64,000 nucleotides of DNA from an uncultured Acidobacteriaceae bacterium. GTDB taxonomy: Bacteria; Acidobacteriota; Terriglobia; Acidiferrales; UBA7541. Each line of letters starts with the position of its first letter. Within the stretch, counting starts at the first letter, position 1. The translations under genes and the position numbers were made by a program. This document shows positions 1 through 64,000 of this stretch, in pieces. The notes beneath the pieces are model-generated. The model saw only the letters and a program-made list of their open reading frames with translations, was not told the origin of the DNA and ran no database searches. The DNA lies in the NCBI GenBank assembly GCA_964542805.1, contig CAZIWR010000001.1, forward strand, positions 2,600-66,599. Reading direction: 5' to 3'.

Positions 1-2673
1 GCGTTTTTCCATTCGCGCCAAGTCATACACGGCGAGCTGCCCGGTTTCGTTCTCCACGCACAGCAGCTTGCTCGCCGACGACACCGTTGCGTTCCTCCCG
101 AACACGCGTCCTTTCTGCTCCCCGCTGGCTAGGGAATAGACTTGCACGCGGTTGCTGGAATCCACGATGACCACGTGGTCGCCCACGGCGTAGGCCCGTT
201 CGATGTGGAAAGACCCCTTGCCCGTCTCGATCAACAGCCGGCCAAGAGTTTTTCCACTGCGCGCTTCTACCGCTTCCAGCAAGTAATCACCCTCCTTTTC
301 TTTCATCGCCGCCAGCCGCGCCTTCAGCGATGGGTCGCTATTGATCGTATCCTTCGCGTGACTTTCATTCAGATGCCACCAGAGCACCATCGTCGGGGAC
401 CCTGCCCCGACGTACGTGCCCGGGCGTTCTTTGGGAAACGCGCGGGACCAAATGGCTTGCCGAGTGCGGACGTTTTGGACTTCCAGTGTCACGTTCTTTT
501 GCGTTCCGCCACCCTTCTTGTTCGCTTTGATCAACACGAGGTATTCGCCGTACTGCCGCGCGTTGTCCTCTTCGATCTTCGGGCCGTCAAAAGTTTCCCG
601 ATTGCCGAGGCTCAGCACTGCGATCTTCCGTTCGGTCTTTTCAAACTTCGGGAAATCGGCATACACCGCGCCGTCTTCGCCGAAGTACGCTCCGCGGAAG
701 CCGCGCGTGTGGAATACGCGCTCGCCCCTGTCGAGTTTCCAGACGCCTCCGCGGCTCTTTTGGGAAATGGCCAGGTATTGCATGTCCGTCGAGAGAGCGG
801 TGGCGCGCAGCGGGCCCAGCGTGCTCCGCGGCAGCGACACTCGCGCGATCGGGTTCTGGACATCCTTGCGGTAGAGCGCGATTTCGCCGCTGCGCCGCTC
901 GCTGACCCAGTCCTTGTCGAAAACATCAAATGCCTGCGTGCGGTTCGCTACGAAGATTTTTTTCGTGTCCAGGTCCATCACTCCGAGCGCAAATTTTTCG
1001 ATCGGACGTAGCAAAACGTAATTTCCCTTGGCTGGCGCGCTCACAGTAGCGGCGCCCACGATGATTTCGGTGATCACTTCGCCGGACGGGAACTTGACCA
1101 GCACCGCCTTGCCCTTCGAGTCGTCTTCGCGCGCGCCGATCAGCCGGTCGTCGTCATAAAATGCGAAGCTGCGCCCGAGCAGCCGTTTGATCGAACCCGG
1201 CAGTGAAATGGCAGTCTTCGTTTTCAGGTCGAACGCCAGCTCCCCATCGCGATGCGCGGCCACGAAATAGTGCGCATCCGGCGAAAAGCCCATGCGAACC
1301 CAGCTGATGGTGATGTCTTCTTCGGAAATCCGCGCAAGAAACATTAGAAAATACGCCTGAAAAAAGTCCGGGATAAAGAAACTCTTCTTCTGGTAGGCCA
1401 GCGCTCCGTCGGCCACGGTATAAAGGTTCAGATCGAAATCGCCGCTCAAGCAAGCGAGAAATTTTCCGTCCGGCGACAGAGCCGCCTGTATGCAGCCCTT
1501 GGAGACGGTCATCTCGAATACGTCCGTGCGTTGTTCGTCCTCGATGTTCCAGCGTTCCACGCGCAAGTCCGGGCGGTGGAACACCACCGATTTGCTGTCT
1601 GGTGTGAACTGCCCGGGGTAAGCCTCTGGCGCGTCGATGCGGAAAAGTGACGCCAGCGGTTCGCGGCTCAGGACGTAGATACTCGCGTCATTCTGGGCCA
1701 GGATAAACTTTCCATCGGTGCTGAATTTCAGGTGGTTGATATCGTCCTGCAGCGGCGGCTCGAGCACCTGCTTTTTCATCACCGCATGGAGCGACTCCCG
1801 GCGGCCCAACCCGGAATAGGCCACCACTGCCGCCTGCCATTTCTGATATTCCTCGGGCGGCGGCGCGGTTCGCGTAACCGTGCACGATGCCGGCAGAGCG
1901 TTTGCTTGTTTCAACATCTCGCGCAGGCGCTTCTGCTCCGCCGTCGTGAACCTGAAAAAGTCGCCCAGCGCGCTTCCGATCTTCCCTTTTACTTCCTGGG
2001 AACGGTCCCAGAACGCGGCCACTGCCGGAGGCGAGTAACCTGCTTGAGCCACCAGGTAGAGGCCGGCACGGTCGGCGTCGAACTGCCCTTCCTGCGCTTC
2101 TCGGTCGCTCGTTTTTAACGCGCCCGGCTTGGTGAGGAGGTTATCGATGAGCCGATTGTATTTTTCGAAGATGTCCTTACGGTCGCTGACCTGCGTCACG
2201 CCGATGACTTTCTCGAACCACGCCGACAAGCGGATGGCGTTTTCGCGCATCAAGCTGTGTCCGATTTCGTGCCCCAGCACGCCGGCCAGTTCGTCTTCCG
2301 TGTGCGTTTGCGCCACGAGTTTCCGGGTAACGTACACGCGCCCGCCGGCCAGCGTAAACGCGTTTACCACCGGAATGTCCACCAGAAGAAACCGATAGTG
2401 GATCCCGCTCTTGGGCAACGGCACCGTCAGCCGGTCGCCGATCTGCTGCAGATACTCTGTCACTTGATCGTCAATGACGCGGAAATTGCGCTGCAAATGC
2501 TCCGTGACTGCCTCGCCCAGGTCCATTTCCTGCTGTTCGCTGAATATGATTTTTTCCTTGGGGTTGGGACGAAAATTTGGCGGCGGGCAGCTCTGCTGTG
2601 CCTCGAGCGGCGACGTGCCGAGGCAGAATCCCAGCAATAGGATCAAAGCGGAAAATGACGCGCGCAATTTCAT
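1..2673 (-). CDS. M48-family zinc metallopeptidase fused to a long beta-propeller-like C-terminal region (C-terminus runs off the left edge)
   Basis: Absent from the supplied track because no stop lies in the window. The reverse frame is open from ATG (2673-2671) to position 1, 891 codons. My translation starts MKLRASFSALILLLGFCLG (signal-peptide-like) and contains LAGVLGHEIGHSL (HExxH zinc motif in M48 context). About 600 aa of repeat-like beta-rich sequence follow (SPDGKFLA, FSPDAHYF). Confidence 0.75.
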   Translation of the reverse strand, partial: MKLRASFSALILLLGFCLGTSPLEAQQSCPPPNFRPNPKEKIIFSEQQEMDLGEAVTEHLQRNFRVIDDQVTEYLQQIGDRLTVPLPKSGIHYRFLLVDIPVVNAFTLAGGRVYVTRKLVAQTHTEDELAGVLGHEIGHSLMRENAIRLSAWFEKVIGVTQVSDRKDIFEKYNRLIDNLLTKPGALKTSDREAQEGQFDADRAGLYLVAQAGYSPPAVAAFWDRSQEVKGKIGSALGDFFRFTTAEQKRLREMLKQANALPASCTVTRTAPPPEEYQKWQAAVVAYSGLGRRESLHAVMKKQVLEPPLQDDINHLKFSTDGKFILAQNDASIYVLSREPLASLFRIDAPEAYPGQFTPDSKSVVFHRPDLRVERWNIEDEQRTDVFEMTVSKGCIQAALSPDGKFLACLSGDFDLNLYTVADGALAYQKKSFFIPDFFQAYFLMFLARISEEDITISWVRMGFSPDAHYFVAAHRDGELAFDLKTKTAISLPGSIKRLLGRSFAFYDDDRLIGAREDDSKGKAVLVKFPSGEVITEIIVGAATVSAPAKGNYVLLRPIEKFALGVMDLDTKKIFVANRTQAFDVFDKDWVSERRSGEIALYRKDVQNPIARVSLPRSTLGPLRATALSTDMQYLAISQKSRGGVWKLDRGERVFHTRGFRGAYFGEDGAVYADFPKFEKTERKIAVLSLGNRETFDGPKIEEDNARQYGEYLVLIKANKKGGGTQKNVTLEVQNVRTRQAIWSRAFPKERPGTYVGAGSPTMVLWWHLNESHAKDTINSDPSLKARLAAMKEKEGDYLLEAVEARSGKTLGRLLIETGKGSFHIERAYAVGDHVVIVDSSNRVQVYSLASGEQKGRVFGRNATVSSASKLLCVENETGQLAVYDLARMEKR

Positions 2674-2784
2674 GCGGGCCCCCTTCTGGATGGGATACCC
2701 AGCCGTTATTTGGCGCGACGGTAACACTGCCGGCAAACAATTACAAGCAGCGGCCGGCGAACTTCGATTTTCGTTTTTCGTTGC

Positions 2785-3723
2785 TTACTTCTGGTAGGTG
2801 GACGCGTACCACTCCCACGTGCGCTTCAATCCTTCTGCGAACGCGACGCTGGGTTGGTAGCCGAGGATTTTCCGAGCCAGAGAAATGTCGGCCTGGGAGT
2901 GAAGGATGTCGCCGGTGCGCGGCGGATCGTACTTGGCCTGCGTGTTTTTGCCGGAGATTTTTCCCAGCAGGCGCAGCGTTTCGTTCAGCGTGAAGCGCTC
3001 GCCGGTACCCACGTTGAAGACCTTGCCCGACGCGCCGGGTGCTTCGCAGGCGCGCAGCGTGGCGTCCACCACGTTGGCCACGAAGGTGAAATCGCGCGAC
3101 TGCTCGCCATCGCCGAACACGCTTGGCTGCTTGCCTTCCAGCAGCGCGGTGATGAACCGCGAGAGCACGCCGGAATATTGCGAGGAGGGGTCCTGCCGCG
3201 GGCCGAACACGTTGAAGTAACGCAGCGAAACGTTTTCCAGCCCGTACACGCGCCCGCACACCTGCGCGTAGAGCTCGCCGACGAGTTTGGTCACGCCGTA
3301 GGGCGAAATGGGAGCAGGCTCCATGCTCTCTATCTTCGGAAGGGTGGGCGTTTCGCCGTAGGCCGAGGACGACGCGGCAAACACCACGCGCTTCACTTTG
3401 GCGTCGCGCGCGGCGATCAGCACGTTGAGCGTGCCGTCCACGTTGACGCGGTTGGTCTCGATCGGCTCCAGCACCGAACGCGGCACGGAAGTGCGCGCGG
3501 CCAGATGAATCACATAATCCCCGCCGCGGCACGCGCTCGCCACCGTCTCCAAATCGCAGACGCTGCCCTTGCGCAGTTCCACCTTTCCCGCCAGGTGCGC
3601 GAGGTTCGCTTCCTTGCCGCTGGAGAGGTCGTCGAGCACAGCCACGCTGTGCCCGCGGCGCGCCAGTTCCTCCGCGATATGCGAACCGATGAAACCCGCG
3701 CCGCCGGTCACCAGATAACGCAT
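2785..3723 (-). CDS. NAD-dependent nucleotide-sugar epimerase/dehydratase (extended SDR, UDP-sugar 4-epimerase-like)
   Basis: Track ORF 2785..3831 trimmed to the internal ATG giving MRYLVTGGAGFIGSHIAEEL (Rossmann GxxGxxG). It also has the SPYGVTK YxxxK catalytic motif and is typical length, 312 aa. Confidence 0.85.
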   Translation of the reverse strand: MRYLVTGGAGFIGSHIAEELARRGHSVAVLDDLSSGKEANLAHLAGKVELRKGSVCDLETVASACRGGDYVIHLAARTSVPRSVLEPIETNRVNVDGTLNVLIAARDAKVKRVVFAASSSAYGETPTLPKIESMEPAPISPYGVTKLVGELYAQVCGRVYGLENVSLRYFNVFGPRQDPSSQYSGVLSRFITALLEGKQPSVFGDGEQSRDFTFVANVVDATLRACEAPGASGKVFNVGTGERFTLNETLRLLGKISGKNTQAKYDPPRTGDILHSQADISLARKILGYQPSVAFAEGLKRTWEWYASTYQK

Positions 3724-3959
3724 GCGAGCTTTCCTCCCGAAGGATCCGTACTGCAAAGGAGATGTAATTTGCCGCCCAAACTTTCCGGCTGGAGTCGAGC
3801 GGAGGCCGGCCGCCTGTGCCGCCGCCGGCACTGCCGTGCAGAGGCAAAATCTCCACCGAACGAATATAGTATGCCGGACGGAGCAGGAGCAAGGTGCGGC
3901 GCGCCCCGAGACACGCGAAAGGCAACGCCGTCGCAGCCCTCGGCCTCCAACAGAAAGTC

Positions 3960-4781
3960 ATGCGAAGAAGAAACCATCCAGGCGGGGTGCGCCGCGGTGC
4001 GACTGCCATCGCGCTCGCGGTCGTGTTGTTTGGCGGCGCCTCGGCGGCGCAGCCACAGGCGAACCGACCGCCGAAGAGCAACCCTCCCAAGGCCGATCCT
4101 GTACCCCCGGCTCTGGCGGTGCCGTTCCCCGTTGGTGAAAAGCTGGAATTCCGCGGTGGCTGGCAGTTTTATGACGGCGCGGCGACGCTCAAGCTGGCTG
4201 TCGTCGACCAGCGCCCCTTCTCCGGCCGCGCCGCGTGGCATTTCCAGGCGCTGGCCACCACGCTGAACCCGCTGCGCTACATCTTCATCCTCGACGACCA
4301 GTTTGATTCCTACAGCGACGCCGCGGAGCTCGCCAGCCGGCAATATGAAGCCTACATCCGCGAGCAGAACAAAAAAGAAGACCGCATTTCCCGCATGAGC
4401 CACGAGGACGAACCCGCTCCGGCCGCCGGCGCGGCGGTGCGCGTGCCGCCGGGCACCCGCGATCCGCTTGGCGCGCTTTACTTTCTGCGCACGGTGGACT
4501 GGGCACGCACCCCTGCGGTGGCCATGCCAGTGTACGACGGGAAGAAGCTCTACGAATTGCGGGCCCGGCTGGGACTCGCCGCCGAGCCGATCGAAGTGCC
4601 CGCCGGAAAATTCAGCGCATCGCGCATTGATCTGCGCGTTTACCACCGCGGCCTGGAGCTGGCTCAGGTGCGCATCTCCTTGTGGCTGGCCAAAGACGCC
4701 GCGCACACGCCGGTGCGCGTCGAAGCGGAGTTGCCCTTTGGTTCCGTCCGTGCCGAACTTTCCAGCGCCGAAGGCCCATAA
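3960..4781 (+). CDS. DUF3108-like secreted protein
   Basis: Track ORF 3894..4781. The likely start is MRRRNHPGG, followed by a hydrophobic signal (AIALAVVLFGGASAA). The motifs GEKLEFRGGW, YFLR and PAGKFSASRIDL resemble DUF3108 beta-barrel proteins. This is recollection, not searched. Confidence 0.5.
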   Translation: MRRRNHPGGVRRGATAIALAVVLFGGASAAQPQANRPPKSNPPKADPVPPALAVPFPVGEKLEFRGGWQFYDGAATLKLAVVDQRPFSGRAAWHFQALATTLNPLRYIFILDDQFDSYSDAAELASRQYEAYIREQNKKEDRISRMSHEDEPAPAAGAAVRVPPGTRDPLGALYFLRTVDWARTPAVAMPVYDGKKLYELRARLGLAAEPIEVPAGKFSASRIDLRVYHRGLELAQVRISLWLAKDAAHTPVRVEAELPFGSVRAELSSAEGP

Positions 4782-4845
4782 CCCCGGGGCAGGCGAAGCT
4801 GCTCCAACCATTACAATCTGCTGGGATGTTTTGGGAGAATCCGTT

Positions 4846-5190
4846 TCAGCCGGAAGTTTTCTTGAGCGGTTTCTCGCCGGGCGGTGGGAAATGGATACGC
4901 CAGAACTTGGGAGAATCCACGGTGAATTCGATGGCCATCTGCTTTTGGCCTGTTTTGTTCTCGCCCACAGCAGCCACGCGGCAAGGAATTTCTTCCTCCG
5001 TCACCAGGTTGGTAAAGAGCAGGTGCATGCCCGCATGATAGGTTTCCTGGACGTTGAGCAGCGCCCCGTACGAGCTCACCGTGTCCGTGGTCACTTCTTC
5101 ATAGATGACGCTCTTGTCTTTCCGCGACCCGTAGATACGCCCCGGAATTCGCATGAAGATGCGTTGACTGCGTCGCCGCTCGAATTGCAT
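4846..5190 (-). CDS. PilZ-domain protein (paralog 1)
   Basis: 114 aa. The N-terminal ERRRSQR fits the PilZ RxxxR motif. The second motif reads TVSSYG, so SxxG is present but the D/N position is T. Shares a C-terminal FW..FPP signature with the next gene. Confidence 0.6.
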   Translation of the reverse strand: MQFERRRSQRIFMRIPGRIYGSRKDKSVIYEEVTTDTVSSYGALLNVQETYHAGMHLLFTNLVTEEEIPCRVAAVGENKTGQKQMAIEFTVDSPKFWRIHFPPPGEKPLKKTSG

Positions 5191-5413
5191 AGCCCTTCCT
5201 TCACTCGTAGAAATCGAGATGCGCGCGCCGTCCCCGGCAGTTGTATACGAAAGGAGTGATTTGCTCCGGTTCCAGCGGCTGTGATTATCTCATCGGCAAG
5301 CAACAAATCAAATCACCTGCCTGCGGAGATTGCCCCAGCAGCAACATGCAAAGAGGATTCGGCCGTTGAAGAAGTCTGCGCCCGCACTGCGCGCTACGCG
5401 TAGTGCGCGGCCG

Positions 5414-5803
5414 TTACGGTTCGGGCGGGGCCAGATTCTCCGGGGACCAATCCGCCGGCGGGAAGGTCACCCCCCAGAAGTGTCCGGCGGGATTGGCAAA
5501 CTCAAAGCCTACTTCGCCTTTTCCGTCCTTCATCGGCCCGAGGAAAACCACTGTAGCCTCAACCTGCTTGTTGGTGGCTTGGTTCAGCAAAGTAATTTTG
5601 TCGCCCACAGCGAGGATGGCCGCAATGGCAATCAGCCCGCCGTGCGCGCTCACCACCATCGTCTGGGTCTCTTCCCGAAACACCTGTTGCTGCTGGTCCG
5701 TTCCCTCTACGCAGACGGGAATGCGCAAGAGCAGGCGGTGGCTGCGCCGCTTCTCGTGGTGCGGAAGCAGGACGTATGGTGGGGAACCCGTAGCCATGCG
5801 CAT
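5414..5803 (-). CDS. PilZ-domain protein (paralog 2)
   Basis: 129 aa. EKRRSHR (RxxxR), VVSAHG (SxxG, D/N position is V) and C-terminal HFWGVTFPP. Alignable by eye with 4846..5190. Confidence 0.55.
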   Translation of the reverse strand: MRMATGSPPYVLLPHHEKRRSHRLLLRIPVCVEGTDQQQQVFREETQTMVVSAHGGLIAIAAILAVGDKITLLNQATNKQVEATVVFLGPMKDGKGEVGFEFANPAGHFWGVTFPPADWSPENLAPPEP

Positions 5804-5881
5804 ACCCTAGCGCGGCTCTTGGGTTATGGCAACCGGAACTGTCGAGATGCCCAGAGCCAGCCCCGCCAAGATGGCAGAAAC

Positions 5882-6478
5882 TCACGCCCCGCCGCGCGCC
5901 GCGCACATTTTCTCGATCAGCCCGCAGACGATGTGGCCGATGGTGATGTGTGCTTCCTGGATGCGCTGCGCATCACGCGAGGGCACGTTAATCAGCAAGT
6001 CCGCGAGCGGGGCCAGCTTGCCGCCGGTCTCCCCGGTTAGCGCGACAACGTACGCACCGCGCGCGCGTGCGGCTTCCGCGCCATGCACGATGTTGGGGCT
6101 CATGCCGCTGGTGGAGAGCGCCACCAGCACGTCACCCGCCGTCACCAGCGATTCCACCTGCCTCGCGAAAATCCTCTCGAAGCCATAGTCGTTGCCCGCG
6201 GCCGTGAGCACCGACGTGTTGGTGGTCAAAGCCAGCGCCGCCAGTCCCGGCCGCTCGGCTTGCAGACGCACGGTCAGCTCCGCGGCCAGGTGCTGCGCGT
6301 CTGCGGCGCTGCCTCCGTTGCCGAAAAACACAATCTTCTTCCCTTGCTGGAGCGCCGCCGCGGATTTCGCCGCGAATTCTGCCATGCGCCGCAGCAATTC
6401 CTCGGAAAAGCTCTGCTTCACGCGGCAGCTTTCCGCGAGTTGCTCCCGAATTTGTGACAGGGGATCGCTCATTGCCAA
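5882..6478 (-). CDS. gmhA: D-sedoheptulose-7-phosphate isomerase (SIS domain)
   Basis: 198 aa. FFGNGGSAADAQHLAAEL and ALSTSGMSPN are classic GmhA/SIS motifs. Confidence 0.85.
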   Translation of the reverse strand: MAMSDPLSQIREQLAESCRVKQSFSEELLRRMAEFAAKSAAALQQGKKIVFFGNGGSAADAQHLAAELTVRLQAERPGLAALALTTNTSVLTAAGNDYGFERIFARQVESLVTAGDVLVALSTSGMSPNIVHGAEAARARGAYVVALTGETGGKLAPLADLLINVPSRDAQRIQEAHITIGHIVCGLIEKMCAARGGA

Positions 6479-6512
6479 TTGTGCTGGGGCCTACGGAATT
6501 GGCCCGCCGTAC

Positions 6513-7868
6513 TCAACACAACACAACCTTTTCCCGGTTCCGCGTGATGCGCCGCGTGGCGTTGCGCGTATCCACCACCAGCTGCGACGCATCCACGATG
6601 GCTTGCATGTCGTAGCTGGAATGATCAGTGGCCAGCAGCACGCAGTCGTACGCGGCCAGATTCTGCGGCGTTAACTCCACGGATTTCAAATGCGAGTAGT
6701 CGTAGTGCCGCATCTTGGGGAGTTGCGGGAAGTACGGGTCGTTGTAGTGCAGGATGGCGCCGCGCTCGTTCAGCAACTGCATCAGCTTCAGCGAAGGCGA
6801 CTCCCGCAGGTCGTCCACGTCCTTCTTGTACGACACGCCCAGCAGCAAAATCTTCGAGCCTTTCAGCGCCTTGCGCCGCTGGTTCAGCGCGTCGGCCACC
6901 GAGTTAATCACGTGGTACGGCATGGACGTGTTGATTTCGCCGGCCAGCGCAATGAAGCGCGCTTCGAAGTCGTACTCGCGCGCCTTCCAGGAAAGGTAGT
7001 AGGGGTCCAGTGGAATGCAGTGCCCGCCGATGCCCGGCCCCGGCTGGAAGGCCATAAAACCGAATGGCTTCGTCGCACTGGCCTCAATCACTTCCCAGAT
7101 GTCTATGCCCATGCGCTGCGAAAGCAGCTTTAGCTCGTTTACCAGCGCGATGTTCACGCTGCGGAAAATGTTTTCGAGCAGCTTGCTCATCTCCGCTTCG
7201 CGCGTCGAGCTTACCGGGATCACCCGCGCCACGATCTGCCCGTAGAGCAGCTCCGCCGCGCGACGGCTCGGCAGGTTGATGCCTCCCACCACTTTCGGAA
7301 TCTGCGCCAGCCCGAACTGTTTGTTGCCGGGGTCCTCGCGCTCCGGCGAAAACGCCAGATAGAAATCCGTTTTCACGTTGTCGTTGGTTCCCGCGCGCGC
7401 GATGGGACACTTCAGCCCGCCCTCCTCCAGGATGGGCAGCACCAGCTCCTCCGTGGTGCCGGGGTAGGTGGTGCTCTCCAGCACGATCAACTGGTTACGC
7501 TGCAGGTTCGGCGCAATGGCCCGCGCCGTTTCTTCCACGTAGGACAGGTCCGGCTCGCGCCGCTCGTCCAGAGGCGTTGGTACGCAGATCAGCACTGCGT
7601 CCATCTCTTTCAGCCGCGCAAAATCCGTCGTGGCGCCAAAGCATTTTTCACCGACGAACTTTGCAATCGTGGCTTCGGGGATGTGCAGGATGTAGGTTTG
7701 CCCGGCGTTGAGCTTTTCCACTTTTTGCTTGTCGGTGTCGAAGCCGGTCACTCGATGGCCTATCTCGCAGAAGCGCAGCGCCAGCGGCAGCCCTACGTAG
7801 CCGCACCCGATGATCCCGATGTGCAGGTCTTTTCCTCCAAAAAACTCCGGCTTGCGCTCTGTGCCCAT
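6513..7868 (-). CDS. Nucleotide-sugar dehydrogenase (UDP-GlcNAc/UDP-ManNAc 6-dehydrogenase family)
   Basis: Track ORF 6513..8129 trimmed to the ATG at 7868 (MGTERKPEFFGGKDLHIGIIGCGYVGLPLA, an NAD-binding GxGxxG). The catalytic-Cys context GGHCIPLDPYYL is present. 451 aa. Confidence 0.85.
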   Translation of the reverse strand: MGTERKPEFFGGKDLHIGIIGCGYVGLPLALRFCEIGHRVTGFDTDKQKVEKLNAGQTYILHIPEATIAKFVGEKCFGATTDFARLKEMDAVLICVPTPLDERREPDLSYVEETARAIAPNLQRNQLIVLESTTYPGTTEELVLPILEEGGLKCPIARAGTNDNVKTDFYLAFSPEREDPGNKQFGLAQIPKVVGGINLPSRRAAELLYGQIVARVIPVSSTREAEMSKLLENIFRSVNIALVNELKLLSQRMGIDIWEVIEASATKPFGFMAFQPGPGIGGHCIPLDPYYLSWKAREYDFEARFIALAGEINTSMPYHVINSVADALNQRRKALKGSKILLLGVSYKKDVDDLRESPSLKLMQLLNERGAILHYNDPYFPQLPKMRHYDYSHLKSVELTPQNLAAYDCVLLATDHSSYDMQAIVDASQLVVDTRNATRRITRNREKVVLC

Positions 7869-8030
7869 GGTGATGAGTTCAACTCCCTTCGAAGCTCTCG
7901 CAAAATGAACACCGACTATAGCAAGATTCGGCTTTGCGAAACAGCCACGCTGCACCGCCGGTGTGGATTCGCTAACGTCCTGCAGTTCCATCAATTTGAT
8001 AGAATGACGGCGTTTCGGCGGGGCCGCACA

Positions 8031-8288
8031 ATGCCCGCCACAGGGAACCCCGTGAGCAAACACAAAAAGGCGGCCAGGAAGGCGTCCACAAGACTCTCCG
8101 CCGATCAGGCCACGGAACAAATCGTGCAAATGATCGCGAGCAGCATCGCGTCGCTACCCAAGAAAGAGCGCCTCGCTGCCATGCAAGCATTCGACCTGAC
8201 GGCAAACGCACTCTCCGCGAGCAGAAAGAAAACGGCGAAGCCGCGGAAATCTCCGGCGTCACGCCCTTCCCGCACGCGCCACAAATGA
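8031..8288 (+). CDS. Hypothetical small basic protein
   Basis: Distal part of track ORF 7683..8288, whose 5' part is antisense to the dehydrogenase. Lys/Arg-rich with no recognisable domain. Start uncertain. Confidence 0.25.
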   Translation: MPATGNPVSKHKKAARKASTRLSADQATEQIVQMIASSIASLPKKERLAAMQAFDLTANALSASRKKTAKPRKSPASRPSRTRHK

Positions 8289-8420
8289 CACGAACCCGCC
8301 GCGCCACTGCTTCGCGCTTTTCGCCGGCCAATCGAAGCCACGCGCTTGCGAATTCCTGTTGCCCCGCGCCGCAGCCATGCCGCAATATGGCGTGCGCGTC
8401 CCGCAGGACTGTGGAATCGC

Positions 8421-9275
8421 ATGTCTGAGGTATTCCTACTCTTGCTGCTTGGCCTGGCCGTCGGCGTCACTGTCGGCCTGATGGGTGTTGGCGGCGGCAT
8501 CGTCCTCGTGCCCGCGCTCATTTACCTCCTCAACATGGACCAGCACGTGGCGCAGGGCACCTCGCTGCTTCTGCAACTCCCCCCTATCGGCATCGGCGGA
8601 CTGTATTTTTACTGGAAGCAGCGTCACGTGGATCTGCGCGCCGGCCTCGTCTGTGCACTGGGTTTTCTCTGTGGCGGCTACTTTGGCAGCAACCTCGCGC
8701 TCAGCATTCCTTCCCGCGATCTCCACGCCATGTTTGGGATTTTCCTGATGTTCGCCGCCGTCATGCTCTGGCGGCAAACCCGTTCGGCAGGCTCCCCTCG
8801 GCAAATCTCGGGGCAAGCAGGGCAGGCGCGCGTGCCCAAGTCGGCATCCGCGGACGCGCCCGCAGCCGACGCGTCCAACCCGGATGCCGTGGCCAAAAAG
8901 AACGGCACTCGCGATTTGAGTATTTTTCTGGTCGCTTCTGCTGTGGGCGTGATGGGCGGAATGTTCGGCGTGGGCGGCGGGGTGATGCTGGTGCCACTGC
9001 TCGTGCTCCTCTTTCACTTCGACCAGCACACCGCGCAGGGCACCAGTCTCGTGGCGCTCGTGCCGCCCACCGGCCTGCTGGCCTTTCTCAACTACTGGCA
9101 CGCCGGCGACGTTCGCTTCCAGGTCGGCTTCTTGCTGATGCCCGGCGTTTTTCTCGGCGCGCTGGCCGGCAGCAAGTTCGCCTTGCAGCTCTCTCCGCGA
9201 GGCATGCGCCGCGTCTTCGCCGTCCTCCTCTTTCTCCTTGGCTCATGGCAGGCGATTCGTTCTTGGCTTCGCTGA
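8421..9275 (+). CDS. TauE/SafE (TSUP, DUF81) family anion-exporter-like membrane protein
   Basis: Track ORF 8346..9275 trimmed to MSEVFLLLLLGLAVG. It has the duplicated motif GVGGGxxLVPxLxxLxxxDQHxAQGTSL in both halves, typical of TSUP transporters. Confidence 0.8.
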   Translation: MSEVFLLLLLGLAVGVTVGLMGVGGGIVLVPALIYLLNMDQHVAQGTSLLLQLPPIGIGGLYFYWKQRHVDLRAGLVCALGFLCGGYFGSNLALSIPSRDLHAMFGIFLMFAAVMLWRQTRSAGSPRQISGQAGQARVPKSASADAPAADASNPDAVAKKNGTRDLSIFLVASAVGVMGGMFGVGGGVMLVPLLVLLFHFDQHTAQGTSLVALVPPTGLLAFLNYWHAGDVRFQVGFLLMPGVFLGALAGSKFALQLSPRGMRRVFAVLLFLLGSWQAIRSWLR

Positions 9276-9437
9276 ACTCTGGCCCTCTTCGTGCAATTCC
9301 ATCCTCTCGATAAGTCAAGCCGTCGCCAAGATGCTTGCTTTTCAAGAGCGAATCGCGGCGGCAGGAGCCGGGGTGCGCCCCAATCTGGCACGCCTCCGCA
9401 ATGGTCTGTCCCTTTTTGATATCGCGCCCGGCGTGGC

Positions 9438-10817
9438 GTGGAGAGGTGTTCCATTCCTCGAGAAGAATTCAACCGATCCGACATCGACGGACGCTGCACC
9501 GCCGCGCCACGCCGCGCCGCGCGCGCGCTGCAACTGGTGTTGCGCCTGATTCTCCTGCTCGCTCTGGTCTACGGCATTTACCAGGTGGTGCGCCGCGCGG
9601 CAGCCTCGTGGTTTGTCAGCCGCGCCAGCCGCGCCGCCAGCCAGCCCGGTAACGCCTCGCCCGAGATCGCAGACAATCTGCGCCGCGCCATGCAATGGGA
9701 TCCGGACGACCCGCGGCATCCTGCGCTGCTGGCGCGCGCCCTGCAATTCTCACTCGAGGGCGGCGACATCGCCGACGTGCTCCGCCTTTCCGAACGCGCC
9801 GCCACACTCGGTCTGCACCGTGCCGGCGTGTGGGTGAATCTTGGCGCCGCCTACGAGTGGGCCAGCCACGCCGCCGCCGCGCAGCGCGCCTACGCACGCG
9901 CTCTCGCCCTTTTCCCCAACTCGCCGGAGATCAACTGGCAACTGGGCAACTATGCGTTGCGCTCGGACCGCATTCATGAGGCCGCCGCATATCTCCGCAC
10001 CTGCGTGTTGCGCGACGCGGCGCTGCGCCGCCCGGCGTTCGACCTCGCCTGGCGCGCCACCAGCGACGCTGCGTTCGTCCTCAACGAAGTTGTCCCGCCG
10101 GAAACGCACGCGCTCCTCGCCTATCTCGACTATCTTTCCGAAACCGCGCGCATGGATGCAGCCGCGGATGTCTGGGCGCGTCTGCGCGACGCCGGCCTCG
10201 CCTTCGAGCCCAATGTCGCGTTTCGCTACCTGGACGCCCTGATCGAGCACCGCCGCATCGCCGAGCTCGATGCTGCGTGGACCGCGCTGGCCGCGCGATA
10301 CCCGGACAAACTTCCGCAACGCGGCCCGGTAGAAAACCTCATGGTGAATGGGGATTTCGAGACCGCGCCGGTGAACGGTGGCCTCGACTGGCGCGTCATG
10401 AAGGCGCCGGGTGTGGTCGTGCGGACGGTCAGCAGCGTGTTCTACAGCGGCGGCCGCTCGCTGGAAATTGAATTTGCCGATACGGAAAACATTTCCTACG
10501 GCCAGGTGGTCCAGTTTGTGCCGGTGCGCCCGCGTACGCGCTATCGCTTCAGCGCGTATCTGCGCGCCGAGGGCATCACCACGGACAGCGGCCCGCGCCT
10601 GCAAATCCATGAGCCGCACAACCCGACGTCCCCTCCCGTGACGCTTCCGCAGGTGATGGGCAAGACGAGCTGGACCGCCGCCACAGCGGAATTTGTCACC
10701 GGACCGCAGACGACGCTGCTCACGGTGCGGGTGGTTCGGCTGCCCAGCGAAAAGTTCCTGAAGCAGTTTCGCGGCACTGTGTGGCTCGACCATCTCTCCC
10801 TCGTCTCTATTCCGTAG
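9438..10817 (+). CDS. Membrane-anchored TPR-repeat protein with C-terminal carbohydrate-binding-module-like jelly-roll
   Basis: GTG start as given in the track. One TM segment (LQLVLRLILLLALVYGIY). TPR-like helices (AYARALALFPNSPEINWQLGNYAL). The C-terminal NGDFE...GLDW...YRFSAYLR pattern is typical of CBM4/9-like modules. Start uncertain. Confidence 0.55.
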   Translation: MERCSIPREEFNRSDIDGRCTAAPRRAARALQLVLRLILLLALVYGIYQVVRRAAASWFVSRASRAASQPGNASPEIADNLRRAMQWDPDDPRHPALLARALQFSLEGGDIADVLRLSERAATLGLHRAGVWVNLGAAYEWASHAAAAQRAYARALALFPNSPEINWQLGNYALRSDRIHEAAAYLRTCVLRDAALRRPAFDLAWRATSDAAFVLNEVVPPETHALLAYLDYLSETARMDAAADVWARLRDAGLAFEPNVAFRYLDALIEHRRIAELDAAWTALAARYPDKLPQRGPVENLMVNGDFETAPVNGGLDWRVMKAPGVVVRTVSSVFYSGGRSLEIEFADTENISYGQVVQFVPVRPRTRYRFSAYLRAEGITTDSGPRLQIHEPHNPTSPPVTLPQVMGKTSWTAATAEFVTGPQTTLLTVRVVRLPSEKFLKQFRGTVWLDHLSLVSIP

Positions 10818-10853
10818 GCTCGTTGGCCTCTCTACTTTTTGTTTCGTCGACGC

Positions 10854-12272
10854 TCATGAATGTTCATCGGCCGTACTTTGGCTGCTCCCCAGCCCCAACA
10901 CGACGGCAAACACCAAGCCATTCGCCGGAATATACAAATTGAAATCCGTCAGGCTGTGCAGCAGCAGCGCGGCCAGCGCGCCGGTAGCGCCCAACGAAAT
11001 AGCCTGTCGCGTGCGGTTCGCGGGTATCCAGCACGCGCGCGCCGTGCGCGTGGCCAGTGTGAAAATCATCGCCCAAAAGCAAATCGCGGCGGGCACGCCG
11101 AGCTCGGCGGCGACTTGCAAGTAATCGTTGTGCGCGTGGTCCACGCGGGCGTTCACGTCCACCGTCTGCACTTTTGTGTACGCCGCCTCGAACGCGCCCA
11201 GGCCGATTCCCGCCAGCGGCCGCTCGCCGATCAACCGCAGCGTGTCCGCCCACACCGCCAGCCGGCCGCCCGCGGCTCCGGGCCCTAGCTGATCGGAAAG
11301 CGCCGCAAAGCGCGAAAACACAGGCTCCGGCCCCATCCAGATCATCAATGCGGCGGACCCGGCGAGAAGCAGGAGGATGAGTCCTGCGCCCAGCACCCCG
11401 CGCGGCGCCGCGGGATTCCGCCCGCGGCGCCTCAACACCGCCGCCATCGCCGTCAGCGATCCCACACACGCGATCAGGCCCATGCGCGATTCAGAGAAAA
11501 CCACCGCTAGCACCAGCACCGCCGCCAGAAAAAGAAACATCGCGGCTTTCCCCGCCGCGCCGTGCGCCCGGTGATTCCCTGCGCGCGGCAGGGCCACCAG
11601 CGCTCGCGCCACCGCGAACGGAATCACCATCTCCAGAAATCCGGCGTAATGGTTGTGGTTGACGTAAGTGCCCGTGGCGCTCTCGCGGTAGTACACCCGC
11701 TCGTACCACAAAATCTTTTGCCAGCCGGTGAGGTACTGCACCAGGCCGTAAGCCGCTTCGAAGACGCCGAGCAGCAGCAGCGCGAGGATCAGCCGCTGCG
11801 CCGAGCGCTCATCACGCGCCACCCTGCGCGCCGCCGCGAACGCGCTGCCGTACACAAGCAGGCGCACGAACATTTCGCTGGTTGCCCAGCGATCGAAACT
11901 CGTCACCGCGTCGAACGACGCAAGCCACTGCGTCGCGATCCACGCCAGCAGCGCCGCCGGGATGATCCAATCACGCGACTGCAGCGCGGGACGGCGAAGC
12001 TGTTCACAAGCCAGCGCAACACCCATCCCCAGCAAAAGAATTTGCACGGCGGCCCAGGAATACGTTTCCGTGCCGCCGAAAAAGACTACGGCCACCGCAA
12101 TGGCGGTAATCAGCCCGACGAGATAAATCCGCACCCCGGCGGCGTGGCCATGGGGAGCCAGCGGCGCGGAAAACTCAAAAGCGTCCGCCGCGTTCCGTTT
12201 TGGGAAATTGCTCAAGGGTGCGTGCCTTACACCCACTGCTGTGGCAATTCTATTTCCATTCTTCATACGCAT
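10854..12272 (-). CDS. O-antigen ligase / Wzy_C-family polymerase-like membrane protein
   Basis: 472 aa, polytopic. Wzy_C-like loop with SESRMGLIA and the HAHNDYLQVAAELG motif. Confidence 0.75.
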   Translation of the reverse strand: MRMKNGNRIATAVGVRHAPLSNFPKRNAADAFEFSAPLAPHGHAAGVRIYLVGLITAIAVAVVFFGGTETYSWAAVQILLLGMGVALACEQLRRPALQSRDWIIPAALLAWIATQWLASFDAVTSFDRWATSEMFVRLLVYGSAFAAARRVARDERSAQRLILALLLLGVFEAAYGLVQYLTGWQKILWYERVYYRESATGTYVNHNHYAGFLEMVIPFAVARALVALPRAGNHRAHGAAGKAAMFLFLAAVLVLAVVFSESRMGLIACVGSLTAMAAVLRRRGRNPAAPRGVLGAGLILLLLAGSAALMIWMGPEPVFSRFAALSDQLGPGAAGGRLAVWADTLRLIGERPLAGIGLGAFEAAYTKVQTVDVNARVDHAHNDYLQVAAELGVPAAICFWAMIFTLATRTARACWIPANRTRQAISLGATGALAALLLHSLTDFNLYIPANGLVFAVVLGLGSSQSTADEHS

Positions 12273-12378
12273 GATTCAGTGAGAGTTAGAGTCATTTTTC
12301 GCCGCTTTTCGGCGGCCATCGCTCTATCTTTCACCCTGCATCACTACTGCCATTGAAATTGCAAGGAATCCTGCACCG

Positions 12379-14025
12379 GTGTTGGCTCTGCCGGCGAATC
12401 CGATGAATTGCGTCTCGCAAACGACGACCGAAGTATTGCCGCAGACTCCCCCGCCCGTGGCCCGAGTCAACGCGCAGGCCGCCTCCAGTTTTCTTCTGCT
12501 GGTGTTGCTTGGCGTGCTCGCCAAGGGCGTGGGCCTGGTGCGCGAGATGGTGCTCGCCGCGCAATTCGGCGCCAGCGGTCCCATGGACGCCTACCTCGTG
12601 GCGCAGACCCTGCCCTCCGCCGTGCAGCGCGTCTTCGACGAATTGCTCGGCGCCAGCCTGCTGCCGCTGTTTGCCGGATGGGTGGTGGCCGCCGGTGAAG
12701 CCGCGGCGTGGGCGCGGTTGAAAAGCCTGCTGCGCTTTCTGCTGTGGAGCAGCGCGCTGCTGGTTCTCATTTCGCTGCCGCTGGCCGCACCGCTGGTGCG
12801 CGTGCTGGCACCGGGACTCGGCCTCGGCGAATCCTCCTTGGCCGCGCGCGCCCTGCTCATTCTTTTGCCGGGCATTGCCTTTGGTGTGGCCGGCAGCATT
12901 TTCGCCGCGCTGCTCAACTATCACCGCCGCTTCGTCTGTGCCGCCCTGTTTGCGCTGGCCGGCAACGCACTGGCGCTCGCGTGCATTTTCCTTTTCGCCG
13001 GACGCATCGGCATATACAGCGCCGCCGCGGGCGTCACCGCCGGCGCGCTGCTGCTCGCGCTGCAATGGTTCTATCTCCCCGTTGCGGGACGCCGAGAGCC
13101 GCCCGTCTCTTCCACTGTGGCCACTCGTTCCGAATTCTGGCGCCTGGCCGGACCGCTCGCTGCGGGCATCGCGCTCTTCAACCTCATCCCGCTCGTCGAA
13201 CGATTTCTGTCTTCGTTTCTTCCCACCGGCGGCATCGCGCTGCTCAACTACGCGTTCAAAGTGGACTGGCTGGCCTACCTGGTTCTTGTCGTCCCCATCA
13301 CCACCATCGCCTTTCCGCGACTGGCCGACGCGGGCGCCGCCGGCGACACCCAAAAATTTCTCGGCGCGCTCCACCTCGCACTGAAGGGCGCGTTTCTCGC
13401 GCTTCTTCCAGCGATGATTTTTCTCGGTATCGCGGCTCCCGCCGTGATCGCCCTGCTTTACGAGCGCGGCAGCTTCACCACTGTCCACACGGCGGGGACC
13501 GCGGCCATCTTGCGCGTCTACCTTTTCGGCCTGCCCGGCGCGGCCGCCACGCTCATCCTCTTTTACGCGATCTACGCGCTGCGGCAGCCCGCCGGGCGCG
13601 TGGCTGCCAGCGTGGCTGGATTATTTCTCGCGCTCAGCTTCGGCTGGCCCGCGGTGCGTGCCTGGGGTGCAACAGGCATTGCCGCCACGCACGCCGTCAA
13701 CTTCACCGCCCTTGCGCTGCTGCTGGGTGCGTACCTCACGCGCTCGCTCGGCCGCGGCTGGTGGCGGCCGCTGCTTGGATTCTCTTTGCGCGCCGCCGTC
13801 GCGGCCGCAATCGCCTGGTTCGCAGGGCAGCAACTCCTGCGGCTCTGGATCGAGGCCGAGACCTTTCCGCGCAGCATGATGGAACTTCTTGCCGGAGCCG
13901 CCGCGTCGGTGGTCTTTGTCCTGCTCGCTTGGCTCTTCCGGTTGCAGGAAATCCGCGACCTCGTTTCCCAGATCGCTCGTAGCGCCGAGCTTCCTCCGGC
14001 AACTCATCCGGGAGGTGAATTGTGA
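12379..14025 (+). CDS. MurJ/MviN-family lipid-linked oligosaccharide flippase
   Basis: 548 aa, polytopic. N-terminal LAKGVGLVREMVLAAQFGASGPMDAYLVA is the characteristic MurJ/MviN opening. The start may instead be the downstream ATG (MNCVSQ). Confidence 0.75.
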   Translation: MLALPANPMNCVSQTTTEVLPQTPPPVARVNAQAASSFLLLVLLGVLAKGVGLVREMVLAAQFGASGPMDAYLVAQTLPSAVQRVFDELLGASLLPLFAGWVVAAGEAAAWARLKSLLRFLLWSSALLVLISLPLAAPLVRVLAPGLGLGESSLAARALLILLPGIAFGVAGSIFAALLNYHRRFVCAALFALAGNALALACIFLFAGRIGIYSAAAGVTAGALLLALQWFYLPVAGRREPPVSSTVATRSEFWRLAGPLAAGIALFNLIPLVERFLSSFLPTGGIALLNYAFKVDWLAYLVLVVPITTIAFPRLADAGAAGDTQKFLGALHLALKGAFLALLPAMIFLGIAAPAVIALLYERGSFTTVHTAGTAAILRVYLFGLPGAAATLILFYAIYALRQPAGRVAASVAGLFLALSFGWPAVRAWGATGIAATHAVNFTALALLLGAYLTRSLGRGWWRPLLGFSLRAAVAAAIAWFAGQQLLRLWIEAETFPRSMMELLAGAAASVVFVLLAWLFRLQEIRDLVSQIARSAELPPATHPGGEL

Positions 14026-14822
14026 ACCCTGCGGCCCCCGTCTGCGGCACCGAGCAGAACCCGAATTTTGTTTCGTTTGAGCAGCAATATCGACGACGCC
14101 TGCGCATGCCCCTGCGGCTCAACTTCGAGCTGCAGACGAAACTCGCTATGTTCCGTCGCCTCGCGCGCCGGATTCCGGCGCTCCCGCCCGGCGCCCGCGT
14201 GCTCGACCTCGGCTTCGGTCACGGCTTCATGCTCTTCTGGTTTCCGCGGCATTGCGAACTCGGCGGCGTGGACCTCACGCCCACTGCGGTCGAGCACATT
14301 TCCCGCGTCGCGACGCGCCGCGGCTATCTCCGCTCCCGCTTCGAATGTCTCAACCTCGACCGCGAGACCCTTCCGTGGGACGCCGCATCTGTTGACGTGC
14401 TCATCTGCTCGCACGTGATCGAACACGTGGCCGACGACGTCCGCCTGCTCGCGGAAATTCGCCGGGTCTTGAAACCCGGCGGCCACCTCATCCTGATGGT
14501 TCCCATTCACGAGACCGACCAGAATGCGAACCCACTTCACCTGCGCCGCTACACCGAAGATGCTCTGAAGAAATTGCTCTCCGAATACGACTTGCGCGTC
14601 GAAAAAGATGACCGCGCTGACACACTGTATCAAGTCTTCGACTGGCTCAGCCGCCCCCAACTCCCGCGCCTGCTCGACACCGTCCGTGGCAAGGCCATCG
14701 CCGTGCTCGGTGCACTCAGCGTGCTCCTTCCGCCGCTCTGGAGCCTGCGCTTCTGGGGCCTGCCGCGGGACTATGGCGTTCTGGCCGTCCGCAACTCTGC
14801 GCCGGAGGAAAAAACGCCTTGA
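14022..14822 (+). CDS. Class I SAM-dependent methyltransferase
   Basis: GTG start overlapping the flippase stop by 4 nt. VLDLGFGHG (motif I) and LKPGGHLILMVP (post-motif). 266 aa. Confidence 0.8.
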   Translation: MNPAAPVCGTEQNPNFVSFEQQYRRRLRMPLRLNFELQTKLAMFRRLARRIPALPPGARVLDLGFGHGFMLFWFPRHCELGGVDLTPTAVEHISRVATRRGYLRSRFECLNLDRETLPWDAASVDVLICSHVIEHVADDVRLLAEIRRVLKPGGHLILMVPIHETDQNANPLHLRRYTEDALKKLLSEYDLRVEKDDRADTLYQVFDWLSRPQLPRLLDTVRGKAIAVLGALSVLLPPLWSLRFWGLPRDYGVLAVRNSAPEEKTP

Positions 14823-16258
14823 AATCCTGGCACGCCATCGGCCTGACGCTATTTGCCCTGTGTATTCTGCAGGCCTTACTGGCGTCCCCGCTGATTCCAC
14901 TCTTCCTGGCGGCGGCGCTGGTCGTTCTGCTGTTGTCGCTGCGCTTTCCGGTGGCGCTGGCGGCGGGCGCGTTCGCGATCGGCTTGATGCCGCACTCCTA
15001 CATGATTGCCTGGGGACTCCCGCAGATTGGAATCAACTTTCTGGATCTGGCGGTGCTGCTGATGTTCGTGGTGGTGCTCGCCAGGTGGCCGGAAGTGCGA
15101 GCGGCACTTTCCACTGAAACCCTGCTACGAGTTTTGGTGGTATTCGTCTTCGCCGCGGGTGTTGTGGCCCTGGCGCACGGCCAACTGGAGGGCTTTGGAA
15201 CCCGCACGGCGTTGCGCAGCTTCCGCTTTTACTTTCATGTGTTGATCACGTTTCATTTTGCTGCTCTATTGCCGCGTCCCGCACAGCACATCATTCTAAT
15301 TTCCGCGTGGATGGTTCTGGTGCCTCTGCAGCTCTTTCTCGTCGGAACCAACTCAATTTCCTACAGTCCGGACGACCCCGGGACGCTGCTGCTGGCGCCG
15401 GACATCTACTGGACGAGCGCGCATTTTCTTCCTCTGAAAACTTTTTATCCTGCCCTGCTCGCGCTGGCCATGCTGGCCGTGGGGCGCAAACAGCCGGTGC
15501 TGCTCACCGCAGGCTTGTGGAGCTTGGTCGCTCTCGAGTTCACCGTCCTGGCATTCACCTATAAGCGCTCGCAGTACGTAGGTCTGACCTCCGGACTGCT
15601 CGCCGTTGGGCTGGGAGCGCTGTTTGTCGAGTTCCACCGGTCGCGGCGCTTCCTGGCGGTGCTCTTCCGTTGGCTTGCAGTGGTCGTGTTCCTGGTGGTG
15701 GTCACGGGTGCCGCGTTCCAACTCGCGCTGCGGAGTGTGCCGGAGGATGCAGAGCACGTGCAGGAGAATCTGCTGCGGCGCGCTCTGTTCCTGCAAGAAT
15801 CGGATACGGATGCTCCCATTCAGGATCGACTGGAGGGCTTGCGCGTCGGCTGGAATGACATTCGGGACAACCCGGTATTCGGCACCGGACTAGGCGACTC
15901 GGTTACTTATGTTCGCGCGCAGATTTTCCACAGCGGTTGGCTGTGGGTGGCTGTTTCGGCGGGACTTCCCGCGGCACTAGCGCTGCTGTTGGTCGTTAGC
16001 CTCACCGGCACGCGGACTTTGCGCACCCTGGCAATCCATTCCGAACCTCCTCTGACTTCCGCGCTGCGCCTGGGCTTCCTCGCCTGCCTGGTATCGCTGG
16101 CTGGAAATGCGATGACCTGGGGTTCGACGCTCGACATCGGCGACGTTTCCGATTGGGGCCTGTTGCTGGGCCTGCTGGCTGTGACCGCGCCGCGCCCTTC
16201 GCCGAAGGAAACATCGGCAGTCCGCCTGGAGGAACCTGCGATGGCGGCTGTCCGATAG
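14819..16258 (+). CDS. Polytopic membrane protein, Wzy/O-antigen-polymerase-like
   Basis: TTG start overlapping the upstream stop (TTGA). About 10-12 hydrophobic segments. A periplasmic-loop region followed by IFHSGWLWVAVSAGLPA resembles Wzy_C. Weaker than 10854..12272. Confidence 0.55.
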   Translation: MKSWHAIGLTLFALCILQALLASPLIPLFLAAALVVLLLSLRFPVALAAGAFAIGLMPHSYMIAWGLPQIGINFLDLAVLLMFVVVLARWPEVRAALSTETLLRVLVVFVFAAGVVALAHGQLEGFGTRTALRSFRFYFHVLITFHFAALLPRPAQHIILISAWMVLVPLQLFLVGTNSISYSPDDPGTLLLAPDIYWTSAHFLPLKTFYPALLALAMLAVGRKQPVLLTAGLWSLVALEFTVLAFTYKRSQYVGLTSGLLAVGLGALFVEFHRSRRFLAVLFRWLAVVVFLVVVTGAAFQLALRSVPEDAEHVQENLLRRALFLQESDTDAPIQDRLEGLRVGWNDIRDNPVFGTGLGDSVTYVRAQIFHSGWLWVAVSAGLPAALALLLVVSLTGTRTLRTLAIHSEPPLTSALRLGFLACLVSLAGNAMTWGSTLDIGDVSDWGLLLGLLAVTAPRPSPKETSAVRLEEPAMAAVR

Positions 16259-16264
16259 ACGAAC

Positions 16265-18295
16265 ATGCAGACAAAAGAATCAAATTGCTCGAACACTGCT
16301 GCGGTTGATCACCGCACGGGCGTGTTGTTCTTTACCTCCGCGCCGTTTCTCGGCGGCACTGCTTACGGAGCGCGCAGCATCATCCGTCAGCTGGACCACC
16401 AGCGCTTCCGCCCGGTACTGGCGTACCCCGAAAGCAACCCGGCGGTGGCGGAATTCTTCCGCGGCATAGATGTCTGCCTCCAGCCCATCGCCACGCGCCC
16501 GCTCGCGCGTTGGAGCCCCGCGGTGCCGCTCGACCTGTTGAGTACGGTTCGCGAGCTCGCACGGATCTGCCGCTCGCAGAACATCCGCATCTTTCACAGC
16601 ACGGCGCCGCGCGCCGCCGTGCTCGGTCCGCTGCTGCGCGCGCGCACCGGCGTGAAATTCGTCTGGCAGATCGCCATGCTCGGCCAGCCCTGGTTTCTGC
16701 ACTTTCTGTCGCGCTTTCCCGATCGCGCGCCTTGTGTTTCCCATGCCGTCTGCGAGGAATTCGGCCGCCGCTCCAACATGCAGGTGATTTACAACGGCCC
16801 GTGGACCGAACTGCTCACGGATGCAGAATGGCACGACCGCCGCGGCGCACTGCGCGCCGAACTCGGCATTGCCGAAGACGCCCTCGTCGTTGGCGGCATG
16901 GCCAACCTGCAATACTGGAAAGGCGTGCATGTCCTGCTCGAAGGCTTTGCCCTGGCGGCCCGGGAGATGCCGGGAATTATTCTCGTCCACCTCGGCGGTC
17001 CAGCCCCCGGCTACGAAAAATATTCGCAGCAGATCGATTCGCAGATTGCCGCGCTCGACCTCGGCACGCGAATCCGCCGGTTCGGTTTCCGCGCGGATGG
17101 TTATCGCTATTTCCCGCTTTTCGATCTCTTCGTTCACGTCCCCGTCCCCGAGGAGCCCTCTGGCATCACCGAAGCCTTTGGCCACTCTGTGGCGGAGGCG
17201 ATGGGGTATCGCCTGCCGGTCATTTCCTCCCGCCTTGGCGGCCCCGCGGAGATTGTGGAAGAGGGCGTTAGCGGCGAGCTTATCGAGCCGGGCAACGCAC
17301 GCGAACTCGCTGAAAAAATCCTTCAACTCTTGCGCGATCCTGCCCGCCGCCTCCGCATGGGAGCGGCCGGCTATGCCCGCTATCAGGAACACTTCACGAT
17401 CGAGCGCGAAGTGCGCGCGTACGAACAGATTTATCTGCAACTCGTTTCTTCCAACGGTCGCAGGAGATCGCCGCGTCTTCTGCCGCCAAACTCCGGAAAC
17501 GAAGGCGGCAATTTTCGTCCCTACTGGAGTGCCCTGCTGCGGGCGGACGGAAGGGCTGAAAAGCTGGCGCTCATGGAGATCGAGCAGGCCCCCTTTGCCG
17601 CCATGCTTCGGCGGTTTCTCAATGGCACGCGCTGTTCGCTACGCGTTTTGGAAGTTGGGACCGGTTCGGCCGCGGCTCTCCGGCAACTCGCGCAGTCTGT
17701 CTCCGGCGTGCTTTGCGGTCTGGACCTGATGCCGGAAGCCTTGCAGGTGGCGCGTCAGGCAGAGGCGCTCTCGCCCGCTCCCAAGGTCCGGCTGGTGGCC
17801 GCTGATGTGTTTCACGCGCCTTTTCCGTACGAATCCTTCGACCTGGTCTTCAGTCAGGGTCTGATCGAACACTTTCCCGATCCTGGTGGAATTCTCCAGG
17901 CGCAGGCACGACTCGTGAAGCCCGGCGGCTGGTTAGTCGTGTCTGTGCCGCAGACGTTGAATCCCTACACGCTTTACAAGCACCTGCGGATGCGCCGCGG
18001 TGCGTGGGGGCCCGGCTGGGAAACCCAATACACGCCGAATCAGCTGGCCCGGCTGGCCGCCCGCATTGGCTTTGACCTTCTCGGAGTAGACGGCTATGGC
18101 TCGTTTCTCTCCCGGGTGTGCGCCCGCCTGTTTCGGCCCGTGCTCTCGTTGCGCGGCGCCTCGCGGCTGATTCGCACCGCGAATTCCTTGGACCGACTTT
18201 TCGGGAAACAACTCCGCGCCTGGCTCTCCCTGAATGTCGTGGCCTGCTATCGCAAGCCGGAGTTTCGGGATTCCGCTGCGGCGGAGGATGAATGA
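16265..18295 (+). CDS. Fusion protein: GT4 glycosyltransferase (N) + class I SAM methyltransferase (C)
   Basis: 676 aa. The GT4 EX7E region is EAFGHSVAEAMGYRLPVISSRLGGPAEIVEEGVSGEL. The C-terminal half has LEVGTGSAAA (motif I), DLVFSQGLIEHF and LVKPGGWLVVSVP. Confidence 0.8.
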   Translation: MQTKESNCSNTAAVDHRTGVLFFTSAPFLGGTAYGARSIIRQLDHQRFRPVLAYPESNPAVAEFFRGIDVCLQPIATRPLARWSPAVPLDLLSTVRELARICRSQNIRIFHSTAPRAAVLGPLLRARTGVKFVWQIAMLGQPWFLHFLSRFPDRAPCVSHAVCEEFGRRSNMQVIYNGPWTELLTDAEWHDRRGALRAELGIAEDALVVGGMANLQYWKGVHVLLEGFALAAREMPGIILVHLGGPAPGYEKYSQQIDSQIAALDLGTRIRRFGFRADGYRYFPLFDLFVHVPVPEEPSGITEAFGHSVAEAMGYRLPVISSRLGGPAEIVEEGVSGELIEPGNARELAEKILQLLRDPARRLRMGAAGYARYQEHFTIEREVRAYEQIYLQLVSSNGRRRSPRLLPPNSGNEGGNFRPYWSALLRADGRAEKLALMEIEQAPFAAMLRRFLNGTRCSLRVLEVGTGSAAALRQLAQSVSGVLCGLDLMPEALQVARQAEALSPAPKVRLVAADVFHAPFPYESFDLVFSQGLIEHFPDPGGILQAQARLVKPGGWLVVSVPQTLNPYTLYKHLRMRRGAWGPGWETQYTPNQLARLAARIGFDLLGVDGYGSFLSRVCARLFRPVLSLRGASRLIRTANSLDRLFGKQLRAWLSLNVVACYRKPEFRDSAAAEDE

Positions 18296-19170
18296 ATTTG
18301 AACCTCAATACGGAGACGGTAGCTTGCGCATTGTGTGGCGACGCCAGTTCCACGCCACTCCATGTGAATGATTCGCTGCAGGTGGTGCAATGCGGTCAGT
18401 GCCGCCTGGTGTACGTGAACCCGCAGCCCACCGCGCAGGCGGTGGCCGATTACTATACCGCGCGCGACATCGCGGCCCAGGTCGGTTGGGTCAATGGGAC
18501 GGCAAATCTCAACGCGCAGCGCCAGGCTCTCTGGCGGGAACGCTGGAGCGATGTACAGCGCTGGAAGTCCGGACCCCACCTGCGCGTCCTTGATGTCGGT
18601 TGTGGTTGGGGTGACTTTCTCTTGTTGGCCCGGCAAGCCGGATGGGACGTCCACGGGCACGAGTTATCGCCGGACCTCGCGCAGCTTGTCCGCCGTCAAA
18701 ACCAGATTCCCGTCACGGTAGGAGACTTGGAGAAGGCCCCTTTTCTGCCGGGCTCTTTCGACGTCATCACCATGTGGCATGTCCTTGAACACACGCGCGA
18801 CCCGCTTAGGGCACTCCGTCACATCCGTGGCCTGCTTCGCCCGGACGGCCTTCTCGTTCTCGAGGTGCCCAACCTCAACTTCATCGCTCGCAAGTCTTAC
18901 CGTTGCCCCTTTTCGTCTGTGCTCCACCTCTTTCATTTCTCGCCGGCCACCTTGTCTGCGCTCTTCCAGAAGGCCGGACTCAAACTTCTGGATTGTCGAC
19001 CCGGTCACACCGGCTATCTCTGCACAAACCCCGTGAAGGCCCTGGCGAAACGCTGCCTCAACACCCTAACCGCAGGCATCCACAGTGTCTCCGGCTTCAA
19101 CGTCGGCGACTGCATCCGTGCATATGCTTGCCCTGCTTCTCCGCAGAACGGTGCCGCATGCACGTCGTGA
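18292..19170 (+). CDS. Class I SAM-dependent methyltransferase with N-terminal CxxC...CxxC zinc-ribbon
   Basis: ATGA overlap with the upstream gene. CALCG...CGQC, then VLDVGCGWGDF (motif I) and LRPDGLLVLEVPN. Confidence 0.8.
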   Translation: MNLNLNTETVACALCGDASSTPLHVNDSLQVVQCGQCRLVYVNPQPTAQAVADYYTARDIAAQVGWVNGTANLNAQRQALWRERWSDVQRWKSGPHLRVLDVGCGWGDFLLLARQAGWDVHGHELSPDLAQLVRRQNQIPVTVGDLEKAPFLPGSFDVITMWHVLEHTRDPLRALRHIRGLLRPDGLLVLEVPNLNFIARKSYRCPFSSVLHLFHFSPATLSALFQKAGLKLLDCRPGHTGYLCTNPVKALAKRCLNTLTAGIHSVSGFNVGDCIRAYACPASPQNGAACTS

Positions 19171-20264
19171 TTGATGGCCGCATGGTCTCCAACACCGGCA
19201 TCGGCCGCTGGCTGGAAAATATCGTTGCGCACCTGCTGCGCGCCAACTCCGGCCACCGCATCACCGTGCTGGTGGACCCCGAGAGCGAGCGCCTGCGCGG
19301 CTTCGACGGCGCCGCCCGCTGCCTCCCGCGCCGTGCTCCCATCTATTCCCTCCGCGAGCAGTGGGTGCTCCCGCTCGAGCTGCGCCGCTGCCGCCCCGAC
19401 CTCGCGCATTTCCCCAACTTCAACGTGCCGCTTGCCGCGCGCGCTCCCTACGTGCTCACCCTCTGCGACATCATCTATTACTGCGACCCGGCGGCCTGCC
19501 CTTCGCGCCTGGCCCACCGCTACGCCCGCGCGATGATCGCTTTCGCCGCGCGCCGCGCGCGCAAAATCCTCACCATCTCAGAATATTCCAAGCGCGAAAT
19601 TGTCCGCCACCTCGGCCTGCCCGCGGAGAAAATCGCCGTGGTCTATCCCGCGGTGTGCGCCGAGCGCTTTCGCACCGGACTGCCCGCCGCGGAGATCGAA
19701 GCTGCCAAGAAAAAATTCGGCATCCACCGGCCCTACATTTTCTATACGGGCAATCATGAGCCGCGCAAAAACCTGCCCGCGTTGCTCCGCGCCTTTCGCA
19801 GCCTTGCCACGCGCCGGCGCTGGCAACTCGTGCTCGGCGGCCGGCTCGACCCGCGCCGCCAGTCGCTCTACGACGAAGCCGCCGACCTCGTCGCCGGCGG
19901 CGACCTCCGCCTGTGCGGCGAAATTCCCGAGTCCGACTTGCCGCTGCTCTACGCCGGCGCTTCCGTGTTTGTTTTCCCGTCGTCCTGCGAAGGCTTCGGC
20001 CTGCCGCCGCTCGAGGCCATGGCTTGCGGCACGCCGGTGATCTGCGCGGATTCCACCGCGCTCCCCGAAGTGGTCGGCGAGGCTGCGCTGCTCGTTCCCC
20101 CCGGCGATCCGAACGCGCTTTATGTGGCGCTCGAGCGCGTGCTCTCGAGTCCCGGGCTGCGCGAAGAGTTGCGCGATAAAGGACTCGCTCGCGCCCGCCG
20201 CTTTTCCTGGGACCGCGCCGCCCGCGAAGTCATTGCCCTGTACGAACAGGCGCTCTCGGTATGA
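19158..20264 (+). CDS. GT4-family glycosyltransferase
   Basis: Track ORF 18903..20264 trimmed to the ATG at 19158 (MHVVIDGRMVSNTGIGRW). C-terminal FVFPSSCEGFGLPPLEAMACGTPVICADSTALPEVVG is the GT4 signature. Confidence 0.85.
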   Translation: MHVVIDGRMVSNTGIGRWLENIVAHLLRANSGHRITVLVDPESERLRGFDGAARCLPRRAPIYSLREQWVLPLELRRCRPDLAHFPNFNVPLAARAPYVLTLCDIIYYCDPAACPSRLAHRYARAMIAFAARRARKILTISEYSKREIVRHLGLPAEKIAVVYPAVCAERFRTGLPAAEIEAAKKKFGIHRPYIFYTGNHEPRKNLPALLRAFRSLATRRRWQLVLGGRLDPRRQSLYDEAADLVAGGDLRLCGEIPESDLPLLYAGASVFVFPSSCEGFGLPPLEAMACGTPVICADSTALPEVVGEAALLVPPGDPNALYVALERVLSSPGLREELRDKGLARARRFSWDRAAREVIALYEQALSV

Positions 20265-21436
20265 AACTCGCCATCGTTCACGACGCTCTCGTCAACCTCG
20301 GCGGCGCCGAGCGCGTTGTCGCCACCCTGCATGAAATCTTTCCCGACGCGCCCATCTACACCACCGCCTACCTTCCCGCGCGTACGCACGCCGCGCTGCG
20401 CGGCGCGGACATCCGCACATCGTTCCTCCAGCCGCTGGCGCGCAGCGAAGCGCAGTTGAAGCTGCTCTTCCCGCTGACTATCGCCGCCATGCGCCGCTTC
20501 GATCTTTCCGCCTACGACCTCGTGCTCAGCTCCTCCACGTTTTGCGCCAAAGATGTCAGCGTCCCCGACCCCGCGCGCCACGTTTGCTACTGCTACTCCT
20601 ATTTCCGCCCGGTGTGGGAGTTTGACAGTTACATCGCGCGCTTCGCCTGGAACGGTTGGAAAAAAGCGGCCGCGCGTCAATTCTTCTCCGCGTTTCGCGG
20701 CTGGGACTTTCGCGCCGGGCAGAAGCCCGGCCGCATGATTGCGATCTCGCTGGAGTCCGCGCGCAAGATCGAGCGTGCTTACCGCCGCACGACTTCCATT
20801 ATTTATCCGCCCGTGCACGTGGCGCGCTACCCGCTCTCGCATCGCTCTGAGGATTTCTTTCTGGCCGTCTCGCGCCTGATGCCCTACAAGCGCATGGACA
20901 TCGTGGTCGAAGCATTCCGCGAATTGCGCTGCCCGCTCAAAGTGGTCGGCACGGGACCCGACCTCGCCCGGCTGCGCGCGCTCGCCGGCCCGGAAACAGA
21001 GTTCACCGGCGCGGTCTCCGAAGACCGCCTGATCGATCTCTATTCCCGTTGCCGCTGTTTGGTTTTTCCCGGCGAAGAGGATTTCGGCTTGGCGCCGCTC
21101 GAAGCCCACGCTTGCGGCAAGCCGGTGATCGCCTTCGGTCGCGGCGGCGCGCTGGAAACTCTCATCCCCGCCAATCCCGCGCCGGGGTCTGTAGGGGCTA
21201 GCTGCAACCCAGCCCAAGTCGTTGCGCCGACCGCTGTCTTTTTCTACGAGCAGACTTCCGCGGCCGTGGTGGCCGCCGTGCGTCAATTCGAACGAATGAA
21301 TTTTTCTCCCGAAGCCGCGCGGGCCCAGGCCATGCGCTTCGACACGAGCCGCTTCCGCCGCGAACTGCTTACGCATCTCGACCTGGCTGCACGCTACGCG
21401 CCGCTGCCCGCGCGCGGCTCTGCCGTGGCAGATTGA
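20261..21436 (+). CDS. GT4-family glycosyltransferase
   Basis: ATGA overlap with the upstream gene. MKLAIVHDALVNLGGAERV and LVFPGEEDFGLAPLEAHACGKPVIAFGRGGALE. Confidence 0.85.
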   Translation: MKLAIVHDALVNLGGAERVVATLHEIFPDAPIYTTAYLPARTHAALRGADIRTSFLQPLARSEAQLKLLFPLTIAAMRRFDLSAYDLVLSSSTFCAKDVSVPDPARHVCYCYSYFRPVWEFDSYIARFAWNGWKKAAARQFFSAFRGWDFRAGQKPGRMIAISLESARKIERAYRRTTSIIYPPVHVARYPLSHRSEDFFLAVSRLMPYKRMDIVVEAFRELRCPLKVVGTGPDLARLRALAGPETEFTGAVSEDRLIDLYSRCRCLVFPGEEDFGLAPLEAHACGKPVIAFGRGGALETLIPANPAPGSVGASCNPAQVVAPTAVFFYEQTSAAVVAAVRQFERMNFSPEAARAQAMRFDTSRFRRELLTHLDLAARYAPLPARGSAVAD

Positions 21437-21473
21437 AATCCGCCCCTGCTTTTTGTTTTCAATTTTCGGTTTT

Positions 21474-22436
21474 CTATTTTCGACCCGTGCCGGCCAATTC
21501 CTGCAAGGTATCGCCCAGCGCGTCGGCCAGCGACTGTGCGAAGGAAATCTGCGGCCGCCAGCCGGTGCGCCGGCGAAGTTTCGCGGCACTCCCGGCAATG
21601 CGTGCGGGATCGTTGCTGCGGATTCGCGCGCGGTCGGTGCTTACGGTGATCTTCATTCGAGAAAGGCGCCGCAGCAGGTTCACCGCCTCGCGCAGCGAGT
21701 GCGCGCGCCCGGAGCAGATATTGTACGTCTCGCCCGGAAAACCCTTGCGCAGCGCCAGGTACATGGCGCGCACGCCGTCGCGCACGTCCAGAAAGTCGCG
21801 TTGCCGCGAGAGGTCGCCTGTGCGCAGCACCGGATCGCGGCTGTGCAGCAGGATCTCCGCCACCTGCCGCGTGAAGCTCCCGATGGAGAAGGAGTCCGAC
21901 TGTCCCGGACCAATCATGTTCGCCGGGCGGACAATTACCGCGCGCAGCCCGGACTCCTCCGCGGCGCGGCGCACCAGCATTTCTCCCACGGCCTTGCTGG
22001 CCGCGTACGCGTTGGCCGGCGCGAGCGGCGTTTTTTCCGTGAGCAGCTTTCCGCCCGGCGGCAGGGAGTGAACCTGCACGGTGCTGACAAAAAGAAATCG
22101 CGGCCGGCCCAGCGCGGCGGCGGCGCGCAACAGGTGGCGCGTGCCTTCGATATTTACGTCGAAGGCGAGTCCGGGATGTTCGCGCGCGAACGGCACCGAG
22201 GAGATTGCCGCGAGGTGATAGATTTCGTCGGGACGCGTTTTTTCGACGATGGCCGCGAGTGGCTTCGCATCGGTGATTTCACAGCGGTAGAGCGGCACGC
22301 CTTCGAGAGCCTGCGCTGTGGCCGCGGGCAGCGCGAAGTCCTGCACGATGCCAGTGACGCGGTAGCCACGCGAGCGCAGCAGGCGCACCAGATGCACGCC
22401 GGCGAATCCGGCAATGCCGGTGACCAGCGCCTTCAT
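21474..22436 (-). CDS. rmd: GDP-4-dehydro-6-deoxy-D-mannose reductase-like extended SDR
   Basis: MKALVTGIAGFAGVHLV and the YAASK YxxxK motif. 4-nt overlap with gmd immediately upstream. Assignment as Rmd rather than another GDP-sugar reductase is an inference from context. Confidence 0.7.
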   Translation of the reverse strand: MKALVTGIAGFAGVHLVRLLRSRGYRVTGIVQDFALPAATAQALEGVPLYRCEITDAKPLAAIVEKTRPDEIYHLAAISSVPFAREHPGLAFDVNIEGTRHLLRAAAALGRPRFLFVSTVQVHSLPPGGKLLTEKTPLAPANAYAASKAVGEMLVRRAAEESGLRAVIVRPANMIGPGQSDSFSIGSFTRQVAEILLHSRDPVLRTGDLSRQRDFLDVRDGVRAMYLALRKGFPGETYNICSGRAHSLREAVNLLRRLSRMKITVSTDRARIRSNDPARIAGSAAKLRRRTGWRPQISFAQSLADALGDTLQELAGTGRK

Positions 22437-23422
22437 CCGCGCGCCGCTCCCGCCAGCGTTTCCGCGCGCACCTGTTGCAGGTCCGCGTCCACCATCATGT
22501 GCACCAGCTGCGCAAAGCTGGTGGCCGGCTGCCAGCCCAGCTTCTCGTGCGCCTTCGTTGCGTCACCGCGCAGGTGTTCCACGTCCGCCGGGCGCAGCAG
22601 CGACGCTTCCGTGGTCACGTGCGTTTTCCAGTCCAGCCCGGCCTGCGCGAACGCCGTTGTCACCAGTTCCTCCACCGAATGGCATTCGCCGGTGGCGAAC
22701 ACAAACTCCTCCGCCTGCGGCTGCTGCAGCATGCTCCACATCCCGCGGACGTAATCGCCCGCAAATCCCCAATCGCGCACCGCGCGCAGGTTGCCCAACT
22801 TCAAATCCTTTTGCAGTCCGAGCTTGATACGCGCCGCCGCGTGCGTGATTTTTCGCGTCACAAATTCCAGCCCGCGCCGCGGCGACTCGTGGTTGAACGA
22901 AATCCCGCAGCAGGCGAAGAGCCCGTAGCTTTCGCGGTAGTTGATGGTGATGTAGTGCGCGTACGCTTTGGCCACCGCGTAAGGGCTGCGCGGGTGGAAC
23001 GGCGTGTTCTCGTTCTGCGGCGTTTCTCGCGCAGCGCCGTACTGCTCGCTGCTGGACGCCTGGAACATGCGGATTTTCGGGTTCACTTTGCGGATGGCTT
23101 CCAGCAGCCGCGCCACGCCCACGCCGGTCACCTCCGTGGTGAAGATGGGCTGGTTCCAACTGGTGGCCACGAACGATTGCGCCGCCAGGTTGTACACTTC
23201 GTCCGCTGCGGATTGCTCGAGAGCTTTCGTAAGCGAGTTGTCGTCCAGCAGGTCGCCGGGGATCAACGTGATTTTGTCCACAAGGTGCCGGATGCGGTCC
23301 ACGTTGGGGCTCGACGACCGCCGCATCAACCCGTACACACGGTAGCCCTGCTCGAGCAGCCATTCCGCCAGGTAGCTTCCGTCCTGCCCGGTCACTCCCG
23401 TGATCAACGCGCTTTTGCTCAT
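22433..23422 (-). CDS. gmd: GDP-mannose 4,6-dehydratase
   Basis: MSKSALITGVTGQDGSYLAEWLLEQGYRVYGLMRRSSS, SPYAVAKAYA and GISFNHESPRRG are highly characteristic Gmd motifs. Confidence 0.95.
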   Translation of the reverse strand: MSKSALITGVTGQDGSYLAEWLLEQGYRVYGLMRRSSSPNVDRIRHLVDKITLIPGDLLDDNSLTKALEQSAADEVYNLAAQSFVATSWNQPIFTTEVTGVGVARLLEAIRKVNPKIRMFQASSSEQYGAARETPQNENTPFHPRSPYAVAKAYAHYITINYRESYGLFACCGISFNHESPRRGLEFVTRKITHAAARIKLGLQKDLKLGNLRAVRDWGFAGDYVRGMWSMLQQPQAEEFVFATGECHSVEELVTTAFAQAGLDWKTHVTTEASLLRPADVEHLRGDATKAHEKLGWQPATSFAQLVHMMVDADLQQVRAETLAGAARG

Positions 23423-23456
23423 TACCTGCTCTTTCTCTTTTGCTATAAGCGGCGGG

Positions 23457-24011
23457 TCACAAGCTACCCGCGACTCTTAGTTTCTGCAACTCCCGTAAGA
23501 TTATCTTTGCCGCTTCCGGCAGCGACGCGGCCACGTGCTCCGGTTTACTCGAGCCCGCGTCGGAGTATGCTCCAGCGATGAAAATCATGCGGCAGCCCGC
23601 CGCCCGCGCCGCTTCCACGTCTTTCCAACTATCTCCTACCATCCAGGTGTGTTCAAGGTCCAGATGAAAATCCGTTGCGGCGCGCAAGAGCAGCCCGGGG
23701 AGCGGCTTGCGGCAAGTGCAGTGGTCGGAGTCATCGTGGGGGCAAGTGTAGATCCGATCCACCGGCACGTGGCCGCGCAGGAATTCATGCATTCGCTCCA
23801 GTTCTGCTGGCTGGAGCAATCCGCGCGCAATGTCCGGTTGATTGGTGACGACGACGACGGGCTGGCCGGCTTCGCGCAACCGTGCCACCGCCGCAGCCAC
23901 GCCGGGCAGCAGCTTGAACTCCGCGAATCTTCGCGGGGAAAAGCCGCGGCCGAGACGCACCCGGACGGAGTTCAACACTCCGTCGCGGTCAAGCAGCACA
24001 CCGGGCCGCAT
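23457..24011 (-). CDS. gmhB: D-glycero-D-manno-heptose-1,7-bisphosphate phosphatase-like HAD-IIIA hydrolase
   Basis: LLDRDGVLN (DxDGT/V HAD motif I), the CPHDDSDHCTCRKP zinc-binding loop typical of GmhB, and VGDSWKDVEAA. Confidence 0.8.
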   Translation of the reverse strand: MRPGVLLDRDGVLNSVRVRLGRGFSPRRFAEFKLLPGVAAAVARLREAGQPVVVVTNQPDIARGLLQPAELERMHEFLRGHVPVDRIYTCPHDDSDHCTCRKPLPGLLLRAATDFHLDLEHTWMVGDSWKDVEAARAAGCRMIFIAGAYSDAGSSKPEHVAASLPEAAKIILRELQKLRVAGSL

Positions 24012-24609
24012 GAGAGTTGCGGATTTTCTCCGCCAGGCAGAAGGTGATCAGGTGATGGAGCACCACGTGGAACGCCTCCACGTGCGGCGTGGTGTTGTAA
24101 GGTACCACCACGCAGACGTCGCACAATTCCTTCATGGCGCCGCCGTCGAACCCGGAAAAGCCGATGGCGTGCCCGCCGTGGTCTTTGGCGTACTGCAGCG
24201 CGCGCAGCAAGTTTTGCGACCATAGCCCGGCTTTGTCGCGCCCGTTGCCGCCGTGAACGCTGATGGCCAGCACCACGTCGCCCGCGCGGAACAGCGTCTT
24301 CAACTGCTCCTCGTACACTTTGTCCCAGCCGTCGTCGTTGGTGAGCGCGCTCATCAGCGGAATGTTGTCCACCAGGCTCATCGCGCGCAGGCGCGGCCGA
24401 CCGTCGGCGATGGTGCACTTGAACAAGTCGCACGCCAAGTGCGTGGCGGTGCCTGCGGAGCCGCCGTTGCCGACGGTGTAGATGGTGTTGCCGCGCTGCC
24501 ACGCGGCGAAAATCATTTCGATGACGCGGTCGATGGCCGCGCGGTCGATTTTCTCCGTCACTTCGCGCACGCCCTCAAGAAACCGCTCGATGTACTCGTG
24601 GTTCTGCAT
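23989..24609 (-). CDS. SIS-domain phosphoheptose-isomerase-like protein (second, divergent GmhA-like copy)
   Basis: Track ORF 23989..24786 trimmed to the ATG at 24609 (MQNHEYIERF). TVGNGGSAGTATHLACDL and AISVHGGNG fit the SIS fold but diverge from the canonical copy at 5882..6478. Confidence 0.7.
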   Translation of the reverse strand: MQNHEYIERFLEGVREVTEKIDRAAIDRVIEMIFAAWQRGNTIYTVGNGGSAGTATHLACDLFKCTIADGRPRLRAMSLVDNIPLMSALTNDDGWDKVYEEQLKTLFRAGDVVLAISVHGGNGRDKAGLWSQNLLRALQYAKDHGGHAIGFSGFDGGAMKELCDVCVVVPYNTTPHVEAFHVVLHHLITFCLAEKIRNSHAARCAA

Positions 24610-25633
24610 ACTCCTCCTTTGCGGAAAGGGAAACGGCACGCCGCTCGCGCGCCGAAGCGTACGCTGCTTCCACCAGATGCAGCGCCGCCAGTCCATCCTG
24701 CCCGTCACCCACCGGCGGACGCTCCTCGCGGATGGCGGAGAGAAACTCCCGCCACTCGCGCTCCCAGGAGGAATCTTCGCCGTCAAAATCCATTACGCCT
24801 TCTTGCGGCGCGCCGCCATTCGCTGCGCGCTGTCCAATCACCAGCCGCTCCGCGCCGTAGCTCCCGCCGAGACCTTCGGCCAGCAGGTAGCCACGCGCAC
24901 CGCACAGTTCGAAGCTGAACAAGTTCTTCCACTGCGTCCAGCTGGCATGGAGATGGGCTACTTCGCCGCCCGCCGTGCGCAGCGTGCAAAACGCGTTGTC
25001 CTCCACCGGCATCGGCCAGAACGAGTTGGAAAGCGTCGCGGAGATTTCATCGAAGTCGCCCAGAAACCAGCGAAACAAATCCAGCGCGTGCACGCCCTGG
25101 TCGAGCAGCTCGCCGCCGCCGCTTTCCTCCGGGCTGGCGCGCCATTCGTGCTCGTAGCCAGGACGCCCGCCGTGCCCGTAGCGGCAGCGGATCCACAGCG
25201 GCCGCCCGATTTCGTTGCGCTCGAACATCTGGTGCGCCATGTTCAGCGACGCATGGAAGCGGTGGTTGAAGCCGGTCATCAGCCGCGCGCCGTTGCGCGT
25301 GGAGGCCGCCACCACCGGCCGCGCCTCAGCGGCGTTGCGTGCCAGCGGCTTTTCGCACAGCACGTGCTTGTGCGAATCCAGCGCGCCCAGCGACACGCGC
25401 GCGAGCCAGCGGTGCGTGGTGGCCACGATTACCGCGTCCACCTCGCGGCTGCTCACCAGCGCTTCCCAGTCTGTGCCGCTGCGGCAGGAGTATTCCCCGG
25501 CCAGCGCGCGCGCCCGCGTGGCGTCGGAGTCCACCACCGTCACCAGCCGCGAATCGTGCGCGCGGGCCACCTCTCGCGCCCGTTTCGCGCCGATTTTTCC
25601 CGCGCCGACAATGCCCACGCGCAGCACGCTCAC
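24575..25633 (-). CDS. Gfo/Idh/MocA-family NAD(P)-dependent oxidoreductase
   Basis: LRVGIVGAGKIGAKRA, then HVLCEKPLA, the family hallmark EKP motif. 352 aa. Confidence 0.85.
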   Translation of the reverse strand: MSVLRVGIVGAGKIGAKRAREVARAHDSRLVTVVDSDATRARALAGEYSCRSGTDWEALVSSREVDAVIVATTHRWLARVSLGALDSHKHVLCEKPLARNAAEARPVVAASTRNGARLMTGFNHRFHASLNMAHQMFERNEIGRPLWIRCRYGHGGRPGYEHEWRASPEESGGGELLDQGVHALDLFRWFLGDFDEISATLSNSFWPMPVEDNAFCTLRTAGGEVAHLHASWTQWKNLFSFELCGARGYLLAEGLGGSYGAERLVIGQRAANGGAPQEGVMDFDGEDSSWEREWREFLSAIREERPPVGDGQDGLAALHLVEAAYASARERRAVSLSAKEEYAEPRVHRAVS

Positions 25634-26496
25634 CGTGTTACCTCCGCGCGCACTTCGTCAAAATTCCGCCCGTCAATCCGCCGCAGCGTGAACAGCGCCG
25701 AGCCCGCCAGTTCCGCCCCGCGTCCCGCCAGGGATTTCCAGTCGTCCCACACGGCGCTGAGCAGCCGCCCGGTAATGCCCGCGGCCTCCGGCGAGGCCAG
25801 AAACACCGCCAGCTCGGCAGCGCGCTCCGGCGGGGTGCCGCCCTTGGACTTCTGTTCGCGCGCCTTGGCGTAAAACTCTTTCCCCACGCGCTCCTCGCCG
25901 GCCTCCAGCGCTTCGTCCAGCAACCGCGTGTTGACCGCGCCCGGCGCAATGGCGTTGACGCGCACGCCGTACTCCTTGACCTCTTCGCCGACCGTTTCCG
26001 TGAGCCGCACCACCGCCGCCTTTGACGCGCTGTACGCCGAAAACCGCGGAAACGGACTCACCGCGCCGCCGCCGGAGAAATTAATGATGCATCCCTCGCG
26101 CCGGGCGATCATCCCCGGCAGCACCGCGCGCATTGTGAAGGCCGTGCCCAGCAGGTTGGTTTCGATCGCCGCCGCCCAGCGCCTCATGTCGCATTCCGCC
26201 AGCGGCCCGATGGGCCCATAGATCCCCGCCGCATTCACCAGCACGTCAATTCGGCCGAACGCTTCGAGTGCCTGCGCCGTGGCGCGTTCCACGTTTTTCT
26301 GCTGCGCCACGTTTGCCAACACGGACATCACCTGCACGCCCAGCTTGCGTCCTTCCTCCGCGACGCGCTCCATGCCTGCCGTGCTTCGCGCCACCAGCGC
26401 CAGATGCGCGCCCGCGCGTGCGAACGCCAGTGCCACTGCTGCGCCGATCCCCCGGCTGCCGCCGGTGATGAACACGGTTTTTCCTTCGAGTCGCAT
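25630..26496 (-). CDS. Short-chain dehydrogenase/reductase (classical SDR)
   Basis: GKTVFITGGSRGIGAA (TGxxxGxG), NAAG and the YSASKAA catalytic YxxxK. 4-nt overlap with the downstream gene. Confidence 0.85.
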   Translation of the reverse strand: MRLEGKTVFITGGSRGIGAAVALAFARAGAHLALVARSTAGMERVAEEGRKLGVQVMSVLANVAQQKNVERATAQALEAFGRIDVLVNAAGIYGPIGPLAECDMRRWAAAIETNLLGTAFTMRAVLPGMIARREGCIINFSGGGAVSPFPRFSAYSASKAAVVRLTETVGEEVKEYGVRVNAIAPGAVNTRLLDEALEAGEERVGKEFYAKAREQKSKGGTPPERAAELAVFLASPEAAGITGRLLSAVWDDWKSLAGRGAELAGSALFTLRRIDGRNFDEVRAEVTR

Positions 26497-26499
26497 GGT

Positions 26500-27855
26500 T
26501 CACCTCGCTCCGGCCCGCGCGCTCTCCGTCGCAGTCCCGCGGCTCGGAAACTCCGGCAAGCCGATGCCCACGTAGAGGAAGCCGGCATCGCGCGCCGCGC
26601 GGTCGTCGAGAAAATTGTGCGCGTCCAGCAGCACCGGCTCGCGCATCAGTTGCCGCAAGTGACGCAGGTCCAGCCTCCGGAACTCCGGCCACGGCGTGAG
26701 TAGCGCCACCGCGTCCGCGCCGGTCACCGCCTGCGCAACGTCCGTGCAAAGTCGAATGCCCTGCGTGTCAGCAGTGGGCTCGCTCACTTGCGGGTCGTAG
26801 GCCTGCACCGTTGCGCCTTCTTTGACCAGCAGCCGCGCAAACTCCACGGCGTGCGAGCGCCGCAGCGTGCTAGTGCCCGGCTTGTACGTGAGTCCCAGCA
26901 GGGCCACGCGCTTGCCGCGGAGTGCCGAGGCTTCCGGACCGCACGCCGCGCGAAGTTTTTCCACCAGCCGCGGCAGCCGCGCGCTGTTCACTTCCAGCGT
27001 GGCGTCGAGCAGCCGCGTCGCGCGCCCCCCGCGTGCCGCCAGGCTGCGCAGGGTCTGCACATCGCGCCCCAGCGTGCCACCGGCAAAGCCCGGCCCGGGA
27101 TTCAGGAACGCGTAGGCGCCGATGCGGCGGTCGTGCTTCAGCGCGCGCACCACGTCGCGCACGTCCGCGCCGGCGGCTTCCGCCGCGTCCGCCAAATCGT
27201 TCACGAAACTGATGGACGTGGCCAGAAACGCATTCAGCGCGTGCTTGCTCATCTCCGCGCTCGACCAGCTCATCACCAGCCGCGGCACGTCGATTACGTC
27301 GCCCAGCGGCAGCCACCGCCGGATGGCGGTTTCATTTTCCGCGCCCAGCACGATGAAGTCGGGATGCCGGAACGTCTCCAGCGCTTCGCCCAGCCGCAGG
27401 TTTTCCGGCTGGTACACCAGCGAGAAGCGCAGCTCCGGTGCGCGCGCCCGCAGCCGCGTGTCTAACTGCGCGCAGGTGCCCGCCGGCACCTGGCTCATCA
27501 CCACAATCTGAATGTCACCGCTGGCGAATTCGCCGATGGCGTCCACGGCGCGCTCGATGGGCGCAAGGTCGCTCTCATCGTGCGCGTTCACCGGCGTGTC
27601 GAACGCGATTACCGCGTAGTCCGCTCCGGCCAGCGCTTCTTTTGTGTTTTCGCGGAACGCCAGGCGACCCTCGCGCACGCGCTTGCCGATGGCTTCCGCC
27701 AACCCCGGCTCAAACAGTGGCGGCGCGCCCTGTTGCAAGTGCCGCACCGTCTCCGCGTCGAAGTCCGTGCCGCAGACCACGTGCCCGCGCTCCGCAAGCA
27801 CCGTGCCCACTACGCACCCCAAATGCCACAACCCGATCACCGCTACCCGCGCCAC
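26500..27855 (-). CDS. UDP-glucose/GDP-mannose dehydrogenase-family protein
   Basis: Track ORF 26500..28740 trimmed to an in-frame GTG at 27855 preceded by GAAGGAG (Shine-Dalgarno-like). The N-terminus is VAVIGLWHLGCVVG, and FLNPGPGFAGGTLGRD is the catalytic-loop region. Note that the usual catalytic Cys position reads T. Confidence 0.75.
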   Translation of the reverse strand: MARVAVIGLWHLGCVVGTVLAERGHVVCGTDFDAETVRHLQQGAPPLFEPGLAEAIGKRVREGRLAFRENTKEALAGADYAVIAFDTPVNAHDESDLAPIERAVDAIGEFASGDIQIVVMSQVPAGTCAQLDTRLRARAPELRFSLVYQPENLRLGEALETFRHPDFIVLGAENETAIRRWLPLGDVIDVPRLVMSWSSAEMSKHALNAFLATSISFVNDLADAAEAAGADVRDVVRALKHDRRIGAYAFLNPGPGFAGGTLGRDVQTLRSLAARGGRATRLLDATLEVNSARLPRLVEKLRAACGPEASALRGKRVALLGLTYKPGTSTLRRSHAVEFARLLVKEGATVQAYDPQVSEPTADTQGIRLCTDVAQAVTGADAVALLTPWPEFRRLDLRHLRQLMREPVLLDAHNFLDDRAARDAGFLYVGIGLPEFPSRGTATESARAGAR

Positions 27856-27926
27856 GCCTGCTCCTTCGCACTGCGATTTTCGAATGTCTAATTTCGAGTT
27901 TCGTTCTACATAAGCGAATACTTTTC

Positions 27927-28988
27927 CTACGCCGTTGCTCCCACGCCGGCGGCCGCTGCCATCGTGGCCGCTCGCGGCCAGTCCGTCTGGTAGGTGCCGT
28001 CGGTGAGGTTGGCCACCACCTGGGTGCCCTCGAAATCGAAGTGGTAGCGCATTTCGCGCAGCCCGGCGCGGCGCATGGCCTCGCGCAGCTGCGCATGCCG
28101 CCGCTCGGTGTACAGCAGCAGGAAGCCGCCGCCGCCCGCGCCGGAAATTTTTCCGCCCAGCGCACCGTTGCGCCGCGCCAATTCGTACAGCTCGTCGAAG
28201 CGCGGGCTGCTGATCTTGCTGGAGAGCCGCTTCTTCAACTGCCAGTGCGCGTCGAGCGCCAGGCCGAAGCTCGTGAGGTCGCCCCGCTCGATCATTTCCC
28301 GTATGCGGTAGCCCATCTCTTTGATCGCGTGCATGCTCTCCACGGTCTGATTGTTTTTCTCCGCCACGCCGCGGCTCTGCTCGAGCAGGATGTCCTGGCT
28401 GGACCGCTCCACGCCGGTATAAAACAGCAGCATGTTGTGTTGCAGGTCGTCCAGCGCGCTTTGCGACACGCGCGGCTTGGAGACGTGCACCCGTCCGTCC
28501 GGCTCGATCTCCAGCACGGTGAGCCCGCCGAACGACGCCATGTACTGGTCCTGTTTTCCGATGGGCTTTTTCAGGATGTCCAGTTCCAGCCGACAGGCTT
28601 CTTCGGCCAGTTCGTGATAGGTCACCGGCTGGCGGCGCATGGCGTGCAGCGCGTTCAGCAGTCCCACCGCGTAGCAGCTCGAGCTGCCCAGGCCGGTGCC
28701 CGCGGGCACGTCGGCCATGGACACAATCTCCACGCCGCATTCGATCCCCACCAGCCGCAGCGCCTCGCGCGCAATCTCGTGCTGCACGGCGTCGCGGTGG
28801 GACACAATTTCCGAGCGCGTGTACTTCACGCGCACCAGGTCGTCCACCACCGGCCGGTTCACGTTGATGAACATGTACCGGCTGATGGCCGCGGCGAACA
28901 CGAAGCCGCCGTGCCGCGAGTAGTACGACGGCAGGTCCGTGCCCCCGCCGCCCAGCGTGACCCGGAACGGTGTTCGCGTGATGATCAT
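27927..28988 (-). CDS. hddA: GHMP-family sugar kinase, D-glycero-D-manno-heptose-7-phosphate kinase-like
   Basis: Track ORF 27927..29735 trimmed to the ATG at 28988 (ATGA overlap with the upstream gene). MIITRTPFRVTLGGGGTDLPSYY, PAGTGLGSSS (GHMP motif II) and KISGAGGGGFLL (motif III). Confidence 0.8.
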   Translation of the reverse strand: MIITRTPFRVTLGGGGTDLPSYYSRHGGFVFAAAISRYMFINVNRPVVDDLVRVKYTRSEIVSHRDAVQHEIAREALRLVGIECGVEIVSMADVPAGTGLGSSSCYAVGLLNALHAMRRQPVTYHELAEEACRLELDILKKPIGKQDQYMASFGGLTVLEIEPDGRVHVSKPRVSQSALDDLQHNMLLFYTGVERSSQDILLEQSRGVAEKNNQTVESMHAIKEMGYRIREMIERGDLTSFGLALDAHWQLKKRLSSKISSPRFDELYELARRNGALGGKISGAGGGGFLLLYTERRHAQLREAMRRAGLREMRYHFDFEGTQVVANLTDGTYQTDWPRAATMAAAAGVGATA

Positions 28989-30127
28989 GCGCTTCCTCCT
29001 CTGCCCGCGGCGCTCGTCGCCGGACGCAGCACGCCCTGCTGCTTCATTTCTTTGGCCGCTTCTTCGGAGCGGTCCGGCACCTCGTCCTGCCCGGCCACCC
29101 AGGCCACGTAGTCGCGGACGATTTCTTCCAGCGCATAGCGCCGCATCCAGCCCAGCCGCTCCAGGCGCGCCGAGTCCGACACGGTGTGCCGCGTGTCCCC
29201 TACGCGGAATTCCCCCGGCACTTGCGGTTCCACCTCGCGCCCGCAAGCCGCCGCCACGGCCTGCGCGAACTCCAGCACGGTGACGCCGCGCCCGCCGCCC
29301 ACGTTGAATGCCGCGTAATCGCAAGCCTTGTGTTCCAGCGCGAAGAGGTTGGCCTCGGCGACGTCCCGCACGTGGATGTAGTCGCGCAATTGCCGGCCGT
29401 CTTCGAATACCACCGGCGCGCGCCCGTGCAGGATGCGTTGCGTGAAGATGCGGCACACGCCGGAATAGGCGTTGTGCAGCGAGTTGCGCGGGCCCTGCAC
29501 GATGGAGTAGCGCAGGGCCACCGTGGGGATGGCGTAGCGCTGCCCTAGTTGCAACGCGAGCAGTTCCGCGGCGTACTTGGAAATCCCGTACGCGGTGTGC
29601 GGGTTCACCACCGATTCGTCGAACGCGGCCGATTCCATGATCCGTCCGCACGTGGGGCACAGCGGGTCCCACTCGCCGCGCGCGAGCTGCGTCACCGGCC
29701 GCGGCCCGGGATACTCCGCGCCGTGTTTCGCGCACACGTACTTGCCTTCGCCATAGATCGCCTGCGACGACGCCAGCACGACTTTTTCAATCGGAAACCG
29801 TTGGTCGACGATCAGCTCGTAGAGCAGCGCGGTGCTTTCCGCATTCACGCGGATGAACGTGCTGAAGTCCGGCATGTAATCCTGGTAGGCGGCCAGGTGG
29901 AACACGCAGTCCATGCCTTCCAGCGCGCGCGCCCACACTTCGCGGTGGCGCACGTCGTCCACCAGCAGCTCTACATCTGTGGGGAGCCACGGTGGCCGCC
30001 CATTCGGGTGCACCCGCGATTGCAGGCAATCCAGCACGCGCACCTCGTACCCGCGCTCCAGCAGCAAATCGCAGGTGTGCGACCCGATGAATCCCGCGCC
30101 GCCCGTCACCAGCACACGCCTCATCAC
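28985..30127 (-). CDS. Extended-SDR nucleotide-sugar epimerase/dehydratase with an inserted CxxH...CxxC zinc-ribbon-like segment
   Basis: RVLVTGGAGFIGSH and YGISKYAAE (YxxxK). About 40 aa are inserted between them (YVCAKHGAEYPGPRPVTQLARGEWDPLCPTCGRIM). There is also a C-terminal ~30 aa polar tail. Confidence 0.8.
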   Translation of the reverse strand: MMRRVLVTGGAGFIGSHTCDLLLERGYEVRVLDCLQSRVHPNGRPPWLPTDVELLVDDVRHREVWARALEGMDCVFHLAAYQDYMPDFSTFIRVNAESTALLYELIVDQRFPIEKVVLASSQAIYGEGKYVCAKHGAEYPGPRPVTQLARGEWDPLCPTCGRIMESAAFDESVVNPHTAYGISKYAAELLALQLGQRYAIPTVALRYSIVQGPRNSLHNAYSGVCRIFTQRILHGRAPVVFEDGRQLRDYIHVRDVAEANLFALEHKACDYAAFNVGGGRGVTVLEFAQAVAAACGREVEPQVPGEFRVGDTRHTVSDSARLERLGWMRRYALEEIVRDYVAWVAGQDEVPDRSEEAAKEMKQQGVLRPATSAAGRGGSA

Positions 30128-30136
30128 TCCCCCCGC

Positions 30137-31609
30137 TCAGTACGCGCCTCTCCCCCGCAGCACCGCCGGAATCGTCTGCAATAAAATTTTGCAGTCCGTC
30201 CACATCGACGCGCGCTTGATGTACTCCAGGTCCATCCGCGCCCATTCCTGGAAACTCGAAATGTGATTTCTTCCGTTCACCTGCCACAGGCAGGTGATTC
30301 CCGGTTTTACGCACAGCTTGCGGCGCTGCCAGAACTCGAAGCGGTCGGCTTCTTCCTTGAACGTGGGGCGCGGCCCCACCAGGCTCATGTCACCCTTCAG
30401 CACGCTCCACAGTTGCGGCAATTCGTCCAGGCTCCACCGCCGCAGCCCGCGCCCCAGCCAGGTGATGCGCGGGTCGCACTTCATTTTGAAGACCGGTCCA
30501 TCCATTTCGTTCTGCGCCAGCAGCTCCGCCTTGCGCTGCTCCGCATCCGGTGACATCGTGCGGAATTTGTAGCCCACGAACGGTTTCTTGTTTTTCCCGA
30601 CTACGTGCCAGCGGAAAAACACCGGCCCGCCGGGTGACGTCAGCTTGATCAGCGCGGCAATCACCGCAAACACCGGCGCAAGCAGCGCCAGCGCCATTGC
30701 CGATACGGCTACATCCGCGGCGCGCTTGGTCGCCAGGTACACCCACGACTGCCGCACCGTGGAAATCGCCGCCACCGGCAACCCGGCAAACGTTTCCAGC
30801 GCCACTTCCGGCGCATCCAACTCGTACCCCATGCGCGGCAAATAGACGTCCGGCACCACCAGCACGCGCAGCCCCAGTTCCACCGCGGCTTCCATCAACT
30901 CGTGTGCTCCGGGAACTCGATCCGGCGGCATGGCGAACACCACCATGTCCACGGGCTGCGAGAAAACGTACTCGCGCAGCAGTGACGTCGAGCCCAGCAT
31001 GGGAGCACCTTCCACTTCTGCGGGTGCTAGCTCCGGCTGGGGGTCCACGCACCCCAGCACCGCGCAGTCCATGTCCTCCGCGTGGCGCACCCGGCGGATG
31101 AATTCCGCCGCGCGCTTCCGCGTACCCACCACTAGAATGTTGGGAATGGAATAAATGTGCCCGCGGTGCGCCGCGAGCAGCACCCCTGCCAGCCAGCGCA
31201 GTCCCAGGGACACCGGCACGTACATCGCGCAGTAGCCAAACACCAGCAGCCGGCTCGCTGTCTGCAGCTTGAGTGCGAAGAACACCACCGATAGCAGCGC
31301 CAGCCCCACCAGTTGCACCTGCGCCGTGCGTCCCAGCACGACGCGCCATGCCATGCGGGTCTCCGCATGCAGACCGGCGCGACGCAGCAACGCCAGCCAC
31401 AGCGGCACAATCAGCAGCAGCATCCACGCGTGCACCTCGAGCGGCCCCTCGGAAAATTCCCCGGGGCGTAGGTATGGACGGTAGGTGGGCAGCAGCCGGT
31501 AGGAAAGATAGAAACTCGCGAAGATGGAAAGCAGGTCAGCCAGCACCAGCGCGTGCCGCGCTGAAAGACCCTGCTCGGATTGGCGTTGGCGCGTCATGCC
31601 GATGGACAT
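30137..31609 (-). CDS. Polyprenyl-phosphate hexose-1-phosphate transferase (WbaP/EpsB-type priming enzyme)
   Basis: 490 aa. N-terminal TM bundle, central Rossmann-like domain and the C-terminal bacterial sugar transferase domain (KRAADVAVSAMALALLAPVF...LPQLWSVLKGDMSLVGPRP...KPGITCLWQV). Confidence 0.9.
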   Translation of the reverse strand: MSIGMTRQRQSEQGLSARHALVLADLLSIFASFYLSYRLLPTYRPYLRPGEFSEGPLEVHAWMLLLIVPLWLALLRRAGLHAETRMAWRVVLGRTAQVQLVGLALLSVVFFALKLQTASRLLVFGYCAMYVPVSLGLRWLAGVLLAAHRGHIYSIPNILVVGTRKRAAEFIRRVRHAEDMDCAVLGCVDPQPELAPAEVEGAPMLGSTSLLREYVFSQPVDMVVFAMPPDRVPGAHELMEAAVELGLRVLVVPDVYLPRMGYELDAPEVALETFAGLPVAAISTVRQSWVYLATKRAADVAVSAMALALLAPVFAVIAALIKLTSPGGPVFFRWHVVGKNKKPFVGYKFRTMSPDAEQRKAELLAQNEMDGPVFKMKCDPRITWLGRGLRRWSLDELPQLWSVLKGDMSLVGPRPTFKEEADRFEFWQRRKLCVKPGITCLWQVNGRNHISSFQEWARMDLEYIKRASMWTDCKILLQTIPAVLRGRGAY

Positions 31610-31634
31610 TTCCGCCGTGCCCGGTGATGTGAAG

Positions 31635-32336
31635 CTACGCCGCGCCCGCGGTGGTGGCGCGCGCCATCGAAATTTGCTGCACCGCTTTGGCCGCGTCCTG
31701 GTTGAACTGCTTCACCGTTTCGCGCGTGTACTTGTGATCCACCATCTTGGCGATGAAGGCAGGCGGGATGGTGACGATGTGCGCCCCGGCCAGCGCCGCG
31801 GACTGGATGTCCATCACCGCGCGGATGCTGCCGACAATAATTTTCGCCGTGTAGTGCCACGCATCCAGCCAGTCGCGCGTGCGGCGGATCACCACCGCCG
31901 GGTCGTTGCCCTCGTCGGCCAGCCGCCCGGCGAAAATCGACACGTAAGTCGCTCCCGCCTTGGTAGCCAGCAGCGCCTGGTTGAAGGAGAGAATTGCGGT
32001 GACGTTCACGCGGATGCCTTCGCGCGATAGTGCGTTCACCACACGGAGGCAGGAAACGCCCTGTTCGTTCACCACCGGAATTTTCACCACGATGTTTGGC
32101 GCCCAGCGCGCGAACCCGCGCGCCTGCCGCAGCATTTCAGCATGCTCGTTCGAGGTCACCTCCACGCTCACCGGACGCTCGCCCAGCAGCCGGCACAGAC
32201 GCCGCGCGCCGTCCTCCAGGTCATACACGCCGTCCTTGAACATGATGCTGGGATTGGTGGTCAGCCCGTCCACAATCCCTTCACCGAGCCACTTTTCGAT
32301 TTCCTTGCTGTCCGCCGAATCCAGAAAAATTTCCAT
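31635..32336 (-). CDS. tal: Short (type 3B) transaldolase / fructose-6-phosphate aldolase family
   Basis: Track ORF 31635..32375 trimmed to MEIFLDSADSKEIEKW. TTNPSI, VKIPV (Schiff-base Lys context) and VSIFAGRL are family motifs. Confidence 0.85.
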   Translation of the reverse strand: MEIFLDSADSKEIEKWLGEGIVDGLTTNPSIMFKDGVYDLEDGARRLCRLLGERPVSVEVTSNEHAEMLRQARGFARWAPNIVVKIPVVNEQGVSCLRVVNALSREGIRVNVTAILSFNQALLATKAGATYVSIFAGRLADEGNDPAVVIRRTRDWLDAWHYTAKIIVGSIRAVMDIQSAALAGAHIVTIPPAFIAKMVDHKYTRETVKQFNQDAAKAVQQISMARATTAGAA

Positions 32337-32375
32337 CGCCCTCTCCTCCCCCCTCAAGCACGTTTCTTTCACCAA

Positions 32376-34715
32376 TCACTTAGCACGAGCCACCTTCTCC
32401 TCTTCTTCCTCTTCCTCGCGCTGCTTGTAAGAATCGTAGTGATAGGAGTAGTACCCGTAACCGTCGTGCCGCGCGTCCAGCTTGTTCAGCACTACGCCAA
32501 TCAGGTTGGCGCCCACATGTTGCGCAGCGGCCTGCGAGCGCCGCACCAGGTCACGCGGCGTTGCCCCGCCCTCGACCACCAGCACCATGCCCTCGACCAT
32601 GGTGGCCAGGATGCGGCTGTCGGCGACATTCAGTAGCGGCGCGGAATCCGCCAGCACCATGCTGTACTCACTGCTGGCCTGCGCGATGAGCGCGCGCATG
32701 CGTTCGCTGGACAGCAGTTCCGCCGGATTCGGCGGCAGCGGCCCGCACACCAGCACGTCCAGTCCCGGCTGGTTCGTCGCGCGCACGCACGCTCGCCAGT
32801 CCGCGCCGCCGGTCAGATAGCGCACCAGGCCGTGCTCGTCCTGCATGCCGAAGGCTCTGTGCACCGACGGCCGCCGCAGGTCGCCGTCGATCAGCAGCAC
32901 GCGCTGCCCGAGCTGCGCCAGCGAAATGGCCAGGTTGATGGCGATAGTGGTCTTGCCTTCGCCCGGCCGCGAACTGGAAATCAGCAGCGAGCGCGGCGGG
33001 CGTTCGGCGCTGGACAAAAGCACCGACGTGCGCAGCCCGCGAAACGCTTCTGAAAGCGCGGAATGCTGCGCCCCGGTGTCGATGCGATACCACCCTGCGC
33101 GGGAGATGGCTGCGCCATTGTTTTTTGCGGTGCCGCCGGTCAGCGACGGAGAGCGCCCCGCGTGCCCGTAAGCTCCGTAGCCGTACGCGCCGTGCCGTCC
33201 GTTCAGCGTCTGCGCCGCGGGGATCACCGCCAGCGACGGCAGCCGCAGGAAGCGCTCCACGTCTTCGGAAGTCTTCAGCGTGTTGTCGAGATATTCCTGC
33301 AGAAACGCCGCGCCCACCCCCAGCATCGCGCCCAGAATAATCGCCGAGGCCAGGTTCAGCAGCAGATTGGGCCGCGCCGGGCGCTTGGGCGGCTCCGCGG
33401 CGTCCACCACGCGGATGTTGGAGGCCTTGAGGCCCGCGCTGACGCCGGCTTCCCGCAGCCGCTGCAGCAGCCCGTCGTAGAGCTGCTTGTTGGTGTCCAC
33501 TTCGCGTTTCAGAATGTTGTACTGCACCGAGCGCTCGGCGATGGTTTCCGCCTGGCGCTGCTGCTGCTCGAACGCTTGCTCGATCAGCTTTTCCCGCCGC
33601 ACCGCCGCGTAATACTCGTTGGTCATGCGCTTGGCGGCGCGCTCGCGCTCCGCCGCCAGCACCGATTCCATCTCGTCAATCTGGCCCTGTAACTGTTTTA
33701 CCTTGGGGTATTCGGCATTGAATGTGGCGGTGAGCTGCGCATGCTGCTGGCGGATCTCCGCCAGCCGCACGGTGAGGTCCTGCATGAGCTTGCTGTCAAA
33801 CACGCCGGGGAGCGACCCGTAGTCGCCTGCCTGCACCAGCCGGTGGAGCGATTCCTTCTCATAGCGCGCGGCTTGCGCCCGCGTGCGCTCCTCCTGCAAT
33901 TGCCGCAGCCGCTCGTTGACGATGTTTTCCGGCGCGCCCTGCGCCGTCTCCAAAAACACCAGCCCGTTTTCCCGCACGTACTGCTGCATCTCGGTCTCGC
34001 TCTTTTCCAGCTTGGACTTCATGCTCACCAGTTGCTGCGAAAGCCATTCCGAAGCCTTCTGCGTGGCCTCCCAGCGCACTTCCAGGTTCTGGTCGATGAA
34101 GTTGGACGCCAGCGTGTTCACCACGCGCGCCGCCAGCTCCGCGCTCTCCGACTCGAAGCTCACGGCCACCAGCCGCGAGCGTTTCACCGGCTCGATGGTC
34201 AGCCGCTCGCGGAAGCGCTTCAGCGAGGTCTCCCGCGTTTCCGCCTCGCGATCCGCGGCGGAAATATTTTCCTGCGAACCCAGCATCCGCCCCAGCCAGC
34301 CCGGCGGCGGATTGAATTCCGCGCGCTTCTCCAGCCCCAATTGCGCGATCACCCGCCGCGCCAGCGTGTCGCTTTCCAGAATCTTGTACTGGCTCTCCAA
34401 GTAGCTGTCGGAGACGTTTTCCAGCTCGAACATCTCCTTCACCGTCAAAATCTCCGGATTCTCTTTCTGGATTTCCAGCAGACCGCGCGAGCGGAACACC
34501 GGCTTCTGCTTCAGCGTGCCCAGCAGCACCACGGCCACAAAAATCACAAAGACCGTCAGTACCATCCAGCGACGCTTGTGCAGCGTGCTCCAGTAGGCCA
34601 GCAGGTCCGGCGCGGCTTCCATTTCCAGCATCTGCAACGGTGCGCCGATGTAGCGCGGCGCGCGCCGCTCCAGCGCGGCCGCTTCCACCCGCTCGATTTG
34701 TGTCTCGTGGTCCAT
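32376..34715 (-). CDS. Polysaccharide co-polymerase / BY-kinase fusion (Wzc/GumC-EpsG type)
   Basis: 779 aa. N-terminal Wzz domain with a TM segment, long coiled-coil and a second TM. The kinase has Walker A SSRPGEGKTTIAINLA, Walker A' LLIDGDLRRP and Walker B VLADSAPLL. The C-terminal Tyr cluster GYGYYSYHYDSY is followed by a run of Glu residues (QREEEEEEEKVARAK). Confidence 0.9.
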   Translation of the reverse strand: MDHETQIERVEAAALERRAPRYIGAPLQMLEMEAAPDLLAYWSTLHKRRWMVLTVFVIFVAVVLLGTLKQKPVFRSRGLLEIQKENPEILTVKEMFELENVSDSYLESQYKILESDTLARRVIAQLGLEKRAEFNPPPGWLGRMLGSQENISAADREAETRETSLKRFRERLTIEPVKRSRLVAVSFESESAELAARVVNTLASNFIDQNLEVRWEATQKASEWLSQQLVSMKSKLEKSETEMQQYVRENGLVFLETAQGAPENIVNERLRQLQEERTRAQAARYEKESLHRLVQAGDYGSLPGVFDSKLMQDLTVRLAEIRQQHAQLTATFNAEYPKVKQLQGQIDEMESVLAAERERAAKRMTNEYYAAVRREKLIEQAFEQQQRQAETIAERSVQYNILKREVDTNKQLYDGLLQRLREAGVSAGLKASNIRVVDAAEPPKRPARPNLLLNLASAIILGAMLGVGAAFLQEYLDNTLKTSEDVERFLRLPSLAVIPAAQTLNGRHGAYGYGAYGHAGRSPSLTGGTAKNNGAAISRAGWYRIDTGAQHSALSEAFRGLRTSVLLSSAERPPRSLLISSSRPGEGKTTIAINLAISLAQLGQRVLLIDGDLRRPSVHRAFGMQDEHGLVRYLTGGADWRACVRATNQPGLDVLVCGPLPPNPAELLSSERMRALIAQASSEYSMVLADSAPLLNVADSRILATMVEGMVLVVEGGATPRDLVRRSQAAAQHVGANLIGVVLNKLDARHDGYGYYSYHYDSYKQREEEEEEEKVARAK

Positions 34716-34740
34716 TAGATTCTCGCGCTCGCGACGGTTT

Positions 34741-35835
34741 TCACCGCCGCCAGATCACTACACCGGTCACGATCGAGAGCACTGCTTCGGAGCCGCGCGC
34801 CAGCGCGCTGCGCGCCGCGCTGTTGGGCACGAATAAAATGTCCCGCGGACGCAGCCGCATGTCTTCGGCCTTGCCAGCCAGCACGCGCCCCAGATCGATG
34901 GGCAACTCCGCGCGCTGCCCGCTGGCTTCGTCCGTGCGGATGATTCGCGCATGTGACTTCGCCGACGTGCGCGTCAGTCCTTCAGCCAGTGCCAGCGCCT
35001 GCAGCACGGTGATGTTTTCGTTGCTCTTCAAGGTGAACCCACCCGGCCGCCGCACTTCGCCCACTACGTAGACAACGCCGGCCCGCGTCACCTTCACGAT
35101 GTCCCCGGGATAAACCGTCGCGTTGTAGCGGGGGTCGCCGGACTCCAGCAGGCTCTTCAGATTGATTTCCAGCGTCTCGGCATTGGCGTCTGTTTTTTCT
35201 CCGCGGGCTTCTGGCGCCGCGCCGCTCGCGCCGGGAAAGCCTGCGCCGCGCATCACCAGCACCGTATCGCCGGCGTCGGTGGCCAGGCCCTCGGCCAGCG
35301 AAAGCATTTCCAGCACGGTCTTTGTGCCACGCACCTGGAACACGCCTGGCTTGAACACCGCGCCGAACACCGACACCGGATGGCTCTGCAGCTCCTTCAC
35401 GAACACCCCCACGTGCGGGTCCTTCATGTACGTGCGCCGCAGCAACTCCGCCAGCACCGACTCCAGCTCTCGCGGCGTCAGCCCCGCCGCGCGCACTGCG
35501 CCCAGCAGCGGGAGAGAGATTTCTCCGTTCGCGGCCACACGCAGTGCCCGGTTCATCTCTTGCGCTTCAAATACCGTGATCTCCAGCAAGTCTTCCGGCC
35601 CGATGCGGTATTCGCTCGGCAATCCGTTTTCCCCCGAGGCCGCCAGCATTCGCTTCATCTGCGCGAGCCGCTGGTTGTATTCCTCTGTCGTTTCCAGCGC
35701 CGGCTTCTGCGCCGGCGCCGCGTTATGCACGGTGCTTGTCTGCCCCGCGACTCCGCCGCCGCTCAGCAGCGCCGCCAGCAGCAGCATTCCCGCGCGTTCC
35801 GCCATGGAGTGTTTCCTCATGAATTCCATTCGCAC
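34741..35835 (-). CDS. Polysaccharide export outer-membrane protein (Wza family: Poly_export + SLBB)
   Basis: Signal-like N-terminus. YRIGPEDLLEITVF...NGEISLPLLGAVRAAGLTPRELE is the Poly_export signature, and two SLBB-like repeats follow. Several in-frame ATGs make the exact start uncertain. Confidence 0.85.
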   Translation of the reverse strand: MRMEFMRKHSMAERAGMLLLAALLSGGGVAGQTSTVHNAAPAQKPALETTEEYNQRLAQMKRMLAASGENGLPSEYRIGPEDLLEITVFEAQEMNRALRVAANGEISLPLLGAVRAAGLTPRELESVLAELLRRTYMKDPHVGVFVKELQSHPVSVFGAVFKPGVFQVRGTKTVLEMLSLAEGLATDAGDTVLVMRGAGFPGASGAAPEARGEKTDANAETLEINLKSLLESGDPRYNATVYPGDIVKVTRAGVVYVVGEVRRPGGFTLKSNENITVLQALALAEGLTRTSAKSHARIIRTDEASGQRAELPIDLGRVLAGKAEDMRLRPRDILFVPNSAARSALARGSEAVLSIVTGVVIWRR

Positions 35836-35945
35836 TTTCTTCCTGAATTCTGAATTCTGACTTCGCGTTTCTTAGCAAGGCTCCGCCAGCTGTGTTCCGC
35901 GCGTGGGCGGAGCCGCCAGGGAAAAAATAAGGAATGGCCCGCCGA

Positions 35946-36635
35946 CTACGGGCAGGTAATCGTGAACGGGGAAGTGGTTCCCGTTACGCGACAATCGCTC
36001 GGGTTGGGGCGGTTGAAGGCCACGATACCGAGCGTCAGGCCCACCACGCCCGCCACCAGGCCGGACACGATGGCCACTGTCTCCAGCGCCGTCAGACCCG
36101 CCGAGGCGCCTGCCGGACCTTGCGGCGGTGGCGCCACCGTCGCGTCCAGCGTGTTCCCTTCGGTGACATCCACAGTGCGGTTCGACGCTTCCACACGCGC
36201 CGTACCCTTGCGTGCCGCCACCTTCAGCGACGCACCCTTCACCACGATCTCCAGGATTCCCGCGCCGGACGGCACAATTCTCACGCCCCCGGCCAGCACC
36301 GCCACCGGCTGCGCCCCGCGGCTCACCACCACCAGCCCGCCACGCTCCAGCGACATCTCCACACGCCCGCCGGTCTGGCGAACCAATGCCGCGCTGAGCT
36401 CCGGCAGAAACACCTGGTCACCGCCGGAAAGCGCTAGCGCCGCCGCTGTTTTGGCTCGCGTGGAAATGCGGTCGCCGCTAAACACGCTGGCTTCCGCTGG
36501 AGTCACCGTGCCGTTCAATTCCACGGTGCCCTTCGTGCTCATTTTCGCCACTGCCGCAGAGGTTTCCGCCGGCGCCACTGGCGCAAACACCAGCGCCGCG
36601 CACACCGTTACCACTAGCACTGCTTTCACTCGCAT
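35946..36635 (-). CDS. Secreted, C-terminally membrane-anchored protein with FecR-like beta-sandwich region (first gene of the minus-strand EPS operon)
   Basis: Track ORF 35946..36683 trimmed to MRVKAVLVVTVCAALVFAPVAPA (signal peptide). It has one C-terminal TM segment (VAIVSGLVAGVVGLTLGIVAF). The FecR-like call is weak and pattern-based. Confidence 0.45.
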   Translation of the reverse strand: MRVKAVLVVTVCAALVFAPVAPAETSAAVAKMSTKGTVELNGTVTPAEASVFSGDRISTRAKTAAALALSGGDQVFLPELSAALVRQTGGRVEMSLERGGLVVVSRGAQPVAVLAGGVRIVPSGAGILEIVVKGASLKVAARKGTARVEASNRTVDVTEGNTLDATVAPPPQGPAGASAGLTALETVAIVSGLVAGVVGLTLGIVAFNRPNPSDCRVTGTTSPFTITCP

Positions 36636-36715
36636 GGTCTTCCTCCTCAGAAGATTCGGTCCCCGGACAAATTCACCCCGCATTCGGAATTCTTAACGGA
36701 ATGGGGTAGGACTCC

Positions 36716-36748
36716 CTGAACCCGGAGGAAGGGGAAATAGGGGTTCAG
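36716..36748 (-). promoter_or_regulatory. Stem-loop in the ~400-bp leader/divergent-promoter region ahead of the minus-strand EPS operon
   Basis: CTGAACCC-N17-GGGTTCAG is an 8-bp perfect inverted repeat, about 80-110 nt upstream of the ATG at 36635. Confidence 0.35.
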
Positions 36749-37040
36749 ATACGCCCCGGAATGTGCTGCTTCCGCTCAGTCTACCGCGGACAGTTTCGCT
36801 TGGCGTCTTTCCCGTGCTTCGCCTCGCGCGCATTCCCAAAACGGAATGGAAATGCCCATGTCCCGTGCTATCAATTGCAATAGGGGGGCCAATTGGTCGG
36901 GGGAGTTTGCTTTTCTCTGGCGAGTAAACTTTCTTGCTCGCTCCGCTACTTTTTATTCGCCCGCTGCGCGCCTCTCAGGTATTCTCCTTCCGTGCGGCAC
37001 ATCTCCCCGAGCTGACGTATCTTCGTCTGGCTGCTTACTG

Positions 37041-37823
37041 ATGATTGATATTCACTGCCATCTTCTCCCCGGTCTGGACGACGGTCCCGACACCCTCGAG
37101 GAGTCCCTGCAGATGGCCGAAATGGCCATCATTGACGGAATCACCCACGTCATCGCTACCCCTCACGCTAACGACACCTATCCGTTCCTTCCCGAAATGG
37201 TGCAAAAGCGCCGAGATGAAATTCAGGCCCACATCGGCAATCGTCTCGTTCTTGCCACAGGCTGCGATTTTCATCTCAGCTTCGAGAACATTCAGGACCT
37301 CCGCAAGAACCCCGCGAAGTACACCCTCAACCAGAAAAACTACCTACTGATCGAGTTTGCCGACTTCTCCATTCCGCCCACCATCGACAACACGCTGCAC
37401 GAGCTGCATCTCTCCGGCCTGCGCCTCATCGTCACCCATCCCGAGCGCAATGCGCTGATCCGCGCCAACCCTGCGCGGCTCGCCGGCTGGGTCCGCCAGG
37501 GATGCCGCGTGCAAGTGACCGCGCTTTCGCTGCTCGGCCGCTTTGGCCGCTCCGCGCAGGAATTCGCGGAATGGCTACTGGATCACGACGCCATTCACTT
37601 CATAGCCAGCGATGCGCACAACACCTCTGCGCGTGGCCGCCCGCTTCTGCTGCGCGACGCCTTTAACTTCGTCGCCGAACGCCGCGGCGCTCCCGTGGCT
37701 CGCGCGCTGTTCCACGACAACCCGCTGGCCGCCTTCGAGGGCCGCCCGTTGCCCTATTCCCCCGACCCGCCCGACGTCGAAGCCCCCGCCCGCCCGAAAC
37801 GCAAACGCTTCTGGTTTTTCTGA
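37041..37823 (+). CDS. PHP-family (CpsB/YwqE-type) protein-tyrosine phosphatase
   Basis: Track ORF 36846..37823 trimmed to MIDIHCHLLPGLDDGP (hallmark CpsB N-terminus). ATPH, THPER and ASDAHN are the metal-binding motifs. Confidence 0.85.
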   Translation: MIDIHCHLLPGLDDGPDTLEESLQMAEMAIIDGITHVIATPHANDTYPFLPEMVQKRRDEIQAHIGNRLVLATGCDFHLSFENIQDLRKNPAKYTLNQKNYLLIEFADFSIPPTIDNTLHELHLSGLRLIVTHPERNALIRANPARLAGWVRQGCRVQVTALSLLGRFGRSAQEFAEWLLDHDAIHFIASDAHNTSARGRPLLLRDAFNFVAERRGAPVARALFHDNPLAAFEGRPLPYSPDPPDVEAPARPKRKRFWFF

Positions 37824-37916
37824 TTCCGGCGTGGACGCTGAAAAACTTTTTCTCCTTCGTTACACTTTTCTGTGCTCTCCGCGCCTCTGCGGACTCGGTG
37901 TCAAAGTTTTTGCTTT

Positions 37917-37950
37917 TCAATCTGTATTCATCTGTGTTCATCTGTGATTC
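37917..37950. repeat. Short intergenic repeat, tandem TTCATCTGTG x2 (CATCTGTG family)
   Basis: AATCTGTATTCATCTGTGTTCATCTGTGATTCC lies just upstream of wecB. Related copies occur at 41206-41224, 45036-45052 and 57132-57148. Confidence 0.7.
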
Positions 37951-37955
37951 CATAA

Positions 37956-39164
37956 ATGTCCGCTCCGCGCAAACTCCGTCTCCTGCTCGTCGCCGGCGCC
38001 CGGCCCAATTTCGTCAAGATCGCGCCGCTCATGGACGCCCTGCGCGCCCGCGCCGACCGCGCGGAAACTCTTCTCGTGCACACCGGGCAGCACTACGACG
38101 AAGCGGTCTCCAAATCCTTTTTCGACCAGCTGGGCATCCCGCGCCCCGACGTTAATCTCGAAGTCGGCTCCGGCTCGCACGCCAGACAGACCGCTGAAGT
38201 GATGACCCGCTTCGAGCCCGTCGTCCTGGACTGGAAGCCCGACGTGGTCGTGGTCGTCGGCGACGTCAACTCCACGGTGGCCTGCGCGCTGGTCGCCGCC
38301 AAGCTCGGCGTGCGCGTGGCCCACGTCGAATCCGGCCTGCGCAGCTTCGACCGCACCATGCCCGAAGAAATCAATCGCCTGCTCACCGACGCCATCTCCG
38401 ATTTTCTGTTTGTCACCGAACCCAGCGGCATGGAAAACCTGCAGCGCGAAGGTGTCGCGCCGGAGAAGATTCATCTCGTCGGCAACGTGATGATTGATTC
38501 GCTCAAAAAATTTCTGCCCATCGCCAAACAATCCTCCGCCCTGCGCGAATTCCATCTCCTCCCGTCGAAAACCGCTGGCAACATGCCCTGGGCGGATTCT
38601 TCCTACGGCTCGCTGCCCGGCGCGCGCCCTCTGCCCTTCGCGCTGCTCACTCTCCACCGCCCGTCCAATGTGGACGACGCGGAATCGCTCGGCAAACTTC
38701 TCGACGTGCTCAACGAAATCGGCCGCGACCTCCCCGTGCTGTTTCCCGTGCACCCGCGCACCCGCGAACGCCTGGACCGCTTCGGCCTCACCCGCTTTGC
38801 GCGCACCGCATGGACCCACGAAGAGCTCGTCCACAAACACGCCTGCGTCCTGCTCACTCCGCCCGTCGGCTATCTCGAATTCCTCCACCTGATGAGCGAA
38901 GCCACTTTCGTCCTCACCGACTCCGGCGGCATCCAGGAAGAAACCACCGCGCTCGGCATCCCCTGCATCACTTTGCGCGACAACACCGAGCGCCCCATCA
39001 CCGTTACGCAAGGCACCAATCAACTCATCGGCTCCAACCCCGAAAAAATCCTCCCCGCCGTGAAAGCCATCCTCCGCGGCGAAAGCAAACCCGGCTGCGT
39101 CCCCGACTTGTGGGACGGCGCCGCCGCCCAACGCATCATCGCCATCCTCCTGCAATCTTCGTAG
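37956..39164 (+). CDS. wecB: UDP-N-acetylglucosamine 2-epimerase (non-hydrolysing)
   Basis: GARPNFVKIAPL, HTGQHYD, VGDVNST, HVESGLRSFDRTMPEEINR and TDSGGIQEE are canonical WecB motifs. Confidence 0.9.
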   Translation: MSAPRKLRLLLVAGARPNFVKIAPLMDALRARADRAETLLVHTGQHYDEAVSKSFFDQLGIPRPDVNLEVGSGSHARQTAEVMTRFEPVVLDWKPDVVVVVGDVNSTVACALVAAKLGVRVAHVESGLRSFDRTMPEEINRLLTDAISDFLFVTEPSGMENLQREGVAPEKIHLVGNVMIDSLKKFLPIAKQSSALREFHLLPSKTAGNMPWADSSYGSLPGARPLPFALLTLHRPSNVDDAESLGKLLDVLNEIGRDLPVLFPVHPRTRERLDRFGLTRFARTAWTHEELVHKHACVLLTPPVGYLEFLHLMSEATFVLTDSGGIQEETTALGIPCITLRDNTERPITVTQGTNQLIGSNPEKILPAVKAILRGESKPGCVPDLWDGAAAQRIIAILLQSS

Positions 39165-39222
39165 GGGCGCACATGCCTGCCCTGAGCCAGCCGAAGGGCG
39201 TGTGCGCCCTCCCAAAAAACAA

Positions 39223-39242
39223 CGGGCGGCTTTCGCCGCCCG
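39223..39242. terminator. Bidirectional intrinsic-terminator-like hairpin between convergent wecB and the HMT/MTHFR gene
   Basis: CGGGCGGC-TTTC-GCCGCCCG is an 8-bp GC stem. An A6 run lies upstream (39214-39219), which gives a T-run on the minus strand. A T-rich CATTTCGAGTTTCG lies downstream. Confidence 0.6.
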
Positions 39243-39264
39243 CATTTCGAGTTTCGACTTCCGC

Positions 39265-41106
39265 TTATCCGAAAATTTCTAAAATCTCCTCATACCTCTT
39301 GAACGGTGGAATCAAATACGCTCCCGCCAGTTCCGTCTTGGCCCAATCCAGCATGCGCCGCGCCAGCAAGAACCCGCGCGCGCGCGCCTCGGTTCCCGCC
39401 GCTTCCAATTCTTTTTGCACGTTTTCCGGAATCACGATCCCCGGCACTTCGTTGTTCAGCCGCAGCGCTTGCTTGTAGCTGATCAGCGGCCACACGCCGA
39501 CCATCACTGGAATCGGGCATTTTCCGCCAATCTTTTTCACGAACGCGTGCCAGTGCTCCGGATCAAACAGCGGCTGGGTCATCGCGAAATGCGCCCCGGC
39601 CTCCACTTTCGCCATGAAGCGTTCGATTTCTTCGTCGAGGTTGTCTGCCACGGGGTTGACCGCCACGCCGATGGAAAAATTCGTTGCGCCGCCGAGCGTT
39701 TTGCCCGCCCAGTCCATGCCCTGATTCAGCCGCGCCAGAATTTTCACCAGGCCGATGGAGTCCACTTCGTACACTCCGCTGGTTTCCGGGTGGTCGCCCA
39801 GCGACGGCGGGTCGCCGGTAATCGCCAGCACGTTGCGCACGCCGCCCACCGACCACGCTCCCAGCAGCGCCGCCTGCAAGCCGATGATGTTCAAGTCGCG
39901 CGTGGTGAGGTGCGGAATCGTTTCCACGCCGCGCGCCTCCAGCGCCCCGCCGAGCATCAGCGCGTCCATGCCCACACGCGCCAGCGTTCCGCTGTTGATG
40001 TCGATGGCGTCCACTTTTCCCGACGCCATCACTTTCTCCACCTGCTCGAATATTCTCTCCAGTGACACGCCCTTCGGCGGATCAATCTCCACGCTGGTGA
40101 CGAACTTCTTCTGCTGAATTTTCTTCCACAGCTTGCTTTCCGGTTCGTGGACCACGCGTGCTTTCGGCGCGGCCGCCGCCACGCTGCTGGGCGTGTGCCC
40201 TGCGTGCCTCGACGGGTGAAGATCCTTCACCGCTTCGGCGATGGCATGGATGTGCGCCGGCGTGGTGCCGCAGCAGCCGCCCAGGATGCGCACGCCCAGC
40301 GCCGCCGCCTCGCGCGCAAACATCGAAAAATATTCCGGCGACGACTTCGGATACACCACGCGGTCGCCCACGCGCTTGGGGAAGCCCACGTTGGGCATCC
40401 CGCTCACGCCCGCGATGGTGCCGGCCTCCAGCCCGCAAAACTCCTCCAGGATGGGCATCAGCGCCTGCGGCCCCAGTGTGCAGTTCGCGCCGATCACTTG
40501 CACATCCTTCTTGCTTAGCCGCTGCCAGGCGTCCGCCGGCGTGGTGCCGCCGAACGTGGTGGCTTCTTCGGAAAATGTCAGCTCCGCCACAATCGGCAGC
40601 CGCGAAAATCCGCGGACGGCGTCAATCGCGGCGATCAGCTCCTCGATGTCGGAAAAAGTTTCCAGCACAAATAAATCCACGCCGCGCTCTTCCAGCGCCT
40701 GCGCCTGCTCGCGGAAGATGTCGCGGATTTCCTCAACCGGCAACGGGTTCACCTGCCGCGTAGCGCCCAGCGGCCCGACGGACCCGGCGATGAGCACTTC
40801 GCGCGCCGCCGCCTCGCGCGCTTCGCGGGCCACTTTCACGCCGCGGTGATTCAGCCGCGCTACGCTTTCGCCCAGGCCCAGCAGCCCGAGCTTGTAGCGG
40901 TTGGCGCCGAAGGTATTCGTCTCGATGATTTGCGCGCCGGCCTGGATGTACGCCTGGTGCACGCGGAAGACGGCTTCCGGCTCCGTGGCGTTCAGCTCGT
41001 CGAAGCAGCGCTGCGGCCCCAGCGACTCGTACAGCATCGAGCCCATCGCCCCATCCGCGACGAGAATCGCGTCCTTCAACCTCGCATTGAAATCTTCAAT
41101 CCTCAT
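39265..41106 (-). CDS. Bifunctional homocysteine S-methyltransferase / 5,10-methylenetetrahydrofolate reductase (YitJ-like)
   Basis: 613 aa. N-terminal Hcy-binding domain (ILVADGAMGSML...ETNTFGAN...GGCCGTTPAHI) and a C-terminal MetF-like TIM barrel (FVTSVEIDPPKG...ITGDPP). Confidence 0.85.
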   Translation of the reverse strand: MRIEDFNARLKDAILVADGAMGSMLYESLGPQRCFDELNATEPEAVFRVHQAYIQAGAQIIETNTFGANRYKLGLLGLGESVARLNHRGVKVAREAREAAAREVLIAGSVGPLGATRQVNPLPVEEIRDIFREQAQALEERGVDLFVLETFSDIEELIAAIDAVRGFSRLPIVAELTFSEEATTFGGTTPADAWQRLSKKDVQVIGANCTLGPQALMPILEEFCGLEAGTIAGVSGMPNVGFPKRVGDRVVYPKSSPEYFSMFAREAAALGVRILGGCCGTTPAHIHAIAEAVKDLHPSRHAGHTPSSVAAAAPKARVVHEPESKLWKKIQQKKFVTSVEIDPPKGVSLERIFEQVEKVMASGKVDAIDINSGTLARVGMDALMLGGALEARGVETIPHLTTRDLNIIGLQAALLGAWSVGGVRNVLAITGDPPSLGDHPETSGVYEVDSIGLVKILARLNQGMDWAGKTLGGATNFSIGVAVNPVADNLDEEIERFMAKVEAGAHFAMTQPLFDPEHWHAFVKKIGGKCPIPVMVGVWPLISYKQALRLNNEVPGIVIPENVQKELEAAGTEARARGFLLARRMLDWAKTELAGAYLIPPFKRYEEILEIFG

Positions 41107-41117
41107 TGGTTTTTCTT

Positions 41118-41144
41118 GTCATCCTGAGCGGAGCGAAGGATCTC
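41118..41144. repeat. Intergenic repeat GTCATCCTGAGCGGAGCGAAGGATCTC
   Basis: Only one copy is in this window. I recall near-identical elements (translating as VILSxAKDL) recurring in intergenic DNA of soil-bacterial genomes. That is unverified recollection. Confidence 0.4.
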
Positions 41145-41239
41145 TCCTCCAGTTCAGAATTTTGGCATCCATCTGCGATCTTTTCCGCTGGTGAATTGCC
41201 AGCGAAATCTGCGTTCATCTGTGGACAAAAAGTTTTTTC

Positions 41240-42628
41240 CTACCGCACTTGCTCCACCAGCCCCGCAATGGTCCCCATCAAATCGTATTTCGTCAGTATT
41301 TCGTACTGTCCGCCGCCCATGTCCACGAACACGGCGGGGCTCTCGTGGCCCAGCAGGTGGGTCAACCGCTCCACCGGCGCGTCCTTCGGCACGGTGGGCA
41401 GCGCCTTGCCCATCACTTCGCGGATCACCAGCTTGCGCAGATCTTTTCCTTGCAGCGCGAGATTCAGGATCTGGTCCTCGAAGATCGTGCCGATCAGCGC
41501 GCTCTCCTCGAAGACGGGGAGTTGCGAGATGTCCTGCCCCTGCATCACGCGCAGCGCGTGGAACACCGTCTGATACGGCCGCGCGATTTGCAGTTCGCGT
41601 GTTTTTCCTTGCGCGTGCTTCACGCGCACCACATCTTCCGCGCGCAGCGCCGTTTTCGCGTCCACGTACGCATGGTCGCGCATCCATTCGTCGTTGTACA
41701 CGTTGGAGAGGTAGCGCATCCCTGTGTCCGGCAGAAAGGCCACTACGCAGGCCGTGGGGGGCAGCGTCCGCGCCAGGTTCAGCGCCGCGGACACGCATCC
41801 GCCGCACGACCCGCCGGTGAAGATGCCTTCCATTTTCGCCAGCCGCCGCGTGTACACGAAGCACTCCTCGTCGCCCACCTGCACCACGTCATCGAGCAGC
41901 GAAAAATCCAGCGTGTCGTGCAGGCTGTCGCCGCCGATGCCTTGCACCACGTACGTCGTCCCCTTGATCATTTTTTTGCTTTTGAAGTAGTCGAAGTAAA
42001 TCGACCCGACGGGGTCCACGCCGACAATCTGAATCTTCGGATTTTTTTCCTTCAGGAATTGCGCGATGCCCGTGGTTGTGCCGCCGGTGCCCAGCCCGCA
42101 GACGAAGTGCGTGATTTTTCCGTCCGTGTCTTCCCAGATTTCCGGACCGGTCGTTTCGTAGTGCGCCCGCGGGTTGTCCGGGTTCGAATACTGGTCCGGG
42201 TAATACGAATTCGGAATCTCCTTGGCCAGCTTCTGCGCCACCTGATGGTAGTGTCGCGGGTCGGTGGGCTCCACCGCCGTGGGACACACGATCACTTCCG
42301 CGCCCACCGCTTTCAGCAGGTCAATTTTTTCTTTCGACTGCTTGTCGTTGATCGTGAACACCACTTTGTACCCGCGCACCGCCGCCACCAGCGCCAGGCC
42401 CATGCCCGTGTTCCCGCTGGTCGCTTCGATGATCGTGCCGCCCGGCTTGAGCAGGCCTTTCTTCTCCGCCGCGTCAATCATAGTGATCCCGATGCGGTCC
42501 TTCACCGAGCCGCCCGGGTTCAGGTAGTCCGCCTTCACGAACACATCGCAGGCGATGCCCTCCGCCATGCGGTTCAACTTGATGAGCGGCGTCTTGCCCA
42601 CGGCATCCAATATGCTGTTGCACTTCAT
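41240..42628 (-). CDS. Cystathionine beta-synthase-type PLP enzyme with C-terminal CBS-domain pair
   Basis: Track ORF trimmed to MKCNSILDAVGKTPLIKLN. PGGSVKDRIG (PLP Lys) and TSGNTGMGLA. The C-terminal ~130 aa have CBS-pair character. Confidence 0.85.
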   Translation of the reverse strand: MKCNSILDAVGKTPLIKLNRMAEGIACDVFVKADYLNPGGSVKDRIGITMIDAAEKKGLLKPGGTIIEATSGNTGMGLALVAAVRGYKVVFTINDKQSKEKIDLLKAVGAEVIVCPTAVEPTDPRHYHQVAQKLAKEIPNSYYPDQYSNPDNPRAHYETTGPEIWEDTDGKITHFVCGLGTGGTTTGIAQFLKEKNPKIQIVGVDPVGSIYFDYFKSKKMIKGTTYVVQGIGGDSLHDTLDFSLLDDVVQVGDEECFVYTRRLAKMEGIFTGGSCGGCVSAALNLARTLPPTACVVAFLPDTGMRYLSNVYNDEWMRDHAYVDAKTALRAEDVVRVKHAQGKTRELQIARPYQTVFHALRVMQGQDISQLPVFEESALIGTIFEDQILNLALQGKDLRKLVIREVMGKALPTVPKDAPVERLTHLLGHESPAVFVDMGGGQYEILTKYDLMGTIAGLVEQVR

Positions 42629-42768
42629 TCGCGCGCTTCTCCTCGCTTCCAACGCATGCCCTGAATCCTGATTCCTTTTCCGCCTAGTATCGCACGTCGC
42701 CCGCGCGCCTTGCCACCTTGTTACTTCCCGCCTGTTTCCGGCGTAGAATCATTGTAGAGAGGTGCCCT

Positions 42769-43251
42769 ATGCTCTCGCCGGATAATCCCCCGCTGAATCC
42801 GATGCAGCTTGCCGGAGTCTTACTCCTCGTGCCGGTCTTCTGGGGCCTGATCATGGTGGTTTTTGGCCGCGTATCCGGGTGGTTCCGCCTGGCCGAGGAC
42901 TACCGCTCCGACGACGAAATGCCATCCACGCGATTCCGTTTTCGCAGCGCCATGCTTCGCTGGGCCCATTACGGAAATTGCGTCGTGTTCGGAGTGGACC
43001 ATCGCGGTCTGCATCTCGCTTCCTTCGGACCGCTGCTTGGTCACCCACGCTTGCTCATTCCCTGGTCCGACGTTACCGTCACCCCCAAAAAAGTCTGGTG
43101 GACTCGCTGCGCCGAACTTCGTTTCCGCCGCGCCCCGGACATCCCCGTCCTCATCAGCGCGCGCCTCGCCGACAAAATCTCCTCCGCCGCCGACCCAACG
43201 TGGTCGGAAGCTTGGCATCACCCTTCCGTCCCCGCCCGCGCCGCTTCGTAG
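42769..43251 (+). CDS. Hypothetical membrane protein
   Basis: Track ORF 42718..43251, likely starting at MLSPDNPP. One TM segment (LAGVLLLVPVFWGLIMVVFG). No recognisable domain. Confidence 0.4.
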   Translation: MLSPDNPPLNPMQLAGVLLLVPVFWGLIMVVFGRVSGWFRLAEDYRSDDEMPSTRFRFRSAMLRWAHYGNCVVFGVDHRGLHLASFGPLLGHPRLLIPWSDVTVTPKKVWWTRCAELRFRRAPDIPVLISARLADKISSAADPTWSEAWHHPSVPARAAS

Positions 43252-43289
43252 CGGCCGCTGCAACATTCTTGTGAGATAATTTCCAATCG

Positions 43290-43871
43290 ATGAAGGGAAA
43301 ACAAACTGCGCTAACGCTGAAATACTTTCCGCTCACGCCTTCGCGCTGGCCCGATCTCGTCTCTCTCTTTGGCGCGCGCGGCGCCTGCGGAGGCTGCTGG
43401 TGCATGGCCTGGCGCCTGCCGCATTCGCAATGGGCCCAGCAGAAGGGAACTCGCAACCGCAACGCCCTGCGCAAAATTGTCATTGCCGGCCCGCCGCCGG
43501 GAGTGCTGGCCTACGCGGGAAGGCAGCCCATCGGCTGGTGCGCGCTCGCTCCGCGCGAACAGTACGTCGCGCTCGGCAGATCGCGCGTGCTGGCGCCGCT
43601 CGACGCACAACCCGTCTGGTCTATCTCCTGTTTTTTCGTGGAGAAATCGTTTCGCAAGCGCGGCGTTTCTGTCGCGCTGCTCCGCGCCGCCGCAGCCTTC
43701 GCCAAAAAGCGCGGCGCAAAACTTCTGGAAGGCTATCCTTACGATTACTCCGCCGGGAAAATGCCTGACGTCTTTGTCTGGACCGGCCTCCCCGGCACAT
43801 TCCTCAAGGCCGGCTTCTCCGAAGCCGCTCGCCGCTCTCCCACTCGCCCCATCCTGCGCCGCGTGCTGTAA
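43290..43871 (+). CDS. GNAT-family N-acetyltransferase
   Basis: 193 aa. FFVEKSFRKRGVSVALLRAAAAFAKKRGAKLLEGYP matches the GNAT motif A (R/Q-x-x-G-x-G/A) context. Confidence 0.7.
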   Translation: MKGKQTALTLKYFPLTPSRWPDLVSLFGARGACGGCWCMAWRLPHSQWAQQKGTRNRNALRKIVIAGPPPGVLAYAGRQPIGWCALAPREQYVALGRSRVLAPLDAQPVWSISCFFVEKSFRKRGVSVALLRAAAAFAKKRGAKLLEGYPYDYSAGKMPDVFVWTGLPGTFLKAGFSEAARRSPTRPILRRVL

Positions 43872-43919
43872 TCGTCTCGCGTTTTCCTGACCCCTGATCC
43901 CTACCCCCCGACCCGTGTC

Positions 43920-44918
43920 TTATTTCGCCCACGCCATTCCGTCCGGCTCGGTGCCCGTCTCAAACGTGCTCGCCACTTTCCGCGCGGCAATATCAATCAC
44001 GCTGACTTTGTTGGCATTCGTATTGGCCACAAACGCGCGTTTCCCGTCCGGCGTCATTTGAATGCCCACGGGCACCACGCCGACTTCGATTTTCGCCAGC
44101 AGCGCGCGCGTTTTCGCGTTGAACACGCTCACCATGTTCGACTGCGCGTTGGAGACGAACACTTCTTTCCCATTCGGCGTGAATTTCACGCGGATGGGCA
44201 TTTTTCCGCCGCTGTCGAAGCTTTCCTTCACCGCATCGCTGGCCACGTCAATCACCGAAATCGTATTCGCCCCGCGGTTGGTCACCCACACTTCTTTCCC
44301 GTCCGGCGAAATCGCGATGCCTTCCGTCCCCGCCGCGGTCACGATGGTTTTCACCGCGTCCGTTGCGCGCGTAATTACCGACACGCTTCCCGATCGAATG
44401 TTGGAGACGTACAATTTCTTCTCATCGAGTGTGGGTACCACCATGTGACTTGTTTCCTGCTCCGTCTTCCACGACTTCAATATTTTTCCGTTCGATGTCT
44501 CGATTTCGAGCACGGCCTTGTTTTCTTCCACCGTCACCCACAATCTTTTTCCGTCGCGGCTCACCACAATGCCATGCGGCCGCTTGAACTCGCCTAGCGT
44601 CCACGTCGCTGCCACCTTGCGCGCTTTCAGGTCGAGCACCGTAATCGTTTCTCCCGGCTGCTGCCGCTGCTCGCCCGGACGAACCATTCCGTACGCGCCG
44701 TAATTCGATATATAGGCCATCCGCCCGTCCGCCGACACAGCCACTTCGTGCGGCCCTTTGCCCGTCGCCAGCCGCGCCGTCACTACAAACGTCGCCGGAT
44801 TCACCAGCGCCGCCTCGTGGTCCGACTTGTTCAGCACAATCAACGTTTGCGCACTCGCCGCTCCCGCCAGCGCAACGCTTACCGCCACCAGCGCCAAAAG
44901 CATTTTCATGACTCGCAT
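43920..44918 (-). CDS. Secreted YVTN-family beta-propeller repeat protein
   Basis: Signal peptide [20 protein letters not shown]. Repeated units of the form ...P.G.A.SPDGK..YV.N...N.VSVID. Confidence 0.75.
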
Positions 44919-45038
44919 GGCCTCACCTCCGGCTTTTGTCCGGCCACTCTAGCACAATCGCGCGCGCAGAACCCCGCGTGCCCACTTTGCTCCTCCTATT
45001 GTCTCTTTTCTCTTTTCGTTTTCCCTTCAACTGTGTTT

Positions 45039-45052
45039 ATCTGTGGTTTCAT
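45039..45052. repeat. 14-mer ATCTGTGGTTTCAT (copy 1, upstream of ridA)
   Basis: Identical to 57135-57148. It lies 20 nt upstream of the ridA ATG. Confidence 0.7.
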
Positions 45053-45071
45053 TGTCCGAGGTGGACACGTC

Positions 45072-45461
45072 ATGCAGCGTCAAAACATCTCCAGCGGCAC
45101 CAAGTGGGAACCCATCGTCGGCTATTCGCGCGCGGTGCGCGTCGGCCCGCACGTGCACGTGTCCGGCACCACCGCCACCGACGCCGGCGGCAAAATCGTC
45201 GGTGTGGGCGACGCCTACGCGCAGGCCATGCAGACGCTGGCCAACATTGAAGCGGCGCTCAACCGCGCCGGCGCCAAACTCGCCGACGTCGTGCGCACGC
45301 GCATCTACGTTACCAACATCACCAACTGGGAAGCCATCGCCAGCGCCCACGGCAAATATTTTGCGGAAATTCGCCCGGCGACGTCCCTAGTCGAAGTTTC
45401 CCGCCTCATTGCGCCGGAGATGCTTGTCGAAATCGAAGCCGACGCATACGTGGCCGAATGA
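45072..45461 (+). CDS. ridA: RidA/YjgF/UK114-family reactive-intermediate deaminase
   Basis: Track ORF 44748..45461 trimmed to the ATG at 45072. [16 protein letters not shown]...DVVRTRIYV...[11 protein letters not shown]...VEIEADA fits the family. 129 aa. Confidence 0.85.
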
Positions 45462-46477
45462 TGGACACCCCCGTGCGCACCTGCAACCTCTGTCTTCTCG
45501 GCTTCGGCAACGTTGGCCGCGCCTTCGCTCGTCTGCTGCTCGACAAATCCGCCGAACTTCGCGAGCGCTACGCCATTGAAGCGCGCATCACAGGTGTCGC
45601 CTCGCGACGCCTGGGCTGGCTGGCCAACCAGAGTGGTTTCGACGTAGAAAAACTTCTGGCCGGTAATTTCGCCGGCGGCACGAAGTGCGGTTTCATTCGT
45701 GAATGGCTCTCCCGCAGCCGCCCCGACGCGCTGTTTGAAATCTCCTCCGTCAACGCGCAGACCGGCCAGCCGGCCATCGACCACATCCGCGCCGCGCTCG
45801 AGCACGGCGCCCATGCCATCACCGCCAATAAAGGCGCCGTGGTCCACGGCTATGCGGCACTGCGCGACCTGGCCGCCGCGAAAGGGAAGCGTTTTCTTTT
45901 TGAAGCCTGCGTGATGGGCGGCACGCCAATTTTTTCTCTCTTCCGCGAGACGCTTCCCGCCACGCAGCTTCTGCGCTTCCGCGGCATCCTGAACTCCACC
46001 ACCAGTCTCATCCTTTCCGAAATGGAAAACGGAATCTCCTTCGACGACGCCGTGAAAAAAGCGCAAGCCCTCGGCATTGCCGAGACCGATCCCTCCGCCG
46101 ACCTCGACGGCTGGGACGCCGCCGTGAAAGTCCACGCCTTGGCCACCGTGCTGATGGACGCGCAGCTGCAGCTCGGCGACATCGCCCGCGAGAGCATTCG
46201 CGGCATTTCGCCGCAACAGGTGCTTGCCGCGCGCGCCGCCGGCAAAAAGATTCGCCTCGTCGCGCAAGCCGAAAAATCTCCCGCGGGAATTGTCGCCTCC
46301 GTGCGTCCCATGGAAATTCCCCTGGGCGATCCTCTCGCCGCCGTCAGCCCCACCGGCCTCATTCTGCATTTCGAACTCGACACGCTCCGTGACCTCGTCG
46401 TCGCCGCCGACCGCCAGGGCCCCGACACCACCGCCTATGGTTTGCTCGCCGATTTCCTTTCCGCCATCCGCACATAG
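45458..46477 (+). CDS. hom: Homoserine dehydrogenase
   Basis: ATGA overlap with rid[12 protein letters not shown] (NAD-binding), [17 protein letters not shown] and [17 protein letters not shown] are characteristic. Confidence 0.8.
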
Positions 46478-46530
46478 TGTCGGGTTGATCCCGCCATCTT
46501 TGTCGACCCTTGATCCCTCTTCCGAATTTG

Positions 46531-46551
46531 ACTATCAACTATCCACTATCG
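46531..46551. repeat. Three tandem heptamers ACTATCN
   Basis: ACTATCA ACTATCC ACTATCG lies 18 nt upstream of the cassette's methyltransferase ATG (46569). A TGATCCCT motif at 46511-46518 also occurs at 43895-43902 and 58252-58259. Confidence 0.7.
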
Positions 46552-46568
46552 CCTATAAACTTTCCCCG

Positions 46569-47372
46569 ATGTCCTCTCACGCCCAGCACGAATACTCCGA
46601 CGTCTTTGCCGAGTTCTACGACCACACGCCGCTCTATCGCACGCGTCCGGACATCGCTTTCTACGTCGAAGAAGCCCGCCGCGCCGGCTCCGTCCTCGAG
46701 CTGGGCTGCGGCAGCGGCCGCATTTTGATTCCGACGGCCGCGGCCGGCGTGCCCATCACCGGCCTCGACCTTTCCGATTCCATGCTCGCGCGCTGCCGCG
46801 AAAAGCTCGCCGCGCAGCCCGCCGAGGTGCGCGCTCGCGTGCGCCTCGTCCATGGCAGCATGACGGATTTCGATCTCCCGGAAAAATTCGCGCTCGTCAC
46901 CACGCCCTTCCGCGCGTTCCAACACCTCATTTCCATCGACGACCAGCTCGCCTGCCTGCGCTGCGTGCACCGCCATCTCGCCCCCGGCGGACGGCTGATC
47001 CTCGACATGTTTCAAGTGAACGCCGCGGGACTGGGCGATCCGGAATGGATGCGCGAGCGCGAAGACACGCCCGAAACCAAACTTCCCGACGGTCGCAGCT
47101 TCCGCCGCACCGCGCGCATTGCCGCCTTCCATCGCGCCGAGCAGGTCAACGACATCGAGTTCGCCGTGTACCTCACGCACCCCGACGGCCGCACCGAGCG
47201 CCACACGCAGACCTTTCCGATGCGCTATTTTTTCCCCAAGGAAGTCGAGCATCTGCTGGCCCGCTCCGGCTTCCGCGTGGTCACCGTCTACGGCGATTTC
47301 AACCGCTCGCCGCTGGCCAACGATTCGCCTGACATGCTCACCATTGCCGAGAAATCCGATGAGCGCGGATGA
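46569..47372 (+). CDS. Class I SAM-dependent methyltransferase (first gene of the RiPP-like cassette)
   Basis: Track ORF 46224..47372 trimmed to the ATG at 46569 (MSSHAQHEYSDVFAEFYD). VLELGCGSGR (motif I) and LAPGGRLILD. The 3' end overlaps the next gene by 14 nt. Confidence 0.8.
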   Translation: MSSHAQHEYSDVFAEFYDHTPLYRTRPDIAFYVEEARRAGSVLELGCGSGRILIPTAAAGVPITGLDLSDSMLARCREKLAAQPAEVRARVRLVHGSMTDFDLPEKFALVTTPFRAFQHLISIDDQLACLRCVHRHLAPGGRLILDMFQVNAAGLGDPEWMREREDTPETKLPDGRSFRRTARIAAFHRAEQVNDIEFAVYLTHPDGRTERHTQTFPMRYFFPKEVEHLLARSGFRVVTVYGDFNRSPLANDSPDMLTIAEKSDERG

Positions 47373-48477
47373 CGCGCGTTCTCTCCGGCAGTTGCTTGCG
47401 CTCTGCATCCGCCCCGCCGAGTGCGAGCTCCCTGCCGGCGACGCCGAATGGAACGCGCTTCTTCCGCTTGCTCTCGCTCACGGAGTCGGCCCGCTGCTCT
47501 TCGCCAATCTGCGCGAGCGCGTTCTCCCTGTCCAAGCCCGCGACCAGTTACGCCACGTCTACCTTTCCAATTCCTTCCGCAACGAAAAACTTCTCGCCGA
47601 GCAGCAGCGCATTCTCGACGCTTTCTCCAAAAAATCCCTTGCCGTCTGGCCGCTGAAGGGACCGCATCTTTCACAAACACTCTATGGCGACCCTGCCGCT
47701 CGTCAGGTCGCCGATTTGGATCTCCTCATCCGTCCTGAAATCCTCGCCGCTTGCGATGAGCTTCTCCATTCCTTCGGCTACACGCGCCAGGCGCAAGGCG
47801 ACATCGCCACCCTGCGCGACGCCGGCGAACTTATCTATCTTCGCTCCGCCCCGGACGTTGCTGGCTCGATGAACTATGCGGTGGATCTCCAGCAGCGCGT
47901 GCTGCCCTATGGCCGCCGCGACCCGCTCGCCGACCGCATACGTACGCACGGCCTCACGCCGGAAAATCTTCTTCTACTTCTTTGCGTCAACCAGATTGCT
48001 CACCGCTTCTCGCGCCTCAAATATCTCCTTGACGTCGCCGCCTGTCTTCGCGCGCTCCCCGCAAATTTCGATTGGAACGATTTCACCGCCACTGCGCAGC
48101 TTCTTCACTTCACTCCCGGCATCTACTGGAGCCTCTATTGGGCTCGCGACGCTGCCGGTGCGCCGGTGCCCGAGCTTGTGCTGGAAGAATTGCGCCCAGG
48201 CTGGTCTTCGCGCAGGCTGGCATCGCGCGTGCTGGGCGGCGATCCACTTGCCCTGCTCGCACGCGGCGCTTCGCTCGACGGCCCTGCAGGCGCTTGGGCC
48301 ATCCTAGCCTGCTCGCGTCCTGGCCTCCCGCGCCTCGGACAGTTCTGGCGGCTGCTGTTTCCTCCCCGCGCCACTCTTCGCCAGGAATTCTTCGACGCTC
48401 CCGGACGCTCCATCCTTTATCTCTATTTCGTCCGCCTCGCCCGCAAACTCCCCGCCGCACTGCGCCGCCATTCGTAG
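47359..48477 (+). CDS. PF14907-like 'uncharacterised nucleotidyltransferase' family protein
   Basis: Track ORF 47119..48477 trimmed to the ATG at 47359 (MSADDARSLRQLL). AVWPLKGPHLSQTLYGDPAARQVADLDLLIRPEILAACDELLHSFGY matches my memory of the NTP_transf_5 core (LKG...Y...R...D-D-L). Confidence 0.75.
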   Translation: MSADDARSLRQLLALCIRPAECELPAGDAEWNALLPLALAHGVGPLLFANLRERVLPVQARDQLRHVYLSNSFRNEKLLAEQQRILDAFSKKSLAVWPLKGPHLSQTLYGDPAARQVADLDLLIRPEILAACDELLHSFGYTRQAQGDIATLRDAGELIYLRSAPDVAGSMNYAVDLQQRVLPYGRRDPLADRIRTHGLTPENLLLLLCVNQIAHRFSRLKYLLDVAACLRALPANFDWNDFTATAQLLHFTPGIYWSLYWARDAAGAPVPELVLEELRPGWSSRRLASRVLGGDPLALLARGASLDGPAGAWAILACSRPGLPRLGQFWRLLFPPRATLRQEFFDAPGRSILYLYFVRLARKLPAALRRHS

Positions 48478-48601
48478 AGGCGAACGGAATACTCTCGCGG
48501 GTGACCATGCCCCCTTTCCCTATTCCGGAAATATACGGTTTTAAACCCTAAATTGTAGTTATTAGAGGGTGTAGATTTGGTACCCGGAACTCTGTCATTT
48601 A

Positions 48602-48631
48602 TTGACAGACATGAGCTTAGGCACGTAAAGT
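48602..48631 (+). promoter_or_regulatory. Sigma70-like promoter candidate (TTGACA-N18-TAAAGT) upstream of the kinase/PqqD/radical-SAM/peptide genes
   Basis: A perfect -35 hexamer at 48602-48607 and TAAAGT at 48626-48631, inside the only conspicuously AT-richer gap of this block (48478-48732). The -35 is embedded in the palindrome CTGTCA-TTTAT-TGACAG (48592-48608). Confidence 0.4.
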
Positions 48632-48732
48632 CGCATCACCCGAATTTTGGGTCGGCGCACAATCTTCCTCTCGCGGACCGTTTTGGTTCGCTGGCGCCTG
48701 CCCAGTCTGGGATTCGAGGAGGCCTTACCGGG

Positions 48733-49494
48733 GTGGCTCACGCCCCTCAGAGCACGCCGCTGTCTGTGTCCATCGGCCGCGTTCCCCTGACGCTATTCTT
48801 TCGTGAAGCCGCACTCCAGCAAAAGGCCGCCGCGCGCTATTCCGCCTTCCACAATTCTTCGGAAAACGGCTTCCCCGTTTACCTCGAACCGGATAAGAAT
48901 TTTCATCCCGGCACGGGTTTCGATTTTTCCCTCCACGGCGCCACGCTGCGCCTGGACTCCGCCGCCGCGCGCATCTCCGGCATTCAGTCCGACTACACGG
49001 TGGATTCGCTCCTGCGCGTGCTGCTCTCCATGATCTTGCTGCCGCATCGCGGCTTCCTGCTGCATGCGGCCACTATCGAGCGCCACGGCCGGGCCCACAT
49101 CTTCATGGGCCGCTCGGGCGCGGGCAAAAGCACCGTCGCCGGACTGGCGCCTGCCGGCACGCCACTTACTGACGAAATCTCTCTGCTGCGCGGCGACGCC
49201 GATGGCTGGCGCGCGCACGGCACGCCTTTTTGGGGCGAGTTTCGCGCCGGCGACCGCAATTGTCACATGCCTGTCGCGGGTATTTACGCGCTGATGCAGG
49301 CTGAAGAAAACCGCCTGGAAAAGATTGCGCCGCGCGAAGCCCTGCGCGGGCTGCTCGAAAATGTTCTGTTCTTCTCCGATGACCGTGCCTCGCGCGAACA
49401 GCTGTTGAGTATCGTCTCGGCCTGTGCCGAAGCGCTGCCCTTCTTTCGCCTTCACTTCAAGCGCGACTCCAGCTTCTGGGAGGTGCTCCCGTGA
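48733..49494 (+). CDS. HPr-kinase-like (HprK C-terminal domain-like) P-loop kinase
   Basis: FLLHAATIERHGRAHIFMGRSGAGKSTVAG is the HprK-like H-A-(A/S)...G.SG.GKS P-loop. I chose the GTG at 48733, preceded by GAGGAGG 10 nt upstream. The track start at 48577 (TTG) is an alternative. Confidence 0.7.
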   Translation: MAHAPQSTPLSVSIGRVPLTLFFREAALQQKAAARYSAFHNSSENGFPVYLEPDKNFHPGTGFDFSLHGATLRLDSAAARISGIQSDYTVDSLLRVLLSMILLPHRGFLLHAATIERHGRAHIFMGRSGAGKSTVAGLAPAGTPLTDEISLLRGDADGWRAHGTPFWGEFRAGDRNCHMPVAGIYALMQAEENRLEKIAPREALRGLLENVLFFSDDRASREQLLSIVSACAEALPFFRLHFKRDSSFWEVLP

Positions 49495-49811
49495 GCGCCC
49501 CGCAGCCGGCACTCGCCTCCGTTCGCCCGGCGCAGAATCCGCTGGCCGCCTGGCGTGAAATTGACGGCGTGGTGGTGGTGATTTCGCCCGAGGATAGCGT
49601 GCTGCACGAGCTCAACCCCACGGCCGGATTCATCTGGAAGCACTCCACCGGCGAGCGCACCGCCGAAGAAATCGCCCGGCTCCTCGTGGACGAATTCGAA
49701 GTAGACGCCGCCACGGCGCTGGCCGACACGCGCGAGCTCATCGCCGAGCTGGCTGCCAAAAAGCTTCTGCATACGGAAGCCGCTGCTGCCGCGGAGGTGT
49801 CCCGTGGCTAG
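49491..49811 (+). CDS. PqqD-family peptide chaperone (RiPP recognition element-like)
   Basis: 106 aa, GTGA overlap with the kinase. WREIDGVVVVISPEDSVLHELNPTAGFIWKHSTGERTAEEIARLLVDEFEVD is the classic PqqD/RRE pattern. Confidence 0.8.
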   Translation: MSAPQPALASVRPAQNPLAAWREIDGVVVVISPEDSVLHELNPTAGFIWKHSTGERTAEEIARLLVDEFEVDAATALADTRELIAELAAKKLLHTEAAAAAEVSRG

Positions 49812-50961
49812 CGCGGCCGTGATGGACCGTCTGGTGGCGCGTTCGCTGGCGCGCAACGCCCCGCTCAACGTGCATTTCGACGTCACCTACCGCTGCAACG
49901 AGCGCTGCGTGCACTGCTATCTAGACCATGCCGACCACGGCGAGATGACCACCGCGGAAATCAAGCGCGTGCTCGCCGAGCTGGCCGACGCCGGCACGCT
50001 CTTCCTGACCTTCTCCGGCGGCGAGATTTTTCTGCGCCCCGACTTCTTCGACCTGCTGGCCTACGCCCGCCAACTGCGCTTCGACGTCACCCTGAAGACC
50101 AACGCCCTGCTTATCACCGAGGAGCGCGCCGCGCAGCTCCGCCGCCTGGGCGTGCGCCGCATTCAGATCAGCTTGTACAGCGCGGACGCCGCCATCCACG
50201 ATTGCATCACCAAGGTGCCCGGCTCCTTCGCGCGCACTCTCGAGGCGCTGCGCTTCTGCCATGCGCAGGGACTGCTGGTCAAAATCTCCTGCCCGCTCAT
50301 GAAGCAGAACATCGCCGTCTGGCGCGAAGTGCAAGCGCTGGCTGATTCGCTCGGTGTCACTTTCATTATGGACCCCACCATCACGCCCATGATGGACGGC
50401 AATCGCAGCACGTTGGACATGCGCCTGGCTCCCAGCGAGTTGCTGCCCGTGATGCAGGCCCCGGTCTTTGACACGCCCGCGCCGGCGCCCGCCAAAGCCG
50501 GGGGCGCAGAAATGGCCGCGGCCTTCGACAACATCCCATGCAGCGCCGGGCACAACAGCCTCTACATTTCGCCCTACGGAGATATTTATCCCTGCGTGCA
50601 AATGCCGCTGCCCACCGGCAACCTGCGCGAAAAATCCTTCTCCGATATCTGGTACAGTTCGCCAAAAATGCTGCGCGTCCGCAACGTCAGGGAAAGCGAC
50701 CTGGCCACCTGCAATGACTGTGACATCCGCCATCACTGCCAGCGTTGCCCGGGCCTCGCCTTCATGGAAGACGGCGATCTCGGCGGTCCTTCCGAGCGCG
50801 CGTGTGAGTTGGCGGAAGCCGCCGCGCGCCTGGCCGGCGTTCGAAATCCCGTGAGCGGCCTGCGCGCCCTCGGCCGCCTGCACGCCACATCGAATTCCCA
50901 TCCCGCTCAGCTCGTTCACATCGCTGCGCTGAGCACTTCACAGGAGCGAGATGCCCTATGA
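49804..50961 (+). CDS. Radical SAM enzyme with full C-terminal SPASM domain (peptide-modifying maturase type)
   Basis: CNERCVHC (CxxxCxxC) and FSGGE. SPASM cysteines: CSAGHNSLYISPYGDIYPC (Gx4C), CNDCDIRHHCQRC, and a further C in ERAC. The GTG start is preceded by GGAGG at 49793-49797, and it overlaps the PqqD gene by 8 nt. Confidence 0.9.
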   Translation: MASAAVMDRLVARSLARNAPLNVHFDVTYRCNERCVHCYLDHADHGEMTTAEIKRVLAELADAGTLFLTFSGGEIFLRPDFFDLLAYARQLRFDVTLKTNALLITEERAAQLRRLGVRRIQISLYSADAAIHDCITKVPGSFARTLEALRFCHAQGLLVKISCPLMKQNIAVWREVQALADSLGVTFIMDPTITPMMDGNRSTLDMRLAPSELLPVMQAPVFDTPAPAPAKAGGAEMAAAFDNIPCSAGHNSLYISPYGDIYPCVQMPLPTGNLREKSFSDIWYSSPKMLRVRNVRESDLATCNDCDIRHHCQRCPGLAFMEDGDLGGPSERACELAEAAARLAGVRNPVSGLRALGRLHATSNSHPAQLVHIAALSTSQERDAL

Positions 50962-51125
50962 GCACAAACAAGCAGAACGCCACGACCGCGGCCGGCACTT
51001 CCCAGCGGAAGCCTTACGTCAAACCGCAGTGCCTCTCGGAGAAGATTTTTGAGACCACCGCGCTCGCCTGCGGCAAGCTGCCCGCCGGCGGCGGTCTGTG
51101 TGCCGGGGCGCCCAAAGCTTCTTAG
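50958..51125 (+). CDS. Candidate RiPP precursor peptide, 55 aa, unannotated (below the ORF-track size cutoff)
   Basis: ATG at 50958 overlaps the radical-SAM stop (ATGA). AGGAG lies at 50942-50946. My translation is MSTNKQNATTAAGTSQRKPYVKPQCLSEKIFETTALACGKLPAGGGLCAGAPKAS, with TAG at 51123-51125. By my count about 43 of 54 codons end in G/C, like the neighbouring genes. It has three Cys, a Gly-rich C-terminal part and a C-terminal Ser. Confidence 0.55.
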   Translation: MSTNKQNATTAAGTSQRKPYVKPQCLSEKIFETTALACGKLPAGGGLCAGAPKAS

Positions 51126-51215
51126 TAGGTGAGACGGGGGGCGTGCCGTCTGCTGTCAGGCAAACAGCGCCGGCCCGCAACCAGATTGCGTATGCACGAG
51201 TTTTGCGGAGGAGCC

Positions 51216-51797
51216 ATGAAACGACACATGAAAGTCCTGGGCGGCGCAATTCTTCTGACGGGCGCACTGCTGGCTCTGGCAGCGCCCGCCGTCGCGCAGA
51301 ATCGCCGGCCTGAGGGCCGCGGGCGCACGGATGCGGATGGCAAGAAGGTGAAGCCGCTCAAGCCGACGGTGAATGCTGTCACCGAGGTTTTCTTTTGTGA
51401 GAGCCCCACCACGGAGTGCCGCTCCACCAACACCACGTTCACCGTTGGCAAGCTCCGCGACATCTTTGTGTTTGTCACCTGGCCCAACGTCTCCGGAGAC
51501 TTGGTGCAGACCGTGGAGTTCTTCCTGCCCGACGGCAGCCTCTACGTCAAGAAGGCTACGCCGTTCCGCGCCAGTACGGCGCAGCCCCGCGCACGCGCCG
51601 TCCTAGGGGCCTCTCCTGTGGTCGACGCGTTCCTGACTTCCAGCCGCGGCACTCCCACGGTGATTACTCCGCTCGCTGTGGCCGGCACCTACATTACCCA
51701 GCGCAGCCTGCTGGGTACCTGGACGGTGCGTGTCCGGCTCGGCGACAAACCCGTACAGAGCGCGCAGTTCACGTTGAAAGCGCCCGACCAGAAGTAA
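51216..51797 (+). CDS. Secreted hypothetical protein (Ig-like/beta-sandwich character)
   Basis: Track ORF 51129..51797 trimmed to the ATG at 51216, preceded by GGAGGAG. Signal peptide MKRHMKVLGGAILLTGALLALAAPAVAQ. No recognisable catalytic motif. Confidence 0.55.
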   Translation: MKRHMKVLGGAILLTGALLALAAPAVAQNRRPEGRGRTDADGKKVKPLKPTVNAVTEVFFCESPTTECRSTNTTFTVGKLRDIFVFVTWPNVSGDLVQTVEFFLPDGSLYVKKATPFRASTAQPRARAVLGASPVVDAFLTSSRGTPTVITPLAVAGTYITQRSLLGTWTVRVRLGDKPVQSAQFTLKAPDQK

Positions 51798-51902
51798 CGC
51801 TTTCGCGACGCCCAAGCAGCTTACTGATTGGCCAACTCACCGCAATGCTGTAGAACAGATTGCGATGTGTTTTGAGGGTGGGCAGTTTCTAGGAGGGCTC
51901 GT

Positions 51903-54161
51903 ATGAGTGCGTTCCATCGAATTCGATGCATCGTATCCCTGGTGCTGGTGGCTTTGCTCGCGTTACCGGCGCCGCCGCTCCGCGCGGACGAGGTCACCAC
52001 TCTTACCGCTTCCGCGGATTCCTTTCTGCGACAAAATGCCGCCACCACCAATTCCGGAGCACTGACCACGTTCAACGTGTCATCCACCGCAGCAGGCACA
52101 GCAAGGGAACGCGGCATTGTGCAATTTGACCTGTCTTCCATCGTCTCCACCGCGGCCGTGAAAACCTCCTTCGTGAAACTCTTTTTATTGACTGCCCCCA
52201 ACCCCGCCCGTTCCAATAGAATCCATCGCGTGACCGCTGCCGGGGCCTGGGTTGAGAGCCAGGTGACTTGGAACAACCGAGCGACCGCAACTGCATGGAC
52301 AGCCGCCGGCGGCGATTTCAATGCGACCGCCGCCAATACCCAGAGCACTGGCACCACCAACAACGTCACCATCACCTACACTCTGCTCGGCGATGGCACC
52401 GTCGCCAACATCCCCCAGGGTTGGGTCGATGGCTCCCTTACCAATCGGGGACTCATGGTCCTCGACTCGAACGAGACCTTTCAGAACAAAACATCTACGT
52501 ACGCCTCCAAAGAAAACGCCACCGTCGCCAATCGCCCGAAGGTCGAGGTTCATTTTCTTCGCGACGTTACCGTCGGCTCGGTTACCCCGGGCGTTTCCGA
52601 AGTCACTCTGAATTTCACTTTTCCGGCCGGTGCCACGGGCGCCAACTATGATGGCGCCCTGATAGCCAGAAAGCCCGGCGCGACCGCTCCCACGTTCGCT
52701 CCCGTCGACGGCACTACCTACATCTTCGGCAGCCAGCCCGTCCTCGGCGAAACGATCGCCTCCAACGCCGCCAACTTCGCCGCCTCACCCGCCACCGTCA
52801 CCGTCACCGATGAGAACGGCTCTGACAATGTCATCACTCCGTCCACCCAATACAGCTACAAGATCTACACTCGCGACAACAACTTCATCACCGGCGCCGC
52901 GGTTGTTGCTCCTCCACATTTCTCTTTGGGCAGTGCCGCCACCTCCACGGTGACCACCTCCGCCTCAGGCGGCGCCAACAAGAATTGGAGCTACAAAACC
53001 TCCAGTACCATTCTCGCGCCCCCCGGTCTCGATCCCGGCAACAAAGTCGTAGCTGGCTCGGATGACTTCGATGTTCACAGCATGAATGCCGTAACCGGCG
53101 CGCGCAATTACCAGCCCTCCAGCCCCATCGGCACCACCGGCGACATGATTCAGACCCGTCCCGCAGTGATTTCCTCGGCGGACAGCACGCTTGCCGTTGA
53201 CGTCACCTATGTTGGCTCCAACGATGGTCGCGTCTATGCGTTCAATGCCAACACCGGGGTGCTGATTTGGGTCACTCCTGCGCCCGGTTCCCCCGGCGCT
53301 CTGGTTGCTGTGGGCGGCATCATTCAGGGCGGCATCGCCTTGCAGCTCAAGAGTTTTGCCAACGGCGGCTTCACTCCCACCACGGATCTGGTCTTCGTCG
53401 GCACCCGTGAGTTCTCCACCACTGCCAACAGCGTGTACGCCCTGAACGCGAATACTGGCGCGATCGTCTGGACCTTTACCCCTGGCAACATGGACCATGT
53501 CAATTCCACTCCTGTCGTGGACTACGCTAACAACACCATTTGGGTCTCCACTCTTTCCAACCTCGGTGGCCAGCCAAGCCTCTGGAAAATCGACAGCGTG
53601 ACCGGCGCGGGCATCTCCAATTTCAGCCTCGGCGACATCAGCGGCTCTCCCACGCTGAATTTCGACAACAAGGTCGTTTACGCCGTCACCGATTCAGGCG
53701 ACCTCGTTGCCGTGCGCAACGACATCGCCTCCTGCGTCAACACGTTCTCCTTTGGCGCCACCTCCGGCACCGGCTTCCCCATTCCCATCGGCACTGGACT
53801 TCTCCGCAACGAAAACATTTTCTTCACCACCACCACCGCCGGCGCCAGCACCATTCGCAAGGTCAACTTCATTTACAACCTCACCTGCGGGGGCGAAACC
53901 ATCGGCGCTGCCGGCGGTTACACCAACCCCTCCGGCATCGGCACCATCTCCGGCCCCATGTTTAATCCCTTTACCAGTTTCATTTACGTCGGCTCCTCCG
54001 ACGGCAACCTGTACAAGATTGACCCGGCCGCCGGCACCGTCCTCGCCAGCCGCACCGTCAATGCCGGCGTGGTCATCGGCGAGCCCAGCTTCGACGTCTA
54101 TCTCCTCAAGCTCTACGTCGGCGACACCCAGGGCCGCATCTATTCCTTCGACGTCTTCTAA
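51903..54161 (+). CDS. Large secreted protein: N-terminal DNRLRE/CBM-like domain, FN3-like segment, C-terminal PQQ-like (BamB-type) beta-propeller
   Basis: Signal peptide IVSLVLVALLALPAPPLRA. The N-terminal LRQNAATTNSGA...GIVQFDLSSI...VTWNNR pattern is like DNRLRE domains. C-terminal repeats GRVYAFNANTGVLIW, NSVYALNANTGAIVW, GDLVAV, GNLYKIDPAAGTV and GRIYSFD are PQQ-like propeller blades. Confidence 0.6.
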   Translation: MSAFHRIRCIVSLVLVALLALPAPPLRADEVTTLTASADSFLRQNAATTNSGALTTFNVSSTAAGTARERGIVQFDLSSIVSTAAVKTSFVKLFLLTAPNPARSNRIHRVTAAGAWVESQVTWNNRATATAWTAAGGDFNATAANTQSTGTTNNVTITYTLLGDGTVANIPQGWVDGSLTNRGLMVLDSNETFQNKTSTYASKENATVANRPKVEVHFLRDVTVGSVTPGVSEVTLNFTFPAGATGANYDGALIARKPGATAPTFAPVDGTTYIFGSQPVLGETIASNAANFAASPATVTVTDENGSDNVITPSTQYSYKIYTRDNNFITGAAVVAPPHFSLGSAATSTVTTSASGGANKNWSYKTSSTILAPPGLDPGNKVVAGSDDFDVHSMNAVTGARNYQPSSPIGTTGDMIQTRPAVISSADSTLAVDVTYVGSNDGRVYAFNANTGVLIWVTPAPGSPGALVAVGGIIQGGIALQLKSFANGGFTPTTDLVFVGTREFSTTANSVYALNANTGAIVWTFTPGNMDHVNSTPVVDYANNTIWVSTLSNLGGQPSLWKIDSVTGAGISNFSLGDISGSPTLNFDNKVVYAVTDSGDLVAVRNDIASCVNTFSFGATSGTGFPIPIGTGLLRNENIFFTTTTAGASTIRKVNFIYNLTCGGETIGAAGGYTNPSGIGTISGPMFNPFTSFIYVGSSDGNLYKIDPAAGTVLASRTVNAGVVIGEPSFDVYLLKLYVGDTQGRIYSFDVF

Positions 54162-54244
54162 TCCTCATCGTACTGGTCTTCGCCTTTTTGCTTCGTAGGA
54201 GCGCATGGTCCCGATTCAGAGGATGTGTGGATCGACGAATTTCG

Positions 54245-54276
54245 CTGTCACTCTGCAACTCTGTCACTCTGCAACT
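54245..54276. repeat. Perfect 16-bp tandem direct repeat (CTGTCACTCTGCAACT x2)
   Basis: Positions 54245-54260 and 54261-54276 are identical. It lies 56 nt upstream of the S24/S26 peptidase ATG. Confidence 0.85.
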
Positions 54277-54301
54277 TTCTATCCGCGCGCATCTATGCTT
54301 T

Positions 54302-54307
54302 TATAAT
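54302..54307 (+). promoter_or_regulatory. Perfect TATAAT hexamer 25 nt upstream of the S24/S26 peptidase start
   Basis: TATAAT at 54302-54307. No convincing -35 at 17±1 bp (CTATCC). It follows a perfect 16-bp tandem duplication. Confidence 0.3.
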
Positions 54308-54331
54308 GCTTCGACCATTCTGCACTCTCAC

Positions 54332-54826
54332 ATGAACACCATCTCCACGGCTGCTCCCCCCGAACTCGTTCCCGACGACGTCCGCCTCCGCGCCGAGATG
54401 CTCGCCGACGTCCTCCGTTCCGGCGGCACGGTCACGCTCCGCGTCTTCGGCGGCAGTATGTGGCCCTGGCTGCGCTCCGGTGACGCGATTTCCGTTCGCC
54501 GCGAAGACGCTGCGCGCATCCATCTTGGCGAAGTGGTGCTCTTTGCCCGCGAAGGCCGCCTCTTCGCCCACCGCGTAATCCGCAAACTCGCTCGCGATGG
54601 CCGCGCGGTACTCATCACCAAAGGCGATGCGCTGCCCCACGCCGATGCCCCGCTCGAATCCGCTGAACTGCTCGGCCGCATCTTCCGTGTCCGCCGCGCC
54701 GGACGCGAGTTCGCTCTCGATTCGCCGCAGCGCCGCGCGCTCGGCCGCGCCGCTGCGTTGCTCACCCACTCCAGCCGCTTCTGGTACCCTCTGGCCCGCG
54801 CCCTCAAACGCGCCTTCTCCCCGTAG
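54332..54826 (+). CDS. S24/S26-family (LexA/signal-peptidase-I-like) serine peptidase
   Basis: Track ORF 54188..54826 trimmed to the ATG at 54332. FGGSMWPWLRSGD (nucleophile Ser in the GxSM context) and LITKGDA (general-base Lys context). 164 aa. Confidence 0.65.
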   Translation: MNTISTAAPPELVPDDVRLRAEMLADVLRSGGTVTLRVFGGSMWPWLRSGDAISVRREDAARIHLGEVVLFAREGRLFAHRVIRKLARDGRAVLITKGDALPHADAPLESAELLGRIFRVRRAGREFALDSPQRRALGRAAALLTHSSRFWYPLARALKRAFSP

Positions 54827-54934
54827 CGTCCACCCCTCGGCGGCTCCTGTGTGTTTGAGCTGTGTCCTCTGCGCCTTCTTTGCGTCCTCTGTGTTAGTGT
54901 TTGGCCTGTTCCCATCGTCTTTTGCGAGGCTTCC

Positions 54935-55555
54935 ATGCACTTCATTTCTGCCATCTGCAATCTGAAAATCTCCATTCTGCGAATCATCGTCGTTTGCATT
55001 TTGTTGTTTGCTGTACCGTCATCGCGCGCGCAGGCCCCTCCTCCCGTCCGAGTCCTCTTCGAAACCCAGCTCGGCGCCATCACCATCGAAGTGGACGCCG
55101 CCCGCGCGCCCGTCACCGCGGCCAATTTCCTGCGCTACGTCGACGCCGGTTTCTACAACGGCGGCGTCTTTCATCGCACCGTGCGCCTTAGCAACCAGCC
55201 CGACAAGAAAGTGAAGATCGAAGTCATTCAGGCCGGCGCCGACCCCGCCCGCGCACGCAGCGGATTTCCGCCCATCCCTCTCGAGCGCACCAACAAAACA
55301 GGACTCGCCCACACCGACGGCTGCGTCTCCATGGCCCGCGACACTCCCGACACCGCCACCTCCGATTTTTTCATTTGCATCGGCGACCAGCCCGCGCTCG
55401 ATTTCGGCGGCGCTCGCAACCCCGATGGACAGGGCTTCGCCGCCTTCGGCCGTGTGATCAAGGGCATGGACGTCGTTCGCAAAATTCAGGCCGCCCCTGC
55501 CGACGCGCAGAAGCTTACCCCTCCCGTCAAAATCCTCTCCGCCAAGCGCCTGTAG
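54935..55555 (+). CDS. Secreted cyclophilin-type peptidyl-prolyl cis-trans isomerase
   Basis: Trimmed to the ATG at 54935. Signal-like ISILRIIVVCILLFAVPSSRAQA. AANFLRYVDAGFYNGGVFHR, VSMAR and DFFICIG...FGRV are cyclophilin motifs. Confidence 0.85.
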   Translation: MHFISAICNLKISILRIIVVCILLFAVPSSRAQAPPPVRVLFETQLGAITIEVDAARAPVTAANFLRYVDAGFYNGGVFHRTVRLSNQPDKKVKIEVIQAGADPARARSGFPPIPLERTNKTGLAHTDGCVSMARDTPDTATSDFFICIGDQPALDFGGARNPDGQGFAAFGRVIKGMDVVRKIQAAPADAQKLTPPVKILSAKRL

Positions 55556-55677
55556 CGGCCACCTCTAAGTGGGCATCTTGCTTGCTTCGAACTTCGTCTT
55601 TATTCCGCTCCCCAGCCGCGCCGCCCCCTCGTGCTACCATTCGAACGAATTGATTTGCACGGGTGCCGGACACACGC

Positions 55678-57075
55678 ATGTCGCAACTCGGTCGTTACGA
55701 AATCCTCGATGAACTGGGCAGCGGATCGATGGGCACGGTCTTCCGCGGCCGCGATCCCATGATTGACCGCGAAGTCGCGGTGAAGACCATTCGTCTGCAG
55801 GGTTTCGCCCCGGGAGAAACCGAAGGTTTTCGCGAGCGCTTTTTCCGCGAGGCCCAGGCCGCGGGAAAACTCTCCCACCCGGGCATCGTCACCATTTACG
55901 ACGTCGGCGTGGACGAGACCGCCCGCACTCCCTTCATCGTGATGGAGCTCATCGCCGGCCGCACGCTCCTGTCCTTGGTCGATGCCGCTCCCGCTCCGCT
56001 CCCGGTCGGCGAAACTCTTGGCCTCGTCAAACAGATCGCCGAAGCGCTCGACTACGCGCACTCCGCGGGCATCGTGCACCGCGACATCAAGCCCGCCAAC
56101 ATCATCGTCACTCCCGCCGGCCGCCCCATCATCACCGACTTCGGTGTGGCGCGACTCCGCAAATCGCAGGTCACCGTGCAGGGCGAAATGATTGGTACTC
56201 CCGCCTTCATGTCGCCCGAGCAGGTGCGCGGCGAGCGCGTGGACGGCCGCGCCGACCTTTTCTCTCTCGGCGTCATCCTCTACTGGATGCTCACGCTCGA
56301 AAAGCCTTTCACCGGAGAGCTCGCCGACCTTATGTTCAAGATCGTCTATCGCGATCCCGCTCCTCCCAGCGCGCTCATCCCCGCTTTGCGTCCCGACTTC
56401 GACGCCGTCATTGCCCGCGCTCTCGCCAAGCCCCGCGAGTCTCGTTATCAAACCGGAGATGAATTTGCCGGCGACCTCGACTGCCTCCTGAGCGGCCAGG
56501 CTCCGCACGCACCGGTTCCTGCTCCGGCTGGCGCCGCTCCCGCAGCCGAACAGACCATGCGCCTGCCAACTGCGGAGGCTTCCGCCACGTTGCCCCTGGC
56601 GGTTGGCCCTCGCGAACGCGCCTCGGATCTCGCCACGCATGTGATCGGCCGCGTCCGCGCCTGGAGCGCGCGCCGCAAGCAAGTCACGCTCCTCGTCGCC
56701 GTGCTTGCCCTGTTGGTGCTCGTGCTGTGGGCGTTCCTGCCGTCGGCCCAATCCGTCCTGGCAATCTCTCTGCAACACAACTTTCGCGCCGGCGCTATTT
56801 CCGTCTGGGTGGACGACCGCCTGGTCCTGGAGGAAAACCTCGTGCATGACGAAGTGCATCGTTTGCCCTTCGCCGCCCCGCGTTATGTCGGCAGGTTTTC
56901 CGAGTCCGTGATCCTCCGCGCCGGCGAGCGCACCATTCGGGTGCGCGTCAATTCCCCCGACGCTGGCTTTGACGAAGTCCGTGAACTCAGCGGCACATTT
57001 CCCAAAGACGGGGACCGCTCGCTCTCCATCAACTGCGACGCGAAAAGGAATTCCCTCACCCTCTCCCTCCGCTGA
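55678..57075 (+). CDS. Hanks-type Ser/Thr protein kinase with TM segment and C-terminal extracytoplasmic domain
   Basis: GRYEILDELGSGSMGTVF (Gly-rich loop), VAVK, HRDIKPANI, DFG and SPE. TM segment VTLLVAVLALLVLVLWAFL. The start may be the GTG at 55663 instead. Confidence 0.85.
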   Translation: MSQLGRYEILDELGSGSMGTVFRGRDPMIDREVAVKTIRLQGFAPGETEGFRERFFREAQAAGKLSHPGIVTIYDVGVDETARTPFIVMELIAGRTLLSLVDAAPAPLPVGETLGLVKQIAEALDYAHSAGIVHRDIKPANIIVTPAGRPIITDFGVARLRKSQVTVQGEMIGTPAFMSPEQVRGERVDGRADLFSLGVILYWMLTLEKPFTGELADLMFKIVYRDPAPPSALIPALRPDFDAVIARALAKPRESRYQTGDEFAGDLDCLLSGQAPHAPVPAPAGAAPAAEQTMRLPTAEASATLPLAVGPRERASDLATHVIGRVRAWSARRKQVTLLVAVLALLVLVLWAFLPSAQSVLAISLQHNFRAGAISVWVDDRLVLEENLVHDEVHRLPFAAPRYVGRFSESVILRAGERTIRVRVNSPDAGFDEVRELSGTFPKDGDRSLSINCDAKRNSLTLSLR

Positions 57076-57086
57076 CTTTTGTCCTC

Positions 57087-57120
57087 CGATTTTCGTTTTT
57101 CGATTTTTCGGTTTTCGTCT
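57087..57120. repeat. T-rich TTTCG-type low-complexity intergenic repeat
   Basis: CCGATTTTCGTTTTTCGATTTTTCGGTTTTCGTCT. Related tracts occur at 21449-21485, ~27880-27905, ~35840-35870, 39243-39262 and 59787-59825 (ATTTCGAGTCTCGAATTTCGCGTTTCG). Confidence 0.65.
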
Positions 57121-57134
57121 TTCTATCTCTGCTC

Positions 57135-57148
57135 ATCTGTGGTTTCAT
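57135..57148. repeat. 14-mer ATCTGTGGTTTCAT (copy 2, upstream of uxs)
   Basis: Identical to 45039-45052. It lies 30 nt upstream of the proposed uxs TTG start. Confidence 0.7.
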
Positions 57149-57177
57149 ATCCCTTCTTCTGTTCGGGAGACTCAACT

Positions 57178-58131
<954 letters not shown>

Positions 58132-58207
58132 CCCGCCTCTTTCGCGCCTTTTGCGCCCCGACCGTTTTTGTCGGGGAGAGGCGGGGCCTCGTCGCATAAA
58201 GCAAAAA

Positions 58208-58227
58208 GCGCCGGCTCTCGCCGGCGC
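58208..58227 (-). terminator. Intrinsic-terminator-like hairpin downstream of ugd
   Basis: GCGCCGGC-TCTC-GCCGGCGC is an 8-bp stem. On the minus strand it is followed by TTTTTGCTTTATG (A-run 58203-58207 on plus). A second hairpin, CCCCGAC-N7-GTCGGGG at 58156-58176, may serve the convergent uxs gene. Confidence 0.55.
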
Positions 58228-58270
58228 CCCTGATGCCTGCTCCCTGGTCCCTGATCCCTTTTCTAGCTGC

Positions 58271-59623
58271 TCACTCCGGCCTCCCAATCGAATGATATTC
58301 AAAACCCATCCCGCGCATTTCTGCCGGGTCCAGCAGGTTTCTGCCGTCCAGAATCAACGGCCGGGCCATGGATTTGCACACGCGCGGCCAGTCCAAATTC
58401 TTGAACTGCGCCCATTCCGTCACGATCATCAGCGCCTCCGCGCCCTCCGCTGCTTCATACTCATCCTTGGTGTAGCGCAACTCCGGATAGACCGCCCGCG
58501 TTCGTTCCATGGCTTCCGGATCGTACGCCGCAATCTTCGACCCTTCCGCCAGCAGCCGCTTGATCAGGTCGATCGCCGGCGCGAACCGTATATCGTCGGT
58601 GTTGGCTTTGAACGCCAGTCCTAGCATGCCGATCTTCTTATCTTTCAGCACCCACAGCGCGTGTTTCGTAATTTCCAGATAATGGTCGATGCGCCGCTTG
58701 TTGATGCGTTCAACTTCCTTCAGCAGCGTGAAGTCCACTCCGGCTTTCTCTGCCAACCGCATGAACGCCTGCACGTCCTTCGGCAGGCAGAATCCGCCGA
58801 AGCCCAGCCCCGCCTTGAGGAACTGCGGCCCGATGCGCGGGTCCATGCCCATCGCCCGCGTCACTTCTTCCACGTTGGCGTCCAGCCGCTCGCACAAATC
58901 CGCCAGCGCATTGGCATAGGAAATCTTCAGCGCCAGAAAACTGTTCGACGCGTGCTTGATCAGCTCCGCGCTGTTGATGGTGGTCACGATGAACGCCGGC
59001 AGCGGCACCTTCGGCCGCATGGCCTCCGGCAGCGGACACTGGAAGCTGCGCTCCAAAATCGGCCGGTAGATTTCGCGCAATGTCTTTTCCGCGTCGCCGT
59101 TGTCCACGCCCACCACGATTCGGTCGGGGTAGAGAAAATCCAGCACCGCCGTGCCTTCCCGCAGGAACTCCGGGTTCGACGCCACCGCAAACTCCACGCC
59201 GCCGTGCCGCCCGTACACCGCCAGCGCGCGCTTCAGTTGCTGCCCGGTCTGCACCGGCACCGTGCTCTTCTCGATCACCAGCTTCGAGCTGGTCGCTTCC
59301 GTGGCGATCAGCCGCGCCACGTTGTCGATTGCCGAAAGGTCCGCTTCGCCCGTCTCCAGCGGCGGCGTGCCCACGCAGATGTACACCACTTCGCCGCCGC
59401 GCACCGCCTCGCCGCCATTGGCCGTGAACGTCAGCCGCCCGTCCGCGCGCATCCGCGCCACAATGCCGTCCAGCTCCGCTTCGTAAATGGGCAGCTTCCC
59501 CGCGTTCAGCGTGCGGATTTTCGACTCGTCGTTGTCCGTGCACACCACGTGATGCCCGATCTCCGCCAGGCACGCGCCCGTCACCAGCCCCACATATCCG
59601 CAGCCAATCACCGCAATTTTCAA
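58271..59623 (-). CDS. ugd: UDP-glucose 6-dehydrogenase
   Basis: MKIAVIGCGYVGLVTGACLAEIGH, EKSTVPV and GLGFGGFCLPKD (catalytic Cys). 450 aa. Confidence 0.9.
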   Translation of the reverse strand: MKIAVIGCGYVGLVTGACLAEIGHHVVCTDNDESKIRTLNAGKLPIYEAELDGIVARMRADGRLTFTANGGEAVRGGEVVYICVGTPPLETGEADLSAIDNVARLIATEATSSKLVIEKSTVPVQTGQQLKRALAVYGRHGGVEFAVASNPEFLREGTAVLDFLYPDRIVVGVDNGDAEKTLREIYRPILERSFQCPLPEAMRPKVPLPAFIVTTINSAELIKHASNSFLALKISYANALADLCERLDANVEEVTRAMGMDPRIGPQFLKAGLGFGGFCLPKDVQAFMRLAEKAGVDFTLLKEVERINKRRIDHYLEITKHALWVLKDKKIGMLGLAFKANTDDIRFAPAIDLIKRLLAEGSKIAAYDPEAMERTRAVYPELRYTKDEYEAAEGAEALMIVTEWAQFKNLDWPRVCKSMARPLILDGRNLLDPAEMRGMGFEYHSIGRPE

Positions 59624-59761
59624 GGAGTCCCTCTTCGTATCGCCGGCCCGAGGAATTTGTTTTCTCTCACGACGCTATTCTAATGCGCAATGAGTCCCGC
59701 TATTCTCGCGCATACTCTAACTCCCCGTCCAATCCAATTCCACTTTCGCGCCCAAAATAAT

Positions 59762-59786
59762 AACGGGCGGCTCCTCGCCGCCCGTT
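59762..59786 (-). terminator. Intrinsic-terminator-like hairpin downstream of the bi-domain oxidoreductase gene
   Basis: AACGGGCGG-CTCCTCG-CCGCCCGTT is a 9-bp stem. On the minus strand it is followed by ATTATTTTGGG. Confidence 0.6.
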
Positions 59787-59823
59787 ATTTCGAGTCTCGA
59801 ATTTCGCGTTTCGTGCTTTCGAT

Positions 59824-61923
59824 TTAGCCACTCGCTACTTGCAGTGTTGCCCTCGCCGTCGCCACCCACTCCGCAAACTCCATCGGCATTTTCCCGCTGG
59901 CCACGCCCGCCAGGAACGCTGCCACCATTTCCGCTTGTCCCTTCCCGCGGAAGCTCATCGTTTTCTTTCTTCCATCGCTTGCGAACGTTGCGCGCGCAAA
60001 ATCATCCAGGGTGGCCGTGCGCCCTGCCGCGGAAATCTCAATCCGTTCTTTCGGCACATCCGCGGGCGCAAGGCAATCGTAGGCAATCGTCGCCAACGAC
60101 CCATCCACAAAATGCAGCACTGCGTTCACATCCTCGTTGGGCAGCTCGCCCCGCCGTGTCGCCGCGATCTTCGTCACCGGCGCACCAATCATCGCGCGGC
60201 ACCAATCCACAAAATGACAGACCTCGCCCAGAATTCTTCCGCCCTGCGCCGGGTCGCGCAGCCAATGCTTTTCCGGCAGCGGCCCCGCGTGCACCGTGTA
60301 GCCAATTTTCATCGGCCGCGCGCCCGCGAAAAACTCTTCGAGCGCTCGCGTAGCTGGCGCGAACCGTCGGTTGTGCCCCAGCATGAACGGCACCGGATTC
60401 CTCGCGTGCGCCGCCACCATCCGCTCCAGTTCTACTTCGTTCAGGCACATCGGCTTTTCGAGGAACACCGCCTTGCCCGCCCTTATCGCCGCCACGGCCA
60501 GCGCCGCATGCCAGCGGTGCCTCGTCGCGATGATCACCGCATCAATCTCCGCATCGCGGAGAATCTCCTCAGCGTCCGTAGTGCATCGCGCAAACCCAAA
60601 TTCTTCCCCTGCCTTTTTTGCCGAGACGCCCCTCATGTTGGCGACGCTCACCAGCCGCACGCGCGCATCGCGCTTCAGCGCCGGCAGTAGATACGCTTTC
60701 GCGTAGCTTCCTGCGCCGATCACGCCGACGCCAATTGTTCCTGCCTTCCGCGCCGCCAACTGCGCCAGCTGCATTGTTGCCGATGGGTTCCGCTCCGCCT
60801 TTGAATATTCCAGCAGCACGCCCAGCGACGCCGCCTTACCGTTCGACACCACCTCGTACGCCCGCGTCACGTCGTCCACCGCGAAGCGGTGCGTGATCAG
60901 TGGTGCCACGGCAATCTGTTTTGTCTTCAGCAACGATAAAAACTCTTCCAGGTTTCGCCGCAGCGACCACCGCACCAGTTCGATCGGGAAATCCTCGCCG
61001 CCCTCTTCGTACGCCGGATCGTACCGCCCCGGCCCGTAGGACCTCGCGTAAACCACGGAAAGTTCTTTCGCGTAGCACGCATTCCGCGGCAAATCCGTTC
61101 GCACGTCGCCCACCACCACCAGCATCGCGCGGTCCGCCGCCGCTTCCACAGCCCATTCCACCGGCTCCGCGCTCTTGCTCGCCGCGGCGATAAACACGCG
61201 CGCAAAGCCGCGAAACACTCCCCAGCCGCGCAGCGTCTCGTGCAAGCTGCTGCGCTCCGCCTGCGCCACGTGTTCGAATCCAAGCTTCCGCGCCACCGCG
61301 ATGCGGTCTTCGCGCAAATCAAATCCCGCCACGTGGCATCCCGACGCACGTAGCACCTGCGCCAGCAGTAGCCCAACCGGCCCCAATCCCAGCACCGCCA
61401 CATGTTCGCCGGGCGCCGCGTTGGACAAATGCGCCGCGTGCAGCGCAATCCCTCCCAGTGCTACGAACGAAGCCTCCTCGAAACTCACGCCCTCGGGAAT
61501 CGCCGCGCACAAATTCCGCGGCACAAAATTAATCTCCGCGTGCGTGGCCGCGTCCGTGCCCACGCACGCCACCCGCGTCCCCGGCGTAATTTCGCACTCG
61601 CGCGCTTCCAGCACGGTGCCCGCGCATGAGTAGCCCATCGCCCGCGTCACGTCCAGCCGTTGCTGCACCTTCTGCACCGTTTGCGCCAATCCCTCCCGCC
61701 GCAAGTTAGAGAGCACCTGCTTCACCTGGTCCGGCCGCTTCAGCGCCTTCCCGAGCAGGCTCGACTTCCCCAGCTCCACCGCCGCGCGTTCCGTCCCCGG
61801 ACTAATCAGCGAGCACGCCGTCGCCACCAGAACTCCGGGCGCGCCGAATGCTCCCGCCGCCGGCGCCGGCACTTCCTCCACGCCGATTCTTCCGTTCTTC
61901 AGGTTTTGCACTACCTGCTTCAT
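59824..61923 (-). CDS. Bi-domain oxidoreductase: N-terminal MDR/zinc-type alcohol dehydrogenase-like + C-terminal Gfo/Idh/MocA
   Basis: 699 aa. The N-terminal half has VAVLGLGPVGLL (Rossmann) after a GroES-like segment. The C-terminal half has IGVGVIGAGSYA and VFLEKPM (EKP motif). Confidence 0.8.
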   Translation of the reverse strand: MKQVVQNLKNGRIGVEEVPAPAAGAFGAPGVLVATACSLISPGTERAAVELGKSSLLGKALKRPDQVKQVLSNLRREGLAQTVQKVQQRLDVTRAMGYSCAGTVLEARECEITPGTRVACVGTDAATHAEINFVPRNLCAAIPEGVSFEEASFVALGGIALHAAHLSNAAPGEHVAVLGLGPVGLLLAQVLRASGCHVAGFDLREDRIAVARKLGFEHVAQAERSSLHETLRGWGVFRGFARVFIAAASKSAEPVEWAVEAAADRAMLVVVGDVRTDLPRNACYAKELSVVYARSYGPGRYDPAYEEGGEDFPIELVRWSLRRNLEEFLSLLKTKQIAVAPLITHRFAVDDVTRAYEVVSNGKAASLGVLLEYSKAERNPSATMQLAQLAARKAGTIGVGVIGAGSYAKAYLLPALKRDARVRLVSVANMRGVSAKKAGEEFGFARCTTDAEEILRDAEIDAVIIATRHRWHAALAVAAIRAGKAVFLEKPMCLNEVELERMVAAHARNPVPFMLGHNRRFAPATRALEEFFAGARPMKIGYTVHAGPLPEKHWLRDPAQGGRILGEVCHFVDWCRAMIGAPVTKIAATRRGELPNEDVNAVLHFVDGSLATIAYDCLAPADVPKERIEISAAGRTATLDDFARATFASDGRKKTMSFRGKGQAEMVAAFLAGVASGKMPMEFAEWVATARATLQVASG

Positions 61924-61944
61924 CGCTTCAGCGCCTTCAACCTC

Positions 61945-63945
61945 TCAATTTGTGTCCGCCGCCAAAAACGCAAATCCCACGCTCACCGGCAGCTTCGCCT
62001 CGCACCGAAAATGCACCACCGCCGCTTCTTCGCGCTGCCCGTACCGCGGCGCCACCCAACCACTTTTCAATGTCGTTTCCAATGGCACATTTTCCGGCGC
62101 GGCTGCAATCATCAGCAACGGCCCCACGCGCCATGCCACCTGAAACAGAAATCCCGCCGCTTCCGGCGCCAATTCCGCCATCGCTACGACGTCGCCAGAC
62201 CATGCCTCCCCAGGGCGGAGCGGCTCTGGAACAATCCCGGGGGCCAGATGAAAAAACCATTCCAGCTCGTGCGTTCCCTTGCCGCGCAGCGTGTCGTTAA
62301 CAAACAGAATGTCGCGCTGCCGATCCAGCGCTACTCTCCGCGTCACGCCCAGCTTGCCGCGCAGCCGCTGGTAGCCGGAATGCTCGCCCACGAATTCGAC
62401 GCGCTCCAGGCCCGCGCGCCACACCTTCGCGTCGCTGCGCGTGTCGTCCATCATGCGGAAGAGCAGCCCGGGCCAGAAACGATTTTGCTCCTTACCATCC
62501 ACCATCACAGTGTTGTGCGCTCGCGTCGAGCGAAACTCGTTGCGCTCCGCTGTGCTGCCGGAGTAGCGATACGTCCCCGGATCTACCACCACCGGCTTGC
62601 CGTCCCAGCAAAATTCCACGTTGAGCTGATCGCAGTGTGCGTGGTTGGCCCAGCCGTTGATTCCCAGCGGCCCGCAGCGCACGCTTCCGCGCATCCGCGG
62701 TGACGCGAAGAAGAAATATCCCGAATGATGGAACGCCACGCTTTCCCGAAAAACGCTTCCCGGCGAACTCGGCGGTTCCGGCGCGCGTCCCAGACGCCAC
62801 CAGCCTTCCTCGCAACCGTGCGCGCCGCTCGGCCAGTCGCTGCGCCCAAAGAGCGCGCGACCCACGCTAAGCAGGTGTGCGGCAGCCTCGCCTTCCATTG
62901 CGCAATACGGCAGCAGCCGCCCGTCGTCCGCGTCGCCCAGGATGGGCGTCCGCTCGCGTCCCGCTGCAAGCGCGGCCGCGAACTCAAACATTTTTTCCAG
63001 CCGCGCCGTAAACTCTTTGCCGCAACTTTCCGCTAGTTGCGCCCACGCCTCCGGCGCGCTGTAGCAAAGGCGATCAGCCTGTGCGCCATCTCTTGACGCG
63101 TCCAATCGCGTCAGCAGCAGCGCCCCGCTCAAGAACATCTCTGTCAAAAAAATGTGGTATCCCGACGAGCCTTCGTGCGCCACGCCGTCCTCGCGCACCT
63201 GCGCGTTCATCTCGCGCACAAATTCCCGCCGCGCAAACCGCAGCCAGCGCTGCGCCTCCGGCTGATCGGCAAAGAGCGTGCCGATGTGCAGCAGTCCGAC
63301 GACACATGCCAGGTAGTGGTTCCCGCGCGCCACCGGATTCCATTCACGGTGCGCGTACACAAACCGGCCGTGCAAAAATAGCGCGCGCAAATATTTCTGC
63401 CAGAACGGTTCATGGAGCGCTTCGTCCGTGGCGAAAAACGCCCCCGCCGCTATCCAGTTCACACCGCGGATGGCCGCTTCCATGGGCATGGCCCAGTGGA
63501 TGCCTCGCGGGTATGGGTTTTCCTTCACCCAGTGCAGAATCTGCGCCGCGAATTCTGCGGCATGCCGCGGCTCCCGCGTCAGCAGGTAAGCCTTCGCCAG
63601 CGGCAGCAGATGGTGAAATCGCGCCAGCTCCCACGGCCGCTTCACGTCCGCTTCGGGGGCCGCGTTCACGATGCGCAGTTCGCCCGCGTTGCGCAGCGGC
63701 CAGCGATGACCGCTTTTCGGATCGCGGTGCCAGTCGATTTCCGCGCCGCACGCGTAGCGCTCGCCGAATATCTCGAATTCGTGCTTGTGGATCTCCTCCA
63801 CGCGCGCGAGCGCCGTTTCCGCCGCTCGCAAATAGTGGCTGCCAAACTCCGCCGCTTGCAGCGCCCGCGCTGGATAGAACGGCTGGAAGCGCGAGCGCAG
63901 CAGGTAGCTCGAAAAGCTGGGCAGGTCGCGCTCCAGCGAGTTCAC
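61945..63945 (-). CDS. Heparinase II/III-like (alginate-lyase-fold N-domain + Hepar_II_III C-domain) protein
   Basis: 666 aa, GTG start. DWHRDPKSGHRWP, NHYLACVVGL and ANHAHCDQLNVEF are motifs I associate with heparinase II/III-family proteins encoded in polysaccharide loci. Confidence 0.75.
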   Translation of the reverse strand: MNSLERDLPSFSSYLLRSRFQPFYPARALQAAEFGSHYLRAAETALARVEEIHKHEFEIFGERYACGAEIDWHRDPKSGHRWPLRNAGELRIVNAAPEADVKRPWELARFHHLLPLAKAYLLTREPRHAAEFAAQILHWVKENPYPRGIHWAMPMEAAIRGVNWIAAGAFFATDEALHEPFWQKYLRALFLHGRFVYAHREWNPVARGNHYLACVVGLLHIGTLFADQPEAQRWLRFARREFVREMNAQVREDGVAHEGSSGYHIFLTEMFLSGALLLTRLDASRDGAQADRLCYSAPEAWAQLAESCGKEFTARLEKMFEFAAALAAGRERTPILGDADDGRLLPYCAMEGEAAAHLLSVGRALFGRSDWPSGAHGCEEGWWRLGRAPEPPSSPGSVFRESVAFHHSGYFFFASPRMRGSVRCGPLGINGWANHAHCDQLNVEFCWDGKPVVVDPGTYRYSGSTAERNEFRSTRAHNTVMVDGKEQNRFWPGLLFRMMDDTRSDAKVWRAGLERVEFVGEHSGYQRLRGKLGVTRRVALDRQRDILFVNDTLRGKGTHELEWFFHLAPGIVPEPLRPGEAWSGDVVAMAELAPEAAGFLFQVAWRVGPLLMIAAAPENVPLETTLKSGWVAPRYGQREEAAVVHFRCEAKLPVSVGFAFLAADTN

Positions 63946-64000
63946 CAGACGCAGCCGTCCGCGCCGCCAGATTTCCCCGGCGGAAAATTTAGCTGTGGCC

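What the first reader, a model, noticed from the sequence alone, without database searches (positions are those of the whole stretch)
46569..51125. Radical-SAM/SPASM + PqqD + HprK-like kinase + PF14907 nucleotidyltransferase + methyltransferase cassette: a RiPP-like system that fits no characterised class
**What the sequence shows.** Six tightly packed plus-strand genes. Start and stop overlaps occur at 47359/47372, 49491/49494, 49804/49811 and 50958/50961. The genes are a SAM methyltransferase, an NTP_transf_5-like nucleotidyltransferase, an HprK-like P-loop kinase, a PqqD/RRE protein, a radical-SAM enzyme with a complete SPASM domain, and a 55-aa Cys-containing ORF.

**Established knowledge.** PqqD plus rSAM/SPASM is the standard recognition-plus-maturase pair for peptide crosslinking (sactipeptides, ranthipeptides, PQQ, mycofactocin). 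HprK-like kinases and nucleotidyltransferases are, as far as I know, characterised only as tailoring enzymes of lasso peptides (the paeninodin and pseudomycoidin work).

**Why it stands out.** The window contains no lasso cyclase (Asn-synthetase-like) and no transglutaminase-like leader protease. The kinase/NTase pair is therefore combined with a radical-SAM maturase instead. I also recall an NCBIfam/TIGRFAM 'HPr-rel-A system' (HprK-related kinase, PqqD-like protein, nucleotidyltransferase) of unknown function noted near exopolysaccharide loci. This cassette lies between two polysaccharide loci and adds a candidate substrate and a maturase, which could help explain that orphan system.
Basis: partly seen in the sequence, partly recalled or inferred. 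Interest (0 to 1): 0.88.

Follow-up and report, generated by a model that had tools for sequence, protein, structure and literature searches.

The report
Uncharacterised peptide-maturation gene cluster of Acidobacteria
This is a real, widely conserved gene cluster that most likely turns a 55-residue peptide into a cross-linked product phosphorylated at its C-terminus, by an enzyme combination not described for any known peptide natural product.

Summary
The cassette is larger than reported: nine plus-strand genes, 46569-54826.

**Extra genes.** Two secreted proteins and a soluble Sec11/S24-type serine peptidase, the probable leader peptidase.

**Conservation.** In 72 Acidobacteria-type sources:
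- PqqD: 71
- HprK/PEPCK-fold kinase (Pfam ScmC family): 68
- peptidase: 65
- small ORF: 70
- nucleotidyltransferase: 36

The same set recurs in Chthonomonadales and Anaerolineae in a different gene order.

**Precursor family.**
- 876 clusters at 50% identity.
- It has a lasso-like Y-x-K-P leader motif and an A-L-x-C-G-K motif.
- A second Cys lies at a fixed distance from the first.
- 70 of 70 locus peptides, and 147 of 150 database representatives, end in Ser.

**Best reading.** PqqD presents the peptide to the radical-SAM/SPASM enzyme, which cross-links at the two Cys. PqqD also presents it to the kinase, which phosphorylates the terminal Ser as in paeninodin. The nucleotidyltransferase and an N-methyltransferase are optional tailoring steps. 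No chemistry has been shown.

**Classification.** It is not a lasso, SynChlorMet or HPr-rel-A member by score thresholds. No paper describing it was found. I rate it a new variant of a known kind (RiPP).

The parts
46569..47372 (+). SAM-dependent methyltransferase, an accessory tailoring enzyme and probably an amine N-methyltransferase
   Evidence: - Pfam Methyltransf_25 at 6.5e-20.
- The best NCBIfam hit is the daptide-type RiPP methyltransferase, 129.7 bits against a cut-off of 175.
- The nearest solved structures are 9sot (1e-46), then the N-methyltransferases MtfA, CcbJ and DesVI/TylM1.
- It is present in the window, L001, L080 and L081 only.
47359..48477 (+). NTP_transf_5 (PF14907) nucleotidyltransferase-fold protein, an accessory tailoring enzyme
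   Evidence: - Pfam match at 9.5e-41.
- K100, G101 and the D119-x-D121 motif are invariant in 39 homologs.
- It is present in 36 of 72 Acidobacteria-type loci and 4 of 5 distant cassettes.
- No solved relative was found by sequence.
48733..49494 (+). ScmC-family P-loop protein with a PEPCK/HPr-kinase fold; predicted peptide kinase (the ORF extends upstream to TTG 48577)
   Evidence: - NCBIfam gives ScmC at 1e-11, HprK_rel_A at 1e-6 and HprK_rel_B at 6e-3, all below cut-off.
- Precomputed Pfam of 120 homologs PF27840.
- The AlphaFold model has pLDDT 90.
- Foldseek matches PEPCK at 6e-9 and HPr kinase/phosphorylase at 5e-4.
- H111, the G-x-S-G-A-G-K132-T/S loop, D147 and E148 are conserved.
- GTG 48733 lies behind GAGGAGG.
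49491..49811 (+). Stand-alone PqqD-type peptide-recognition protein (RRE)
   Evidence: - Pfam PqqD at 5.5e-17.
- The best NCBIfam hit is the lasso-peptide PqqD chaperone, 35 bits against a cut-off of 70.
- It is present in 71 of 72 loci.
49804..50961 (+). Radical-SAM enzyme with a complete SPASM domain; no fused recognition domain
   Evidence: - Pfam Radical_SAM plus SPASM.
- CxxxCxxC sits near the N-terminus, and seven SPASM Cys are conserved.
- The nearest solved structures are SkfB (1e-11), PqqE, SuiB and CteB.
- All NCBIfam hits are far below cut-off.
50958..51125 (+). Precursor peptide, 55 aa: MSTNKQNATTAAGTSQRKPYVKPQCLSEKIFETTALACGKLPAGGGLCAGAPKAS
   Evidence: - AGGAG lies 11 nt upstream.
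- Homologs are present in 70 of 72 loci, either after the radical-SAM gene or before the peptidase gene.
- Y20, P23, E32, T33, A35, L36, A37, C38, G39, K40, C48 and S55 are invariant in alignment A4.
- The family has 876 clusters.
- 147 of 150 representatives end in Ser.
- There is no Pfam or NCBIfam hit.
51192..51797 (+). Secreted protein of about 200 aa, function unknown (the ORF begins at GTG 51129)
   Evidence: - It has an N-terminal signal-like hydrophobic segment.
- It is conserved after the precursor gene in L001, L080 and L081, and more weakly in L082.
- No family hit was found.
51903..54161 (+). Secreted 752-aa protein with a DNRLRE/CBM96 domain and a PQQ/BamB-like beta-propeller
   Evidence: - Pfam and NCBIfam domain hits.
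- It has a signal peptide.
- Homologs or remote beta-propeller relatives lie in 56 of 72 loci.
- There are one or two copies in L080-L082.
54332..54826 (+). Soluble Sec11/SipW-like (S24/S26 clan) serine peptidase; probable leader peptidase (the ORF begins at TTG 54188)
   Evidence: - Pfam Peptidase_S24, 30.6 bits against a cut-off of 23.3.
- NCBIfam archaeal-type signal peptidase I, 51.6 against 51.85.
- The family profile hits human SEC11C/A at 4e-10 and LexA at 2e-4.
- G40, S42, M43, P45, H80, R81 and D99 are invariant.
- 66 of 67 homologs have no membrane segment.
- It is present in 65 of 72 loci and in 5 of 5 distant cassettes.

Best explanation
This is a nine-gene biosynthetic cluster for a ribosomally made, post-translationally modified peptide.

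**Shown by sequence and comparison**
- The cluster encodes a 55-aa precursor, a stand-alone PqqD recognition protein and a radical-SAM/SPASM enzyme.
- It also encodes a P-loop protein with a PEPCK/HPr-kinase fold and a soluble Sec11-like serine peptidase.
- These five travel together across phyla and gene orders.
- A PF14907 nucleotidyltransferase is present in half of the loci. A methyltransferase is present in one subclade.

**Inferred pathway**
1. PqqD binds the conserved K-K-P-Y-x-K-P-x-F leader motif, a close copy of the lasso Y-x-x-P-x-L motif.
2. The radical-SAM/SPASM enzyme, which has no recognition domain of its own, makes one or two intramolecular cross-links. These most likely are thioethers from the two invariant cysteines (A-L-x-C-G-K, and a second Cys nine residues on).
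3. The kinase uses the same PqqD-bound precursor and phosphorylates the hydroxyl of the invariant C-terminal serine, as the lasso kinases PadeK, ThcoK and PsmK do.
4. Where present, the nucleotidyltransferase-fold enzyme extends that phosphate with a sugar or nucleotide, as PsmN does.
5. Where present, the methyltransferase N-methylates an amine.
6. The soluble Sec11-like Ser/His peptidase removes the leader, cutting after a small residue (T-x-A|L or L-x-C|G).

The fate and function of the product, and the role of the co-located secreted beta-propeller protein, are unknown.
For: **Gene identities.**

**Co-occurrence in 72 Acidobacteria-type sources.**
- PqqD: 71
- kinase: 68
- peptidase: 65
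- precursor: 70
- nucleotidyltransferase: 36

**Independence from gene order.** The same set is found in Chthonomonadales and Anaerolineae. In L071 the order is precursor-PqqD-rSAM-kinase-peptidase-NTase. The precursor is placed differently in the window clade and in the major clade. So the linkage does not depend on gene order.

**Precursor features.**
- Y-x-K-P, A-L-x-C-G-K, a second Cys and a terminal Ser are seen in 70 of 70 locus peptides.
- Of 150 representatives from 876 clusters, 147 end in Ser, 125 have C-x9-C and 140 have seven residues after Cys2.
- Chthonomonadales precursors differ in sequence but keep Y-x-K/R-P, two Cys and the terminal Ser.

**Kinase.**
- PEPCK/HprK fold.
- Conserved His, P-loop Lys and Asp-Glu. 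Their spacing is similar to the His-Lys-Asp-Asp tetrad reported as essential in lasso kinases (PMC9266682).

**Precedents from the literature.**
- Lasso kinases phosphorylate the C-terminal Ser of the linear precursor, and that Ser is conserved in kinase-containing clusters. PsmN adds hexose to the phospho-Ser (PMC9266682).
- BsfK works together with the B1 recognition protein, and phosphorylation and leader removal are affected by the Y-x-x-P-x-L motif (PMC10368454).

**Other components.**
- The PqqD best hits are lasso chaperones.
- The radical-SAM enzyme has a full SPASM domain and no N-terminal recognition domain. Its nearest solved relatives are peptide maturases.
- The peptidase has an invariant Ser/His/Asp set aligned to SEC11 and lacks a membrane anchor.
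Against: **No chemistry is shown.** Neither the type of cross-link nor its partner residues can be read from sequence.

**Kinase.**
- It falls below every curated NCBIfam cut-off.
- At sequence level it matches HPr kinase/phosphorylase only at E 0.06.
- Its best structural match is PEPCK, not HprK.

**The kinase-to-Ser link is not independently tested.** Loci without a nearby kinase (L046, L062, L068, L083, L084) still encode Ser-terminated peptides. This link therefore rests on analogy.

**Other gaps.**
- No exporter or immunity gene is conserved.
- The persistent beta-propeller neighbour is unexplained.
- The peptide HMM search is partly circular for the features it was built from.
Confidence: 0.6

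Rival explanations
1. The peptide is not a free natural product. It is a cross-linked small subunit or peptide-derived cofactor that works with the co-located secreted beta-propeller protein. The analogy is the gamma subunit of quinohemoprotein amine dehydrogenase (radical-SAM/SPASM QhpD, leader protease QhpE, beta-propeller subunit), or PQQ and mycofactocin.
For: - A large secreted beta-propeller protein lies in 56 of 72 Acidobacteria-type loci, next to the precursor gene in both gene orders.
- The modified positions and ring spacings are fixed.
- Usually there is one locus per genome, and no exporter or immunity gene is conserved.
- Mycofactocin and PQQ maturases are among the better radical-SAM hits.
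- The QhpD/QhpE comparison rests on my own knowledge of that system.
Against: - The beta-propeller is absent from the Chthonomonadales and Anaerolineae cassettes examined and from the HR16 loci.
- Its domains (DNRLRE, CBM96) point to polysaccharide binding.
- Residues between the conserved positions are hypervariable, and some loci carry two precursors. This is more typical of secreted RiPPs.
- No redox-cofactor-forming residues (Trp, Tyr or Glu pairs) are conserved in the core.
Confidence: 0.12
2. Phosphorylation is not the final decoration. It is an activation step. The phospho-Ser (or nucleotidylyl-Ser) at the C-terminus is eliminated to dehydroalanine. The second Cys then adds to it and forms a lanthionine-type ring. 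The radical-SAM enzyme makes a different link at the first Cys.
For: - The spacing Cys2-x6-Ser is fixed in 140 of 150 peptides. In Chthonomonadales it is also fixed, at x10. This suggests ring closure between these two positions.
- Kinase-then-elimination is the established logic of class III/IV lanthipeptide synthetases (PMC8341899 reviews these classes; the application here is my inference).
Against: - No lyase or cyclase homolog is in the conserved set.
- The kinase fold is unrelated to lanthipeptide kinase domains.
- In the only characterised relatives of this kinase/NTase pair, the phosphate is kept and extended (PMC9266682).
Confidence: 0.1
3. The ScmC-family protein is not a peptide kinase. 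It could be an ATP-binding scaffold or chaperone for the radical-SAM step. It could instead phosphorylate a non-peptide molecule that the nucleotidyltransferase then uses. The terminal Ser would then be conserved for the radical-SAM enzyme or the peptidase.
For: - The best structural match is PEPCK, a small-molecule kinase.
- Scores against the HprK-related models are low.
- Ser-terminated peptides exist at loci without a nearby kinase.
- The function of the SynChlorMet ScmC protein is unknown (my recollection of the TIGRFAMs description).
Against: - The conserved His, P-loop Lys and Asp-Glu have a spacing similar to the HprK/lasso-kinase catalytic tetrad (PMC9266682).
- The protein is tightly coupled to PqqD: overlapping genes in the window, and co-occurrence in 68 of 72 loci.
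- The exact precedent exists of a PqqD-dependent kinase acting on a C-terminal Ser (PMC9266682, PMC10368454).
Confidence: 0.15
4. This is not a peptide system at all. The radical-SAM enzyme acts on a non-peptide substrate or on a protein (heme or sulfatase type), and the small ORF is spurious.
For: The top NCBIfam hits by score are NirJ2 and AhbD, which are heme enzymes.
Against: - Those hits are 145 and 143 bits against cut-offs of 500.
- PqqD is adjacent in 71 of 72 loci, and the small ORF is conserved at protein level in 70 of 72 loci and in 876 clusters.
- The nearest solved relatives are peptide maturases.
- No sulfatase or heme genes are in the conserved set.
Confidence: 0.02

Closest known systems
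Phosphorylated lasso peptides (paeninodin; pseudomycoidin; the bsf cluster of Bradymonas)
   Same: - A stand-alone PqqD-type recognition protein.
- A leader with Y-x-x-P-x-(L/F).
- An HPr-kinase-related P-loop kinase.
- A PF14907-type nucleotidyltransferase.
- A precursor that ends in a conserved Ser, which is the phosphorylation site in paeninodin-type peptides (PMC9266682, PMC10368454).
   Different: - No Asn-synthetase-like cyclase and no transglutaminase-like B2 protease.
- No conserved acidic ring-closing residue in the core.
- Instead there are a radical-SAM/SPASM enzyme, two invariant Cys and a Sec11-like serine peptidase.
SynChlorMet (SCM) cassette: NCBIfam TIGR04248-TIGR04251 and Pfam PF27840 ScmC
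   Same: - A ScmC-family P-loop protein, a PqqD homolog and radical-SAM/SPASM in one cassette.
- ScmC is the best NCBIfam hit of the kinase, and PF27840 covers all 120 listed homologs.
- The SCM cassette is uncharacterised, and as I recall its description, no precursor is known for it.
   Different: - All four SCM models score far below cut-off: 44.8 against 125, 28.9 against 100, 103.5 against 400 and 71.3 against 400.
- There is one radical-SAM gene here, not two.
- Here the precursor, a dedicated peptidase and often a nucleotidyltransferase are identified.
- True SCM loci were not examined.
Sactipeptides and ranthipeptides (radical-SAM/SPASM thioether peptides)
   Same: - A SPASM enzyme with seven auxiliary-cluster Cys.
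- Recognition through a PqqD-like domain.
- A Cys-containing precursor.
- SkfB is the nearest solved relative, and StsB, AlbA and PapB are among the hits.
   Different: - Scores are far below family cut-offs (StsB 108 against 625, AlbA 88 against 850).
- There are only two Cys, with no recognisable Cys-x-n-acceptor repeats.
- The kinase, nucleotidyltransferase and Sec11-like peptidase are not part of those classes.
Quinohemoprotein amine dehydrogenase gamma-subunit maturation (QhpC/QhpD/QhpE); comparison from my own knowledge
   Same: A small Cys-containing peptide, a radical-SAM/SPASM cross-linking enzyme, a dedicated serine leader protease and a beta-propeller partner protein are encoded together.
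   Different: - There is no heme subunit, no ABC exporter and no flavoprotein.
- The peptidase family is different (Sec11-like, not subtilisin-like).
- A kinase and a PqqD are present here.
- No homology test against Qhp proteins was run.

Membership tests
Lasso peptide pathway | Asn-synthetase-like lasso cyclase (C protein) | tested here: not met
   There is no Asn_synthase family among the Pfam calls for genes of L080, L081 and L082, in the cluster genes, or in the ten largest window ORFs.
Lasso peptide pathway | Transglutaminase-like B2 leader protease | tested here: not met
   No such family appears. The conserved peptidase is S24/S26-type.
Lasso peptide pathway | PqqD-like B1 recognition protein and a Y-x-x-P-x-L leader | tested here: met
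   - PqqD at 5.5e-17; its best NCBIfam hits are lasso chaperones, but below cut-off.
- The leader has Y-x-K-P-x-(F/V/C/L) in 70 of 70 peptides.
Lasso peptide pathway | Core with an N-terminal Gly/Ala/Ser/Cys and an Asp/Glu at position 7-9 for the macrolactam | tested here: not met
   No conserved acidic residue follows the leader motif in the alignments.
SynChlorMet cassette (NCBIfam) | ScmC, ScmD, ScmE and ScmF above the curated cut-offs | tested here: not met
   - ScmC: 44.8 against 125.
- ScmD: 28.9 against 100.
- ScmE: 103.5 against 400.
- ScmF: 71.3 against 400.
SynChlorMet cassette (NCBIfam) | Two radical-SAM/SPASM genes in the cassette | tested here: not met
   There is a single radical-SAM gene in the window and in L019, L071 and L080-L082.
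Pfam PF27840 (ScmC family) | Match to the Pfam model | tested here: met
   The precomputed PF27840 hit is present on all 120 listed homologs, including one 98% identical to the window protein, and on the kinase genes of L080-L082. The model is absent from the Pfam copy I could scan.
HPr-rel-A system (TIGR04352 HprK-related kinase A) | Kinase above the curated cut-off of 200 bits | tested here: not met
   28.0 bits, E 1e-6, over about 50 residues around the P-loop.
HPr kinase/phosphorylase superfamily (PEPCK-like fold) | Fold, and a catalytic His / P-loop Lys / Asp-Asp set | tested here: inconclusive
   - Fold: Foldseek gives PEPCK at 6e-9 (TM 0.5-0.56) and HprK/P at 5e-4.
- Sequence profile against HprK/P: E 0.06.
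- His111, Lys132, Asp147 and Glu148 are conserved with HprK-like spacing. Residue-by-residue equivalence was inferred from spacing and not aligned.
Sactipeptide / ranthipeptide maturases | Radical-SAM motif plus a full seven-Cys SPASM domain, acting on a Cys-containing precursor | tested here: met
   Conserved are C25, C29 and C32 plus C240, C258, C297, C300, C306, C309 and C328. The precursor has two invariant Cys.
Sactipeptide / ranthipeptide maturases | Thioether (S to C-alpha, C-beta or C-gamma) cross-link in the product; membership of a curated maturase family | not testable with these tools
   This needs mass spectrometry and NMR. Curated models all fall below cut-off: StsB 108 against 625, AlbA 88 against 850, PapB 52 against 340 for the L071 enzyme.
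Mycofactocin / PQQ systems | MftC or PqqE above cut-off, and a precursor with the cognate C-terminal motif | tested here: not met
   MftC scores 127.6 against 265 and PqqE 105 against 381. The precursor ends in x-K-x-S, with no Val-Tyr or Glu/Tyr pair.
Anaerobic sulfatase-maturing enzymes | anSME-type enzyme next to a sulfatase | tested here: not met
   No anSME appears among the best 25 NCBIfam hits shown or among the PDB hits. No sulfatase is in the conserved neighbourhood.
Signal peptidase I, archaeal/ER type (S26B; Sec11/SipW) | Ser/His(/Asp) catalytic set and a match to the family model | tested here: inconclusive
   - TIGR02228 scores 51.6 against a cut-off of 51.85.
- The profile hits SEC11C/A at 4e-10, with S-M, H-R and G-D aligned.
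- S42, H80 and D99 are invariant.
- Pfam Peptidase_S24 is above cut-off.
Signal peptidase I, archaeal/ER type (S26B; Sec11/SipW) | Membrane anchor placing the active site outside the cytoplasm | tested here: not met
   66 of 67 homologs have no 19-residue segment with Kyte-Doolittle mean of 1.6 or more. The window protein's maximum is 0.75.

The most novel reading that the evidence does not exclude
The cassette makes a new peptide-derived prosthetic subunit or cofactor, not a free secondary metabolite. A doubly cross-linked, C-terminally phospho-(glycosyl/nucleotidyl)ated peptide would be handed to the co-conserved secreted beta-propeller/carbohydrate-binding protein of Acidobacteria. This would be comparable in kind to the QHNDH gamma subunit, PQQ or mycofactocin, with a phosphoserine handle that none of those have.
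Probability: 0.12. Interest if true: 0.9.

Novelty: new variant of a known kind. Interest (0 to 1): 0.64.

Why it matters
**Scale.** Acidobacteria are among the most abundant soil bacteria, and their peptide chemistry is almost unknown. This cassette is common in them:
- 876 precursor clusters at 50% identity.
- 856 kinase homologs at E 0.001 or better.
- More than 120 close radical-SAM homologs.

Everything in it is annotated as hypothetical or generic.

**What is now defined.**
- The substrate.
- Its recognition motif.
- Three invariant candidate modification sites: two Cys and the terminal Ser.
- A dedicated soluble Sec11-type leader peptidase.

**Consequences.**
- A four- or five-gene co-expression experiment becomes directly feasible.
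- If the model holds, lasso-type phosphorylation and glycosylation tailoring is a portable module that has been re-used with radical-SAM chemistry.
- ER-type signal-peptidase homologs would be added to the list of RiPP leader peptidases.
- The orphan ScmC/SynChlorMet family would get a first functional hypothesis.

Tried and rejected
**Readings rejected**
- *Heme or sulfatase radical-SAM enzyme.* The top NCBIfam hits, NirJ2 and AhbD, are 145 and 143 bits against cut-offs of 500. Context and PDB neighbours point to peptide maturases.
- *Lasso pathway.* No cyclase or B2 protease is found.
- *HPr-rel-A membership.* 28 bits against 200.
- *SynChlorMet membership.* All scores are below cut-off and there is only one radical-SAM gene.
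- *Anti-phage defence system.* PADLOC gives only generic radical-SAM and methyltransferase hits.

**Idea downgraded**
- I first thought the peptidase was LexA/UmuD-like and cut Cys|Gly in the invariant C-G-K. The family profile sits closer to SEC11, with an invariant His where LexA has Lys. Both T-x-A|L and L-x-C|G remain possible.

**Tests that gave nothing**
- I tested L076 (Syntrophaceae) as a possible true SCM cassette for comparison. It is only another PqqD plus radical-SAM pair.
- I tried to test the kinase-to-Ser link through kinase-less loci. Those peptides still end in Ser, and some are second loci in genomes that have a complete one, so the result is uninformative.
- I looked for a relation between nucleotidyltransferase presence and peptide C-terminal residues. 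None was apparent.
- A tblastn search of the kinase against plasmids gave no match.
- Promoter and terminator scans were not above shuffled expectation.

I repeated it with database hits.
- Look-up of the contig encoding the identical peptide P0241 found nothing on record.
- PMC4919450, the paeninodin paper, is not held.

**Literature**
- Eight searches found no description of this architecture.

Full report
**1. Observation**

The six plus-strand ORFs and their overlaps are as reported:
- The methyltransferase stop and the nucleotidyltransferase start overlap by 14 nt (47359/47372).
- Kinase and PqqD share GTGA (49491/49494).
- PqqD and the radical-SAM gene overlap by 8 nt (49804/49811).
- The radical-SAM gene and the small ORF share ATGA (50958/50961).

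Domain scans confirm a class I methyltransferase, PF14907 NTP_transf_5 (9.5e-41), PqqD (5.5e-17), and Radical_SAM plus SPASM. In 80 homologs the CxxxCxxC motif and all seven SPASM cysteines are conserved. The radical-SAM motif starts about 30 residues from the N-terminus, so the enzyme has no fused recognition domain. Homologs of the third gene's product are 245-276 aa. GTG 48733 sits 10 nt behind GAGGAGG, so the gene probably starts there and not at TTG 48577. The small ORF has AGGAG 11 nt upstream.

**2. True extent and conservation**

A scan of one genome per species with the radical-SAM protein returned 79 loci. Most are Acidobacteriota (Terriglobia). A few are Chthonomonadales, Anaerolineae and deltaproteobacteria.

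tblastn with the window proteins showed that kinase, PqqD and the radical-SAM gene always travel together, and that a homolog of the small ORF is nearly always present.

In most loci a 159-aa gene lies between the peptide gene and the kinase gene. It is a Peptidase_S24-type protein.

Three annotated contigs of the window's clade show the same order: [methyltransferase]-nucleotidyltransferase-ScmC-PqqD-rSAM-peptide-(200-aa protein)-(one or two large CBM96/beta-propeller proteins)-peptidase.

Counts over 72 Acidobacteria-type sources:

| Component | Present in |
|---|---|
| PqqD | 71 |
| kinase | 68 |
| peptidase | 65 |
| peptide | 70 |
| nucleotidyltransferase | 36 |
| beta-propeller | 56 |
| methyltransferase | 2 (plus L080 and L081) |

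Most of the misses are truncated loci or second, partial loci in genomes that also have a full one.

Five distant cassettes have PqqD, kinase and peptidase in a different order. In Chthonomonas L071 the order is peptide-PqqD-rSAM-kinase-peptidase-nucleotidyltransferase. Linkage that survives rearrangement and phylum boundaries is strong evidence of a functional unit.

**3. The precursor**

Seventy peptides from 67 loci align without difficulty. The consensus is K-K-P-Y-x-K-P-x-F-R-x-E-x-V-F-E/V-T-x-A-L-x-C-G-K-x7-C-x6-S, and all 70 end in Ser.

A profile of the window peptide and 20 database homologs was searched against 1.84 billion representatives. It found 876 clusters at E 0.001 or better and 183 at 1e-10 or better. 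Among the best 150:
- 147 end in Ser, 2 in Thr and 1 in Ala.
- 147 have C-G-K.
- 125 have nine residues between the cysteines.
- 140 have seven residues after the second Cys.

This search is partly circular, because the profile encodes these features. The Chthonomonadales peptides are a fairer test. They are too diverged to be found by BLAST, for example ...AYAKPSAMFVELKPEERLMSCNKTPSDIACDDPTGLGFDAS. They still keep Y-x-K/R-P, two Cys with Lys two residues after the first, and a terminal Ser.

The N-terminal 15-40 residues and the residues between the conserved positions are hypervariable. Neither Pfam nor NCBIfam has a model for the peptide, and all database copies are named hypothetical.

**4. 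The enzymes**

*Kinase.*
- NCBIfam relates it weakly to ScmC (1e-11), HprK-related kinase A (1e-6) and B (6e-3), all far below cut-off.
- A newer Pfam family, PF27840 ScmC, covers all 120 listed homologs.
- An AlphaFold model built on 32 sequences is confident: pLDDT 90, pTM 0.87.
- Foldseek finds ATP-dependent PEP carboxykinases (E 6e-9, TM 0.5-0.56) and then HPr kinase/phosphorylases (5e-4). As I recall, these two families are regarded as sharing one fold superfamily.
- His111, G-x-S-G-A-G-Lys132-Thr/Ser and Asp147-Glu148 are conserved.
- The His-to-Lys distance (21 residues) and the position of the acidic pair are consistent with the profile alignment to L. casei HprK/P. They also fit the His-Lys-Asp-Asp tetrad that a review reports as essential in lasso-peptide kinases (PMC9266682). 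I inferred this equivalence from spacing and did not align the residues.

*Peptidase.*
- The family profile hits human SEC11C/A at 4e-10, with the S-M, H-R and G-D motifs aligned. It hits LexA at 2e-4.
- NCBIfam's archaeal-type signal peptidase I model scores 51.6 against a cut-off of 51.85.
- Ser42, His80 and Asp99 are invariant.
- Unlike real signal peptidases, 66 of 67 homologs lack any membrane segment. This fits a cytoplasmic, dedicated leader peptidase.
- Signal-peptidase specificity (small residues at -1 and -3; established knowledge) would fit T-x-A|L or L-x-C|G in the invariant T-x-A-L-x-C-G-K stretch.

*Radical-SAM enzyme.* Its nearest solved relatives are SkfB (1e-11), PqqE, SuiB and CteB.

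*Nucleotidyltransferase.* It has the G-x...D-x-D signature invariant. It has no solved relative by sequence.

*Methyltransferase.* It is nearest to the daptide RiPP methyltransferase model (129.7 against 175) and to amine N-methyltransferases of known structure.

**5. How it most likely works**

*Shown:* the parts list, its conservation, and the conserved positions of the substrate.

*Inferred:*
- The leader motif Y-x-K-P-x-F is a near copy of the lasso Y-x-x-P-x-L motif, and the PqqD protein's best matches are lasso chaperones. PqqD therefore probably binds this motif.
- The radical-SAM enzyme lacks its own recognition domain, so it must rely on PqqD. It most plausibly cross-links at the two invariant cysteines.
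- In lasso systems, HPr-kinase homologs phosphorylate the C-terminal Ser of the linear precursor. That Ser is conserved wherever the kinase is present, and PsmN adds hexose to the phosphate (PMC9266682). BsfK works together with the B1 recognition protein, and phosphorylation and leader removal are affected by the Y-x-x-P-x-L motif (PMC10368454).
- All four elements are present here: recognition protein, motif, kinase family and terminal Ser. Ser55 is therefore the predicted phosphorylation site.
- The nucleotidyltransferase (half of the loci) and the methyltransferase (one subclade) are optional decorations.
- The Sec11-like peptidase removes the leader.

I put 0.6 on this whole chain, and about 0.9 on the narrower claim that this is a peptide-maturation cassette acting on the small ORF.

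**6. Rivals and open points**

- *Secreted beta-propeller protein.* It is co-located in 56 of 72 Acidobacterial loci, in both gene orders, and no exporter is conserved. This allows a reading in which the peptide becomes a subunit or cofactor of that protein (0.12). Against this reading, the propeller is missing from the distant cassettes and its extra domains look carbohydrate-binding.
- *Fixed Cys2-to-Ser spacing.* It allows a phosphorylate-eliminate-cyclise route to a lanthionine-like ring (0.10). No lyase is present.
- *Kinase identity.* The ScmC protein may not be a peptide kinase at all (0.15). Loci without a kinase still have Ser-terminated peptides, so the coupling rests on analogy.
- *Non-peptide reading.* It is effectively excluded (0.02).

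**7. Comparison with known systems**

- It works like a hybrid of phosphorylated lasso peptides (recognition and tailoring module) and sacti/ranthipeptides (radical-SAM/SPASM on Cys). It is a member of neither. The lasso cyclase and B2 protease are absent, and all curated maturase models are far below cut-off.
- Its nearest curated relative is the uncharacterised SynChlorMet cassette. It fails that cassette's score thresholds and has one radical-SAM gene instead of two.
- PADLOC gives no defence-system assignment.
- Eight full-text searches found no paper that combines an HPr-kinase homolog with a SPASM enzyme, and none that names SynChlorMet. The library lacks most subscription journals, so prior description cannot be fully excluded.

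**8. Verdict**

I extend it with the correct boundaries, the leader peptidase, the precursor family and its invariant terminal Ser. I correct it on the nearest curated relative. It is a new variant of a known kind (a RiPP pathway with a new enzyme combination and a new precursor family). It is abundant in a poorly explored phylum and is directly testable.

Noticed in passing
L083 9222-10177 and L084 9222-10177: In Armatimonadota 'bacterium HR16'-type contigs, a clear homolog of the precursor (58 aa, ending ...ALACGKCTSGPFSQFACSTIERNS) sits with only the S24-like peptidase and PqqD. No radical-SAM or ScmC-like gene lies within 10 kb. Either the other enzymes are encoded elsewhere or a minimal module exists.
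   Followed up: partly
L046 and L067 (both on contig CAWDNJ010000005.1, 33 kb apart); also L062 and L068: Some genomes carry a second, partial locus. It has PqqD, the radical-SAM gene and a precursor but no kinase or peptidase, and in L046 the precursor is on the opposite strand. This suggests that the kinase and peptidase are shared in trans.
   Followed up: partly
L041 2173-2415 and 5013-5384; L056 2873-3259 and 5186-5404; L059 4615-4920 and 5057-5308: Three loci encode two precursor peptides each. The two differ mainly in the variable residues between the conserved positions.
   Followed up: no
L069 5057-5341: The precursor ORF reads on past the usual C-terminal Ser after ...ALTCGKT. This is a frameshift, a pseudogene or an assembly error.
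   Followed up: no
window 54851-55555 and 55663-57075: A signal-bearing cyclophilin (Pro_isomerase, 1.4e-33) and a Ser/Thr protein kinase (Pkinase, 1.8e-44) directly follow the peptidase. L081 has a Pro_isomerase-containing protein and a Pkinase in the same position, but L080 does not. Whether they belong to the system is unclear.
   Followed up: partly
window 6513-41106 and 57079-63945: The flanks are mainly polysaccharide genes: two UDP-glucose dehydrogenases, a MurJ-like flippase, a glycosyltransferase-methyltransferase fusion (16265-18295), a GNVR/tyrosine-kinase co-polymerase, a Bac_transf priming transferase, a UDP-GlcNAc 2-epimerase, a UDP-glucuronate decarboxylase-like epimerase and a heparinase II/III-like protein. 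An unrelated homocysteine S-methyltransferase/MTHFR gene also lies within the first span.
   Followed up: partly
window 51030-51032 (Cys25 of the precursor): Precursors of the window's closest relatives have a third cysteine inside the leader motif (K-P-Q-C). Other clades have Phe or Val at that position.
   Followed up: no
window 48478-48732: The 255-nt gap between the nucleotidyltransferase and kinase genes holds the only sigma-70-like match in the cluster (TTGACA-18-TAAAGT at 48602-48631). One match is no more than shuffles give.
   Followed up: no
window 43920-44918 (-), 45075-45461, 45458-46477: Upstream neighbours are a YncE/lactonase-type beta-propeller, a RidA-family protein and a homoserine-dehydrogenase-like protein. 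They are syntenic only in the closest relatives (L001, L080, partly L081), so they are probably unrelated to the cassette.
   Followed up: partly

Follow-up and report, generated by a model that had tools for sequence, protein, structure and literature searches.

A Ser-terminated peptide encoded with a radical-SAM enzyme and an HprK-like kinase in an uncultured Acidobacteriaceae bacterium, a candidate for C-terminal phosphorylation

Is a short peptide that ends in Ser, encoded close to an HprK-like kinase and a nucleotidyltransferase, phosphorylated at its C-terminus? The question is raised by a peptide cluster on the + strand of a 64,000-nt window, the whole stretch of DNA analysed here, from an uncultured Acidobacteriaceae bacterium (GCA_964542805.1 CAZIWR010000001.1:2600-66599). 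Phosphorylation is rare in natural-product peptides, and the list in a 2025 paper names only microcin C, paeninodin, pseudomycoidin, phospeptin, salivaricin 10, micropeptin T20 and guanitoxin. The linear polyphosphorylated peptides (LPP) of Bacillota, with LppA/K/B/S/D/N, joined them in 2026 (Popov et al., Nat Commun 2026, PMC13381572). Judged from its sequence, the locus is a RiPP operon in a very large family centred on Acidobacteriota, and it combines a radical-SAM/SPASM maturase with the HprK-kinase peptide machinery known from LPP and from paeninodin-type lasso peptides. For the peptide in this window, a C-terminal phospho-Ser is the best-supported prediction.

From 5' to 3' on the + strand, the cluster encodes a class-I methyltransferase, a PF14907 nucleotidyltransferase (NTase), a ScmC/HprK-like kinase, a PqqD protein, a radical-SAM/SPASM enzyme and a 55-aa peptide. 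As read from the sequence, the kinase, PqqD, radical-SAM and peptide genes are chained by overlaps of 4, 8 and 4 nt, and the stop codon of the radical-SAM gene overlaps the peptide ATG (ATGA). A promoter-like site, TTGACA-18-TAAAGT (48602..48631, + strand), is predicted in the 255-nt gap between the NTase and kinase genes. It is the sole sigma-70-like match in 46000-55700, and the stretch is kept in the related locus L004. Among the ORFs at 45-57 kb, no ABC transporter or dedicated exporter was found with Pfam and NCBIfam. MacB-type genes were observed near the cluster in some relatives.

The precursor peptide (50958..51125, + strand; MSTNKQNATTAAGTSQRKPYVKPQCLSEKIFETTALACGKLPAGGGLCAGAPKAS) is preceded by AGGAG 13 nt 5' of its ATG and is the single peptide of its kind in the window. 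The ORF is considered more than a chance one because thousands of homologs have been called and their length is conserved; the family counts 848 representatives at 50% identity and ~3,800 clusters at 90% identity. Its leader, which contains Y20xxP23, terminates in IFET33, and the family pattern is YxxP...[FY]ET. The predicted core, T34-S55 (TALACGKLPAGGGLCAGAPKAS), contains no Asp or Glu. In the homologue alignment C38, C48 and the C-terminal S55 are invariant.

A sequence-only reading of this DNA had noticed that the candidate peptide ends ...GAPKAS, and the 55-aa ORF, with Ser55 as its last residue, bears this out. It had also named conservation of a C-terminal Ser/Thr as a check, which the family passes: among 278 homologous peptides, the C-terminal residue is Ser in 275, Thr in two and Ala in one. 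The terminal Ser is found in 132 of 132 clusters at 90% identity, in 145 of 148 representatives at 50% identity (the others being 2 Thr and 1 Ala) and in 79 of 80 metagenomic loci. Precursors end [KR]-x-Ser, and the spacing C-x6-S, which puts the last Cys 7 residues ahead of the C-terminus, holds exactly in 267 of the 278 peptides. For 71 of the 278, the terminal Ser is the sole Ser/Thr/Tyr after FET. Four divergent ScmC-adjacent precursors (L012, L013, L014 and the VFETMALACGK subgroup, L025) are Ser-terminated as well. Armatimonadota relatives, with the operon Antibiotic_NAT-SpoIID-S24-PqqD-peptide, also retain the terminal Ser, and there neither a kinase nor an NTase or radical-SAM gene lies within 10 kb, indicating that an adjacent kinase is not the sole cause of Ser conservation.

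The kinase, a ScmC-family P-loop protein of the HprK/PEPCK fold and a predicted peptide Ser kinase, is encoded at 48733..49494 on the + strand by a genuine ORF. Its homologs are 253 aa long and begin MAHAPQ, so the true start is the GTG at 48733, which gives 253 aa here too, and not the TTG at 48577. The Walker A motif is GRSGAGKST, and H111, K132, D147 and E148 are invariant among homologs. The residue that would be the fourth catalytic one is Glu148, where the His-Lys-Asp-Asp motif quoted for lasso kinases (PMC9266682) has Asp. The description of this protein as HprK-like has indirect support only, from its catalytic residues, from Pfam PF27840 'ScmC', present on 120 of 120 kinase homologs among the matches listed, from its AF2 model (pLDDT 91), which matches ATP-PEPCK (E 1e-8) and HprK/P (E 1e-4 to 1e-3), and from NCBIfam matches to ScmC TIGR04249 (1e-11), HprK_rel_A (1e-6) and HprK_rel_B, all of them below cut-off. 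Pfam Hpr_kinase_C has no match in the kinase.

The NTase (47359..48477, + strand) is a nucleotidyltransferase-fold protein of the NTP_transf_5 family that includes PsmN and LppN (PF14907, E 9.5e-41), and KG...Y...R...DxD...R and a later Asp are invariant in six orthologs. The methyltransferase gene (46569..47372, + strand), a putative accessory tailoring gene, encodes a class-I SAM enzyme that matches Pfam Methyltransf_25/12/11/23; its best NCBIfam match is a daptide-type RiPP methyltransferase (1.2e-37, 129.7 bits vs a cut-off of 175). With the methyltransferase TGA at 47370-47372 and the NTase ATG at 47359, the 14-nt overlap of the two genes, as first reported, is exact. The further decoration and methylation drawn from these two genes are accessory, since the NTase gene is present in 18 of 35 related loci (about half) and the methyltransferase gene in 4 of 35 (about 11%). 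The span to which the sequence-only reading was attached, 47359-49494, covers the NTase and kinase only, and the peptide and the other genes lie outside it. Both tailoring-enzyme homologs are indeed upstream of the peptide on the same strand, but not directly, as two further genes lie between the kinase and the peptide.

The first of these encodes a discrete PqqD-type RiPP recognition element (49491..49811, + strand; PF05402, 5.5e-17), with below-cut-off matches to lasso-type PqqD NF033530 (9e-9) and ScmD (1e-6); its gene overlaps that of the kinase by 4 nt. The second encodes a radical-SAM/SPASM peptide maturase (49804..50961, + strand; PF04055, PF13186), whose translation contains a CNERCVHC cluster motif and a C-terminal Cys-rich SPASM motif. 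Its closest solved structures are SkfB (1e-11), PqqE, SuiB and CteB, and it reaches no NCBIfam equivalog cut-off.

Three more genes lie on the + strand 3' of the precursor. A small secreted protein (51129..51797; likely start ATG 51216, then a signal-peptide-like N-terminus) has no Pfam or NCBIfam match, and its homologs are found 3' of the precursor in L004, L008, L009, L015 and L016 and in 17 of 23 fully flanked loci. A secreted DNRLRE/CBM96 domain fused to a PQQ-like beta-propeller (51903..54161; NF033679 (2e-19), PF24517, PF06848, PF13360) likewise travels with the cluster in 17 of 23 fully flanked loci. Because the secreted propeller recurs and polysaccharide loci lie close by, a role at the cell surface or in biofilms is suggested. 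A soluble S24/S26 peptidase of the archaeal/SipW type (54332..54826; PF00717) is the predicted leader peptidase. It matches TIGR02228 with 1.6e-13 and 50.8 bits, just below the cut-off of 51.85, and SipW NF046067 with 1.9e-6, and GxSMxP, HR and GD (Ser-His-Asp) are invariant in eight orthologs. Together, the SipW-like peptidase and the YxxP...FET leader tie the locus to LPP of Bacillota. Neither feature figured in the sequence-only reading.

Gene linkage was compared across related loci. Of the metagenomic loci that extend at least 2.7 kb upstream of the peptide, all 46 have the kinase (ScmC), PqqD and radical-SAM genes next to it, and 21 of the 23 fully flanked loci have the S24 peptidase gene. 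In L006, L013 and L025 the gene order is shuffled and the gene content is retained.

The pathway proposed for this locus is an HprK-kinase-type RiPP with radical-SAM chemistry and C-terminal Ser55 phosphorylation, and as a whole it is considered somewhat more probable than not. The PqqD protein would bind the Y20xxP23 leader motif, as suggested by the motif itself and by LPP and lasso precedent. The radical-SAM/SPASM enzyme would modify the core, most likely at C38 and C48, and the ScmC-type kinase would use ATP to O-phosphorylate, perhaps polyphosphorylate, Ser55. For this latter step the analysis establishes the fold and catalytic residues of the kinase, its obligate linkage with the peptide and the invariance of the Ser. 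As accessory steps, the NTP_transf_5 protein, where present, may decorate the Ser55 phosphate, and the overlapping methyltransferase may add a methyl group at some position. The soluble SipW-like S24/S26 peptidase probably cuts the leader after T33 of FET, by analogy with LppS (catalytic residues S29, H68 and D93), which, helped by LppB, cleaves after T-1 of the LPP leader YxxPxVLxHQxIxFETxxS (PMC13381572).

C-terminal phosphorylation, the central prediction of the sequence-only reading, gains from the near-invariant Ser, from its being the sole site in many cores, from the kinase at every one of the 46 loci and from the placement of kinase and NTase in the HMM families of LppK and LppN. Against it stand the Armatimonadota Ser without a kinase and the site used by LppK, which phosphorylates core Ser3 and not the C-terminus (PMC13381572). 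The kinase could by this precedent target a leader/core-junction hydroxyl (T33 or T34), the phosphate gating leader cleavage: Ser3 lies two residues past the FET cleavage site, unphosphorylated LPP precursor is poorly cleaved, and FET-T stands at the corresponding position of the window peptide. Yet core +3 is Leu here, as in every member examined, and both junction residues vary, position 34 being T, L, M, S, N, Q, R or A and some members having V, A, Q, S or R instead of T33. In addition, LppK does not accept S3T, and 71 cores offer the terminal Ser as their sole hydroxyl residue, which makes a junction site quite unlikely. A similarly low chance is given to a transient phosphate on Ser55, eliminated or displaced for a ring with Cys (C-x6-S) or for another C-terminal transformation. 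The constant position of the last Cys fits such a ring, and a kinase-then-elimination logic is known from class III/IV lanthipeptide synthetases, which phosphorylate and then eliminate (PMC4289311). However, the clusters compared contain no conserved lyase-like gene, the characterised HprK-type RiPP kinases all leave stable (poly)phosphates, and the Cys residues are more simply radical-SAM substrates.

The Armatimonadota operons could instead mean that the terminal Ser is kept for a kinase-independent reason, as a radical-SAM site or anchor, a recognition element or part of a small-cofactor precursor for the secreted beta-propeller, with ScmC acting elsewhere or as an ATP-dependent scaffold. 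The radical-SAM enzyme is partly similar to MftC and PqqE, whose reactions take place at peptide C-termini or yield cofactors, and the PQQ-like propeller lies 3' of the precursor in 17 of 23 loci. This is nevertheless unlikely: the same Armatimonadota operons are also without a radical-SAM gene, so that the Ser cannot be due to radical-SAM chemistry in them either; the protein falls far from the MftC and PqqE equivalog cut-offs, and the peptide has no C-terminal Val-Tyr or E-x3-Y motif; and a kinase gene goes with the peptide at every one of the 46 loci, while the propeller is an optional companion. That the kinase and NTase serve the flanking EPS loci, with a sugar or lipid intermediate as their substrate, and adjoin the peptide genes by chance is highly improbable. 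EPS genes do flank the cluster region at 12-38 kb and 57-64 kb (MurJ-like flippase, GT4s, Bac_transf, Wzc-like protein, Poly_export, CpsB, UDP-glucose dehydrogenases, heparinase II/III), and LPP clusters are likewise embedded in capsule loci. But ~8 kb of methionine/threonine-metabolism and other genes separates the cluster from the upstream EPS locus, and the kinase is translationally coupled to PqqD. The kinase-PqqD-radical-SAM-peptide block, with or without the NTase, is also found next to genes for pilins, PAS sensors, transketolase, tRNA synthetase and RelA, in neighbourhoods that have no EPS genes. Since the cluster recurs in unrelated EPS-free neighbourhoods, this alternative, raised by the sequence-only reading itself, is contradicted and largely refuted.

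If the core is crosslinked and Ser55 phosphorylated as proposed, radical-SAM chemistry and HprK-type phosphorylation would be seen together for the first time. The family would carry HprK-type peptide phosphorylation beyond lasso peptides and Bacillota LPP into Acidobacteriota and other phyla, and would bring it into radical-SAM chemistry and a very large sequence space. A wider proposal is offered tentatively, its chances being put a little short of even: a new, very abundant RiPP class in soil Acidobacteriota and other phyla, in which the core would be radical-SAM-crosslinked and the C-terminal Ser (poly)phosphorylated by a ScmC-type kinase, the phosphate being optionally glycosylated or nucleotidylated. 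On this proposal, the fixed C-x6-S-COOH geometry hints at a structural coupling of crosslink and phosphorylation. Natural variants with and without the NTase could settle the role of NTP_transf_5 proteins, of which LppN was inactive in a heterologous host (PMC13381572). The sequence-only reading did not mention the earlier descriptions: SynChlorMet models already pair ScmC with PqqD and radical-SAM/SPASM proteins, and LPP were described in 2026.

Among known systems, mycofactocin-like processing was considered and rejected, with a TIGR03962 score of 127.6 vs a cut-off of 265 and precursors that end [KR]-x-Ser, not Val-Tyr. Sactipeptides and ranthipeptides (SkfB, CteB) share a radical-SAM/SPASM maturase with CxxxCxxC and auxiliary-cluster cysteines, a short Cys-containing core and a PqqD-type recognition element. 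The latter is a separate protein here, only two Cys are conserved, and the kinase, NTase and S24 peptidase are foreign to those classes. The SynChlorMet cassette (ScmC TIGR04249, ScmD TIGR04248, ScmE/ScmF TIGR04250/04251; PF27840) likewise combines a ScmC-type P-loop protein with PqqD-like and radical-SAM/SPASM proteins, but it has two radical-SAM genes where this cluster has one. Equivalog scores fall short throughout (ScmC 44.8 vs 125, ScmD 28.9 vs 100, ScmE 103.5 vs 400, ScmF 71.3 vs 400). The cassette is a bioinformatic definition, and the literature consulted gives it neither a function nor a precursor nor a rule for a C-terminal Ser.

In lasso peptides, the kinases PadeK, ThcoK, SyanK and PsmK attach one or more phosphates to the conserved Ser at the precursor's C-terminus, and in pseudomycoidin PsmN then leads to hexoses on the phosphate, its own catalytic role being putative. 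Paeninodin- and pseudomycoidin-type clusters share with this locus the conserved terminal Ser, the HprK-superfamily kinase (which acts on the leader-bearing precursor in lasso systems), the optional NTase-fold protein and a [Y/W]xxP leader motif with a discrete recognition protein. They differ in their macrolactam synthetase and B2 cysteine protease, whose Pfam families are absent from the operon and related neighbourhoods, and in the Asp/Glu ring acceptor that the core here lacks. The radical-SAM enzyme, the serine leader peptidase and Glu at the presumed fourth catalytic position are in turn particular to this cluster.

LPP classes are defined by HprK kinases TIGR04249/TIGR04352/TIGR04355, a 'putative NTP transferase' NTP_transf_5 and peptidase TIGR02228 (PMC13381572). 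Common to LPP and this locus are a discrete PqqD, a kinase of the TIGR04249/TIGR04352/TIGR04355 class (below NCBIfam cut-offs here), an NTP_transf_5 protein, a SipW/archaeal-type Ser-His-Asp signal-peptidase-like leader peptidase, a YxxP leader with FET at the junction, the lack of a lasso cyclase and polysaccharide loci nearby. Unlike LPP, this cluster has no MsbA-type exporter in the operon, its YxxP-FET spacing is 2 residues shorter, and no Ser stands at core +3. Its core of 22-25 aa has a near-invariant C-terminal Ser, whereas LPP precursors measure 35-200 aa overall and have highly variable C-termini. It also has an obligate radical-SAM/SPASM maturase and two invariant Cys, and a secreted propeller and a small secreted protein are frequent additions to it. 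Finally, LPP are reported as Bacillota-restricted, while the cluster described here is found in Acidobacteriota and other non-Bacillota phyla.

The 55-aa precursor ORF (50958-51125, +; C-terminal ...GAPKAS) is preceded on the same strand by genes for a class-I SAM methyltransferase (46569-47372), a PF14907 NTP_transf_5 nucleotidyltransferase (NTase; 47359-48477, E 9.5e-41), a P-loop kinase (48577-49494 as listed), a PqqD protein (49491-49811) and a radical-SAM/SPASM enzyme (49804-50961). The source is an Acidobacteriota metagenome-assembled genome with generic gene annotations only. The genes overlap by 4 nt (kinase/PqqD), 8 nt (PqqD/radical-SAM) and 4 nt (radical-SAM/peptide), and the 14-nt overlap of methyltransferase and NTase given by the sequence-only reading is exact. 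Its gene set and the C-terminal Ser of the peptide were confirmed, but two points needed correcting. One is the kinase start; the other concerns the NTase and kinase, said to be directly upstream: they do lie upstream, but the PqqD and radical-SAM genes stand between the kinase and the peptide. The sequence-only reading also overlooked a soluble S24/S26 peptidase encoded downstream of the precursor (54332-54826).

The kinase start was placed at GTG 48733 because its homologs are 253 aa long and begin MAHAPQ, and this start leaves a 255-nt non-coding gap (48478-48732) between the NTase and kinase genes. The region's only sigma-70-like site, TTGACA-18-TAAAGT, is found at 48602-48631 and is kept in L004, the closest related locus. 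With such a site in the gap, the methyltransferase-NTase pair and the kinase-PqqD-radical-SAM-peptide block may be transcribed separately, as two units. Overlapping antisense ORFs were dismissed as artefacts of 63% G+C. An Rfam search over 45-56 kb returned nothing beyond a sub-threshold ffh sRNA match within the NTase gene (48185-48253, -; 26.1 bits where the gathering score is 35, E 0.18), taken as chance. In loci L004/L005, a further ORF of 197 aa (5767-6360), matching no family, lies between the methyltransferase and NTase genes, which are an overlapping pair in the window.

The C-terminal Ser, whose invariance in homologous small ORFs had been put forward as a check, proved near-invariant. 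All 34 homologs from the first search end in Ser, including Armatimonadota peptides at 45% identity. A profile search at E<=1 gave 3,810 clusters (90% identity), and the 132 clusters examined, with 76 distinct cores, all end in Ser. An exhaustive HMMER search gave 848 representatives at 50% identity (E<=1e-3); the C-terminus of the best 148 is Ser in 145, Thr in two and Ala in one. Among 80 metagenomic loci picked by the pattern [YF]ET[LT]ALACG, a sample skewed to the Acidobacteriota-type subfamily, 79 peptides are Ser-ended and the remaining one is read through past the Ser. This precursor, in L079 (446-), ends ...APRRSYDEVTLG, 7 residues beyond the usual terminus; the extension probably comes from a stop-codon change or sequencing error, and if real it is a natural C-terminally extended variant. 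Divergent cores found beside ScmC and radical-SAM genes are Ser-ended as well (L012 ...HCPTGPISS, L013 ...PVPCSSLGS, L014 ...ESCGTPGS, L025 ...CRFNRRNS).

Other hydroxyl sites are not conserved, and 71 of 278 peptides have no Ser/Thr/Tyr past FET except the terminal Ser. Residue 34 varies among T, L, M, S, N, Q, R and A, and T33 is replaced in some peptides by V, A, Q, S or R. Of the 278 peptides, 263 carry two Cys, and in 267 the C-terminus comes exactly 7 residues after the final Cys (C-x6-S-COOH), usually as ...C-x-x-x-P-[KR]-x-S. Such constant spacing suggests that the terminal Ser is part of a ring or recognition unit. The exact window peptide had no match among indexed contigs, and NCBIfam and Pfam hold no model for the precursor. 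A PQQ-like origin was rejected (the E-x3-Y motif is absent and Tyr is often replaced by Phe), as was ALAC as a lipoprotein or signal-peptide feature, the leader being hydrophilic.

The conserved N-terminal half of the peptide, RKPY20xKP23...I[FY]ET33, can be set against the linear polyphosphorylated peptides (LPP) of Bacillota described by Popov et al. 2026 (PMC13381572). The LPP core genes encode LppS (a SipW-like peptidase, S29/H68/D93), LppB (a discrete recognition protein), an MsbA-type exporter, LppK (an HprK-like kinase) and LppN (an NTP_transf_5 protein); the clusters sit inside capsule loci and are stated to be Bacillota-restricted (PMC13381572). The LPP leader, YxxPxVLxHQxIxFETxxS, is cut after T-1, and F-3, E-2 and T-1 are needed for cleavage (PMC13381572). 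The window S24/S26 peptidase scores 50.8 bits (1.6e-13) against TIGR02228, the archaeal-type signal peptidase I model with a cut-off of 51.85, and matches the SipW model at 1.9e-6; its Ser (GxSMxP), His (HR) and Asp (GD) do not vary across 8 orthologs. The two systems share a recognition protein, kinase class, NTase family, peptidase type and YxxP...FET logic; the window cluster adds a radical-SAM/SPASM enzyme and lacks both an exporter and a Ser at core +3. The accessible portions of PMC13381572 and its supplements make no mention of radical SAM or SPASM.

The sequence evidence for an HprK-like kinase is weak. Its NCBIfam matches (ScmC TIGR04249, 1e-11; HprK_rel_A, 1e-6; HprK_rel_B, 6e-3) are all under cut-off, Pfam at E<=10 gave no Hpr_kinase_C match, and searching the PDB with the kinase profile yielded marginal P-loop and PEPCK matches only; the HprK link required an AF2 model and Foldseek. 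The remaining evidence is stronger. The model (pLDDT 91) matched ATP-dependent PEPCK (E ~1e-8, TM ~0.55) and HprK/P 1ko7, 1knx and 1kkl (E 1e-4 to 1e-3). Pfam PF27840, named ScmC, is found on all listed kinase homologs, and H111, Walker-A G-x-S-G-x-G-K132-S-T, D147 and E148 are invariant across an alignment of 53 homologs. Lasso-peptide kinases carry a catalytic His-Lys-Asp-Asp set (PMC9266682, a review), so that their fourth residue is Asp where the window family has Glu. The LPP 'HprK kinase' class is itself defined by matches to TIGR04249 (67), TIGR04352 (65) and TIGR04355 (11), with just one LPP kinase matching Hpr_kinase_C (PMC13381572 supplementary table); the window kinase, judged by its profile matches, shares this HMM-defined class with the validated LppK. 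Scanning genome contigs with a Walker-A pattern gave at least 6 loci, and a tblastn search of plasmids with the kinase found none.

For the NTase, a PDB sequence search found nothing and a single-sequence AF2 model was unusable (pLDDT 47). The methyltransferase is closest to the daptide RiPP methyltransferase, under cut-off, and the nearest solved relatives of the radical-SAM/SPASM enzyme are SkfB, PqqE, SuiB and CteB.

Across relatives, gene content is kept and order is shuffled. L004/L005 have the layout of the window; L006/L007 read S24-ScmC-PqqD-peptide-radical-SAM-NTase-methyltransferase(reverse), L013 NTase-PqqD-radical-SAM-peptide-ScmC-S24, L025 peptide-S24-ScmC-PqqD-radical-SAM, and L021 only ScmC-PqqD-radical-SAM-peptide. 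The linkage of kinase, PqqD and radical-SAM genes to the peptide is obligate in the 46/46 metagenomic loci with at least 2.7 kb upstream; S24 is present in 21/23 fully flanked loci, the NTase in 18/35 and the methyltransferase in 4/35. The kinase and NTase might instead have served the EPS loci of the window (12-38 kb, 57-64 kb), an alternative named by the sequence-only reading. It was rejected, since the gene block recurs between widely differing flanks (pilins, PAS sensors, transketolase, RelA, tRNA synthetase), which assigns both enzymes to the peptide cluster.

The upstream polysaccharide locus (12379-37823) encodes a MurJ-like flippase, GT4 glycosyltransferases (one fused to a methyltransferase), GDP-mannose dehydratase, UDP-glucose dehydrogenases, Bac_transf, a Wzc-like GNVR/AAA_31 protein, Poly_export and CpsB; the downstream one (57079-63945) encodes an epimerase, UDP-glucose dehydrogenase, a GFO oxidoreductase fusion and heparinase II/III. 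Directly 5' of the cluster (39265-46477) are methionine/threonine-related genes: a homocysteine S-methyltransferase-MTHFR fusion (39265-41106, -), a CBS-domain PLP enzyme (41240-42652, -), RidA (45075-45461) and homoserine dehydrogenase (45458-46477). In L004, L015 and L021, too, the cluster has RidA or Cys/Met enzymes as neighbours, which may be plain synteny. On the 3' side of the precursor, 51129-51797 encodes a small secreted protein that matches no family, and 51903-54161 a secreted protein with DNRLRE/CBM96 and a PQQ-like beta-propeller, both also found in 17/23 fully flanked related loci and in L004, L008, L009, L015 and L016; L004 has the propeller gene duplicated. The layout bears a loose resemblance to systems that pair a peptide with a propeller, quinohemoprotein amine dehydrogenase being one example. 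A cyclophilin-type prolyl isomerase (54851-55555) and a Hanks-type Ser/Thr protein kinase (55663-57075) follow the S24 peptidase and are syntenic in L004/L005.

A RiPP cluster of this architecture is very probably present. In the proposed mechanism, PqqD would bind YxxP, the radical-SAM/SPASM enzyme would target C38 and C48, the kinase would (poly)phosphorylate the leader-bearing precursor at Ser55, the NTase would decorate the phosphate, the methyltransferase would add a methyl group, and the S24 peptidase would cut after T33 and free a 22-aa core. This full statement, with Ser55 as phospho-site, is held with somewhat better than even confidence. LppK polyphosphorylates core Ser3, not the C-terminus (PMC13381572), which counts against Ser55; LppN was without effect in a heterologous host (PMC13381572), and PsmN of the pseudomycoidin system may or may not itself transfer the hexose (PMC9266682). 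Further counter-evidence comes from 3 Armatimonadota genomes, where the peptide (...ACSTIERNS) lies in an operon Antibiotic_NAT-SpoIID-S24-PqqD-peptide and kinase, NTase and radical-SAM genes are all absent within 10 kb. Either the missing genes are elsewhere in the genome, or the terminal Ser has a further role. This operon (L001-L003, L018-L020) is minimal, with overlapping genes, and its peptide retains both Cys, a third Cys and the terminal Ser.

Literature searches found no paper linking HprK-type kinases (HPr kinase) with radical-SAM/SPASM peptides and nothing relevant on SynChlorMet or PF14907, and no HprK-type plus radical-SAM peptide appears among the phosphorylated natural products listed in a 2025 paper. 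The ScmC, PqqD and radical-SAM/SPASM pairing had already been encoded in the SynChlorMet (SCM) models; the window cluster misses their equivalog cut-offs, though its kinase falls in Pfam ScmC. The notable point of the locus is the size of the family. With no Ser3, a different spacer and no exporter, the system falls outside LPP as defined. Nor is it a lasso system: a cyclase, a B2 protease and an acidic ring acceptor are all missing. On the best estimate, the locus operates as LPP or paeninodin systems do, with a radical-SAM enzyme in addition.
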